The notes: a model not told the origin generated them from the sequence alone. 64,000 nucleotides of DNA from Lingula anatina (GCA_051362555.1 CM120640.1:59498788-59562787), one strand, 5' to 3'; positions 1 to 64,000 are shown, counted from the stretch's first letter. Numbers and translations: made by a program.

Positions 1-134
1 AATAAGTCAGGAACCCAGAGATCTGAGAGCGCTTTGTCGGACAAGGTAACGGTCACGCGATTGGAGTTATTGGCGCTGGCCACCAAACGATGATCGCTCC
101 ACATTTGCCGAAGGTATAGATTTACAGTGAAGTC
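1..134 (-). CDS. Cys-loop receptor exon 4 (partial)
   Basis: CAG acceptor, DFTVNLYLRQMWSDHRLVASANNSNRVTVTLSDKALSDLWVPDL. Confidence 0.93.
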
Positions 135-518
135 CTGCCAGCAAATTAAAGTATTAGATTAACAATACTGCTTTAGCAATCGAAACTACATGGTAGGCAT
201 ATATAGTTTTATACTTTTTAAAGAAAAGAAACATTCTTGTTGATTTTCAAGATTTACATTGTCTGCAAATGCGGCTTTATCAACAGAAGTTTGTTATCTG
301 AATATTTATAAAAATAAATGTTATGATTTCACATATGACCGCCGATTTAATATACAGGTACGAATACTACTGTACACAAACATAAATTGTGTTCTCAAAT
401 ATTATAAAACCATAATTTTACACCAGCACGACAGTTGTAAAACAAAAGCAAAATATTCTCTATAGTCAATACACGAACTGCAGTATATGACGAAACGAGA
501 AGAAAATACAATAGCTAC

Positions 519-586
519 CATGTCTGCTCCGTTGAATTCACTGAATATATTAATGGCCAGGTTGACTCTGATGGTGTCTGGTGTTC
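519..586 (-). CDS. Cys-loop receptor exon 3 (68 bp)
   Basis: GTPDTIRVNLAINIFSEFNGADM, alignable to GlyR [23 protein letters not shown]; 68 bp is the size of the equivalent GlyR/GABA-A exon. Confidence 0.92.
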
Positions 587-974
587 CTGTGGGAAAAAAC
601 AAACAATTGAGGGAAATGACTACATGTACAAATGTACAGCCCACTGCCCGCCTTTTACTTACAGGTTTAAGTAAACGCAATGCTTCCCTAATGCATTAAG
701 TCAAAGGAAAGTCAATTAATAATAAACTGAGACGGCATATGCGTCAAATATTGCTTTCCATTAAAGATTACAAACATAATAGGAGTACCAGCTAGGTAAT
801 TATGCTTTTTATCGAACTGAGTGAACTGAGTGAAGACACTAACTTAGTTAACATAATATTCTAAAATTGTCCAGGACGACCGCACTTACTATAATGCGCT
901 AGTATACGCTGCTGTTCCTTATCAGCGAAATATCTATGATTTGCTATACCCCCCTCCCCCGGTACTTTACTTAC

Positions 975-1072
975 CCACACTAAGATGAGGCCGAATTCTG
1001 CCATCATATCCACTGCTGAATGTTAAATGGTCCAGATTCAATAAGGCATCATGTTCATTATCGAAGGGTGAC
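975..1072 (-). CDS. Cys-loop receptor exon 2
   Basis: CAG acceptor, G/GTAAGT donor, encodes ...SSGYDGRIRPHLSV. Confidence 0.9.
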
Positions 1073-1093
1073 CTGTTGAGATAAGATTAAATA

Positions 1094-1388
1094 AACTAGA
1101 AAAGCACTCCGAGAGCGCAGACCTCCGCCAAGGCAGCAAAGTCTCCACCCAATGCCGTTTCACCCATAAATTTTCATTCTATAATGATTTAGTTTTTTGA
1201 TTTTTGATTATTGATTGATTATTGATCCACCACCAAAAACTTATCATCTGTTCCTTGGCCCACTTCTGACAGTTCCTGAAAATTTCATCAAAATCGGTCC
1301 ATAACTTTTTGAGTTATGTTGATGACAGACAGACAGACAGACAAAAAAACAAACAAGGGTGAAAACATAACCTCCTTGGCGGAGGTAA
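1094..1388 (-). mobile_element. Non-autonomous Helitron/Helentron-type element (HINE/DINE-1-like)
   Basis: Subterminal inverted repeats ACCTCCGCCAAGG / CCTTGGCGGAGGT, internal (GACA)n microsatellite, terminal hairpin GCACTCCGAGAGCGC next to CTAG end, A/T-rich insertion site. Confidence 0.8.
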
Positions 1389-1587
1389 AAATAGCTTGTA
1401 TTTGTATACTTGTTCTTTAATTATTTGAAGGCGCCTAATCACCTTATTTCTGCAACTGGCTTGAAACTACCACGCTATCTCATTACATCTTGGTAAGCAG
1501 AACGCTACAGAGCACAATTATCTAATGCAGTATGTCCTAACATGCCCAAGCAGAGACCACAAACACTGTACATGTAAGTGCACTTAC

Positions 1588-1667
1588 TTTTTCGCCATTT
1601 GTGCAACTAAATATTCAACGTTGTATAAGACCAGCAGCACCATAATACAAGTCTTATTCGTTGGCAT
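1588..1667 (-). CDS. Cys-loop receptor exon 1 (signal peptide)
   Basis: ATG at 1667, hydrophobic CIMVLLVLY, donor AA/GTAAGT, phase 2 matches next exon. Confidence 0.75.
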
Positions 1668-2937
1668 GATTGCTGCTATGGTTCAGGTGTCCATTGTTCA
1701 AATCTATATCTTCTGCTACCGGGAGTAAAAAAACCTCCATCAACTCATATCTCGGTTGTCCAATTGGAGCTTGACTTAAGTTCACATGTGACGTTTTCCT
1801 AACCCCAGTCCCTGGAGCGTCTTGAATGTGTCAGCCGACGGTACAATAATGAAACTCAAGACTAATACACAAAGTGATACGCACTATTATTCATTGATTT
1901 GATATGTATCCTATTAATACTTTAAACAAACCTGTGGAAATTACCGTATCGCCGTTGATTAACGAGTCCGACCTCATGTACATTGAAGCCATATTGTAGT
2001 TAAAGACGAATTCAAAAAGGGCATAGCTCTTCACGTTTAACCCCCCCCCCAACCACCACCCCCCACCAAAGAAAAAATTTTTAGTAAGTAAGTAAGTAAG
2101 TCAAAGAAACCATTCTTGTGTACCCCTTTGTAAAAGCGTGAATCTGCATGCGGTGCAGATATATACATTTATTGTAATTGAAAGCGGTGCGCAGATCACC
2201 AAGAAAGTGTTAGTGCACAACCATCGTCAAAGCAATAACTGCATGATCTATAGAAATGCAGGTTCATTGAGTAAGATATGATATGTTCACTGTGTTTATG
2301 TAGTTAATTACATCTAAAATGACACCTTCCTTACCGAGACCAGTGGTTGGCTGGGACGGGATGAATACAACGTGTTGTTTTTGGTCTTTTAAGACAACGT
2401 TCGTCTGTCTTGGCACAAATATCCAATATTTAAGAATATTGTTTTGTTAAGCAGTCTGACCCTCCTTTTTTCAACAGTAAGTGACACTGTGGGTATAGAT
2501 GTTGACATTTAAGCACTAGTATCAACGACGTTTCATGTGAGTAGTATGCTATGAAACAATGTAGAAATGCATCGTTCAACGAACAAAATCCCGTTATAAG
2601 ATTGACAAGAAAATACACTTGTATATTTCCACATAACCTGTTCCTTTTGAGGTATAAGAGCTATTTCTCCATGTCAATAGATAGATGTTAACCAACGACA
2701 TACCCTTGTCTCGTTTTGGCAACAACACAAATGACATAATAGATACCAAAACGAGGTCACCGATGCTACGTTTTGGCACCAACTTAAACCTTCGTTTGTT
2801 TTCTGGACCCAGCTTGAATGATAACTTACAGTACATAAGCAGAGAAAATCAAACACTCTAAAATCAAGTTTTTGTTCATTGAATGATAAATGGGTTACCC
2901 ACACAAGCATAAGAAAACATGGAATACATATAAGTGT

Positions 2938-4160
2938 ATCCTACCCTTGCAAAAAAATGTCACTCCCAACGCAATGCATAAAGTGATACAAAAAATCATG
3001 TCATGAATAAATATTCTTTATTTAACTTTTAAATGAATTTTTCCACAAAAAAAAAAAAAAAAAAAAATTACTGACTGCACGACCAGTGAATAAGCTTACT
3101 ATAGGGAAAAAATAAAAGCCACATTTTGGTATTTTGTACGGTGTCCTCAGGATTGGGGGACGCACCTGGCGCGTATACATGTGCGTGGAGTCTAACAGTT
3201 CTGTAACGTTTGCGTGGTGATGTCGTTCCACACACGGCGGAAAGCTAGCATGAGTTGATTTTTATTTGCAGGGTTATCATTCAGTTATCCATGTCCGAGG
3301 ATAATTCACACATTCTTAATGAGATTCTAATCTATGGACTGAGCTAGCCATCAGGGGGTCTGGACGTGGTTCGTATATAACCTGCCTACTGTTGAATTGG
3401 CTGTACGTGGAGGAGCATTATCATGCTGAAACATAAAAGGGTGGTCATGGTCCCGATAGGTATTCTCGACAGATATCCTTAAATTCCTTTCCAGTGCTTG
3501 GATGCATGGGTCTGTGTTAAGGTTCCTGTTGACCACTGCCATCTCGTCTACACCACAGTAGCCATTGCACCCCATGCTATTATTATGTGTGGTGAGTCCT
3601 GTCGACCAGAGGCAGAAAATAAGAAAAATACTTCTAACCAGCTGTTCTCCAAACCCTTATTATGCCTCATGAAGTCTGACAACGCTTAATTATAACATGC
3701 TTTCATCTATTATTGGCTGGTGCCCATGCCAGAGTTAAGGCATACTCCCTCACTCGACGTAGATGATTCCTGGCAGTGATCTCTGGTGTCCTAACATAAA
3801 ACCCTACCAAAATAACGGCGATTGTGCACACAACTTCTGACGTTTGCCCTGTTCTTGTTGAATGTTGCGGTCAAGTTCGTAAATACCATAAGTTGTTTTC
3901 AACGAAGAAGGCGCATTGACCTTCTTTCCTCTATGGGTGTGGTTTCCTTCGTGGCGGGTCAAATCTCCCTCCTATGTCAACTGCTTTGTAAAAAATGTAT
4001 CCCTCTCACTTAGGAGCTGAAAATATAATAAATATGGTGTTGGAGTATTTTAATGGTTACGCAAGGTAAGTCAATGTTCTATTACTCACATCCGCAATTA
4101 ACACGACGATCGGTTGCCTAGTTGTTATGTTAGGGGTGACACTTTTTTCTAGGAGAGTTT
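2938..4160 (-). mobile_element. Decayed Tc1/mariner transposon
   Basis: Minus-strand remnant with FMFQHDNAPP (FQQDNAPxH) and WLAQSID*NLIKNV* (WPxxSPDLNPIENVW); imperfect TIRs (AAAAAAATGTCACTCC ~2951-2966 vs GGGGTGACACTTTTTT ~4133-4148); stops and frameshifts. Confidence 0.85.
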
Positions 4161-4269
4161 ATATATACAAGGTATATATATATATATATATACTAATTTA
4201 ACAAGAGTACTCATGCATGTAGTTTTAATTTTTCTATTACATAACAACTAGGCAACCGATATATATACA

Positions 4270-4358
4270 TACGATGGTATCATCACCCACCCATACAACG
4301 AATTAGCATATGTGATAAGTGCAATTATATCCGAACATAATAGATAAATCACCTACTA
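4270..4358 (+). repeat. Dispersed ~90-bp repeat, copy 1 (copy 2 at ~10261-10352)
   Basis: Shared CGATGGTA..CATACAA.GAAT.AGCATAT.TGATAAGTGCAATTAT...ACCTACT. Confidence 0.7.
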
Positions 4359-5408
4359 GGCATACCTAGGCATACCAAGATTTTTATATTTTTAACCAAC
4401 CAACTTACAGGATTTTTGTTCATTGAAAGATATAATCAACTCCATTGCGTGTAATATACATATTTTCTGTGAGTTCTACAATGGACCTTTATAAAGTTGC
4501 GATGCAATATGTCATCTATACCAAAAAAATCTAATGTGTAATGGTATCAAATCCATGTGTGATTACTCACGGTCACAAGAATATCTTTTACTTTCAAAAA
4601 TGCTAGTACATGTACAGTGAAGTGTGTTTTGTCTCAACTACCACAATGTTAGCAGTAATATGGTTGGCATTAATCTTCAAACGCCACTCCTTTCTATGTA
4701 ATTTGTTTGGGAGACTTTTATTACACTCTGTCCGACAATTTACCAGTGTTGTGAGATTGAAGTTTATTTACAGTTTGAACCCCTATCAATGCCAAATAGT
4801 AGCGTTTTGCATATAAATAACCAGTATATTAGAGACTTTCTCAGGTAAAATCACATTCGTAAGAATCCACCCCCACACGAACAACCCAAAAAGGGGAAGA
4901 CAGAAAAATACGGGAAAGAGAAAATAATTCACTTCCTTACTTTAGAGATAATCAGAGTCGGTTGACCAGGAAAACATGGTATCAAATAAAAATATGGAAA
5001 TTTCAATCAACTCATTTCTTTTAGCTGGCATATTTGCATTCAGACCTTCTTTCACTTCACTCTGAGCAATAGGGTTACATCAGATATCTCCCATCAAATC
5101 GAGAAAATGGAAAGTTATTTTTGTAATGATATTGTTTATTTTTTAATTTTATATTTATCATGCTATGAATACAGATGTAGACAAACCGAAATATTAAATG
5201 CCATATTAAAGGCAAACTCCGTTGTCCCATTTTATCAACAAAGACGACCAAAACATTCATTGTATGTGACGTAAAAGATAAAAACGCTAAAATGGAGGTC
5301 CCGCAGCAGTTGGGTATGAGATAATCAGTATTCTATAATTTGGTTAGTGTGGGAGCTTGAACCCCCTTTACCTTAATCGCGCATACTTACATATGTCCTC
5401 TGACTCTA

Positions 5409-5537
5409 TCCTCTACCAGGGCCACAGATTGATTATTCACAAGATATTCACAGATATGTGTTTAGATGAATTGACGGCGATTTTGTTTTCTTGCGATAGA
5501 GAAGAATACACATATTTTCTGCGGGCCTGGTAGAGGG
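5409..5537. mobile_element. ~130-bp MITE with TA flanks (Tc1/mariner-type)
   Basis: CCTCTACCAGGGCCACAGA at left pairs with TCTGCGGGCCTGGTAGAGG at right; TA on both sides. Confidence 0.6.
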
Positions 5538-8184
5538 TACTTTGACTCTATAATCCCTCTCACAGGTGAGAGTTTGATGTTTAAAGTACACGTGGGGGGG
5601 GGATAAAATGTGAAATGGATAGTACAGTATGCTACACCATTCGCTTGTAATGTGGTAAATGGAGCTACTACCTGTAGTACATGTAAGGGGTGCAGTAGCA
5701 GAGGGCGGTCTACTGAATGTTGGCTACTTTGAGACCATTCTGTGATTGTGAAAAAATTCAAGGACCTATATACCAATACGGTGTTATTATTGCGTCTATT
5801 TTCACTAAAGATATTGATCAAAAGTTTCAATTAAATATTTTATTTCACAGGAAATAACGATGACTCTTCTGTAACACATGCTTAGGAATAAGCTCATCAG
5901 ACATTAACACGACATAACTGCATATTCAAACAATGCAATATCAATATTATGCATCATCGCAACAATTTTTGCCATGGTATATAGATGCACTTGGAAAAGA
6001 GCATTTTGTGAAACCAAGTTTTAAGATTTTTTTAATGTCATTTATAGTGACATCAGCAGCAGACAAGGCAGCAGCACAGAAAAACAATAGAGTGGCCAAT
6101 TTCAAATTGTAGTCAAATGTCTACACTTGTAGTCTTTAAATACTGTTATTAAGCACGAAATTCGTTCAGCAATTTAGGGGCGTCTACCTGTACAAAATTA
6201 CAGATATATTTCACGCTATCCACGACCTTGTGAAAAGAAGGGCAGTTTTATTGCTCTATAAGTAAGGCATAATCGATAAACACTCGCTACCAAGGCATCA
6301 ACAAAATGAACACATTCCTCTTTTATAACCCACGTCTTTGCACACTGTTTGGAGATAATCGACTAATAAAGCCTAGCTGGCAATTAAACAGCCCTGCCTC
6401 AGCCGAGTGCAGCGATCAGCGTGAATCAATCCACCAAAAAATGTGGGACGATATGATTTTTGTTGTCTACAAAGTTCAAATGTCCTCTCAAATACTAAAG
6501 AATGTACCCACCAAAGCGCTTTGCATTAATGACTGAGACTCCATAACAAAAGTGCACTAATTGAATTGTCGGTGAATGATCCTGATATTATTACGAAGCA
6601 GTGCCCTAGAAACATTGCATGCTAATGTCAAACAATCTCCAAATTCAGGACGTTGACTAAAATGTCTCAATTCGTAGTCCTAGTTATCTAAGTAAGCGTC
6701 TTTGATTTTAAAGAAATATGAGTAATAAAACAACAACTTTCTATTGATGTGTTGTTTTTATTGTTCTATTTATGGAGTTGTTTAAGGAGCAGTGAATGTC
6801 ATTGTGCCTTTTTACCTTCCTGTACTCAGTGACTTCCGTTACTTTATAATGCTTTTGCAAGATTATATACTTCAGTGAAAGGAAAACTAACATTTATTTG
6901 ATGTTTTCTTTTCAAACGACATGTCTTTTAATGTCCCTTGTTCACTTAATTTTGTATTTCAGCTCCCAATAGATCCAATAAAGAAGTTTTCCATAACGAT
7001 CTCTCGATTATCAAAATAACTCTTTTCACTATTAAGATAACTTGAATGTTTTCCCGTCATTCATTTATTCATTCGATACATTCATAAATTACCCTGTATT
7101 TAGCCTCATTTGATTGCATTAACACATGAAATATGATAAACACGGGTATATGACAGGTACTTGAGACCAGTACAACACAGTGTTCATTCAGAGGGATATG
7201 GCTTATTCTGCGTACCGTCCCTCTGGGAGAAGGCATATGTCAACATGATGGTTTACAGAGGGTTTAAAATGAGATTACCCGCGAATCATTATTATATGAG
7301 CTGATAATTAATTAAGATCGATAAGCCACGGATGCTTCCCTAATCAGTTCAAAAGATGATGTGCGTCGATTTGCTTGCTTGTCGATTAACACTCGCTTTA
7401 AGGGTACACTTCCGTGGCGAATATTTCCAATACTGTTGTAGAGATTATTGTGCACGAAAATGTTGAGTTAGGCTGGCAGAAGCAGGGAGACGCTCAGTGC
7501 TTCCTGCGCGTGCCGCCAAAGTCGCAACCAAAAAAATCGATTAATTACTTACCAAGGTCTTGTCATAATCGTATGAAGTGTTGAATTATGAAGAAGTCAG
7601 TGGTTAACTAAATAATTACTTGGTCTCCCAAGATTACAAGAGCCAATTGCATCGCGAAATTTCATTTACTAATGGACCTCTGGGAATTGGGGATTGGTTC
7701 GGAACGCCAAACTTAAGTGCAGACCTGTGCGCATGTGTGAAGGATTCCGCTGTGACGTCGACAACATCACCAGGAGATTAAAATGATGCATCAATTTTTG
7801 AAAATAGAAAGACCATGATGCAATTCTTATCACGCTCACAGTGAGGTGTTGATCTTGTCTAGGTATAGAGGGCCAGAGGGAAGAGGGGCAGGCCGTGAAT
7901 TCTGCTTCAAGTAAGAAAAGGACTGGAGGATCTTTGAACGAATACCTTCACTGTGAACAGATTAAAATAGTTTTCGAAAATTCCTAGAAAGTGAAGGCAT
8001 TGATAATTAATCTCGCGGGAATCGACATTCTCAATACAGACTAAATTACAACCGTTTAATTCAATAAACTGAGGGAATGTGCGAAAGAATCCATAGAAGA
8101 CTCGTAAGAGTGGCTTGAAAGTCGTCTTGGGTTTTGTCGTTTACTTGAGAGCACTGACCGTCGAAGGTACCGACAGACATCAGG

Positions 8185-8273
8185 ATGCCTTTTGGAGGGT
8201 TTCAGAACTTAAAAGATAGGGTGTTGCAGCCATCAAAAGAAGCGGCCCATTTCGCTGTTTCGTCACTGAAAGG
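8185..8273 (+). CDS. VGLUT: VGLUT exon 1
   Basis: MPFGGFQNLKDRVLQPSKEAAHFAVSSLK(G), resembles vertebrate VGLUT3 N-terminus MPFKAFDTFKEKILKPGKE; donor GG/GTACGT phase 2 fits exon 2. Confidence 0.88.
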
Positions 8274-10260
8274 GTACGTGATATTCAATATGTAATTGTT
8301 ATTCTCATATCTTGTTTTATTTGTCTGATTGTGTGAAATATCAAGGTGAACGTTTGCAGTATGGTGCTTGAATGCCCCTGTCCCTAGTATTCAGATATTT
8401 GACAAAAAGTGCATTGTTTATGCTACGAAACACAATTAGCCATAAATTTGCGAATTATTGAATCGATAATTGCTAATTGTAATACTACAAGACTGTTGTT
8501 AAAACTTAATTTATAAATTAACTCCGCCCACAAATAAGTCTACAAAGCACTATTCTAGAAAACCGAAACTAAAAGTCCAGAAAAAAAAAACAAGGTTTAA
8601 TTCATGGCATAATAAATTTTTAATTTGCGTCGTGTACACCCAATGCACGAACGATAATTGATCTTTGCTTCTAGATTCTACTGCATTTACCGTCAATTTA
8701 TCTAAGTCACAAGAGTAACGTTTGTTAAATAAATGTCCAAGTAGACAAGTTTAAAATGTGTTACAACCCGATCTACATAACAATTTATGTAAACTTTTCT
8801 CGGTTGGTCCTTCTAAATCCTTTAAAAATCACACAAGGAAATAATAGTTGAAGATAAATTACTGCACTATGATCTAGAATATAACTAAGAAAATGCAAAG
8901 ACTAGAAAGTAACATTATATGGTATGGTAACATGTACAAATTAGGGCAAATATAAAGTTTCCGAATAATTTGTGGAATTCATTTCGTGCAGCAAACCTGT
9001 TCTTAGTCGTAGGATTAACATCAAATCTCCGGGTTTGCAGGCCCAAAGAAGAAATTTCCACCGGACACATTCACCTATTTTCTGTCACATAAAACGATCA
9101 TCTTCCATAAAATTGAAGAATCGTTTCGTTGCATGTCTCGAAAAAAGAAGCTTATTACAGTCTTGGGAATATAACCGATCACACGGTAAGCGCAAATATC
9201 CCGTTACGCGTACTTGGCTGTGTCAGTGAACACCACGTGTTTTCACTGCATTGGTATGAAGTGTCACAGGTTTATGTTGTCTGCCATATCTAGGTACTTT
9301 CTGTCATGCTCTGGCAAGTCGACATGAGTTGATTGTGGATCTAGCAGATTGGTATTGGGGGCTGATAGGTTGGTCAAAGAATTTTTTTAAAAGTCTGTAT
9401 CTTTTTTAATCAACGCAATGCATTGGTCTCTGGTATCTACAGTGCAACAATAGAAAAATATAAGTATTTGAGGCGGCATTTTTATAGAGGATATGTTTGG
9501 GAAATTGTGAGATCAAATATACGAAAGAGAACATCAAATACATACCTCGTTTAAGGCATTTAAATGTTTTCTGCTTTTCCCCAATGAAAACTGGTTGTAC
9601 TATGGCGAATATTGAGTCGAAATTGGACGGCCAACCCATATAACCAGAATGCTCGTTTTGCGTTCATTTCGGGGCAAAAATTCGCTTTCAAGCTGAATAC
9701 TAAATGCCGCTTAATTATACCCCAAGGCAAATAAAAAAGGTCGTAAAGCAGACGATAAATTCTGAATATCGCATGATTGCATGAGAGTTGTACAGTGGAG
9801 ATATCAATCGATGTGAAATTCAGAAAATAAATACAAAGCTGTTGAATTAGCAACGAGCTGCCGAGACCCGGGATCAAACGGTCCTGTGTTCGGCTGTTTG
9901 TATATTAGGGATATGAGGATTTTTTTGCCCGGGGATACTGTTTTGTAAAATGTTATCATGGATCCTCGTTAAAGATCGATGAGCGAATTGTTATCGTATG
10001 GTCTTATTACCTCTGGCGTTTCCTATCCATTGCCCCCACTTCAAAAACAAAATTTCATCTTCCCGATACGTTATCTGTAGGGTCACAATAGGGGATACAT
10101 ATCTTGATCATGTAAACACATAGCGGACTGCAAGGTTTATAGATTGCTTTATTTTCTCCATGTCCTTTTTGAATGATAGAATGCAATTGGATTTCGCTCA
10201 AATTTGTATGCAGAATGTCAAGTTTGAAATGTTAGAAGAATACCACTACTAATTGACATT

Positions 10261-10352
10261 CGATGGTACCATGACCCAGCCATATGCATACAAGGAATCA
10301 GCATATATGATAAGTGCAATTATTTGCGAATAGAAGAGAAAAATTACCTACT
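10261..10352 (+). repeat. Dispersed ~90-bp repeat, copy 2
   Basis: Aligns to 4270-4358. Confidence 0.7.
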
Positions 10353-13300
10353 CAGAAATCACGAGTGAGATTTTTTTCGGAGAAAGCGTTCATTGGATCC
10401 TGTTAAACGAGACGAGTAGATTTATTTTAATAAAATTAAGTTTGAGGTTTATATTAGGAATACTTTTCGCAGTGACATTTTCAGAATTTTGTCTTTAATC
10501 GGGGATATCAAGAAGAAAACACTCGTTTAACGTCTTGCTATTGAAGATATCTTGTTTCTGATTTAAAACCCATTTTCAATTAAGATGAGAGAGGTTCAAT
10601 TTCGATGAGTAGGGTTAGTAGGATGGTCCCAGTCCTATTTCTTATCTCACATAGACACAGTCAACTGAGCATGGTTTTAAGGTGGATGTGTGTTTCAGTA
10701 TGATATGACCTTGCGCCACTAAGGAGCTTACTCAAATATAATACCAGTTTTGGACTGTGTACATATTTCCCGCCGACTCTCAAGCAAGAAGTTCACAACA
10801 TTAATTATGTAAAACTATTGTTCTGTACAAAAAAGTAAAAGACATTCTTGTGCATTATGCGCTGTGGGTATCAACCATAGTTAAATTATTTTACTTAAAC
10901 ATGTTTATTTCGTGTTAATATTTCTTTATTCCGTTTGTGACTGTATGGGCCTGATAGACCTGTTTCACGCCACATAATGCCGATATAAAGTTACAATCCA
11001 GTCGCATCACTATTAGGATTATTCATAAACGCACGATACCGTGTTATGTTTACGTCACTAAACATGGATAAGTTGTAAAATTATGCACTGATGCTCCCTC
11101 GACAGTTGCACTTCCGATTGAAGAGAGAGGGACAATGTTTTAATTTTTTTCTTACCGCATATAACATATTCCAGCTTTTATTAGCTTTTATTGCAAACAA
11201 AACGACATATATATATATAAAACAAATAAGAAAACGTCACATCTGACCGTTTAAAATGAGAAAGAAAAGAATACAGTATACACATTAAGTTCTTTTCCGC
11301 TTAATTTGGTATAAATATGAGACCGTTTTTCCAATCGTCTTGTAACACTTTGAATTGACAGTTATTTGGGGTCTTGGGACTGAGCACATGCATTTGCAAG
11401 ACCTTTGCATTTACGGTCAATATCGAAGGTAACTTGTATTCATGATTTTTGGAAGGAGCAATAATGACCACTTCACCCGTAGTTGACTTAATTGGTCCCC
11501 CAAGGGAAAAACTTTGAGAAAATTACTGCTTAATATTGATGCTACGTGCATGAAATATGCCATCACTTTCCTTCTTGACACGTGATTCCCTGTGTGACTC
11601 CCATAAACCCCATTCTACATATACCACAACTCCAATTCAGTCACCTTGATCGGCGTGTCATATGTGGGAGGTAGCTTTACGGACAGTAAATAATACATCA
11701 AGTCAGGTTGTATAGTTCATATAGCTCAGTAATCTAATCAAATTAGCAAACGATTAATCGCAAATAGTGTTGGTTTTTGGAACAAGAAATAACTTTTAGG
11801 CTTACCTAATCTAATTGCAATAAGAGTCTACGATTAAAAAACTGAACTGTATGTAGGCTTGACAAACAAATGATCTAACTGGTCCATGTTGCTTGCAATT
11901 TGGCAATGCGGCTGTATGCCTCATTCAGACAGTGACGGACATCTGTCTGGCACTGATAGAATAGTAGAACGTTTAAGATAGATTAACTTGTATTTCATTT
12001 CAAAATGTATATGGCGTACCAATGGTGATAATTAAAGGAGAGCAGTGCCTACCTACGCAGAGATGCATCATCTGTGTAATAAAGGGGTTTCTTGTGCGCA
12101 CACATGCGCACGCCCTTCGTAATTTCCATTTTGTTATTTAGTTTCTCTCCGTAAGTTTTTTTTTCTTTGCAAGTGCGTGGGGAGGGGGGGGTATTTTATT
12201 TTGTTCTAAAATCTCCAGTTGCTGTTATTTGTGCTTTTCTATCAGGCAGTTTTGGTAATGCTTCTAATGGCGCCATGTGCTTTATTAGACATTGACTCAT
12301 GCACAGTCTAATAACATTTTCAATGCAGTTTATTAACATACTTTCCGATTAGTATGCCACCAACCGTGTATACCGTCTGAGCCTAACTTAATTGAGAAAT
12401 TATGCCAGCCAACAATTTTAATGAGTCTTTTTGGTGAACTGTTTGGTAGCCAAAATTACCCCTAAATGGTTGTCTCTATGATTTTAGTCCATTTAAAATA
12501 CACTTGCCTAGTAGTTCTAGTTTAATCATGAAAAATGTCTTTCTATTAGATTTTGTCTAATTAAGTTTAAGACATTTATTTGAGGAATGTCGACGATCCA
12601 TAGGTTATTTTTTCAGTGTTACATATAGCTGTGGCGGGCGGCCATACATATCTCTATATCAGACTTTTTAATAGCTTTTTTGAAAAGTTTATTATATACA
12701 AGGCTGCAGCTGATAACCTTATAGAGCTTTGCAATAAAAGTAAACCGAAAGATGTGCTTCCAAAACAAAATTCATAATGTTTAACGATGGAATATACTGT
12801 ATGTCATGATTTATCTAAACATTTGAAAAACAGTGATCAGAATTATATCACCAAAGGCAACAAAGACTTTTTATCAGGTCTTTCTGTCAAGTAACATCAG
12901 AGAAAATAAGATTTGAACTCCACCCACCCTCCGTGCACCGTTTGGGTCATCCACAGGACACCATGCCTCGCTGTGCAGAAGCGGGATGACTTTTGCGTTA
13001 ATGCACGTCTTTTTATAGGATACATCAAATCTAATTGTATCTGTGTAAAAGGAAACATAAAGTGACTGCTATCTCTACAGCACGTCGGTTTATGGAAACA
13101 TGAAAGAGATTAGCATTGATTGAAATCAGGTAGGATAGCAGTAATGTAAAGTTCACGGTACGGTGCAAAAAAAAAAAATTCTTAATGAAGAATTAACAAA
13201 CCATAAGACCTTTCAATAAAGCAAGTCAAATTTAATGCTTCCGTAGATATTGAAATCAAAATTTTCTTTGGATTTATTTAAATCTACCTATTCGCATTTT

Positions 13301-16300
13301 ACATTTTATTTTAATATTAGTGCGAATGTGGTTGTGTGAATAATATTTGTGTGTTAACTACACATAACGTTGTACTACGGGTCATTATTTGACAATGATA
13401 CCTATCGTGAGTTATTTTTGGGTAAAACTTTGTCTTAATCAAAAGTTTATCCTCTTCAATTACACACAATTGATTGACAGTTTGAGTACAAGCCGAAGCC
13501 AGGAGACTTTAAGACATGGAAATCAATGTACCGTGTAGCTGCCAGGGGGTGAATTAAACTGATATTCTGGATCTGTGTTATCTATTTTGATAAGATAAAC
13601 AATTGGCAGATTCATTACGTGCCTGTTCGTACTACCGTAGGCCTCGCAGTCCACTCCATAGCCTTGGGTGAAGCGGCTTCAATAATAATAATAATGGCTG
13701 GACTGGTTTCTAGGAAAAACACTTTGGTTTTCAGCAAGTTGATTTCGCAAGTGCCGGGTAGCCTGAGCCCCGAGTATCTCTTGAGAATCATAACACTGTA
13801 TTTCAATAAAGCCCAGCCATGGATTGTGATAAAGGCGTTATTAATAAATTCCAAAGACGGACTGTTTTCTTTTTGAGCACATAAAGAACTTGCAGATGAG
13901 ACAATTTGAAAAGAAGTATCCTTCTCGTACCGTTTTCATTTTACATCTATTTCTCCCCCGCTGAGAGCAAAATATTAATTGAAACGTAGGTTTTTAGATT
14001 AATGCCTCTTATTTGAATGTAGCAGCTTGTTTTTGCGAAGTCTCTTTAATTAATAAAATTCAGTATGTTTCCCACTTTGACCGGCAATAGAAATAATAAA
14101 ACGATAAGCCTGCCTCGTGTCGATATGAGCGCAGTGGCGAACATTATAACCTAGAACTAGGCTTAGGGCAATTAACTGTGTGTGCGAAAGAGTCGTTTCA
14201 TTATCTCTAGTGTTCAGTATCTGTAGAAATCACACAAAGCGCTTTCGGAATAGTTTGTTTGTCACAGGTAATGCTTCAGAGGACGCAATTGCAATCAAGA
14301 TGAAACAGCTATCAAAGTAATTTATCTAATTCATTAATAAAGCAGTTCGGGAGACTTGATGTAGAGCACGGTTCTCATAGTCGAGGTCGGGCTTAAGTTT
14401 GGTTTACAATACCTGTATTAAGATTAAGAGGAGTAAACACTAGTTTACTTTTGAACAGCGCAGTGTCATGTTATTACCACTAATAGTGACTTTAAGCTGG
14501 GCTTTTTATTCGTGGCAGTATAAAACGTATTCTATCAGATTCTAATGAAAATTATCCTTCAAAACAAATAGAATAATGTCAGTTAACCTGAGATATTGCC
14601 AGATAGTGTCTATCTAGTCCATCGTGATTAATCCCATCAGAATTGGCATCTCCATTGATATCCGCCTCAGACACCGAGATATGCCGAATTGGTTTTCAGT
14701 CTTTATGTGAATGAATGTCTCAGAAATCTTATGTTAGCTTACAAGAGGCCAATATTTGATAGGAATCAATGCGATGTTTTAGATCCGTGGACTGCAAGGA
14801 TAGGATCAGTTCAGTCAAAAGAAGTCATTTATTGCTTGGCTGATCATGTAATCATTATTCATCCTATGGTTCAGTTTAAAGTATTGAACCAACTCTCATG
14901 GCTGGCAGCCGGCAATGGCTCTGGATTTGAGATAAAAGTATAATGTGATCGTGGACAGCACCATGATCAGACAATGCAGGCTTAAATCAATTTGATTTCT
15001 CAGGTGTATTGAATTCACTTTTTTACGAGAGGAGATTTTGATTTGTTTATTGGTATGGACGTGCATGCATTAAGATGAGTAAGTTTTATTGACCCTCCAT
15101 CTTTTACTGTTTTACCCCTTCCAAGATTCACGTTTTTTTACACAAACGTATCAATAACAGTCGATGCAAGAGACAGTAATCGATGTTCATTTATTATTTA
15201 ATCAAAGAACACACAGCCATATCTGTTGAGTAAGTAAATTGGGCCGTGCATTTCATATCAGTTACATTGACAAAACGCAATTATTTGAAGAAAGTATTTG
15301 ATTAACTTTACATCTCCTACATTTGATTTACAGATAATGGTTTACAAACAGTGTCAAAGTACGCTGTTATTGTAAGACGTGATCTTCTACTGGAGTGATT
15401 TCTGAAACAATACTCAGGAGTTTTACTGCCAAGTATTGCACCTATAGTTTAATGATTACGCCAATTTTAGAAGTTAAGACGTTCGTCACAGTTTAAACAA
15501 ACAGAAAATGTTTTCTTTTGGTGTGAAAATACAGAATCGATTCTGTCCGAAAACAGTTTGCAGTTTGCCCTTTATGTGTGTGAATTTGAATACATGAAAT
15601 AAATCTGTTAGAACGTAAAGAGTGGAACCAATCGTTTCGTTGACAACATTTCAAAAAGGTGTGAACTTCGGAATATTGTCGATGTAACTTTCATTGTTAC
15701 TTTTCGATAAACTTAAGCCAGGTGATCAAACAGCTATAGCTTATATTTCTTTTGGAAAAAACAACAGATGGTCAAAACTTAATCTTCAATCGGATATCTT
15801 GCCTATATAAAAGTTTTTCTTTTTCGATATGTCGTCCATAATGATAAATCGTACAGCATTGCAATACTACCGATGAACACAAGACATGCATTTCAAATGG
15901 ACTTAAATAAACTATATGTATCTTTGATTTTAAGTGTTGTTGACTAGGATTTTTTTAAATAAACTACATGGTTTAAAAAAATCACATATATTGCCATAAG
16001 GATGCTCCACAAAGGAACAAGAAATATATTTCAGTACATTCACGGTATAAAAATGAACTCTTTATCCAAAGTAGGTTGCCAGGGCATCTTTGACAAATAC
16101 TTCTTAGTTTAAAAAAAATGGTGACGTCTATCAAGTGGAGCATCAGAAGTAAATGTTTATACTTTGACTGTAACGTGTGATCAAGATGTGTACACCTTTA
16201 GCAAATTCAATCCACATCCTGTGAGAAAACGTGAAAAAATTTCCAGAGATGCGCCCAGCAGTGATACTGTTCAGATGTTCATTATTTCATGCTGCTATAT

Positions 16301-19300
16301 GATAAATAGCTCTTACTTTATACAAATCAGTTTTTACTCAGCACGATGTTTTTATGAATTATTAACTGAATCACTTTACATGAACCTTTTTATCTTCATG
16401 AATGGCAATTGTATGCAGCACATAACATATTGCACCTTAATCTTCTTTTCATGCGTGTTCCACACAACAGCAAAAGCAAGGGTTGAATGAAACCATTGGT
16501 GATACCTTCCCCTATTGTATATATATATATTTTTTTTTCCGATGGGAATTTAGCCAAAAACATTCAAATACCACGCTCATTCATACACAAAATAAACGGT
16601 TGACTCTAATCATTTGGTCTGAACGAGTGCATGTAGGTTTTATTCCCTTGTAAAGCAAATGAACGATACATCATCAACAACAACATCCTCTTCGACAAAA
16701 ATTCATTTTACATCAAAACATAAGGCAACTTGTTGGCACAAAATCCATTTTTCAATCTATCACTGCGTGAAGCCGGAGCAATACTGACATAGGTAATTGT
16801 GTTGGAGAGCAGGTGGAAAGCGTTGCGGCGTTTCCTGCTTAACGGTCAGATGCGCCCCTACGGCGAATAGGATATCTAAACGATAATGAAGATTTCGATA
16901 CTCTGTCAATAGCGATATACATCACCCGACTTCTGGAAACCTTGCTTCGTGTCTTACCACTGATACTTGCAGGTCAAGAAAGATATTAAAGAAACCAGTA
17001 ATTATTGTATATGAAGTTTGTCAAAAAAGTAAATGCTATATGAAGATTAGTCAAGATCACAAAAAATGTTTCTGATATTTCAACATTTGGAAGAATACCT
17101 CAGTATGCACTGAGCCTGTTTGATTCTGATAATCCCAATTGTTCGGGATTAGCCTAATAAAGAAAATTGCTGTTACGGATAAAAGTTACATAAACGCCAT
17201 GGCAACACGTGTGAAATAACAGAACATTGAACTTTTGTACAAACTGCACTTGGGAATTACATCAGCCATTCTTATACCAAAGACGTCGGAGTAATTATCT
17301 TATAGCAATGCATTTTACAATTAACTCCGTCCTTTATTACTACAATTATTTCATATTTGATGAATGAGCAGGGCCTATTCCTTGGTCTGATTTAAATGTG
17401 AAAATCAATTCTTTCACAAAGTTGTCAACAAGAGAGAACATCTGCATTGCATTGAAGCTGACGTTTAAACCAAACCTTTTAAGTTCGTACACAAGAGATT
17501 TAAATGTAAATGTAAATGAATATGCTGAAATGCCTCCAATCGGAAACTCTTGTAGAATATTGCTTTGCGTTACATCTATCCTACACCAAACACTCCAACC
17601 AGTCACCAGAGCACCTGCAAAGGACACGACAAATCACACACAGTGTGTTAATTTAGTTAGTGGTTTCATAAAGAACGCATGGAGATTGACATTTGCAAGA
17701 AGACGCACGTTTTCCTGTCAACCTTTTAGGGGTCTATAGGAGTTTTGAGACGAAATAGCCGACCATAAAGTTAATGTTCGTCAATAATTTCAAGCTTAAG
17801 AAAACCCTCTCTTCACGGCAGATGTTAAGTTTTACCCTAAGAAGTACATATCTGGGTTCATAAATAGCGGATGTATGAAACTCCGTTATAGGTTTTAAAC
17901 ACGAAGTGTAACGCCGGAGTGTTTTCCAAGGACAACCAAATCTGGCTCAGCAGGGTGATCTCATCTAATGTGTGTTTTTGCACTACTTACATGTAGGTGC
18001 TTTCCTTGTCTATTTGTTATGTTATCCCATTGGCCTGGATGATATTAGGTGTCAACACAGCCCAAACAAAGTGAAAAAAGATTTTTTATTTGTTTAGGAC
18101 GTTAGTCGAAATAATTGCTGAAGTTCTCTATCGTGATGAAGAACTTATCTCCCCCCCCCCCCCCATGATGTATCCGATTTCCATTCCAATAGACATTCAG
18201 TTACAGATTTGATGGACAAATTCGATCAGATCTGACGCTGAGCATGATGAATAAAAAATAGAATAATTAAGGGGAAATAAGCTAACGCTCCAAAATATGT
18301 CTTCCGATTTTACACATGCTATCAATCACCGCACGTACAGTTCACCCAAGGAGTTAATATTATTGACGAGAATAATACCCAAATTAAATTGAGACAGAAC
18401 ACATGGACGCTCGGGGATGAAGCAAATCTAAAGAACTGTCTAAAGAAGTTTCAAGATATTTTGTTGCCACCCCCAAACTCATTATTCGCTTTAGAAATCT
18501 GTCGATAAAATTGGCCAAGTCTAGCTTTGATGCAGGGAATTTCAAGTAATTGAATTTGACGTGGGAATAACAACTTATTTCTCAAGTGTGTTCGCTTTTG
18601 GGTTCTCATTATCCCATTCTTCAGATAGATTAATACCCAAAAAGTGGGTAAGTGAAGACTGGAACCGTGTGAACAAGTCTATAAATACTCCTGCAGAGGA
18701 AATGAAGAGCAGGAACACAGTTTCGAGTCCCGAAGACCGAAGATGTTAAAGCCGTTTAAGAGCAGGTTTCGTCCTGCTTGAGATACAATCGAATGATTGA
18801 AGTGTCGTCTTAGTATGTGTGACGTACAAAGCCTTGTTTGTTAACTAAAACTACAATCGATTATTGACCAAACCAGCGCAGAAAAAGTATTTTAGTAAAA
18901 GATTAAGAGAAACAAAGAAAATTTAAGAGAAACAAAACGTGTTCCTGTCTGCTTCATGTTAGAAATGATGACCATAAACTCAGAGAAAACGTTGAAGTGG
19001 ATAGTCAGTTTAACGATCTCTAAAAACTTGCAATCGCACGAACTGTATTTTTCAAAGGAAGTAAATATAGATAATAAGTAGAAGTAGTGAGTAAATAAAG
19101 CAAATAGTGTGCACTAAAAATCTAACTCGAGAAAGGGCGAGTGAGCGTTCGAGAAAAAGAAAGAGAGAAGGGGAGGGGAAATGCATAACAGGGAATTGTA
19201 TGTGAGTAGATTTTTTTCTGTTTCGGCAAACACTGTAGATAATTTATTTCGAAAACTGTTTGTAGGAAAGTTGCAATCGATCAAAGAAATTTGAATTCAG

Positions 19301-20953
19301 CCATAACAGAAGTAGTAAATATAACCACTAAACTAACGTATCACGCAGGCAGATTGATACATTGTACAATTATATCTATCTTATAGGATATTAAGCAGAT
19401 AATCGGCTTAAGAAATTGGGATCATTATACTAGAGTATTTTATCGATCAGCACTTATCAGAATATGGCTGCTGTTTAAATGTCTTTAAATGGGCATTAAG
19501 GAAAGTACACACTATTGCGAATTGGAAAATAATTGATTTCAAGACTCACAAATATCGATTATGATTTTAATTGGATCATAATTGAAAATGTTGCAAATGT
19601 AATATGTCAGAATGCCCATTTCTGCATAGATTTTTTCTCTTTGATTTCCCTAATTGAAACTTTACGGCATACGCATACCAGCACTATACCACGTCCACGA
19701 TTAAAATGAATAGAGAGGTGATCTACCAGTAGAATAAAGTCACAAGAATTTTACAAGACTGTCCAGTTAATAACGGTGCAAACGAAAACTACCAAAATAT
19801 TTCTGCTGCCCTTCCTCCCTTGACACCCCATTTCAGATAAAAGGCACGTATGGACGCGCAACAAAATGCACCCTTATCCAGGTCTAACGGCGGTCACCGC
19901 TATAATCACTCATCTGCACTGCTTAGCCTTCATTTGCAAAATACAAACATGCTCTTTTTTCAAACAATAAGAAGACTGGTAGAGTTACACCTACTGAGAC
20001 TTAGATTAATTACAGAGGAGGAAACCAGCTGCTACCCCTTCTGTTGCGCTATTATTATCTATTTTGCGTTGAATAGTTTATCGGGTAAAAGAAAATTCTC
20101 TTCTTTTTGCCATGTAATTCGCATGAAAAAGAGAGATCATTTCATTTCATTTTAAAAGCTCTTTTAATCCGATCGACATTAATAAATACCACAGAATTTC
20201 ATTCAAGATCTGTCCGGGACATGCTTCACTTTACGTGTATCACTTAAAACTGTGGCAAAATGTTGTCATACCCAAGAATATCACTATCTTTTATCAACCT
20301 TATATAAAAAATTACTTAATCCAGTATAACAATTAGCATTCTAGCAAGCACAAACAAATGTGACTGAAATAAATAACGGCATACCGGTAGTCCCCCCACC
20401 CCACCCCGCCCCGCCCACCGATTTAAAAACTAAAAACTTTCGTGAAGCATATGTAAATATTTTCTTTGAAACTGTACAGAATACGTAGGCGTATGACCGG
20501 AGTCACAGCATTCCAAGGAGTGACGAGTATTGCCCTCGTGGGAGTATCATGTTTTCATTAATGGACAGGCTAAGTCAACGCCCATTCAGTATTTACCTTG
20601 TGTGTCTTTAGAAAAAAGAAAGAACGCATGCTGGTAGTACTTGGGGCAACATTTACTATATATAAATTTTTGACGCTATCTTTTTCTAATGACGCCTATT
20701 TAGCTACCTATTGCGTAATTTATTTTGAAACTAGTTGGTATCCAATGGGTACCTTAGTTGCCAAGCATGGCAATTTAGCTCACCAATTACTTTGGCTCTC
20801 TGTGCTAAAAATGATAATTATCTAAAGTAAAAAAGCAAGATATTTTCACTTATCAGTTTAAATTACAGCTCGATCTGTCCAACTCATTTCTTGTATCACT
20901 AATTCTACTTCATTGTGAACCAAATCCTGTAAAATATTTCAAACTTACGTGTT

Positions 20954-20984
<31 letters not shown>

Positions 20985-23700
20985 GCGGGAGGGGGGCCTT
21001 GCAACGTCTCCCTAAAATCTCAGACCTTTTTTATCATTAAATAGAGTTCTAATCGACTTGTATAAGTTAGAGGGAATTTTATCGAAGCTCAGATGAACAG
21101 GGTGATTTCATTGTACGTAACTCGAATTTTCCACTGTAAAACCCATTACAAACGACCTTACCATCTTGTCATAGACAAAACATCGAAAAATTATGGAAGG
21201 AAAATAAGATTTAAAACCTCGTTCCTGGCATTTCAACTTCTCACACACACACATTTTACACAACATTCCCTGCCTTGTGGAAAAACAGTCTCATCATCTG
21301 TTTGGACGTTTGCTTTTGGTAGCGTCATACTAATAAAACTATCCCAACCTCGCGGGAATACTCTGCCTTTGTAAAAGGACAGACTTGGTCAGCGTCCAGA
21401 CGTGTGCTTGTTGTAGGTGTCTTGCCACAGAACACTTCAAATGTTCGATGGAAAGAAGCTAAGATCGCACTTTTCACCATACTGCAAGCAAACATAAATA
21501 CTAAAACATACCATGTTCAAATATTTATAGTGTTGACAGTCAAAAATCAATTCTACTCTCTTTGTATGCAGTTACTATTGGGGTACAGGAACAGACCAGA
21601 GAGATTTATTGGCAAATATATTGCTTTTTTCGAGATCCCTTTGATATTATCGCAAAGAAGGAAAAGCATTGTCTTATGAGCAACGAGATAATAGCCGCAT
21701 TAAGAATATTGTCACGGTTTTACCAATAAAGTATGTATATCCAGAATATCCCAAGCGTCATTATTATCATCGCGTTTTTCTTATGTGCTGGAACACCGAG
21801 TGCACTTGGGGATTGATGGCCGTGCTTAATGCAAATCAACTAGAACTTTACTGCCGTCATACTGTTCTGAACAGCATTCTATAAATTGTTGTAAGTAAAA
21901 GGTAATCTGGGGGGCCTTAATTTCCGGCCATCCAACGCATATGGTTGACTTAAATGCTAGCTAACAAAAAACTAATAAATCCTTTTTGATAGATATTCAC
22001 AGTGCAGAATAAACTTTGTACCAAAGGCTGGCTAACACATTCGTGTTGCCTTAAATGATCGATACGGCATACAGTGTGAATATCGTTATCAATGCGGGTG
22101 CGAGCCTTTAACAATTGACTCATAACGAACTCCCGCCTAGAAGCAGACTGAACAGATCAAAATGACGCAGAAAAGGTTTCTAGGGAATTACATAATTCAG
22201 ACACGTTTCTGAAATTCCGATGTTCATTTAACGTACCTATACATGTACAAACGTGGCGTAAATAGAAAGTTGGTATGCCTGAAGAGGATTGGCAAGAACT
22301 AAATAAATCTTTCCCTCACTCGTATTTTATACAATGTAGCAGTCACTTTTTTTCGTACGGACCAATTTTGACAACATACCAAAATTTATCTTTTCTGTTC
22401 ATAGCAAGTATCTGCGCCCTTGACATTGTTTTTGGTATCCACAAAAACTGCGTAAGACTATTAGGTCGTGGGTTTCATTATCTTTTCTTTTTTGAAAACC
22501 ACCGGCTTCTTTTTACAGTGGACATCAAACAATTTTTAAACAGAGTGCAGCGAGCTAATGAAAAATGCCGTTCTTTCTTGATATTCTAATGTTGACGAAA
22601 TAAGAAATCCATAATATATCACCTTAATAAGAAGAAACCTTGGATTTAATCTGTCCCACTTCAAAGCAAAGAACCTATTTTTCGGGGTACATGTGAATAT
22701 GTTTTAATGACATGATGGTCAATTTCTGTCCACTATATAGATCTTCATCCACAGAGCTTTAACGACAAGGTACAGCTGTAAATAAAAACGTAAATTAAAT
22801 ATTAATAGCAATTTAAACCAAGGTTTAACAGCACAGGCCTACATGAGATATTTGATGGGTGATTATACACGTACTACAGGTTGGGCGATATCGTGACTAC
22901 ATATTAGAGTCATATTAGTACCTTAGTTTACGAAAATGTACAGCAGCGAAAGGTATGCACATATCCTATTTATACATAGCAATATACAATTACACAACCA
23001 CTTAGAAATAATGATTGGTCGTATTGTTTTGTTTTTTACGTGATACAGCAAAAGTGTCCAAACCTTACTTTTAAGAGCAATTCTATGATAGTAGCCGTTT
23101 TAGTGTAACTGCATACTGGGATCCTTACAAATTGATGTGTTTATTTAGTTACAGTCAACTACAAGTTTTTTCCTTTCTATGATCAACCATAACCGCAATC
23201 GATAAATGACTTTTTGATCGCAACTTAAAATAACCACGTTTTTCAACTTGTCAGACTATAATCTATTTATTTCGATGTAAGATAGAAAACTTAGCACCGC
23301 AAACATGTAACAGAAACAAATGACATAATCAGTTGTCAAACAAGGGTTAAAGGGTAAGGAGAAATTAAATAAATTCTAAAACGCATATTCATAATTAGAA
23401 AAAATACAAAAATAATCTTTAGGCTTGAAAAGTTCTTGCTTTTTGCACACAAATTGTTTCCTTATACAATGTATCTCGCATTTCCATGGCATCCTTCTTC
23501 AGTCAACTGTCCTCGTCTTGGCGTTTCTTAATCATCTTGACAACCTCTGTAAACGATTAGTTTAACTAAGTCATATTTCTAGCTTTGTTTAATATTGCTA
23601 AATTTCTTCCTCTGGTGACAGCACAATCGGACTATCTCCCTCGTGTTCTCTTAAGTTATAATTCCTGAAACTGTATGTCTTCACAATTTTCTATAACTAA

Positions 23701-24020
23701 AGCCTCGGTCACAATCGGAGGCACGAATTTCAGGATCGTACGTCCCCTGCGAATTTTGGTTACAGTAGAACCCATGGAGTTCGTAGAGGTAGAGGAAAGT
23801 TTGCAATGGAAAGGAACAAGTCTGCCTTGCGAGTCGCAGGGGCCACGTGAGATGTCCTTCCGAGCAGGGACGCTAATTGCAAAGTGGAAATTGTACTCAT
23901 TTCTTAAATTTGTCTTGCTACCTGGGTACGTGACACGCATTCACCACTTATGAAGAGAATGCAACGCACGACGAAAGTAGTAACGCAAACAGGCCGTAAG
24001 AGCCGGTTCAGACCGAGGCT
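23701..24020. mobile_element. PIF/Harbinger-like MITE, short copy
   Basis: Ends AGCCTCGGTC... / ...GACCGAGGCT with TAA/TAT flanks; body homologous to the arms of the neighbouring copy. Confidence 0.75.
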
Positions 24021-24209
24021 TATGATCGAGTTAAAGTTTGTTACTTTTCTTATTTCACTTTATTCATTGTAGTTTATGTCAATAACCGGTTATATTGAAT
24101 TTGCAGGGTATTCACTGTATTAGTAGCTTGCTTGGTGTCTGAAGTTCCAGTCACTGGCCCTTCTGGTGTCATTTTAAACCTCGGTCACAACCGGCCGTAA
24201 GAAAGCTTA

Positions 24210-25260
24210 AGCCTCGGTCACAACCGGACGCGCGAATTTTAGGATCGTACGGCCAGTGCCAATTTTGGGTTGAGTGGAGGCCGTGGAGTTCGTAGAGGTA
24301 GAGGAAAGTTTGCAATGGAAAGGCGCAAGTCTGCCTTGCGAGTCGCAGGGTCCACGTGAGAAGAAGGGTACGATGTACATGAGCGTGCATCTTGAGCACG
24401 CCTTTTACACCCCTGGCGTGCGGGCGACGCAGTTCCGCCGTGCTTTCGACTTTGTTCGTTAGCTGTGCGGGCGTGCGTCGTACTCAATACGCAAAGGACA
24501 CTTGCTCCTTCATTGCATCTTCACTTGCTCCATCACTTGCATACTTCTCGCTAACTCCTCGCGAGTGGAGCAAGTTACGTTTGCGGCCTCGCAGTTCGCA
24601 GATTATTCGTAGAATCTTTTGGACATGTCCAACTTCCTCCGTACGTGCTTCACGGGTTGTCTGCGAACTCCAAATTTCGCAAGAAGAACTTGCACGGCAC
24701 GTGAGATTCTGCGCAAAATTTGGACGCAAACAAAGTATAAAAGGCGTGCTCACGATGCACGCTCGTGTCTCGACATATAACGTCGCTTGTGCCTTGTGTA
24801 CAACATTTCAAAAATTTCGAAATTTGCTCAATTCAGCTTCTAATATGCCTCCAAAAGGCAAGGGAAAGAAGCTAAGAGAGCAGAAAAGAAGAGAGGAGGA
24901 AAAAGAAAGAAGGGGAGAACAGAAGGCAAAACTGACGTTCGCGGTCAGTACGTCATTACAAGCGTGTGAGGCAAGTGTGAAGCAAAAGGAAATAACTTTC
25001 GCCGTGTGTAGCATTCTTTTCATAAATGGTGAGTGCGTGCCACGTACGCAGGTAGCAAGAAAAACTCAAGAAATGAGTACATCGCACCTTGCAATTAGCG
25101 TACCTGTTTCTCGCGTGGGCCCTGCGACTCGCAAAGCAGACTTGCGCCTTTCCATTTCAAACTTTCCTCTACCTCTATGAACTCCATGGCCTCCACTGCA
25201 CCCAAAATTCGCAGGGGCCGTACGATCCTAAAATTCGTGCGTCGGGTTGTGACCGAGGCT
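24210..25260. mobile_element. PIF/Harbinger-like non-autonomous element with ~150-bp inverted arms
   Basis: AGCCTCGGTCACAACC / GGTTGTGACCGAGGCT termini with TTA/TAA flanks; 24210-24360 is the reverse complement of ~25110-25260; extra orphan TIR at ~24177-24195. Confidence 0.8.
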
Positions 25261-28236
25261 TAATCTGAACGTGACACACCTCCAAGTTTCCGCGCTTACG
25301 GTCACGTGCACAAGACGCATCCCTAGATTCTTTTGTTATTACAACATTTCTTTCTTTTCGTAGCTTAGTAACTCACTTTACCTCTTTCCGAAATGCCCAT
25401 GCACATTTCACACAGTACCAATACTTGAACTCTTGATGTTTTACATAAAACTTACTTATTTTAAATCGTCTTCTTTTTTGTTTTATTCAGCTTATTTACT
25501 GTGGCGATTTATTCAGTTTTATTCATGTTTTATATAATAAAAGTTTGTTAACATACATTTATATTCTGTAGTTCTTTGATACTTTAAAATAGATAAATAC
25601 CGCCAGCATTTTTATACTTAGTTTCCTCTTTTCCACATAACAAGCCAACTAGCAGGGGAGTAACAAAAGCATGAAGTGCCATTTCTCTCCCATTATACTA
25701 TTTTTGGTTTTGTTGAAACGCATGTAGGCATAGGTCATTTGGAAAAGGAGTGCCTTTCATGGGTTGCCAGTTAAAGGTAGATGTTGGTCATATAAAAGAG
25801 CACTGTGGTTTCTGACATGTAGCCGACTAAGTAACGTTTCACAGTGTTGATGCCGTTTACCTCCTTCTTTCATAACTTTAGTATTCTCTTCTTTCCTTTT
25901 CTTCTATACGTGTAGCTCTTAAAAAGAATGAAAGCTGATGCGCATCTTCTGTGAGAGCATGAATTCCCCTTTATACAAAAAGTTGACAAGAAAAAAGTCA
26001 TTTATCTCTACATAGTTCTTTTAACCGTTTCAGATACATTGAAATGCGTTGCAATTGTAAAACCCTTTATTATCATCCAGATACCAAAAATGAGATTTTT
26101 CTGCATCTAATTATTCAATTATGCATCTATCTGAAATGAAATGAAAAAAAAACTTGAAAATATAAAATATCGGCGTTTATATTTTATCGTTGCAATGCAT
26201 GAGCATGGGCAAGTCAAAGCTTCAATCGTCAATTTAGCACCTTTCTAGTTTGAGGTGAGATAGCAATTGGCATGGGGCGGAACTTTGGTTAAAATGTTTT
26301 TGTTATGGAGTTATGAGGTCCCAAATACAGATTTTCATTAAATAAAGGCATTATTTTGCTTTATCAACGATAAGATCTGAACTATGACTTTAAGAAAAGT
26401 CGAAGTCGCAGGCAGGGTTTTTGAGTACTAAATGGTGTCATTAAATTGGCGTTAAAACGGTGTTTAGGTAAAAGAGAAATTTGAGAAACCGATTTTTCCA
26501 TTTTACCCCAAAGTCGCAATTATGACGTCACCCGTAAGATGGCGTGTGTGTGTAAATTTTAATTAATTTAGTCACTGAACACTGAGGAGTTATCAATTAC
26601 CTAAAAGAATGTAAGACACTAGTTTTTGGTGAAAGGTAACAATATCGTTAATTAACTGCTTTGTCTCACTTTTTCGACACATCTTTAATGTGCTGTTCAA
26701 AGGGTTGCAAGCAACATGTAGCTTGCCATGATGTTACATCTGAATATAAGAAACCTCTTTATTTATCTATAAAAACATATGGGAGATCGATACGTTAGGT
26801 ATTCTTCCTTATCTGCTGAGATAGTGCGGGAATAATTATTGTCATGTTGTTGTCATTACATAACAGGGGTGAATAGATTTTTGGGGTATCTAGATTTCAA
26901 TTTTTATCTATTTGCATGATAATATATTACTTGTTGCTGAGGAGTTTCGTCGAAAACCGATCAGTATCTCACACCAATTAACAAGACAACGAAATTCACG
27001 CTTAGAACTTGGCCACCCTTATCACTATTAAAAACTACAATTAATATAATTAACTGTATTTATGTAGGAAATTTTTTTGTTTTTAGCGGTGGTGATAACT
27101 TTGTTAATAATACATCGACGTTTTGTTTATAGGAAAGAGTCTTAGTTTGGGGTTTGTGTCTGCACATTTGACCTTAAGTAGTTGACCAAGGCAAGGTAAT
27201 AACAGATTTCCGGGGTTCTGAAATGTCTTAGCTGCTGTGTATCTAGGCACACACATTTATTTGTTATGAAAGATGTTTTGGCAACTATTTCTATCGAGCT
27301 GCATCAGTGAGAAGTCATTCAGCTTTTTAGCTGCGGTGATATTTACCCGCAGTTTTAGCAGCTACACTGGAATATTACTTACGTTGTTCTTTTATTTTTA
27401 TTTGTACATGGTTACCAGCCATCAGTTTTTGTGGTTTCAAGATTTGAGGACGGCCGTTTTTCTTGTTACTCGGTGATTTTATTTTTTTCATATTCAGTTT
27501 TTCTCAGCCACCAGTTTTGTTATTCCAGTTTTGGCGACGGCTGTTTCCTTTTATTAGGTGACTTCAACTTCTTGGATCACGCACTAGTATTACTATGTAC
27601 AGTATATTGTCTTCATTTTTTCCCCTTATTCATGTGTTCTTATAAACAGATTTATAATCTGTCGTGTGTTGCAACTGCAGTTGTTAACTATTTTGTTTAG
27701 TTGTAACTTCTTCGTGTTATTATTGATTTTTTTCTTCTTTTGTGTGTAGCTGTTATATTTATGTTGATATTTCTTCCGGGCCAGGTGTTCCGCTGTTTTC
27801 ATATTTTCTATTTTGTTTCCAGGCAGCTTCTTTCACATTTTATGGCCTTTTATTTTCATTTGTGCCAACTTTTTGCTCTTATAGCTGTTGTGATTTCTCA
27901 TATTTTCTTAATTCATTTTGGTTACACTCATTTACCTACTTCATTGTTATTATATTATGGCAGTTATATATGGGGAATGTTATATTATCTCCCCAGTAAT
28001 AAGTTTTCGTCATTAATAAGTGACAATTTTCAGTCATATGGACTTGTTTACTTTGGAGCAAAAACAGAGCTTCGTTGTGCTTGTGAGCATTTGGCTACAT
28101 GAATAAGTATTTTAGAGAAAAGAAACAGAGAAAACTATTTTGCCAAATTAAAGCCTTCATATAACGCATTGGTACCCCTTAAGGGTTTTATACGTGGTTT
28201 CAAATGCATTTGCTGCAAAATGTTACTCCCAAGTCA

Positions 28237-28254
28237 GTGTGTGTGTGTGTGTGT

Positions 28255-28298
<44 letters not shown>
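28237..28298. repeat. (TG)n/(TA)n microsatellite
   Basis: Direct reading. Confidence 0.95.
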
Positions 28299-31200
28299 GC
28301 CACAAGTACGGCACCAACAATAAGGCTATATCGAATGCACACGTACGTGGCAATCTTGCTGTAATTAAATAGTGCATAATTTTATAGGCCAACCCGCAGT
28401 GGTCCTTAAAGAAGATCAGATGGTGTTGGTTATATCAGGCAATTTTTGAAGTTTGATTTAATCTCAAAATGATTTAAGGTACTGTAAGATAGACGTGGGA
28501 AGTCGCCTGAGAAGTTTTATCAAACAGTAATCTCCAGGCGAATGGCCTCATTAGGGGGGTCATCGTCATTACGAAACAAAAGTCTTAAGTGTATTACACG
28601 TAACACTCGAGTCCAGGCAAAGGTCGCGCAAAAAGACTAGTCACCATTTTAAAAACTACACTGCTGTAACGGAAAGCGCTGGAATACATTTCGTCTCTTT
28701 GGTGTATCACGGTCAAAAATGGTGGCTCAATTTCCTTCCAAAATCCCGTATTACAGGTATGAGTCCTATTTGAAATGTTGATTTTATCAAATTGAATAGT
28801 TTTATATTCGTATCATTTCCATTCAGCTGCTGCGTTTGTACAAGTAAATGCATCATTCAGATACAAGTGTGAACAAGACAGTTAATCAGTTAATTAAAAC
28901 AGTTAATTAGATTTTGATTCATAATTCGAGTTATTAGCGATATTTTTTACTTCATTGTCGAAAACTATCTCTCTGTCGAATCGTCTGTATTGAAATTGCA
29001 CGAAAATATCAGTCTTTTTTATCAATGAGGGTAATCTATATAACAAATCGAATTCCCACGTGTAAAGTACTGTCCTCACTTGAATTCGGTGTTTTATTAC
29101 CTTTTCTATTTAATACCCTCCTGTGCAATGCAGAAGGAACTGTCAGGTCATTATTTGAGGGGATTTACAGCTTAAAGGTCTGAAACGCGTATAGTATATA
29201 CATGCACTATAACCTTTTCAAACCTTGCATTTAAAATCAAAACATCTTAATTTACTATTACCTCCAAGTTACCCCCCCCCCCCCCCATTTTTGACACCAA
29301 GTAACAAAATGATTGATGAGTCAAAACATTTCTTTGTGATCGCTTGAAGGTCACTTATTATATCATTATGTTATATATACTATTAAACTCGAATGTATCT
29401 AGTTACCATGCTCTAGCAGTGTCCTAATACACTTGTTGCGTGTCTTACAGAATCCTGGTCTTACATGTAGCTCCAATCAGGAAACGTATTTATTGTAGTA
29501 TTCTTTAAAAGAAGGTCTCATGTATTCAAGATGCATCTGATGTAGATATCTTAAATAATGTGCCCAGGACAAGAAAAGTTTTTATATGTTATCCCGTCAA
29601 ATCACCCCCCAAAAGAGGACACCACTAAATATACATAAAAATGCAAAATGTCCCTAAGTAACTATATACTTGTGATTTATGCACACAAAAACAACTAAAA
29701 GACGCCAATTTACCTTAAATAACTGTTTAAATGATGACGGATGTCCCAGTGTTGGTTATCATTTAAGATAATCTTTATATCGAGATAGAAGGCACTATCC
29801 TTTATATTTTTCATGCTCACTTTGTAAACCCGTGCATTAAACTTAAAATTAAACGGGGGAGTTTATGGTTGCTGTCATGCGACCGGGGCCATTCCTCTGT
29901 CTGGACAAGAGGGGGCTACACTACTAGGATTACTGCAAGTAGTCGCACACATTACCTGCCTTAGCATAGCTTATTGTAAGTATTGAGGTCCGCTTATCAT
30001 AACCACAAAACCTTTTTTTATGTTATTTAACTTCTTTTATTATTTCACTATAATTGAAGTGCACCTTATAAATATGCGAGGATTCCTTTCTATTGTTTCA
30101 TAATATGAAAATAAGCAGGTTATAGAAAGCAAAAAGAAGCAGACAGATAAGAGAACTGTATTCATGCCTTCATTTAAGTCCCAGTTGATACCATCGGGGT
30201 CCAGTTATTTTTTATTTCTTTGTGCTCGCTAGGTTTCCTCACTGTGAGGAGATCATATAGAAACCCAGGCTGAAAACCTTTTAGTTTTATCGTTAAAAGA
30301 TAATTGTGCTCTCGGTGCACCTGGGTGGAAAAAGGACATCGATGAATTCTGAGCATGCGCGGCTGTGAGCACGACGCAAACCCTTGGCAGTTTTTTTTCT
30401 CTTGGAGGGCACGCTGATGTTTCATAAAGTTCCATATCACAGGTAACAATACATTTATCAATATATAAGCAGGATTTCCTTAATCCTGGAGTGATACGTA
30501 CGTCTGTCTCAAGAAGATCGCTCTCTAGAAATAATGAAATGTATGGTATGTTATTTAAATGTATACACTGTTGCTCAAAATGGTTGTCACATCTACTAGT
30601 CAAATTCGGAGATTTTGTTACAATATTTCTTTCGTGCGAACTGAATCATGATAAATTGTTTATCACTAAAGATGCCAACAAACACGTTTATTCGGCAGAT
30701 CTTCTTTTGATATAATGAGTTTTTTTACTTGTAAATGAATTCTTTTGAAAACAAATTCGGGTAAAACAAAAACTTGTATTTTGTCATGGGAAATTACATT
30801 CAATAACAAAATTCCACTTACATTTTTAAAATAAAACTATTGTACAATTTATAGAATAATGTCTCTTTTTTATTTTGCTGGGCGTGGGTTTCCCTTGTCA
30901 ACTGGGCGAAAATTGCTTTAGATCATATCCTTATACATAACAACAAGTTTTTTGACCCGCTTGAAGCCTTATTTTAGCCTTTCATACCTAAGCTTATTGG
31001 TAAGTTCTAAACAGGTGCACAGGAAAAATTGAACTAGTCTCGCCAGTGCATGTTTAAACAAAATTGACAAAATTGTCGCGATTTCATGGACCGATATTAA
31101 AGAAAAATTGCCTGCGATAATTGTGGCAACAAGTATTTCTACAATCGTCTTTGACATGCGGTTTAAGTCATTTATTCGACGATTGCTATCAAATCTGAGT

Positions 31201-32596
31201 CTGACAAACGACAATTATTGTTTATGATTCCTTTTTAAGTGGTGGTGGTGGCGGTGTGAGTGTGCGTGTGTGTGTGGGGGGGGGGGGGGGTGAAGATAAA
31301 AATACATATCGTGACTGACGTGGTTGAAAAAAGTGGGATTAACCCCCCTCCTCCATATTTCCTACGCCTATATTTATGCTTATACGTTTTGATGCCGCAT
31401 TTTTAAAATTTTCATTTGATTATTTTTGTTTGTTTATATATCGTGCACGGTAGCTCATTATGCTAGAACGCGACCGACTTTCGAACACGATCCTTGCATT
31501 TTCTACAAGGTTAAAAAAGCAACAACAACACCCTTACCTCCAGCCAACGGGAAAAGCATAAAACTGACAAATAGGTTATAAAAGTACTGCAATGCCAAGC
31601 TATGATCTATTTTCGAAAATATACTTTACTGATGGAGGGGAGGGGGTATGGTATTGGTTTGTGATCTATCCTGGATCTGCCAGTGCCAGGTGCAGCTATT
31701 GTAACCACACACCTCTGACCGTAATGCCCGTGTATGGGGTATGCCTAAAAAGAGGTGCCCAAAGTTCAAACAATTTGTCATCTGAAAACCAGAACAAAGA
31801 GCATATTATCTTTTGAAGAAAAGGGCAGTTAAACACAATCGGTTTCTGACCATGACAAGTAGCCTCCAGCCAGTGATTTTGTGTAATACAGTACACTTGG
31901 GCATTGGTCCAATATTTACCTCCGAGCTATATGTTAAATGATGAGGAAAATGGGTTAACTACATTATATTCCTGACCAGCAATACCTTATCACATAATGT
32001 TAGAAAAACAGTCTGTACCGATACACTTTGAGGGGTCCAAAGTAGTGATTACATTACAGTGGGTTTATTCGCTTTCACAAATTAGTTTCCTCGTGATTGA
32101 GCGAATCTTTATCTATCATAAATTGGCTGTTTGGAACGCGCGGAGTGGGGGGCTTGGTTAAAGTGACTCTCTTACGTAATACCCAGGATTTGCCAACCTC
32201 TCAAAGTGTATCGGTACAAACCATAAAAAAAGAACTCAATGTGAAAAGGGGCTTATTCACAGTGGTGGTGTCTTGTGCGCAAAGGGATTTTGAAATATTG
32301 GACAAAGTAATCATGGTCAATATGTGATAACACTTTGCTGTCATCTGAAATTTGATTAGAGTATTTGCTATCGTCTGAATCGGAAGATGGTCTTTAATTT
32401 GAGACCGAAATTTCTCAACCGTTGGTCAAGACATTGTCTAGATCTCATAATAATAATAATAATAATAATATAATTTGTGGAATAGACCTACTGGTAATTT
32501 CCTCTTTTAAGTGGAATGCGAAATATTTATTATCCTAAGATGAAATAAACATTTTCGAACCTCAAGTTAAGAAGTAGTTTTTTGTTCTAATTTCAG

Positions 32597-32894
32597 TCTT
32601 ACAAAACGCAAAAACGACCAGAATTCTTTCGTGAAGTATGACGAGCTGGATGAAGAATACACATACGATGAACAGCCGGTGGAGGCATCTGAGCCTGAGA
32701 AGGCTAACTGCTGCACAGCGTGTTGTGACCCTAGGTCTCCCTGCCCATGCGGCTGTGCCAAACGCTACACCATGGCTATCTGCGCGGGCGTTGGATTCAT
32801 GATCTCTTTTGGAATTCGGTGCAATTTTGGGGTAGCTATTATACAGATGACCAACAATGCCACGTGGCATCTCGGAGGAGTTGAGCAGTTTAGA
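32597..32894 (+). CDS. VGLUT: VGLUT exon 2
   Basis: [17 protein letters not shown]...[35 protein letters not shown]...QFR; CAG acceptor, GTAAGT donor. Confidence 0.97.
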
Positions 32895-33009
32895 GTAAGT
32901 ATTTATTTATTTATTTATTTATTTATTTATTTTCAGGTCTGACCGTAATCTTTTCAGTCCTTAACCCTAAACAGTGTAAAAGCATAATGTAGCGCTGTTC
33001 CCCCTTCAT

Positions 33010-33345
33010 CTTTTATCATTCGAAATTGCTGCACATCCTGCTGTACCTCATTGTTCTACCAACATGTTTCTACAGGTACAGTCCTTCTTCCCTGTAGATA
33101 CACAGAAGACTTTTTCCGCTGTGCTCCATGACACCCCCGCAATTGTCTCCCAGCTGTTTTCTTCCTCCCAGTCCACTTTTATTATTAAGTCTTCCTTGAA
33201 CCAAGGAGTTACTGTTGTAACTCCTTGCTTGAACTTAGTGTTAAGCTCTTCCTCCTTTCACCGCCACCACTTTATACTTGACTCCCCCTTCACCATCTTT
33301 CTTGCCTTCACCCTTACATACTGTAGAGCTACTGAGGATTGACAC
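33010..33345 (-). mobile_element. RTE-clade LINE fragment (EN-RT linker) in VGLUT intron 2
   Basis: Minus translation IKWWR*KEEE...WETIAGVSWSTAEKVFCVSTGKK...ETCW*NNEVQQ matches the RTE pattern IKWWKL...KVLGVSSG...ETWWWNEEVQ. Confidence 0.75.
33195..33234. repeat. 26-bp palindrome flanked by 7-bp direct repeat
   Basis: CTTGAAC-CAAGGAGTTAC-TGTT-GTAACTCCTTG-CTTGAAC. Confidence 0.9.
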
Positions 33346-33528
33346 CTAAACAAACTCACAGCCGCACGCATGCAGGTTCACCTTTAATTAATCTTAACCT
33401 AAGAGGCCAAGAATTATGATAACAATTTTCTATCATTTCTTCCTAATACGAAATTTATCTCACTGCCAGACACAATTCAGTTTGTTTTATATTTCAAAAT
33501 CTTACCCAGTAAATTTATTTTTTCATAG

Positions 33529-33647
33529 CCGCCAGAATTTGAGTGGTCTAATACAGTGATCGGGCTGATCGACAGCTCCTTCTTCTGGGGATATATAGTG
33601 ACGCAGATTCCAGGAGGGTACCTTGCTTCAAGGCTACCTGCCAACAG
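33529..33647 (+). CDS. VGLUT: VGLUT exon 3
   Basis: [39 protein letters not shown](R). Confidence 0.97.
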
Positions 33648-33910
33648 GTAAATTTCACGAACTTTACATTAACATTTTAGAATTGTCTATTACTTACGGG
33701 TGGTTTCCGAGCAAATACAAGTATGATTCTGCAATATGATACTGATATTTGCATACAATATTGGGTTTGGAAATATAAGCATGTAATTATACTGCCAACA
33801 AGGCATTAAGTATAAAAGAATGTACGTGATACGTTTTCCACTTCATTTTAATGCAGATAATTCCTACAATTACCCTGTAAATTAATAGCAATAATTTGTC
33901 TTAATTTCAG

Positions 33911-34025
33911 AGTGTTTGGGTTTGCAATAGGGATATCTTCCTTCCTGAACCTGCTCCTCCCAGGTGCTTGTAAGGTCCACTATGGCCTGGTTATCGCTGT
34001 TAGGATTCTACAGGGTCTGGTTGAG
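33911..34025 (+). CDS. VGLUT: VGLUT exon 4
   Basis: [38 protein letters not shown]. Confidence 0.97.
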
Positions 34026-34437
34026 GTGAGTACGATTGAAATCCCTTGAGACCTCTTTACGGCGATCCGAAAACAAAAGGAGACAATCAAGAGGTACTAT
34101 GTGACAGGGATGCTTTTTTTTGTTGTGTGCAATTGATTTTCCTTAACAACAAATGTGATTGTGTTTTTTTTTTTAAACAAAATGATTGGTTTTAGTATAA
34201 CTTTAGTGTAATTATCCTGTTATCGTTATTTTACAGAACTACTGTACATTGTAAATGCAGATAAGTGTGTGAGATTTTGGTAACTAAATCTAAATCTTTC
34301 AAAAGAATGCCGACAGACAAAATAAAAACCCCAGTAAAATACTGAGTTTAAATAAAAGAACTAAATAAAAGAACTTGGGACTAACTTGATCTGCATATTG
34401 GAGGATCGAAGAAATGTGTTTTTATTATGCATTGCAG

Positions 34438-34525
34438 GGTGTCACTTATCCCGCCTGTCACGGTATATGGAGACACTGGGCTCCGCCAATGGAGCGGTCA
34501 AGGCTGGCCACTCTAGCATTTTGTG
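34438..34525 (+). CDS. VGLUT: VGLUT exon 5
   Basis: [29 protein letters not shown](G). Confidence 0.97.
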
Positions 34526-34813
34526 GTAAAAATATAGATTTATTTTTTTAATTTCATTTTTATTTTTGAAAGAATAAAAGTGCATGACCTGCTTTACCCT
34601 CGTTAATGTGATTTTTGAGAGATATTTGCCTGCTTTTTAAGTACATCAAGATAAATAGTTGCCACACGGGACGGTAAATAGGTCTCAAACAAAACATTTT
34701 ATAATGATATGAAAAAAAATGTTCCTGTAGTATCCAACAATTTATATAATTGGTTTGACACTAGGCCTGATAGGTTTATAAAAACATTATCACTCTATAA
34801 ACAATCATTCTAG

Positions 34814-34900
34814 GTTCATATGCGGGCGCCGTGATTAGTATGCCACTGTCAGGGATACTTACAGACTACCTGGGCTGGCCAGCATGTTTTTACTTTTACG
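34814..34900 (+). CDS. VGLUT: VGLUT exon 6
   Basis: [28 protein letters not shown](G). Confidence 0.97.
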
Positions 34901-34998
34901 GTATGCTTCAAACACTAACACCCACGTAGTTAATTTGGATTCGTCGTGCCTCAATTTCCCTTTCCTTATCCAATAACTCTCCCCTCTCCACATTTTAT

Positions 34999-35002
<4 letters not shown>

Positions 35003-35039
<37 letters not shown>
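35003..35039. repeat. (CT)n microsatellite
   Basis: Direct reading. Confidence 0.95.
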
Positions 35040-35042
<3 letters not shown>

Positions 35043-35436
35043 AGCATTTGTGACGTCATATCTACATGTAACTGCACTGAATTAAATTACGGGCAGTACA
35101 AGTACGAGTAGTCAAAATTAGGAGTGCACATTTTTATGTACATTTTTGTTTGTTAATGTTTGTCCAGAGAATGTATCGTAATAGCAACATTGTCTTATTA
35201 TGGAACTTTCTTTTCACGAACAGTTCTATGGCAATTGATGTACCTCGCATTAACATCGAACGTTATATGACGAACATAGTGCATCAATTTACTGATTGAA
35301 ACCTTGAATTGAACTATCGTTTAAATCAAGAGCTTGTCAGACGGTATCTAAGCAAACTGTACTCTGAAAGGAAGCCCTTTAATTGCCAAGAATCATGTGA
35401 CAACGAAAAATGTAATAACAACATTTCAATTTTCAG

Positions 35437-35573
35437 GTGCGTTTGGGCTGATTTGGCTGGTAACATGGATGTTTCTGTCTTTTGAAAAGCCGTCTACTCA
35501 TCCCCGTATTACTAAAGAGGAACGGGATTATATTGAGTCTTCTATAGGCGAGGCAGATACGTTGGTCATTAGG
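35437..35573 (+). CDS. VGLUT: VGLUT exon 7
   Basis: AFGLIWLVTWMFLSFEKPSTHPRITKEERDYIESSIGEADTLVIR. Confidence 0.97.
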
Positions 35574-36824
35574 GTAAGAATTGTTGTGTGGTTGTTAATT
35601 GATATTCTGACATCTAATTTCAAGCGTTGACTTACATTTCTTCGTGTATCACAATGGAATCGAAATGAATTTGAATATTTGTTGCCCATTTCCTCCTAAA
35701 GTAATCATGCAAGTATTTTTCTTCCTTTTATATAATTAAGTTTGAACAAAAGCCTTAAGTCCACCATGTGAAGTGATATGAAGAAATGGTTAATCAATAA
35801 TGTTTTCATCAGCATGTGTTTTCTGAGGCACGATTTGATGCTGAATACGAATTTTTTTCAGAATTAAACAGATTGAACTCTTCTTAGAATGAAAATGATG
35901 AGCCATCAGTAGTAGTTATGTGTGTGTGTATGTGTGTGTGTGTGTGAGAGAGAGAGAAGTAAGCGAGGGGTACCAAAGAAGTATTGTATACTGTAATTTA
36001 AATTTCTTAAGTTCAATAAATAAAAAAAGAATTCTTAGATGTAACTTCAACATGAAAAAGAAAAAGTTTAATTTACCATGCAGTGTGTATCTGGTGTACG
36101 CATTTAGTGTAAATGCAATTTAAAATTCTGATTTCTTATATCTGATAGGGATTTTCCCATTTTTCATTTTGGCAGTGCCGCGATTTTCCTTTCGGTCATT
36201 TTCATGTCTGAGCGCATCTTTATACTCTATACATTGTTCCACAGAAAGAGAATAAAAACGAAAATACAATAAAAGTAGCTTTTATTATTATCATTATTAT
36301 TAGATATGATTATTATTAGGTATTATGTAGATATAAATGAATATGAACATTATATAAAACTGATTAAATGTGAACTCAGCTTAAGAGTAGGAATTTACGA
36401 TCATCTCTTCTAGAATCCACCTATCTCAGATTGCCCCATCCGTCTCTTATATTTGCTTTCAAGATTTGATTTTTCTCCTCACTTAATTTTCTTTTACAAC
36501 ATTTTCCCGTAATGCTGACCGTGTTAATTCATTAGTTATGTAATCTCTTTATTTATATCCTTCTCGAAACTCGTCCTAGCTCCGTCCTCCCATACCAATG
36601 CACCTAGGCCACAAAGGTGTGGCTTGCTACAGCCCACCGGTGTACCGGTGGGTGGATTCCGTGGAACAAGAAATACAAAAACGCAATTTCTGTTAAAAGT
36701 GTACAAATATTTATCATGCAACAAAAGACAATTGTTTTTGACAATTGAAAAAATCCCATATCGTCTTTTCATTTTTTGTTGTAATAGGAAAAAGGATTCA
36801 ATATTTTGATTTTCTCTTTCACAG

Positions 36825-36974
36825 AACGCAAAGACGCCATGGAAAGGCATGTTTACGTCCATGCCTGTTTACGCAATAATCGTTGCCAACTTTGCTCGAA
36901 GCTGGGCATTTTACCTTCTCATCACCAGCCAGCCATCTTATTTCGCGCAAGTACTACATTTTGATATATCAAAG
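36825..36974 (+). CDS. VGLUT: VGLUT exon 8
   Basis: [50 protein letters not shown]. Confidence 0.97.
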
Positions 36975-37374
36975 GTATGTAGAAAATAAACTGCTTTGCC
37001 TTGAAATGTTTTGTAAAATCTAGTGTGTGTCTGTGTGCCCGCGCGCACTCGTGCCCGCGCGTTGCCAAAACCTCTTGATAATTTAGGCACACGTAGGACT
37101 TAATAAAACTTCATAGGCCTGACATAATAAAGTTCGCGTAACGTGCCTTGGGCATAGCAAAGGAAAGAAGTTTATTCGTTCCAATCTAAGCAGTATTATA
37201 CATGTATATAGAATAGGAGAACAGGTAAAGCTTTTAATGGTAATAAGAGTGGACGATATTTCCGAGCGCCAAATGAAACAAAACGTTTCATAACACTTTG
37301 GGATTTCGTATATGTCCGCACATGCCTTATGGTCTTGTTGATGAAGAAGTGTTTTTTAATTTGTATTACTTCAG

Positions 37375-37507
37375 AGCGGCATCCTGTCGGCTCTGCCTCA
37401 CTTGGTGATGACCATCATTGTACCGCTAGGGGGACAGCTGGCTGACTTCTTACGGTCAAGAAAATATCTTAGTACAACAGCTGTCAGGAAAATTTTCAAC
37501 TGCGGAG
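37375..37507 (+). CDS. VGLUT: VGLUT exon 9
   Basis: [44 protein letters not shown](G). Confidence 0.97.
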
Positions 37508-37751
37508 GTAATGCCTAAAGACTCTCGCTATTCCATTCTAGTATCATTTATTGTTCGAGACCTTTGTGAAAAAATGGTTTAAATATTCGAACGGAATGAG
37601 GAAAGACAATTTTTAATTTCGAGGCGGAAAGGCCTGTGCCGAAAATACTTATTTCTCAAGGCTTATATTAAGCAGAAATGACTTGTTATATATGCAACAC
37701 CTGCTAAAATGCAGAGCTCTGTTAAAACAATTTTTGTTTCACATATTTCAG

Positions 37752-37862
37752 GTTTCGGTTTGGAAGGGCTTTTCCTTCTGGGTGTTGGCTATACACGTGA
37801 CCCAACGACAGCGATAATCTGTTTAACTATAGCCGTAGGCTGTAGCGGCTTTGCGATATCAG
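37752..37862 (+). CDS. VGLUT: VGLUT exon 10
   Basis: FGLEGLFLLGVGYTRDPTTAIICLTIAVGCSGFAIS(G). Confidence 0.97.
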
Positions 37863-37981
37863 GTATGCTAAATTCGAATGACTGAATCCGTTCGATTTTT
37901 ATGTTGACATTAGTACGGCTTGTATGTAATTAGTATTTGTCGTCGATTCACATGGTAACTGTATTCTTATATTTTTATAAG

Positions 37982-38109
37982 GTTTCAACATCAATCACCT
38001 TGACATCGCGCCCCGTTATGCTAGTATTCTTATGGGCCTCTCAAATGGAGTGGGGACGTTAGCCGGGATGCTTTGCCCTATTACTGTGGAACTTGTCACC
38101 AAGGACAAG
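37982..38109 (+). CDS. VGLUT: VGLUT exon 11
   Basis: [42 protein letters not shown]; AAG acceptor. Confidence 0.96.
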
Positions 38110-38378
38110 GTAAGAGACTGAGCTGACAATTCATACGTGTAAATTATACATATGCACTAGTACGTCTTGTACCATCGGTCTGTTTGTAGGGAATTTTGTC
38201 TGTTTGTAGAGTGCCTTTAAAATTGATAGGCCTACCTGTGTATGTAGATAATTTTTAATAGTCGTTTATAAGCAATACTATACATTATTATAATTGAACA
38301 AAGTATGTGATACATTGAATGATGTCTAATCTGTACAATTTCAAATTTTAACTCTATTAATTAAAATTCTGTTCTCAG

Positions 38379-38672
38379 ACTGCTAAATCTTGGGAATACG
38401 TGTTCTTGACTGCCAGCTTAGTTCATTTTGCTGGTATAACCTTTTACGGCATATTCGCCTCTGGGGAAAGACAACCGTGGGCTGATCCACCGCATGATGG
38501 TTTCTCTGAGTGGAAGCCAGATATGGATAACCCCATCCAACCGCACAAATCCATGTCGTATGGGACCCTTACCTCTGATGGACCGATATTCCCAACTAAA
38601 GAAGAGTTTGTTCAAGTTGATGCTAAAGACAGATATCTAAATGGTGACGCCGAAGACAGAAGTTTAGAGTGA
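38379..38672 (+). CDS. VGLUT: VGLUT exon 12 (to stop)
   Basis: [38 protein letters not shown]...SYGTL...DRSLE*. Confidence 0.97.
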
Positions 38673-39786
38673 AGTTTGAGTCTAATCACGTGTAGCAAAA
38701 ATGTCTCAGTATCCGCACAATATTGACTGTATTAACGTTGTGTTGTTTAAATGATATACACAATAGTATAAAGGATACCTTTCGGGTTAGCTGCAATTTG
38801 GTGTTTCGAATTATATCCCATTATAGACATAATGTAAGTATTCACTTTACAACTTCTTGCTATAAACATAGAGACGGAAATTAAGCACATCCACAGTCAT
38901 ATGCTTTTACTTGTTTAGGCTCTTGATTTTCAACTCTACTAGACATAAGCTCGTTTTCGCATCCATTTAGCAGGTTACCAACTTTACCTAAGTAGGTCAT
39001 AAACTTGGTTCCAAAATAATCTTTACCAAGGTCTCAGTTATTATTGTGGATATTTTTTAGAGAATTATCTGTGAATATCTGCGAAAAATCCATCTGTCGC
39101 CCTGTTAGAGGGTAGTTCCAAAATGGGAAATTAGTAGCGTTGTTAAGGGTACATTTTGGTATTAAAAAGTATGCATCCCAGTGCGAAACTAAAACCAATA
39201 TTGAGTTGATTAAAAATCCTTTAATTACAATGGGTAAGACTTAATGCCTCTCTCGCATTTTTAATAAGGAATATTACCGTCTTAGTTGGCTACCACAAGC
39301 TGACAACATCTTCGCAGGGATTGAACCAGTGCTTGATATTCTTGTGTATAACCGTGACTTATTACTGTAGTCCATACATGAGCGCAGATATGTATCACAT
39401 AATGACCACTTTATAAAACATATATAATCAAAACTATAAAAACTATGCTTAACTTTCGTCTCTATGTTTTTATTCTCAAGAACTGTTAGTTTCTATATCT
39501 GATGTTTAAAGGACTTAAAGGATCTGGAATTAGTAGTTAGATGTAGAACCAATGGCAACTTTGAGAAGGAAAATAGTCGACCAGTCTTGTTTTTCCTAAA
39601 AATGCAAAATAGTCATTAGCAAAAGCTTAAACGCTTTATCAGTTTTTCTTGATTCCTCGTTTCGTTGCAGAAAAAAAAATAATGGGAAGTATGAAAAAAC
39701 TAGTGAGTGCGAAGTACAAAGTGTGATTTTTAAGTGATATGGAAAACAGAAACCGTGGGCCTGTTTTAGAGGACCCATTTGTGTTA

Positions 39787-39824
39787 CTTATCTCAATGAG
39801 CTTCATGGAGCTCATTGCTTATCT
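39787..39824. repeat. 24-bp palindrome flanked by 7-bp direct repeat
   Basis: CTTATCT-CAATGAGCT-TCATGG-AGCTCATTG-CTTATCT. Confidence 0.88.
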
Positions 39825-40806
39825 ATACCTTATAAGTGATAAACAGTATAAGACAATCAGTCCAAGTACGTTAAAAAAACTTGGACAGTGTTACTCCCAA
39901 AGCAATACTTGAAAAAAAAAACTCAATTTTACATTTACTTGGCTGTAGTGTATTTAAGCTAAAGCGGGGTTTAAAGGGAAGAAGGGCTGCCTTTTTCGTG
40001 TTTAATGAGATCGACTACTGGTGTGAGTGTGATATAGTCACAGCAATTTGTATACGAACCGGTATTTAATTGTTCCGAGTTCTGAAATATTTCTTAACAG
40101 GGCTTGCGCAATCGTAAGTGTAGTGATATCTCAAACTATTCATAAAATATGACATACATGTAAAAGGTTGTCTGTGTTTTTAGGAAATTTACGTTAACCT
40201 ACGCCCACTTAAATGACTAAATGTTTCTTTATTTCAAAAATGAAATGCACTATATGATACCTGAACTTACTATATTGAGACGCTGGTATACCAAGTAGAC
40301 AAATGGCATATTTTCCATAAAATAACATCTATTACATGCCTGATATTGTTGTGGAATTAGCGTCATCTGACTACTTAAGAGTTATGTTAACTACAGTTAA
40401 ATAACATACATCTTTTCTGAAGTCGACAGGACATGCAACGAGTCGTTAATTGGTACAAATGTATGCGGCTGTTACGAGAACAATACAGATATCAAAACAA
40501 ATAGTTGTCTATATCATTATCATTATCTAGAAAGCACACTGTACTTATCTCCATAGAAATCAGTTTGTGCTGATATCTTACGAACGTTTAGATATCATTC
40601 GAACGTTTTAACTTGTTAATCATTAAAGAGAATACTTTCTTACAGTCCGAATAGTATTGACATAAAGCATAAACCTTCACGCAGAATTCGTGAGTTTTTT
40701 CCAGTAGTCTCTTTACGATCTTGATATGTTATGTAACTGGTGTATAATCAGATGTTTAAAATGTGTTGAACACAGTCGATAACTATATATGCTGGTGTAC
40801 ATGTAT

Positions 40807-40812
40807 AATAAA
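40807..40812 (+). terminator. Candidate VGLUT polyadenylation signal (would give ~2.1-kb 3' UTR)
   Basis: AATAAA preceded by TGTA motifs and followed by a T-rich tract; other AATAAA sites exist further downstream. Confidence 0.4.
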
Positions 40813-42722
40813 TCGCAAATATTTAGGAGCAAATGACAAACTTTTACGCAGTCACATTTTTGCTTTTATTTTTTTCGTCGCATGATTTATCTGTGTTTTT
40901 TTCTGGCTTACTGGCTGATTCATATGCTTAGAAGCCTGGGGTTTACCCATCCCCCAGAAACACACACACACACACACATTCTCTCTTTTTTCAAACACGT
41001 CAACCATACTAATAAACACAGAAAGCAGAGGAAAAGGAGCCACGACCACCACCACAACCGTTTAAAAATGGCTACTTACGCACCTAAAATTATATAACTA
41101 TAATGTCGTTCTTGTTGAATGTATTTGAAGAATAGATTTGTACCAACGCAATTTTGGGGGGAGTCTCCTGTCATGAGACGAGTGAAAACTGTCCCACTTT
41201 ACACTACAGAAACCGACCTTACAGTCTCAAAATGTCGTTTTACTCATTGGATTAAATATTTTAAACTTTGGTCCTCTTTATGTATCCTGAGTACCTAGAG
41301 GACACTTGAAATATTCACCTCTCTACTACATGTATCAACACGTTGCCGACATTACTAGAAAAGACGGCGACATGCTGATAATTAGGTAAGAGGTGAGTTT
41401 CCGCGGTCCTCTGAGACTCCTGATGTCTTTATGGCTTGTAGTCGACAACTTTTGATCTTAATCGTTAGTTGTGGTGATAATCAATCTGTTTAACATAAAA
41501 TCGATAAATACAAAAATGGTGACCCATAAATAAAAGAATATCGTCCATTTATTCCATTAAATCAAACTAATCTGTTGATATCATTATCACATATTGTTAA
41601 GTAAAAAGGTCAACATGTCATCAATTTTGATTTTTTTTCTGTATGTCCCTCTTATTCTGTATGCTTTGGAGAACAGTACGACGGCGTGGACATGTAACGT
41701 CCTAGTCACACTACATTCGCAAAAGTTAACCCAAAAGGAGATACTGGATTCGCTATTTCTTAATCCATTTTGCCCCATTTAATTTGTTTATATCATTTAT
41801 TTCTTTATTTTTCTGCGTGTGGACGTGCTAGGAAGGGCTACACCATTATCCCGTATCACTTAGGCCCCTACCCCGTGCTGTATTGTTATTAGTAAACCCA
41901 GCACCCCTTCCTGAAACCTTCCCTGTATGTTGACCCCCCTTCCTTTATAATCAAATCCCAGATCGGTTGTTATATGTGTTCTATACACCCCCCGTGGGAT
42001 AGCAACAGATTTTTGCAGACCAACATAGAGTTAAGTTCAGTGTAATCTCTAACAGAAATGCAACACGCTTTTGGTGCATTACCGTTAAAACGAGACAGGA
42101 CAACAGTTATATCGCCATACGAAATGCATCAGTTGAGACAATATTATGAATGTGTCAGCTGTGACTTCTCTAAACACAATCAAGAGTCTGGTCACGTTGA
42201 CATGCATGAGACTGATATAAGGCTCCGTTACACCTAGCTTAAAAGGGTAGGCACATGGGTATCGTTTGTGACATCGATTATACGCACAATCTGAGCCTAT
42301 GAAGTCATCCTATTTTCAAGGTATTGATGAAGACATAAAGAGCGTATGAAAATGCTTTTGAACATTTAAAGAACATTTTGTGACCCTTCGGGTACCACAG
42401 CGTTTGCTTGCGTATTCGAGACGTGTACACTGTACGACGTAAGTCTAACGAAACTTGTCTGATTTACGAAATTAAGATGAAAATCTGCTTTTTAAAAAGT
42501 TTTATTATATCTAAGATATATAGAACACTTTGTCATCAGACTTTGCAATCGCTTTGACATGAAAATGTGTTAGACGCAGATAGCGGTTCAGTAGAAGAAG
42601 AAGATAGGTGGTTATATATTATTTATATGGGCTACTAGATAGACAGAAGTAATAAAGATGCTAATGATATACATATGGTATTATAATATCAGCGCTCCAA
42701 GTTGATCATTACAAAATTATAG

Positions 42723-42861
42723 TTAACAATTATGATTCTTCAGATTGCTGTTGAGGTGGGAAACGGCAAAGGCAATTCGTTGGCTCATCTCGCTTTTGCA
42801 GTTTTCGGCAACAGTGGCCTGGCCAATGCAAGCTAGGAACTGAACTCCATGGTCCACGCGA
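42723..42861 (-). CDS. Paralog B exon 4
   Basis: TTTTTCAG acceptor, phase 2, RVDHGVQFLAC...NHNC*. Confidence 0.9.
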
Positions 42862-43431
42862 CTGAAAAACATAAGTGGTTATAATTATGAATGATTCGAT
42901 GACGTCATCAAATAATTTGACAGGTCTCGTTTTCAGGCAATGATAGTGCCTAATATACATGCACAGATAAACTGCATTGGACACAATGTATCGTTGTTTG
43001 TGGGGAAATGTGAACATACAACTGCAGCAAAGTTTCTACCATATCATAGCAGGTCATCGGCCATACGTAACAAGTTCTAAAAAAATGCAGCCGCTCTTTC
43101 ACTCCGTTTACAACGGACTTGCGACCACTTTGAAGACGATTTTTGGACTATACTCTGTCATCTGAACACGTAGCAGAAACTCTTGCAGTACTCTTGGCTA
43201 TCAATGGCAGATTTATATTTTTATCTCATTGCCAATAAGATAAAGTGAGTTTCGTATTAATTTTTATTTCCGTTTGGCATTAATAAAAGTGACCTTAATG
43301 ATCAAATATCAATCAACCTATATATTGTGTTTGTCAAGTCAATTAATGCATTCATATTCCACGAGATATGGAGGAGATATAAATGGGACTTGCTAGTAAG
43401 TTGGAATTGCTTATTTAGTGTAAAAGCGATA

Positions 43432-43670
43432 AAGCCACGATAGCAGAGAACGACTGAGACTTGTGATACATGTAGTTACCAAATTTTCGTAATCTTGGTA
43501 GTTGCGTTAAGGTCGCAAACAGTGTGTAAAAGGAATTTAAAAGGCACATGCCGATTTGGTGTAAAACTATAGGCGACGAAAGCAGAGAACGGCTAGACTT
43601 GTGAGAGTTACCAAAATTTCGTGATCGTCCCAGTCTAACAAAGGTAGCAATCCGATGTAAACAGGATATT
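43432..43670. repeat. Degenerate tandem duplication (~140-bp period) in paralog B intron 3
   Basis: AGCAGAGAACG.CT.AGACTTGTGA...GTTACCAAA.TTTCGT.ATC appears at ~43442 and ~43581. Confidence 0.7.
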
Positions 43671-43709
43671 TGGAAGTAAGAAAGTCGTTTTTGTATATTT
43701 AGGGCCTAC

Positions 43710-43788
43710 CTTTCACAGGACTCTGATGCCATCTTTCCAATCTTTTTGTAACATGCCGTATACGTCCCTATTATCTGGTCCATGCAGC
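43710..43788 (-). CDS. Paralog B exon 3
   Basis: 79 bp, GCMDQIIGTYTACYKKIGKMASESCE(S); CAG acceptor, AG/GTAGGC donor. Confidence 0.9.
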
Positions 43789-43840
43789 CTGAAGTGAATG
43801 TTTTAATTTTGAATGTAAATAAAATCACAGGTCATTATCA

Positions 43841-44025
43841 CAGGCCATTAGCCAGGGTAGCCAGGGGGGGGGGGGGGGTCGGGGGGTTCGAAAGAACTGC
43901 CCCTTTCGTCAGGAAAAGGTCCATTTTGGGTAAAATTTTATCTAGGTGCACATAAGTTTCTTTGTAAAAGGTCCACTTTTTCAGAAAAAAAAAAAACCCT
44001 TTTGAATTTGCTGGCTACGCGCCTG
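43841..44025. mobile_element. MITE (CAGGCC..TAGCC TIR family), copy 1
   Basis: TIRs CAGGCCATTAGCC / GGCTACGCGCCTG, flanked by TTATCA on both sides; reverse-complement homolog of 48891-49058. Confidence 0.85.
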
Positions 44026-44210
44026 TTATCATAAGTGATATATTTTACTAATATTGATACTGGTCACCTTCCCCCCCCCCCCCCCACACACACACACACA
44101 CACACGCACAAACACATGCACACGCACACACGCGCATTTTCTTGGATTAGAATTGAAATTAAAACAAAAACATCACTACTTGTTTGTACAATTATTTCCC
44201 CCGATTTTAC

Positions 44211-44300
44211 CTTCAGACTTCTTGCTTATCAAATTTTCGGAGTCCATCAGCTCCTCGAGAACACGTGTCAAAAGAGACACCTCATCTGAGACTGGTGATC
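44211..44300 (-). CDS. Paralog B exon 2 (pro region)
   Basis: 90 bp, phase 1-1, SPVSDEVSLLTRVLEELMDSENLISKKSE. Confidence 0.9.
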
Positions 44301-45189
44301 CTGAAATAAGAATGAGGTGTACATTAAAATCTGAGAGAAGCTAATTAATGTCTATTAAATTGCACTGGAAACCTCAACCAAAAGGATTTTATCACGACAT
44401 ACAAGCATGCAGACAGTAGGGCCCATATCCCAGAGTAAAGCACGTCCTTGGCTTCAGGTTTTAAATGTCAAGTTGCAATGTTGCTTTACAACTGTTAGAA
44501 GTGAAGGTAATAAATTTCAGATGGTAACAGAGAGATAATGGTAGGCAGTAATGCAATGCTTAATGGTATTTATGTACAAAACTTTAAAGTGTGCATTCGC
44601 GCCTCGAGTTAAAACATGAATAAAAGGAAAGAATAATCAAAAAGGAAGTGGCCACAGTGTGGCCTTTGTCTGCCAAGATACATGTATGCTGTCTGAAATT
44701 TTCTTCCCTGCTGATTCTAAAATGCTTTTCTATAGATGTTATTGCCTTTAGAGATCACTCAGTGTTTCCTCAACGAACTGATTTAGTGGACCAACTTATC
44801 CTCTTTATATGGATACTAACATTTTACACCTCAACATTGTGTTTTTCACAATGCTGAACACATCTAGTTACTTTCCCCCTCATTATGTAACACTCCCGAG
44901 CTGGCATGAATGGCTGTTTAGATAGCATGTTGAAAGTTCAGGAACTGCAGTGAATAGCAGCTGAAATCAGTGGTGACTATTGGTTTACTTGCATAGTTTG
45001 AATGTTTTTGTTTAGTACGGTTGCACCATGGTGACCAAGAAGTGACACTGCACCCTGCCTCCTAACCCGTTCATCTCTTTCGACACACCTAAAAGGTTGA
45101 GATTATACTGTATACGTCTAGACTTGTAGACGCTATATTATACAACAATGCCACTCATAAGTACAAATGTAAGTACATATACTCATAAC

Positions 45190-45385
45190 AATATAGTATG
45201 TGGCGCAGTAGTAAAAAGAACAAACTCGTCGCACTTCAGGTAACTCTTCATTCTAATGGATATCACTGCATTGTGATTCATCCACATTAATTTTCCCTGT
45301 AGCACTTCCTTCCCTTAAATACAAGTTGTTGGTACCACTTATATGACCCATAGCTCACGTAACTGTGACCATACACAACTTTCAG
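45190..45385 (-). pseudogene. Dead partial duplicate of paralog B exon 1 plus intron 1 start
   Basis: Aligns to ~45940-46195; start codon absent and donor changed (plus strand CCACTTATA vs CCACTTACC). Confidence 0.75.
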
Positions 45386-45988
45386 ACCCCGGTTTACGCT
45401 ATATATATTATAACAAAGCCACCTTGTCTCCCCGTAGTGCTAGACCAATTTCATTTAGCCAGATCGTTTCCATGACTTCACAACCAAACCCAATATGGAG
45501 GTGCAAATGAGGTTACAGGCAACCTCTTAAAATATTTAGTGCACAGATTGCTAACTACGTTTGATAATTTTAGTGTCCCAAATAAAGAAGTTTGTATCAA
45601 AGATTCACCCTCCTGGAACCATGAAAAATAAAAAAAAATTATTCATCGCATAATCCCAAAAAAGAAACATACATGTACGTTACTGTCATAAATGCAAAAC
45701 ATCCAGCTGGGGAAACATTTTACTCACTTTGAAAACTCAATTATCACTAAATTTGTTCTTTAATTTATCAGACAGTACATCGCCTCCTCCGCCCTTATAC
45801 TATACATTATTTCATTATTTGAATCAGTTTCATATAAACAGAATTTTCTTTCAGTTCCCAACCAAGTACTCATTACTTCCTTTAGTCGAAACAGTTTTCA
45901 ATTTTCCACACTTTTTTCATCAGTGTAGTATTATTGGCAGCATAGTATATGGTGCAGTAGTAAAAACAACAAACTCATTTGCACCTTA

Positions 45989-46034
45989 CACGTAACTAAG
46001 ATCTAATATCCGTTTATTAGATCTTAGCACGTAA
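45989..46034. repeat. 32-bp palindrome flanked by 7-bp direct repeat
   Basis: CACGTAA-CTAAGATCTAATA-TCCGTT-TATTAGATCTTAG-CACGTAA; absent from the paralogous segment near 45240. Confidence 0.9.
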
Positions 46035-46159
46035 GTAGCTCATCTTGTAAATGTAAATCGCTGCATTGTGATTCAAGATCAGGGAATATATATATATTCA
46101 CTTACATTAATTTTCCCTGAAGCACTTACTCTAAAATACAAGTTGTTGGCGCCACTTAC

Positions 46160-46211
46160 CTAAAACTGACGTAACTGCGACCACACACAACAAAATCAGG
46201 TATTTTGCCAT
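46160..46211 (-). CDS. Paralog B exon 1 (signal peptide)
   Basis: 52 bp, MAKYLILLCVVAVTSVL(G), donor G/GTAAGT. Confidence 0.9.
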
Positions 46212-46285
46212 TTTCCTTTAAATGTGGTTTCTCAACTGTGCCCTTGGTGCTACTCAGTTTAGAAGGTTAGCTGCAAATACCCGTC

Positions 46286-46321
46286 GTAACTGGTTTAAGA
46301 ATTCGGGCGTTTCCTTTATAT
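46286..46321 (-). promoter_or_regulatory. Candidate TATA box and initiator of paralog B
   Basis: TATAAAG at 46320-46314 with CCAGTT about 30 bp downstream, ~105 bp before ATG. Confidence 0.55.
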
Positions 46322-48697
46322 CATGTATATGGTCCTGCTCTCTATAGAAGGTGATCCTTTCCTTCGTGGGAAGAGGGTGACCATAACAAAGATCGCTTGC
46401 TTTTGGTGATGTAGGGGTGTTCCATAATTGTTGTTAGGCAATGACCTGGAACTTTCTTACGATGACCATCGTCTTATATTGTTAAGGGCTAGGACTCCTT
46501 AACTCAAAATACGTCTGACTAAAATAACAAATGTAAAATGTTATATAATATACACTGCTTTGGTTTGCAAATGATCACGTATCACAGTTTTAATAGTGCT
46601 TTTCAACCAGACACATATCTTACATGACTTATGGCACAAAAAATACAGATTATCGGTAACATTCACCCCGTCAAATCTGATGTTCCACAAAAATTAAATC
46701 AGCAGCCAAAATTTAAACCAATGCTGTGTATTTGACAAAGCACAGTTTTTAAACATGTTGTGACAGAAAACAATGACACCGCGATTGTGTAAATATTCTA
46801 ATTGTCTATGAGTTTCCATATTTGATTCTAAAATATTGTGCCGTAGTGCAGATTCTATGCATTAGACCCAAATGAGATTTTGGTGGAAAAAATGCTACTT
46901 CGCTGGGAGCAAGTTCTACATTTGTACATCGCTGAATAGGTCATTCCTCTTTCCCTCTTTCTGATCTCGTTGCAGAATTAAAAGAAACTGATTGGAAAGT
47001 ATCAGCTTCGTTTGTTCAAGATATGAAAGATTACTTTATTATTTTACCTTTTGCACAAAATCACTTTAATAAAGTTGGATTTTGAATACAAGAAAACTTC
47101 TTTAGCACAGACGTTCCTGTACAGTCTTGCTTATACAGACTTCATTAAAACAATAATTAAAAAAGCACAGTAAAAAAAAATCTTCATTTAGAAATAATTT
47201 TTATCTCCCCTCAGAGCCATACTTATTCTGAAACTCCTCTGATAACTATTTGACCACGACTGTGTGATCATGGGAAATTCGAATAAAGCCACGCCCGGCC
47301 TGGCCCATCTAGAGCAAATCAAACCTCAAAATATGTTAAATACAGTCGATAAATGTGCATCCTGCTATGCATTTTTTAATCTCATTTCAATTCTCAGTTG
47401 GCATAGAGAATGTTAAAGTTAAATCTCCAGATTAAGCACCACTAGCCGAGTTTCTGCATGATGAATGATGAAAATGAGCTCAACGCAAAAATGTGTCAGA
47501 ACTCCCCTCTTACAGGTACAATCGAATGAAAGGAAAATAATTAAGTTCTTTTTTTCTTTTAACAAATCACAAATTTGACTCACAAGTCTACGACATTAAT
47601 TCTGATTTTCTTTATTTTAATACTTCTTTGCATCAACACAACCTTACGTTATAGGGTATCATGGAATTTAATGGTCCCCGAGGCCAACCTCCACTCTGAA
47701 ATAGATGGCACTGATACACAGCGGGTTAAGGGTAGTTTTTAAGGAGTGTACCCACTCCCACTCCTTTTGCCTTTAATCGTTTGTCGCTATTATTTTTCAT
47801 TTTCATTTACTTATTCTATTTATTAATTATTTCATACAGTCATTCTAACCGACACAAGGTAAAACACGTGTAGGCCTACTATCTTCCTTTATCCCTCTGA
47901 AGCCTTCCTTACGTCTCCTCTAGTAAAATCCCGCATTCCTACCCCTTCTTCTTTCTCGTTACAGTAAAATCCCGAACCTTCTGGAAATAAGGATGGCCTG
48001 TTACAGAAATACGTGACTTGATTACTTCATTATAGAACAGGACGACAGTAATGGAAACTACTAGAAATGCGACAGTTGAACCAGTTTTGAATGTCTTCTC
48101 TGAACGCAATCCCCTCACCTCAGCATGCTGACATGCGTGGATTCTTATTCTGGCACAGAGATCGAATTGACGAGGCATTATCGATATTTTCAAACGTTGT
48201 GCATATTTGTTTTTGGTTTATCTAATTTTGTTTCTAAATTTTTCATTTTTCTCTGAAAAACATACTCTAGTGGCAGCACTTCACTTAAAAATTCATTGTA
48301 GGTCAATTTTCATATTTATCAAGCATGTAGGCCTACTATTATTCACTAGCCTACTTATGCATAGCCTATGCATAACCACCTTTCTGTCTTAAAACTTCTG
48401 TTTTTTTTTTAACCAGACTTAGGTTAAGTACCGCAATATTTCAATTTTATAATGAAGTGGTCAATAATGGGGAAGGAACCTTCCAATACACTAAACCTAA
48501 TTATGATCAATATTTATTCATACGAAGTCATACATACACACAATGGACAATAGAAGTGTCACCCCCTGAATCAGAGTAATCAAGTAGGTACATCTTGAGT
48601 AGTTATAATGCCTGGTCTACTTATAATGTGACTAATGAGTATAAAACTGCTGTACCATGGAATTGTATTGTTGGTTTGTGAAATTTGATGTTAATAA

Positions 48698-48865
48698 CAG
48701 TGGCGGATCCAGAGATATTTTCTGACAGTCTTCCAAATTATCTTTGTTGCGCCATCCCCCATTTTTTGACCGTCTTCTGACAGAAAAAAAAGATATCCGT
48801 CAATGTAAACTTGAAAATCTGACCGTCTTCCGGAAGACCCAGAAGACGGCCTAAATCCGCCCCTG
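48698..48865. mobile_element. MITE (CAGTGGCGGAT TIR family)
   Basis: CAGTGGCGGATCCAG / CTAAATCCGCCCCTG termini, AATAA on both flanks. Confidence 0.8.
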
Positions 48866-48890
48866 AATAAAATGATACCAGGAGCATATC

Positions 48891-49058
48891 CAGGCCCGTA
48901 GCCAGCAATTTCAAAAGGGGGGTTCGTTTTTTGAAAAAGTGGACCCTTTTCCATAAAAACTTCATGTACCTAGATCAAATTTTACCCAGAGTGGACCTTT
49001 TCCCAGCAAAAGGGGCGGTTCTTTCGAACCCCCGACCCCCCCCCCGGCTACGGGCCTG
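48891..49058. mobile_element. MITE (CAGGCCCGTAGCC TIR family), copy 2
   Basis: Perfect 13-bp TIR CAGGCCCGTAGCC / GGCTACGGGCCTG, ATATC on both flanks. Confidence 0.88.
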
Positions 49059-49322
49059 ATATCATTTAAACAACTCATAGAAATAAAATATATAATACAA
49101 AGATCAGCAAAAACAAATTGAACTGATAAAAATAAGATAGTACATGCATACAGTGTCAAATGATTTTCGTGTCCTGTAAGTTAACTCCCCTTAAGATTCA
49201 TCCTTTAATACTAGCATAATAAGCTGTTCCAGCCACTGTTCTTAAGCACAATCATAACTGTTACCATCAAGCATGAGATAGAAGCATAAGATACACAATC
49301 TGGTTTGCTTATTATAAATCAT

Positions 49323-49476
49323 CTACCGGCGTAGGCAACCATGGCTTTGCAGATTTCTGTTAAATACATTCATGGAAGCGACCTCTTTTTGGCCCATTTC
49401 AGCTTTGCAGCTCTCAGAAACACTGCCCTTTGCCATATAAATGCAGTGCATGAATTGAACGTAATGGTCAACTCGG
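49323..49476 (-). CDS. Paralog A exon 4
   Basis: TTTCAG acceptor, phase 2, RVDHYVQFMHC...SHGCLRR*. Confidence 0.9.
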
Positions 49477-49738
49477 CTGAAAGAAAAAGCTTTGGCATTA
49501 ACTTGAATTTTTTATTGATTGCAGTTAAATTGTATTTTATTGATTGCACACACAAGCACATTGAATAAATGGATTGCGACAGTATTAGCAGTTATCACAG
49601 TAGTTTTACATATTTATCACAATAACATACATGTATACAGATCGCAGTTACGCGATGAGGCACGTGTGTGGTTTATCCAATTTAGATACATGACTGTCAC
49701 CGATCAAACTGGAGAAAACCTGTAATTTATATACCTAC

Positions 49739-49817
49739 CTGACGCAGTCTGTTGATTTCATCTTAGGGACCTGACGGTAACATCCCGCGTACTTAACTAT
49801 GATCTCATCATTGCAGC
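49739..49817 (-). CDS. Paralog A exon 3
   Basis: 79 bp, GCNDEIIVKYAGCYRQVPKMKSTDCV(S); TAG acceptor, AG/GTAGGT donor. Confidence 0.9.
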
Positions 49818-50057
49818 CTAAACAAATCATTTCAAACATTATTTTAATGTGTCTCCTCATAAGTCATCTCCTCATAAACAGGTTATCAAAATGTCTAAGG
49901 TAAGGGATGTATAATGTTAATTGTATAAATCTTTTTGTAATAAAAGACACGCACCGCTCCTAACATAAGCAAAAAACATAATATTCCAAGCTTACGACTG
50001 ACAACAGTTGTGCTCTGTAGTAGCAAGTAACTTGTCAAATACAACCCATTATTTTAC

Positions 50058-50144
50058 CTGATTTCTTGCTTATTATTTTTTCGGAGTCCATTAGTTCTCT
50101 GAGAAAAAGTTTCAATAGGGACACATCGTCTTCGGTCTGCAATC
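50058..50144 (-). CDS. Paralog A exon 2 (pro region)
   Basis: 87 bp, phase 1-1, LQTEDDVSLLKLFLRELMDSEKIISKKS. Confidence 0.9.
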
Positions 50145-51260
50145 CTGAAATATAAATGTGAACATGTTCTAATGGAACCGAGAAGATCGAGTTACTGTAG
50201 TTTTGAACGAGTCCAACAAAAATCTGAACCACAAACAGTGAGTCATAGATGAACATATGCTACGAACTACAAACTACGAACTACGGGAACCCGAAATAAA
50301 ATAGCGGGTGGAAGTTAATTCTCAAGGAGAAAAAATACAATCTGAGTGTAAGAGTTCATAATACCGAAGTACTACAAAAGAAAAAAAAACCAGACTTGCA
50401 TCATTTCTCTAAAATCAGTGCAGTCTTGAGGGCAGTGGAGGCGGTAAGGGGCACGGACAATAACATGTCCCCCACCATTTTTGAACTACAGCTGTACTAG
50501 TATCTGATCCTAGATGAAAAACTGTAGTTTGTTCAAAGACCCGAGACAATGATTTGCTTGGGCTTATTAGAGCATTAGTTCTTGCTGCCATTGCTCAAGA
50601 CATCAAGATTTTAAAGCACTTCGCCATCACTGTTAGTTGATATAGTATTTGAAAATAGAAAACTAAAAATATTCCAAGTGGTAACAGCCTAATCAAAAAT
50701 ATGTTCAAGGGTTTAGAGGCTGTAATCAGGCTCTGCTGGCTTTCGCAGGTGATCACACATAGAACTCGAAGGTAATCCCAACTCACTCTGGTGATATGAG
50801 CCAATAAGAGGTAATACTGCATTGACCTGCTTTAAGACGTGCGTTTTCCTTCCAACTTCTTTTCTTTCTATTGTGAGCAAAGAATAAATAACGATGCATA
50901 CAGACGAGACTCAATACGATACGCATAGAAGAAAATGTTTGAGTAAGGAGTTGTCCAAATAAAAACAGGTTGTATATTTCATATGAAAAGGAGCTGACAG
51001 CCTAAGGTGGCATTCCTGTAGATGCTGAGTTTTACATTGTCAATAAAAACATATAAGACAGCTTTAGAATGTTTATAATGCTCATTCAAACGTCTACGCG
51101 CTCAAATAATGCTCTTTATTACATGCGTCTTCCCTTAACTTATTATGTTTTTAAAATCTTCCTGTCCTGGTGCTTCGAATGCCGTTTATATAACCAGTCT
51201 CTGATGTCTACTCGGCTTCATGCCCGTTTATTCTGGCTGCGAGTGCCACCCCCTCAACCT

Positions 51261-51261
<1 letters not shown>

Positions 51262-51293
<32 letters not shown>
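51262..51293. repeat. (CA)n microsatellite
   Basis: Direct reading. Confidence 0.95.
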
Positions 51294-51296
<3 letters not shown>

Positions 51297-51623
51297 CCAA
51301 TGTGTATAACCACGATGATTCGCGATGTCTTGGTGACTTTTTCACTTTCATAGTCTCGGCCTTTCTCTGCTTTAGGCGCCTATTCGCGTTTTAACGATTG
51401 AAGTATCAAATAAAATAAAAAATGTCAAATCGCTAACGCCCTGTAATGCTCACAAGTGAAACTACCCTCAAGAGTTAGGCGAACAAATATTACCCCATGC
51501 CAAGGAGATCGTAGAGATCGCTTGGACAATACCTTGCAAGACCGTGCGATTAATGGTCATGAATCAAATATCCAGTCGTATCAATCCTGAAATGACGCAT
51601 CACGATTTGTTTGTGTCACTTAC

Positions 51624-51675
51624 CTAAAGATGCTGAAACTACCAACATACACAGAAAAATCAAATATCTTGCCAT
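51624..51675 (-). CDS. Paralog A exon 1 (signal peptide)
   Basis: 52 bp, MARYLIFLCMLVVSASL(G), donor G/GTAAGT. Confidence 0.9.
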
Positions 51676-51713
51676 ATTTTTCACGATGTGGTCCCAAAAA
51701 TATGCGTGTGTAA

Positions 51714-51781
51714 TTTATATACGGAATAAGGTGTCTATCTGGTGAAGCCTGTTCACTACCCGGTAGGTGCTGCTTTATATA
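51714..51781 (-). promoter_or_regulatory. Two candidate TATA boxes of paralog A
   Basis: TATATAAA at 51721-51714 and 51781-51774; the distal one lies at about the same distance from ATG as the paralog B TATA box. Confidence 0.5.
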
Positions 51782-52974
51782 CAGTAAGAATTAAGAATGG
51801 GCGACTGTCTGGTAAGGCATTGTGTGGATTAACAAACGCCGCGACTATAAAAAATGACAAAATAAACCTTATGCGCGAGGCGGCATTCGTAGTCTGCCGT
51901 CCGTGTCACAAGTATGAGCAACTACTGCACGGTCGCAAGAAGCATTTTTCTATTAACAATGGTTATTTTTGTAAATACTTGCTTAGATCATATTTTCTTA
52001 TAATAATTCTATGCCGGATTTTGCGGCAAATCTCATTTTTATTATCGTCACTGTATACTACAGTTAGCCTAACGCTTTTAAACCCATAAAATTTCTTTTT
52101 AGAAGCTGCTGGGCAACTTTGCCTTGTTTTGCCTTCGTCACGCTGTCAACGACTTTATCCTGTGCGATTTTTCTTATCTAATGAAAGTGGCGTGCAGGAA
52201 GACAAATTTTGTTAAATATAAAATTTTGTTAAAAATAAAATTGTAAAATTGAACTGTTTTGTTTTTTAGCAAGAAGCAATTGAGGTCTTATTAGTGTAAT
52301 TTTCATCCCATCAAACTGTAGACTAGATCTAAAGCGAGCAAGAAAGATGTGATATCACCACACCTAACTGTGGCAGCAGTGTTCACTTCTGCCGCAGCAA
52401 CATACAACACGCCCTTAATTACTGCCTTAGTATTTGTAAGACTGAGACATCATGACTATAATTTCGTGTATTTCACAAAACATAACGGATGGCCTAAATA
52501 ACAATGTGACGAATTATTTCTAATTGCAGGTCCAATACAAAAGAAATTTCAAAAGAAATATACATCGTTAGCAAAAACAAATTATGGACATCAAAACGCA
52601 TGCTGTGGCATTGAAATTAATGATTGGGGCACTGCTATGAAAAGTAAAACTAAATTTGCTGTATCCACATCTTTTTAAATTCATTTTGTGCTCTTTTGAA
52701 ATAATGCATTAACCCAAAGTGATTTGAAGCCAAATGAAGAGAAGTAAAAAAAAAAACTTCCACAAGGACTACAAGATATGTATGTAAACGAAATGAAAAC
52801 ATTTACACGATACAAAAGTATCCTCCCCAGATAAGTGAGAACGTCTACATCCAGTCTATATTGTTATCTAGTGCTACCTTGCACTGTAAACTGCACTGAG
52901 GCGTAGTAGACTACGGTATAAACATGTATGGACCAGACTTTATACTGACTTTACTTTTTACCCAATTAACCCAT

Positions 52975-53066
52975 TACAGTGACGTCATATTTGCTCCGTA
53001 ACACTCGTCCAGCGGCCATTCTGGAGGGAAAGAACGACGGGGAATAGTAGCGTAAATATAGGTGAA
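52975..53066 (+). promoter_or_regulatory. Candidate promoter and non-coding first exon of the UBASH3 gene
   Basis: Perfect CRE TGACGTCA (52980-52987), YY1-like GCGGCCATT, local CpG cluster, possible donor AG/GTGAAC; CpG-poor sequence begins shortly downstream. Confidence 0.45.
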
Positions 53067-55028
53067 CCAAATAAAATGAAATAATCTTCATATCGTGATC
53101 AAGTACACCAAAAGGAAAATAGTATATACATGTGAGAACTTCAGCTGATCAGCGTGATCGACCCATATTAACTCAAGACAGTCCAAAGACGTGAAATCCT
53201 GACCTACCCCTGTATCCCAACATCGTGGAATGTTGTCAGAAGCTAGTTCAGTTATCTTGTACTTCATTTTTCTTGTTCATTGGGTAATAAAAGTTATAGT
53301 TTTAGAGTTTACTGTGTAATCATAAGTTCAACCTTTCATAGAAGCACCTTTGTACATAAAGGATAGATATAAGGAGAAATTTGAGCTGACTATCGGGATC
53401 AACCCTTACGGACTCAAAGAAGACAGTATGCAGGGTTGTGACAAGAAATATTGCTGTCAGATATGATTTAACTGTACATCATGAAGCTGTCAGAAATTAT
53501 TTCAGCATTCTTGTGCTTCATTTTGGTTCATTAGGAAGTATTTGTAACATGACTGTTGTTTGAGAGTTCAATATTTTACCATGAATTCAACCACTCACAG
53601 TAGCAACATTGTTAGCATTTTATTATTAGTCCAGACCTTCACAGAAGCAATGTATTTTTCAAACTTATGACATTCAATGTAACATAACAACAAGTCAGTT
53701 CATGAATTGATCTTTATTTGATTGAAAATGTAGGAAAATGCACATTTTGTATGGATAAAAGTAAACATAAAATGCAAAACACTGTTGCACAATTCAATGA
53801 CAGATTATCAGGGTCCCTTTCCTTTTGGTTGATAACACTGACATGAAAAATATTTCCATACTTTTAATGATGCAATGACACATATACATGAGCATATCAA
53901 GTCGAATCAAGCCACCATAATTTGAGAAACCTGTTTAGTATATTTTTAATCTATGTCTAGAGAAATGCTTGATTGAAGACTCACAATTGATATGTGCTGT
54001 GTGGGTATGTACATATAAGGCCTTAGATGGTGTTACTAAGCAGTTTGTAATTTTATTTAGGAGAATTCCTCAACTGGTGGTCACAATTTAAAAATGCACA
54101 ACCTACATGTACAACAGCCATCTGTTTCTGCATATCAGACCATCTGTGGGAGGTGCACCATACAAAATTTTATATTTCTTGCAAACTTTTCCATTTAGCC
54201 TTTAAAAATATGAGAAAGAAAAAAGTGTTTTCATTTCTTCTTGTGCTTCTGCTCACAATTCTAAATAAATAGAAAACCTGTCCTTGTTGTATGCAAGCTA
54301 TCAGGATAACAACTTTAAAACAACAAATGAACAATTAAATAAATAAACAAATCCAATTAAATAACTCCTGTCATGCACTGAATTTCACTCTCCTGATGTT
54401 CAGATCCTGTCTCCTCAGCTGGTCACAAAGATATAAGAATATTTTTCGCTGCTTCTACCTTGTGTGCCATCTAGCTGCCTTTTGTACCTGTCACCTTTTT
54501 TTTTTTTTTTTTTTTTTTTTGATAACCAAGATTTATTTGCACCCAATCATTCAGTGTGGCTTGGTGGGAAAATGTCAGATCAATTTCCTAAATGTAAATT
54601 AACAAAAAAAGGTAACAATAGTTATTTTTATTCATATTGTAACTTGCATCATAATACAGTACAGGTAGGAAAACACAGAATTCAACATTTTTCAAATTCA
54701 TTTCATTAAGTTCATTCAGTTAAATGGTACCTGAGCTAGAATATATGCTTACAAACCAGATTTACTCTTAACACTACACTAATCTAAAATCAAGCCACTA
54801 ACTTCCAAAAACACATGACACAGGTAATTGATTTAATTGGCCCAGCTGAGCTGTGTAGTAGTAGTAGTTTATTATAATCACTGTATGCGTATGATTACAT
54901 AATAAATATCTAGCGAGCAGAACATTACATACAGGGATAAATGATCAATAAAGGCATAACAAGTATAATATGTAGCGCAATACACTACCATGACAAAAAC
55001 TTATAGTTCGGTACACCGTTTTTAAAAG

Positions 55029-57727
55029 CTACGTTTCTGATATTTTCAAGACCTTGTATACATATGAAACGACTAAGTGCAAATTGTTCTTTGAAAATAG
55101 ATCCCCTAAGGACGTATATACCAGTTCAGGGTAGGCTGAACGCATCGCTGATGTGAGCTCGCATTTGCTTATAACATGTAGCTCTGTTTGCATTTCACCA
55201 CACTTGCAGACACGTTCGTTCCTCTCTTTACGACACCAACGACCCGTTTCGATTGCCAATCTATGAGAACTTAGCCTAAACCTAGTAGTAGCTATACGTA
55301 GATATTCCGGGATATCGAAGCGGTTTGCGTACATATCCCACACTTCCAGATTGGGGTTCATTTCTAAATAAGTCGTTGCTTTTGTTTGATTCGAATTTTT
55401 AAGTTGATCTTTTAGGTTTTCAATGTCCAAGTAAATATGATCGGATGTTGCTAACACTTTCTGATAGTACGTTGACGCTTTTGTCTTACACCCCATTCTC
55501 ATAGATTAGATCGACCTACATTGGATCGACCTAACTCCCTGGGGGTTCACGCTAAATAGCTGTCAGCCGGGCGGACACGAAAGTTAATTACCCCTTAAAG
55601 CTTGTAGTAGGCGGGGACGGACACTTAAGGGGGATTATCTGACAGTAATCTAGTGAGACTCCCCGCGGTGATAGATCGATCTAAAAGTTGTGAGAACAGA
55701 GCCTTAGCATCTGCACAAGTTTTCCACATGAATATGAAAGGGTCGTCCTCCATGTCTTTGCGTTCTTGCAACAATTTCTCCAGAAAATTACGTTGAGCGT
55801 CCATTACGCGTGCCTTTAGTGTGGGCAAGCCCAATTCGAGGAGACAGGTGTCGTTTCTCGTTGATGCCCGTACACCTAATAACGCTTTTACACTGTTTAT
55901 GTACATGGGGTTTGCCGTATCTATACTGTTTCCTATCCATGACTCGCATGCGTAAAGAATGGATGCAAACAATGCGGCGTCGAGCACTTTCCTCTTTATG
56001 CTGAAGGGGAAATCAACGTTCTTTGTAACAAATGCTGTATATTTCATAACATGACACTGCTTCATGTCCATTTGTTCCCTTACTGCTGTATCACTTTTTC
56101 CATCTTGAGTGAACATTGCTCCGAGATAACAATACTTGTCACAGGTCTTAATTGTTAGACCTTCCACCTCGAGGTCCTCCTTATCTTCAACGGTACCGTT
56201 TATAACCATTATATTGGTTTTGCTCTGATTCATCTCCATCCCTGACTGGGCACAGAATTGTTTTAGTATTTTTACTTTTTCTATGCATGCTTTTCGGGAC
56301 GTTGCTAAGATAACAGTGTCATCCATTAACAATAAACAGTGCAACCACATAAGAAAACCGTCATCTTGGCACTTTCTTAACTCCCTCACTAGGTCATTGA
56401 TATACAGAGTGAATAAAAAGCAGCTCGTTGGAGATCCTTGCCGCACACCTAACGAAGCTGATATATTGGCTGCACCTAGAGCCATGCTAGTGTTACTATA
56501 GATTGCGGCTAATATTTTTACCATAGAGTATCCACAACCGTAGCGGATCAAATTGCGGATGAGCGCCCCACGTGGGACTTTGTCGTATGCTTTAACAAAA
56601 TCCACATAAACTATATACAGTTTTTCTTTTTTGGACATAGCATAATCAATAGCCAAGCGTAGAGTTACTATATGCTCTAGGCACCCTCTTCCCTTCTGAG
56701 AGCCCGCCTGCTCTCTTTCGGGTTTAAACCATCTTTCTAAACGTTTGCATAGTATAACATCAAACAGTTTAGAAAATGTGTCCATAACTGCAATGCCCCT
56801 GTAATTTCCAGTGTCCGTTCTAGGTCCTTTCTTATATAGTATAACTAAGCGGGACAACGCCCATTTCGCTGGGATCAATGTGGTGCTCAAAATCATAGAA
56901 AATGTAAGTACTAGAAAAGTTATCCACCGCTGTGGCAAGGTCTTAAGTATTCCGGGGGGGATGCCGGAGGGTCCTCCACTTTTATTCGGTTGAACTGCTT
57001 TAATGGCGTCCCGTACCTCATTCTCAGTAATTTGGTCATCAGTCATTGGTATATAAGGGCATTCCCCAGGGAGCGGCGTGAAAACGGGGTCAGCGTCGTT
57101 AGGTGAAAGCAGCTTTTCAAAATGCTCCTTGAAATCCTCGTCCGTCGGTCGCTTTTTTGCTGCGTCGTTTAATTCTAGCGTCCCACTCCAACCGATCGCC
57201 TGCCATATCTTGCAATGATCATTCATGCTGTGAAGCGCTTCCCAGCGGTTTGTTATTGGTCGTTGTTGCTCAATTTGGTTTGATTGGTGAATCTTTGCAC
57301 GATCTAGACTTGATCTCATAATGCGGTCAGTTTCGTAGAAAACCTGGTCCAAGTTATCATATGGTAGATTCGGCGGTTCGGCGTTTCCCAGAATCTCCTT
57401 AAATAAGGTAGAATCAATATCAGTCCATTTAACTTGCCGATTACTACATGATGATGGGTGTGTGTCCCTTGTCGGTGTATGATCATCTAGCTGTGATACG
57501 CGGTACAGTAGAGAGTTCAGGATGTCTGCGGTTGATGAGAGCTATTCCTTAAAAAAAGTAATGCCTACTGGGGCGTGGTTCGATGGTAAATCCACGCTGT
57601 CATGAATTATCATGTTAGATGTTGCGGCTACGAGGCTCGGGGAGACAAAGCAATGGTCCAATTCTGAGACCCATCGATCCCTTTGTCTAAATGTACATTG
57701 TACTGTAGCCTTGACACTAATTGACAA
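55029..57727 (-). pseudogene. LINE ORF2 (truncated endonuclease, reverse transcriptase, C-terminal Cys/His domain), disrupted
   Basis: Three ORF pieces; break after the EN tail and an insertion at 55489-55703. Confidence 0.9.
55489..55703. mobile_element. 215-bp MITE nested in LINE ORF2 (TTA TSD, Harbinger-like)
   Basis: TTA on both sides (55486-88, 55704-06); imperfect ~30-bp TIRs (..TTCTCA...TTAGATCGA.CTA); removing 218 bp restores the frame as CADAK-TKASTYY. Confidence 0.78.
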
Positions 57728-58580
57728 TAATGCTAACCAGGTATTAAAGAGGTAGATGACAGCAGATAAAATCCAAAGAGCACCATAACTGATAACAAAT
57801 TACACCCAAGGCAATAAGTGAGTCTTCATAATGAAAGTCGAAACCCTGCCTGAGTATTTCCACACGTTTTTACAACACACTCTCCACCAAGACTTTTTGG
57901 GCACTACTAATATGCAGTGTACGTGCGCTCATATCTTATACACCTCGGTCATTGGTTTTCTACTTTTTTCTTTTATGGTAAAGGCTGCACAGCTGGGTCT
58001 TCATTCTTTGCTGTAAAATAAATTAGTTTTATCCTTTACTTGTCCGATGAGTCTTGATTCAAAGCCACTCCTCAGTCTCTCCTCCGTTTACGGTTTTCGT
58101 CCCTACACCTTGGATTGTTACCACTGCAGGCAGTCTGTGAACGCTTGTTAAGTTATTTATCTTCTCTCTATCATATACCCTGCAGTAATTCATCATTTTA
58201 CTCGGTTTAATATCAAAGAAAACACAGAAATTAAATGCTAAATTGTACATGTAGACATGATCATGTGCAGCAGACGATTCCGGTCTCCCTCCAGTATGGC
58301 TGCCGTTTGTTTTGATGACGAGGGCTACAATGGGTTACTAGATGGTGGTTTTTATTAAACGTCCAATAAGACATCAGTTAGAAAGTGGTATAATGATATT
58401 ATTATGATATCAGCATATTAGTGTAAAGATTGCAACCTAGAAGAGAATTTAGGTGCTTTTAAGCAGTTGAAAAATCTTCCTGGCCTGAGAAGGCACCTAC
58501 CCCTTCCCCAGAAATGACATGAGATCGCCATGTTGAAGCCTGATATGACATGCCTCCATGTCATAGAAAACCTCACGACC

Positions 58581-58708
58581 ATGGCTGGTCCAGCGCCCGA
58601 TTCTCATCATGAGCTTTATAAAAATGCTCGCAGGGCCAGCTTGTCTTCACCTAAAGGAACATCAAGCCTTGATATACTGCTGCAGATGGGATTCTCTAGA
58701 CTGCGGGC
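58581..58708 (+). CDS. UBASH3B: UBASH3 first coding exon
   Basis: ACCATGG Kozak context; MAGPAPDSHHELYKNARRASLSSPKGTSSLDILLQMGFSRLR(A); in-frame ATGs at 58530/58545 are alternatives. Confidence 0.85.
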
Positions 58709-60551
58709 GTACGTGTTCAGATTTATTTATTGCAGTATGCCAATGGCTTTGCTGTGTAAATACGGCTTACTGTGGTGTTTGGGAGCCACCCACTCGACCC
58801 AGAAATGCTAGTAGTAGTAGTGCTTTGTTTTGTACTAGTACTAAACGTCAGTTGTTAAACCCATCTCTATAAGTTGTTTTTATTGTTTTATGAGTGAATA
58901 TGCGACGAGACAGAAAATCTCGTTTAGAGAGAAACTGCTTACTGCACAATGTAGCGCAGACGTTAAAAGTTACAATGGGTTTGAATTCCCAAGACGGAAG
59001 TACGTTGAGTGTATTGATAATTTTGTCTCTTTTACACACAAATTGATACACAGTACACTTAAAATAATATGTGAACCAAGCACCTACATATCTTGGCTTT
59101 CTTTGTTCCAAATACGTGCATGAATTATAGCACAGGTGCTGAGCTTTATTTTGTCCTGATTTTAGTGTGCATCATAACTTACTGGTAATTCCTTTTCTCA
59201 GCCCGAACCATTTTCAAAAAGGAGTAATGTGCTCTGTACAATCTCTGGCACATAAAGAATATCCTGGGGTATTTAAGCCGATTTACAGTTCTCTGTTTGC
59301 ATTTTTGGCATTCTAGATCACAAACCTAAAGCTTGAGATCACAAGTGGCTATTTTGTCATATAGCCTGAATATGCATAAATACTAGTACTAGTAGTTAAG
59401 GGAATGCATTTGGTCCAGAGACTTTAGCAATATAAGGAAGCACAGCTTGATACAATGTACCAGTATCTTATAAAGCAAAGGCAGTGGAACTTGACATCCT
59501 ACCCTTGGCTTAATGGGGAACAAGAGGGGGTGGGAGATGATAAATTAAAGTATTTCAGCAAATTTTCCCAAAAAAACAGACATGTAAGTTAAATGTTTAA
59601 AGCCTTGTCTTAACATAAAGCATTTTCTTGTTGCCGTTGTGATACAATGTTATATTGATGTCAACATTAATTGTGCCCTTATAATGAGGATTTCTGCTGG
59701 TTACTGACAACATCCCCCCTATAAGTTCCAAACTGTATTTTTGTTTTCTTGGGAGCTTTATTTGATAAAAAGGCTACTTGATTTGGAAAATCAGCAAGAT
59801 CAGTTTATTTTAACTAAACTTAAAGTTATGGCCATAATCGTGTTTTCTGTGTTTATTTGCTAATATTTCTTGTGATGTTTAACCTCCCCTCCCCAAAGTA
59901 TCAGTGTTTTAGTTGAAATTTGCTAGTAGGATTTGCTTCGTGAAACAGTAGGTCGAGTTTGAAAATCATCATGGTTAAAATAACTTGCTGTGAAATATCT
60001 GTCTAGTTTAATGTGGTTTTAATCATTGAGAAACTATGAAAATAAAAAGTTAGGGAGATCAACATGAGCTGTAACATCAGTCTTCATGTAGGGTTGGTTT
60101 AAAGGCAACATATATATTGTATGCAAGGTACACACTTTGTGTTAAGGGTTTAATTACTTTTGACTATTTCTTTAGTCTTCATTGCAAGTTATAAGAATTA
60201 AACACAGCTTTATATACATGTATTCACAAAGTGTCAATATTAACAGTGAGTGTGTTTCCTGTACATGTATAGGTGACACATCGACCTACATATACATATA
60301 GCTTCTGTGCACAGTGTCCTTCACCTGCAGTGCCGTCTGTATTGAGTGAGATTGAACATTTTACTGGTACATCCTGTTCAGGAGCTCGGGCTTCCTAATG
60401 ATTATTACCTACTGAAGTATAGTTGATAGTGGAAGTGAGAAAGATATTTGTATAAAAGCTTTGTAAAAGTCGCAGTATGATTCCATACAATTTAACATGA
60501 TTCATAACCTTTTTGCATGTCTATTTTTAAATCATTAGTTTTTCATTTCAG

Positions 60552-60605
60552 AGAAAAAGCCATTGTTGCAACTGGGGATAGAGGTGGTAATTTAGCTGCA
60601 GACTG
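60552..60605 (+). CDS. UBASH3B: UBASH3 coding exon 2
   Basis: EKAIVATGDRGGNLAAD(W). Confidence 0.92.
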
Positions 60606-61152
60606 GTAAGCTAATATTCAACACCTATTTTTTTATTACTCTTTTCTTTAACTATTTTTTAATCCTTATAATTTGAGAATTATTGTTTACATGCAGGAGA
60701 TATGTTCCAGTGGAGACCAAATGTGATATTTTGTGTAGAACATACATATTCATTCTATGGAAAACAGAGTATAAATTTATTGCTTGGTTTCTTTAAAAAA
60801 TTAGAAATTCTGTTTTTTTAGTATTTATTTTTTAAATATAAAACCCCATGTATTAGTATGTAGTAATCAGAGAGTCATCATGTTGATAATTTTAAAATAT
60901 GATAACAGTTGATACCTGAGGCAGCATCTGTATATCAGTCACTTAGAAAGATTACAACCATCTCATTTTACCAGCTTTCCTGGTATCCTCTAACCAGACT
61001 CTTCTGCCATTAGTAATCAGCATTATGCCTACTTGGTATGATTTTGGTATTTTGTGATCGTGCCATACTGTCACGTTGGATAGAGTCAGCACATGGAGAA
61101 AGAAATCACTTCATTGTAAAATACCTGTGACCAAGTTAATGGCTTCTTCCAG

Positions 61153-61339
61153 GTTGCTATCTCACATAAATGACCCCAATCTGGATTTTGATATGCCCAG
61201 GGAGTTTGTGTTGTACTTGTGTCCAACAGGTGACCTGGCCACAGATCTTGACCATTACTGGAAAAACACATTAGCACAGTGTGGATGGAATGGGGCACAC
61301 AACTTTTTACCACACATTACACTCTGTCCATTCTTCAAG
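61153..61339 (+). CDS. UBASH3B: UBASH3 coding exon 3
   Basis: LLSHINDPNLDFDMPREFVLYLCPTG...AHNFLPHITLCPFFK. Confidence 0.96.
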
Positions 61340-62701
61340 GTGAGTGTGTTTAAAGAATTGCTCTTATTAGCATGTCAGATATAATGAAAAAAATAGAAAA
61401 ATATAAATTGAAAAGGGACTGTATACATGCAGAATTGTATCCTGAAGATAGTTATGATTTTTCTTGGAATCCTCATATTTTCTAACTTGTCAATACAATT
61501 TGCTCAGTCCTAATCAAAGATGTACATGTAATAATTATGGCAGCATTTTGGAAATAAAAAAATATTTTCTACAATTTTTATTGTTGGGGTGGCTTTCACA
61601 ATAATTCCACCATCATGGGCCTCTTTGTTATGTACCAGTTGGGGATAAAATTGAACTTTTATTGGTGAAAACTAAATTATGCATTACATAAAATGCTTCC
61701 CATTCTGGAGTCAAACTAAAGAAAAAGAGACCCCTTAATAAATTTGAGACATTGTTTTATTTCCCATTTTTCTAACAACTGCAGATAATAACTCTAATTT
61801 ATTATATATCCAGTATGTATAATTACACTGAAACTAATATTGCTGTGTCCTTCCAGTTTGTAAGCTTGTTTTATTGCCAAAAAGCACATCACTGTCTCCA
61901 GGCTGCTTGGGAAAAATTGAAGAACTATTCCATTTGGTCTTTGTTCTGTTTCTACTTTTAAAATATATTAGGTTCAGTACAGAATTTTTTTCTCATCTCA
62001 GACAACTATGTCCATATTTTTTTATATCTGTTGTTCTTTGCCACTGTTTTCTCTAGGTACCTGTGTATACTGTTACAGTGTGAAGATATTATAATTAGTA
62101 GTAGTGTTATTCGGAACATCTGAGAATAGGGCATTTATGTTCCATATGGGTTCTTTTTATATCAGGTTTACATGGATGACACAAGCAGAGACTTGTAAAA
62201 AATACATCATTGTTAAATTATGTAAAATGTTTCTAAAATTAATTAGTTCTTGGAAGATTTTTGTGTGGTTTAGTGTTAAAGATCATCTGGTCTTCAGATC
62301 AGCAGTAGTGTCATTTCTTTCAAAAACCACTTGATGAACTTATGATATGGTCAATCAAGTCTTGAAATTTCTTTGGTCAATATCTTAGGACCCATACAGA
62401 ATGAGTAAGGTCGCAATAGGGAGTGTGCACTAAATCCATTGGCGACTCTTGCTGCATGCCATCCGATTTTAATGTTAAAACAGAGGAGCAGGCCTCCTCC
62501 TGGCTTGGAGTAGAATCCAGAGAAACAGGTGATTATAGGAGTATGTTGGAAGTGTGTTAGTCTGTTAATCTGATTGCATTCAGCGAGAGTCCTCATGGGG
62601 TTAGTGCACTTTAGATAATGAGACCTAACTCATTCAGAATGGCCCCTTAGGCCCCTTGGCCCCACAGAGATCCGTCATTGTGCTTCTTATTTTTTCCACA
62701 G

Positions 62702-62888
62702 GCAAAAGATTCTCAAGTGCCTCACATCCTGTGTGCAGTAGAAAAACAAAGGGAGAAAAGGTATCCAACACGGGTTGATCTCAATCACTTCACTGCTCCA
62801 AACTTCATAGGGTTGTTTGTGGGGGAGAAGTGTGCAGCAGTTCTCAGGAATCTCGTGGCAGAATTTGCAGAAGATGTTCACAAATCAG
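62702..62888 (+). CDS. UBASH3B: UBASH3 coding exon 4
   Basis: AKDSQVPHIL...NFIGLFV...FAEDVHKS(G). Confidence 0.95.
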
Positions 62889-63224
62889 GTGAGAAATTTT
62901 GCATAAGGTATGACAAAGATGACTTGATCATGGTATTTTATATGTAAAAGTTGTAGGCTCACATTTCATGGTCTAACAGCACACATAACCAGCCTACTGA
63001 GATTTTGTCCCATGGTAAGGATATCCAACTTGATTACAGTCGCATCTTAATAGTTACCGGTAGAATATCATGTTCAGTTGTTTTAAGTTTGAATTAAAAG
63101 TTGACGTAAACCATGATCAAAAAGAAGTGTGTATTGCAGTTTATCCTTACCTGTGCCAAAAGAAATTACTCCAAGATGGACAGTAAAATTATTGCAATTT
63201 TGAACTTAAACTCAACATTAATAG

Positions 63225-63394
63225 GTGTTCAGATGGAGGCCCACCAAAAACAGCTTCACGTCACCCTTGCTTACCAGTATTCCCCTGAACAACATGCACT
63301 CCTGGAGAAACTGTCCAAGAGCATCAAACTGGACACGCCCACTCGCTGGGACCTCCGACTTTATTCCAGGGATGCTAGAGCTCATGGGACAGAG
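63225..63394 (+). CDS. UBASH3B: UBASH3 coding exon 5
   Basis: VQMEAHQKQLHVTLAYQY...LYSRDARAHGTE. Confidence 0.95.
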
Positions 63395-63884
63395 GTGATA
63401 CTCTTATTTGTGTGACCACTTACTGAACTTGATTATTATTATTATTTTTTTTATTTTGCTTATCTTAATAATATATATTCATTTGCTGTACAGTTAAGAT
63501 ACTTGAGCAAGGTTTTTATCTATGAAACCTGCACATTTAACTTAAAACCTGAAATGTGTGTAAACTGTGCATATATGTTTTGAGTTACCACATATAGTGC
63601 ATGTATAAAATAATTTAATGTGTACAAAAATATCGAAATTACTGAACACTGGGCAAATAGATTAAAGTTTTAAAGTGATATTCTAAATTATTCTTAAGTG
63701 ACAGACAGTTATGCTACATGTAAAATTATATTTGTAAGAGTAAAATCTGCTATATCATAGATTGCACAAGCATTTGTCATTTTCACTTTACAGTTGTGGT
63801 TCCCCTTCCAATTGTGATTGGTAAAGACTCACTGAATACCAGATATTTTCTTTTTTCAACAATTAACCTGCATGTTCTTCACAG

Positions 63885-64000
63885 GTACGCCGTGTACTAT
63901 ATGCCTACCAAGCACGACAAGATGATGAGCTGGATCTGATTCTTGGTGACTTCATCTACATGAGTCCACTAGATACAGGAGATCCTGAGTGGAGACAGGG
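63885..64000 (+). CDS. UBASH3B: UBASH3 coding exon 6 (SH3, partial)
   Basis: VRRVLYAYQARQDDELDLILGDFIYMSPLDTGDPEWRQG. Confidence 0.94.

Follow-up and report, generated by a model that had tools for sequence, protein, structure and literature searches.

Lineage-restricted secreted cysteine-rich proteins are frequent in invertebrate genomes. Among the described systems closest to the genes reported here, the alanine-rich shell-matrix proteins of the brachiopod Lingula are presented in PMC4595640 as lineage-specific products of tandem genes, with a signal peptide and a predicted three-helix bundle. RAMPs, which offer another point of comparison, are described as carrying a single transmembrane helix and a short cytoplasmic tail (PMC9832379, PMC6283891), with four cysteines common to the amphioxus and vertebrate members (PMC6283891). 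Brachiopod chemical signalling and defence are nearly undescribed, and it is in this setting that we report an orphan pair of Lingula genes with verified and regulated expression and a confidently predicted fold. At present, the pair represents another lineage-restricted secreted cysteine-rich family, of a class common in invertebrates.

The window, that is, the whole stretch of 64,000 nucleotides that was analysed (Lingula anatina, GCA_051362555.1 CM120640.1:59498788-59562787), contains two adjoining paralogous four-exon genes, A and B, both intact and both on the minus strand. Gene A has exons of 52/87/79/154 nt and encodes 123 amino acids, and gene B has exons of 52/90/79/139 nt and encodes 119. 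All six introns are GT-AG with phases 1, 1, 2, and internal stops are absent. Positions below are counted from the first letter of the window:

51774..51781, minus strand: TATA box of gene A (TATATAAA), alignable with that of gene B
51624..51675, minus strand: coding part of gene A exon 1, with the predicted signal peptide at residues 1-18 (hydropathy peak 3.5; junction reads in runs X7 and X9)
50058..50144, minus strand: gene A exon 2, pro segment, amphipathic acidic helix with ISKKS end (translation, junction reads, structure prediction)
49739..49817, minus strand: gene A exon 3, predicted helix 1 and loop, Cys1-3 (translation, reads, model)
49323..49476, minus strand: coding part of gene A exon 4, which specifies Cys4-6 and predicted helices 2-3 and closes with RR and the stop (translation, reads, RefSeq, model)
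49209: candidate poly(A) signal ATTAAA of gene A (motif)
46315..46320, minus strand: TATA box of gene B (TATAAA), alignable with that of gene A
46160..46211, minus strand: coding part of gene B exon 1, with the predicted signal peptide (translation; the divergent allele has a 6-nt in-frame insertion)
44211..44300, minus strand: gene B exon 2, pro segment with ISKKSE end (translation, reads, hydrophobic moment)
43710..43788, minus strand: gene B exon 3, predicted helix 1 and loop, Cys1-3 (translation, reads; among the variants listed, the exon varying most between populations)
42723..42861, minus strand: coding part of gene B exon 4, which specifies Cys4-6 and predicted helices 2-3, with the stop immediately past Cys6 (translation, reads)
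42506: AATAAA on the 3' side of gene B (motif)

The distance from TATAAA to the ATG downstream is 104 nt in A and 109 nt in B; a second TATA-like word at 51721 in gene A is probably not the main one, because reads cover 51706. The two proteins are identical in 61 of 124 aligned columns, and a two-sequence profile, itself built from the A and B proteins, picks up eight of eight exons in the window (E 1.6e-28 to 2.8e-6), with none of 127 shuffled windows scoring 3e-6. RefSeq already holds both genes, labelled uncharacterized, as LOC106179950 (XP_013419232.1) and LOC106179951 (XP_013419233.1/4.1); the B protein is identical to that of the window, and the A protein differs at 3 of 123 residues. 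The initial annotation had called the genes hidden, but since models exist for both they are better termed undescribed, and an accession search found no publications that mention them.

Support at the RNA level was drawn from eight Lingula RNA-seq runs (X1-X5, X7-X9), in which reads span each of the six proposed junctions; together, sequence and reads bear out the exon sizes, phases, splice sites and TATA boxes originally assigned to two intact minus-strand genes. All three junctions of gene A are spanned in runs X7 and X9 (9/4, 13/6 and 10/2 reads). For gene B, junction 3 is spanned in six of the eight runs, junction 2 in five and junction 1 in three, the last by way of a divergent allele in whose reads the signal peptide frame is preserved. 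First mates in the stranded runs X1-X3 lie on the plus strand, as expected for minus-strand RNA, and gene B reads continue past the stop into the 3' UTR. Expression is modest, at roughly 2-23 reads per kb per million, and differs by paralogue: X1-X3 have B but not A, X7-X9 have both, and X4 and X5 have next to none; by study, B alone in one, both genes in another and almost none in a third. Gene B is the more widely expressed copy among the eight runs. Two further elements lie within the gene B region:

44821..44860, minus strand: alternative exon, 5' end undefined, joined to gene B exon 2 with the GT at 44820 as donor (X2 and X3 contribute 6 reads apiece)
45193..45379, minus strand: decayed, incomplete duplicate of exon 1 of gene B together with the first part of intron 1, situated inside intron 1 (pieces 78-91% identical; E 2.6e-7)

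When the alternative exon is joined to exon 1, each of the eight candidate acceptors within 120 nt leads to an early stop. Deep read coverage at 43870-44025 and 48565-49060 was rejected as gene signal, its source being dispersed repeats, and an apparent inverted exon-3 relic at 40401-40553 (E 0.039) is probably a chance match, as 1 of 20 and 2 of 127 shuffles reach that E, with no DNA-level support and no donor.

Searches of 1.84 billion representative proteins, Pfam, NCBIfam, PDB sequences and the ESM Atlas found no homologue, in line with the lack of a characterised family noted at the outset, and three protein searches returned only the A and B genes themselves. The third match in the 1.84-billion search, P0003 (E 2.7e-4), was rejected as a 1629-residue repetitive ORF whose score is summed over six stretches, and chance accounts for the matches to DUF1638, which at E 0.05-0.11 score 13-14 bits where the cut-off is 27, and to a LIM kinase (E 0.31). 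In the ESM Atlas, exon 4 had no usable match, and the whole protein led to unnamed clusters at 0.75-0.76, with structure rows below the bar. A and B are a two-member orphan family, of a kind common in invertebrates.

Both genes devote one exon to each module of the encoded protein, and translation and hydropathy support the originally proposed layout of signal peptide, pro region, dibasic site and six-cysteine framework. A signal peptide is predicted in both (hydropathy peak 3.5-3.6 over residues 5-13; small residues at 16 and 18). The pro region does end in ISKKS, but the acidity ascribed to it is mild (net charge -1 and -3); its helix has a hydrophobic moment of 0.46-0.54 and a net charge of -3/-4. 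The KK of each paralogue (residues 44-45) is encoded at the end of exon 2, and a terminal RR is present in A only. Cysteines in the mature part are spaced 10-11-12-11-23 in A and 10-11-12-9-23 in B, the stop codon follows 0-3 residues past Cys6, and there is no transmembrane helix; the RefSeq models concur. Modelled alone, the mature domain reaches a pLDDT of 89.8 and a pTM of 0.73 (five models, 85-90), with helices at 3-17, 26-46 and 49-72; the region after KK is thereby confidently predicted to be a three-helix bundle, which agrees with the helical fold first suggested. Cys5 and Cys6 sit at opposite ends of helix 3, and Cys3/Cys4 and Cys1/Cys2 share helices, so that only C1-C5, C2-C4, C3-C6 avoids joining cysteines of the same helix or of opposite ends. 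By this elimination from helix positions the disulfides would be those three, although a simple height estimate separates Cys2 and Cys4 by about 9 A, which counts against C2-C4. At E 0.001, Foldseek with the mature model matched nothing in PDB or BFVD, and at E 10 it had 310 matches in PDB; VIA-align gave 0 of 48161 chains at Z 8 and 280 at Z 5, the best structural match having Z 7.3. The full-length model, of low confidence, gave no useful result in fold searches.

We tentatively favour, at somewhat below even chances, the reading that the A and B products are a processed secreted ligand, of pheromone, hormone or gamete-recognition type, for a cell-surface receptor; the structural part of this explanation, taken without the ligand role, we consider highly probable. 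Both would be made as prepro-proteins and secreted via the predicted signal peptide. A convertase would then cut after the conserved KK, where we infer cleavage, to release a three-helix bundle of 74-78 residues, and in A the terminal RR would be trimmed. The amphipathic acidic pro helix may direct sorting to secretory granules or hold the protein inactive, while three disulfides would lock the bundle that binds the receptor. Known neuropeptide and hormone families gave nothing above the Pfam cut-off, and the motifs are absent from the brachiopod neuropeptide supplement of PMC8557429; a motif search of the PMC6425005 supplement gave, among the matches listed, chance ones in other phyla only.

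The convertase step invites a competing view. As a convertase site KK is weaker than KR or RR, and the pro helix may consequently stay attached, giving a four-helix protein of about 100 residues (cytokine-like, a carrier or a matrix accessory) in which KK, often left uncut in general, is a mere loop. The pro segment is indeed amphipathic and well conserved (16 of 27 residues identical between A and B) and helical in both full-length precursor models, yet those models are poor (pLDDT 55.7 and 67), whereas the three-helix part is confidently predicted without it. The mature prediction and the full-length one at 55.7 were made from alignments of different depth (1 versus 2 sequences) and for chains of different length, so the gap in pLDDT is no proof of cleavage. 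The placing of KK at the exon 2/3 boundary in both genes also speaks against retention, as does absence from shell proteome tables: the supplement of PMC13425148 names a control accession 10 times and the three accessions not once, and 0 of the 14 novel shell-matrix proteins in Supplementary Table 26 of PMC4595640 fit by length and composition. We regard retention of the pro segment as rather unlikely.

Divergence bears on the preferred ligand reading and on an immune one alike. Between the paralogues, dN is 0.28 in the signal, 0.27 in the pro and 0.42 in the mature part, the first two being better preserved than the last; the mature domain consists of fast-changing residues between conserved cysteines. 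The window was also compared with P3 animals through RNA reads, using the best 40 of 290 and 40 of 261 variants. At least 9 of 74 residues of mature B are changed in the divergent population, with no cysteine changed among the variants listed. At least 10 replacement and at least 3 silent changes fall on 177 and 45 sites, a pN/pS of about 0.85 among the variants listed. For these variants the 10:3 ratio has a P of 0.017 against an omega of 0.2, 0.74 under an omega of 1 and 0.07 under the paralogue value of 0.29, and it also fits plain relaxed selection. The core SRVDH.VQF, proposed as conserved, stands as a core, but its VQF is not invariant: RefSeq A carries I for V, and the divergent allele alters Q in both genes. 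If the population changes reflect receptor or gamete recognition, A and B would be relevant to cryptic speciation in Lingula.

Fast change between populations around fixed cysteines is, however, equally typical of innate-immune effectors, and an antimicrobial or pattern-binding protein made in prepro form and stored in granules, with the acidic pro helix keeping it inactive until its release on challenge, would suit the signal/acidic pro/dibasic layout, the better conservation of the pro than of the mature part, and the tandem duplication. Mature A, at net +4 and pI 8.8, points the same way, but mature B, from the more widely expressed copy, has net charge 0. The mature helices have hydrophobic moments of 0.17-0.33, net charges of -1 to +1 and no Trp, which argues for a polar, non-lytic surface and does not match the cationic amphipathic membrane-active type; defensin, macin and saposin have no Pfam match above the cut-off, and only two copies were found. 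We therefore consider this reading unlikely, although it deserves some weight. A defensive toxin or deterrent secreted in mucus seems to us distinctly improbable: the precursor layout resembles that of many animal toxins, and helical disulfide-bonded toxins occur in the related nemerteans, but Lingula feeds on suspended matter and has no known venom apparatus, expression is modest, the predicted surface is not lytic, and toxin families gave no match in Pfam or PDB sequences. The suggestion of a toxin or antimicrobial type in the initial annotation is accordingly not favoured over a signalling ligand, given net charges of +4 and 0, low hydrophobic moments and modest expression.

The fold comparison raises one more candidate, namely that A and B are soluble, proteolytically released and very distant relatives of the RAMP ectodomain, the first in protostomes, which would tune or modulate signalling of the calcitonin/DH31 type by binding either a class B GPCR, at its ectodomain, or the peptide ligand of that receptor. 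RAMP1 has a cysteine spacing that we take to be 12/16/14/9/21 with pairing 1-5, 2-4, 3-6, similar to the A and B domain, and a likeness this close is seen in 0.2-0.3% of random six-cysteine frameworks; this null ignores bundle geometry and the many frameworks compared. Bundle geometry favours 1-5, 2-4, 3-6 anyway. The alignment with the ectodomain of human RAMP2 covers 70 of 78 residues, at Z 6.2 with an rmsd of 3.5 and rank 23; this ectodomain is the one extracellular disulfide-bonded bundle recognised among the best 50 structural matches, but it is tied with dozens of unrelated bundles, shares 7% identity, and is absent from the best 50 by Foldseek and by a second structural look. Pfam includes a RAMP model, and neither Pfam nor PDB sequences gave a RAMP match at E up to 10, a range in which most matches above about 0.1 were filtered out. 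RAMP ectodomains are described as three-helix bundles (PMC9832379), calcitonin and DH31 receptors are reported in Lingula (PMC8557429), and RAMP-like proteins are said to be able to evade homology searches (PMC6283891); on the other side, one account places RAMPs in chordates only, with none in protostomes (PMC12638048), and A and B have no transmembrane helix. Both kinship with RAMPs and a role in class B GPCR signalling thus appear very doubtful. Were they true, a fold held to be confined to chordates would gain its first protostome members and a secreted RAMP ancestor would be indicated; homology of this kind would bear on the open question of RAMP origin.

Set beside known systems, A and B share features with several. 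The Lingula shell-matrix proteins differ in their poly-alanine and GYGY motifs, as given in PMC4595640. Saposin-like proteins are likewise all helical, with about 75 residues and six cysteines (Ac-SLP-1 scores Z 4.6 against the low-confidence full-length model), but their hallmarks, C-x2-C near the start, C-x5-C near the end and four to five helices, are missing from A and B, for which three helices are predicted. CHH/ITP and eclosion hormone have the same signal/pro/dibasic layout, a helical product of 60-80 residues and 1-5, 2-4, 3-6 pairing, but also close C-x2/3-C pairs that A and B lack, with no Pfam match. Saposin, pheromone and CHH structures are absent among the best 50 structural matches of the mature model. 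The Euplotes Er/En pheromones and Aplysia attractin are small, secreted, helical, three-disulfide proteins, made from precursors and variable between populations or species, a functional analogy only; they are shorter (about 40-60 residues), differ in cysteine spacing and pairing, and gave no PDB sequence match and no place, attractin included, among those best 50. RAMPs differ in that A and B lack both the transmembrane helix and the cytoplasmic tail, possess a KK-bearing pro segment and have no profile match, but the RAMP ectodomain is an extracellular three-helix bundle of a size similar to that predicted for A and B, with six cysteines in similar spacing, and the pairing suggested for A and B is that of RAMP1/3.

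Genes A and B are a real, expressed and differently regulated pair of paralogues, and are predicted to encode a previously undescribed secreted domain of three helices and six cysteines. The initial annotation held up on the sequence itself as regards two four-exon genes, their exon sizes, phases, canonical splice sites and TATA boxes. Gene A (exons of 52/87/79/154 nt, minus strand) specifies a 123-residue product and gene B (52/90/79/139 nt, likewise minus) one of 119 residues; all six introns are GT-AG with phases 1,1,2, and a TATAAA box stands 104 nt (A) or 109 nt (B) 5' of the start codon, the two boxes aligning to each other. The proteins have 61 of 124 aligned columns in common, and the mature domain, the six-cysteine part following a KK site, spaces its cysteines 10-11-12-11-23 in A and 10-11-12-9-23 in B. 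The genes had been thought hidden, which they are not: exon 4 of gene A, searched against 5.8 billion protein clusters, returned one match, LOC106179950 of the brachiopod Lingula anatina, and a profile with the gene B exons added also recovered LOC106179951. These RefSeq models give a protein identical to that of gene B and one differing from that of gene A at three residues, and the A and B proteins each sit alone in a one-member cluster. Genes A and B are models already on record, yet undescribed.

No further intact copy was found within the window beyond A and B. The pair is flanked by two plus-strand genes, and a LINE reverse transcriptase sits between these:

32570-38670, plus strand: gene for a vesicular glutamate transporter (SLC17), one exon of which has VGLUT2 as its best PDB match (E 5e-12)
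46211-42723, minus strand: gene B
44821-44860, minus strand: extra exon in gene B intron 1, GT donor at 44820, joined to exon 2
45193-45379: decayed internal copy of 45942-46191 (gene B exon 1 together with the first part of its intron 1), pieces 78-91% identical
51675-49323, minus strand: gene A
55029-57541, minus strand: LINE-type element, its reverse transcriptase frame 638 residues long (PF00078, E 1e-29)
61100-64000, plus strand: SH3-exon gene, best match Sts-1/UBASH3B (E 3e-6), continuing past the window end

The flanking genes offer no clue to the function of the pair. The SLC17 gene draws few RNA reads, chiefly from run X8, and the LINE-type element has a separate 158-residue frame downstream, the intervening sequence looking unrelated. 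A plus-strand stretch at 40401-40553 resembles exon 3 at the protein level (E 0.039; 2 of 127 shuffles equal it); DNA-level support for the likeness was sought and not found, and it is probably chance or a very old relic. Elsewhere, 24169-25180 is GC-richer and carries overlapping open frames (longest 265 residues) with no Pfam match, perhaps a repeat.

Eight of the nine listed Lingula RNA runs were used, with 6-30% of each sampled, and reads span all six junctions predicted by the initial annotation. Those of gene A (junctions 1-3) are crossed in X7 and X9 by 9/4, 13/6 and 10/2 reads. Among the rows listed, gene B junction 3 has 14, 17, 7, 9, 31 and 4 reads in X1, X2, X3, X7, X8 and X9, junction 2 has 14, 11, 5, 28 and 9 in X2, X3, X7, X8 and X9, and junction 1 has 15, 27 and 4 in X7, X8 and X9; for X1-X3 junction 1 does not figure in these rows, with a further 34 and 41 rows lying beyond the listing. 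Study P1 (X1-X3) contains gene B with zero depth on gene A exons 2-4, study P2 (X4, X5) almost no reads of either, and study P3 (X7-X9) both; the copies are therefore regulated differently, and gene B works without gene A in some samples. Neither is a dominant transcript, depth being crudely estimated at 2-23 reads per kb per million. The extra exon is joined to exon 2 by six reads each in X2 and X3, against 14 and 11 at junction 2. Every candidate acceptor within 120 nt leads to an early stop when joined to exon 1, and the extra exon is therefore either of the poison type or an alternative first exon that leaves out the signal peptide. Short dispersed repeats at 43870-44025 and 48565-49060, one pair of them inverted (139 nt, 77%), attract RNA reads of other loci in their hundreds to thousands.

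Every read of study P3 departs from the window at fixed positions, in gene A and gene B alike and in the gene B 3' UTR; these RNA data point to a cryptic species or to a population that is strongly divergent. This divergence, seen across 42200-52200 in runs bearing the same species label as the others, reaches 11 of 146 sites (~7.5%) in the gene B 3' UTR; X1-X3 lie close to the window. Among the variants listed (40 of 290 and 40 of 261), the B mature domain carries at least 10 replacement and at least 3 silent changes; these alter at least 9 of its 74 residues and spare every cysteine. One replacement and one silent change are listed for the pro part, and in P3 the signal peptide is longer by two residues, the frame being kept. 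On these variants, mature pN/pS is ~0.85 (P 0.017 under omega 0.2; a borderline P 0.07 under the paralogue value of 0.29) and is compatible with neutrality. The A mature part, at lower depth than B, shows three replacement and no silent changes among those listed. Of the SRVDH.VQF core earlier described as conserved, the Q of VQF changes in both genes. Between the paralogues dN/dS is ~0.35 overall, dN being lower in the signal and pro parts than in the mature part. The scaffold stays and the surface changes, and either positive or relaxed selection may account for this.

A helical fold had been thought probable, and the part after KK, modelled with both paralogues aligned, yields a confident three-helix prediction (pLDDT 89.8, pTM 0.73; helices 3-17, 26-46 and 49-72), weakly amphipathic and near neutral in charge. 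Helix 1 carries Cys1-2 and helix 2 carries Cys3-4; helix 3 has Cys5 at one end and Cys6 at the other. For an up-down-up bundle with intrachain bonds, C1-C5, C2-C4 and C3-C6 would be the disulfides, because no other set avoids same-helix or opposite-end pairs; the Cys2-Cys4 gap is ~9 A by a crude height estimate. The signal peptide would direct the chain to the secretory pathway, and the pro segment, an amphipathic acidic helix (moment 0.46-0.54), may sort it to granules or keep it inactive. Cleavage after KK would fall to a convertase and removal of the terminal RR of A to a carboxypeptidase, and the freed, disulfide-locked bundle could stay stable in coelomic fluid or seawater, its variable polar surface binding a receptor. 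We tentatively regard the mature domain as a putative ligand, at close to an even chance. Left uncut, the precursor would be a four-helix protein, an unlikely reading; predicted whole from single sequence, it folds poorly (pLDDT 55.7). An immune effector is somewhat unlikely, and a toxin highly improbable. A shell-matrix role is disfavoured because the accessions are absent from the supplement of a shell proteome (PMC13425148), where a control accession occurs, and none of the 14 novel shell proteins in the 2015 table (PMC4595640) fits A or B.

The family was said to be unrecognised, and among the proteins and profiles searched no homologue appeared beyond A and B. In 1.84 billion representative proteins phmmer found three matches at E 0.001, namely A, B and a repetitive ORF rejected as a homologue; Pfam, NCBIfam, PDB sequences and ESM Atlas gave none above their respective bars. 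What is on record for other brachiopods and for phoronids is mostly transcriptomes, and the protein libraries may cover them thinly; the family is therefore an orphan among the sequences searched, its restriction to Lingula being unproven. In the literature searched the accessions are not mentioned, and no description of the family was found among the papers listed or in the supplements of PMC8557429 and PMC6425005; the sequences could yet stand in picture-only supplements, in one truncated file of the PMC6425005 supplement or in papers beyond the library.

With the mature model, Foldseek gave no match in PDB or BFVD at E 0.001, and none of 48161 chains reached Z 8 in VIA-align, where generic bundles (designed proteins, MIT domains) led with a best Z of 7.3. 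The human RAMP2 ectodomain ranked 23 (Z 6.2, rmsd 3.5, 70/78 aligned, 7% identity). The six cysteines of RAMP1 are spaced 12/16/14/9/21 and pair 1-5, 2-4 and 3-6; random six-cysteine frameworks come as near to this spacing as the mature domain does in 0.2-0.3% of draws, under a null that ignores bundle geometry and how many families were compared. RAMP ectodomains are three-helix bundles atop a single transmembrane helix (PMC9832379), amphioxus RAMP-like proteins retain the membrane helix and four of the cysteines at a similarity to human RAMPs of only 15-39%, further RAMP-like proteins may escape homology searches (PMC6283891), and none is reported in protostomes (PMC12638048). Unlike RAMPs, the A and B proteins have no membrane helix, and they match no profile; they are therefore not RAMPs. 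That they are soluble relatives is very doubtful, and common ancestry of the two domains is possible but unproven. In A and B we see a new family built on a familiar precursor design.
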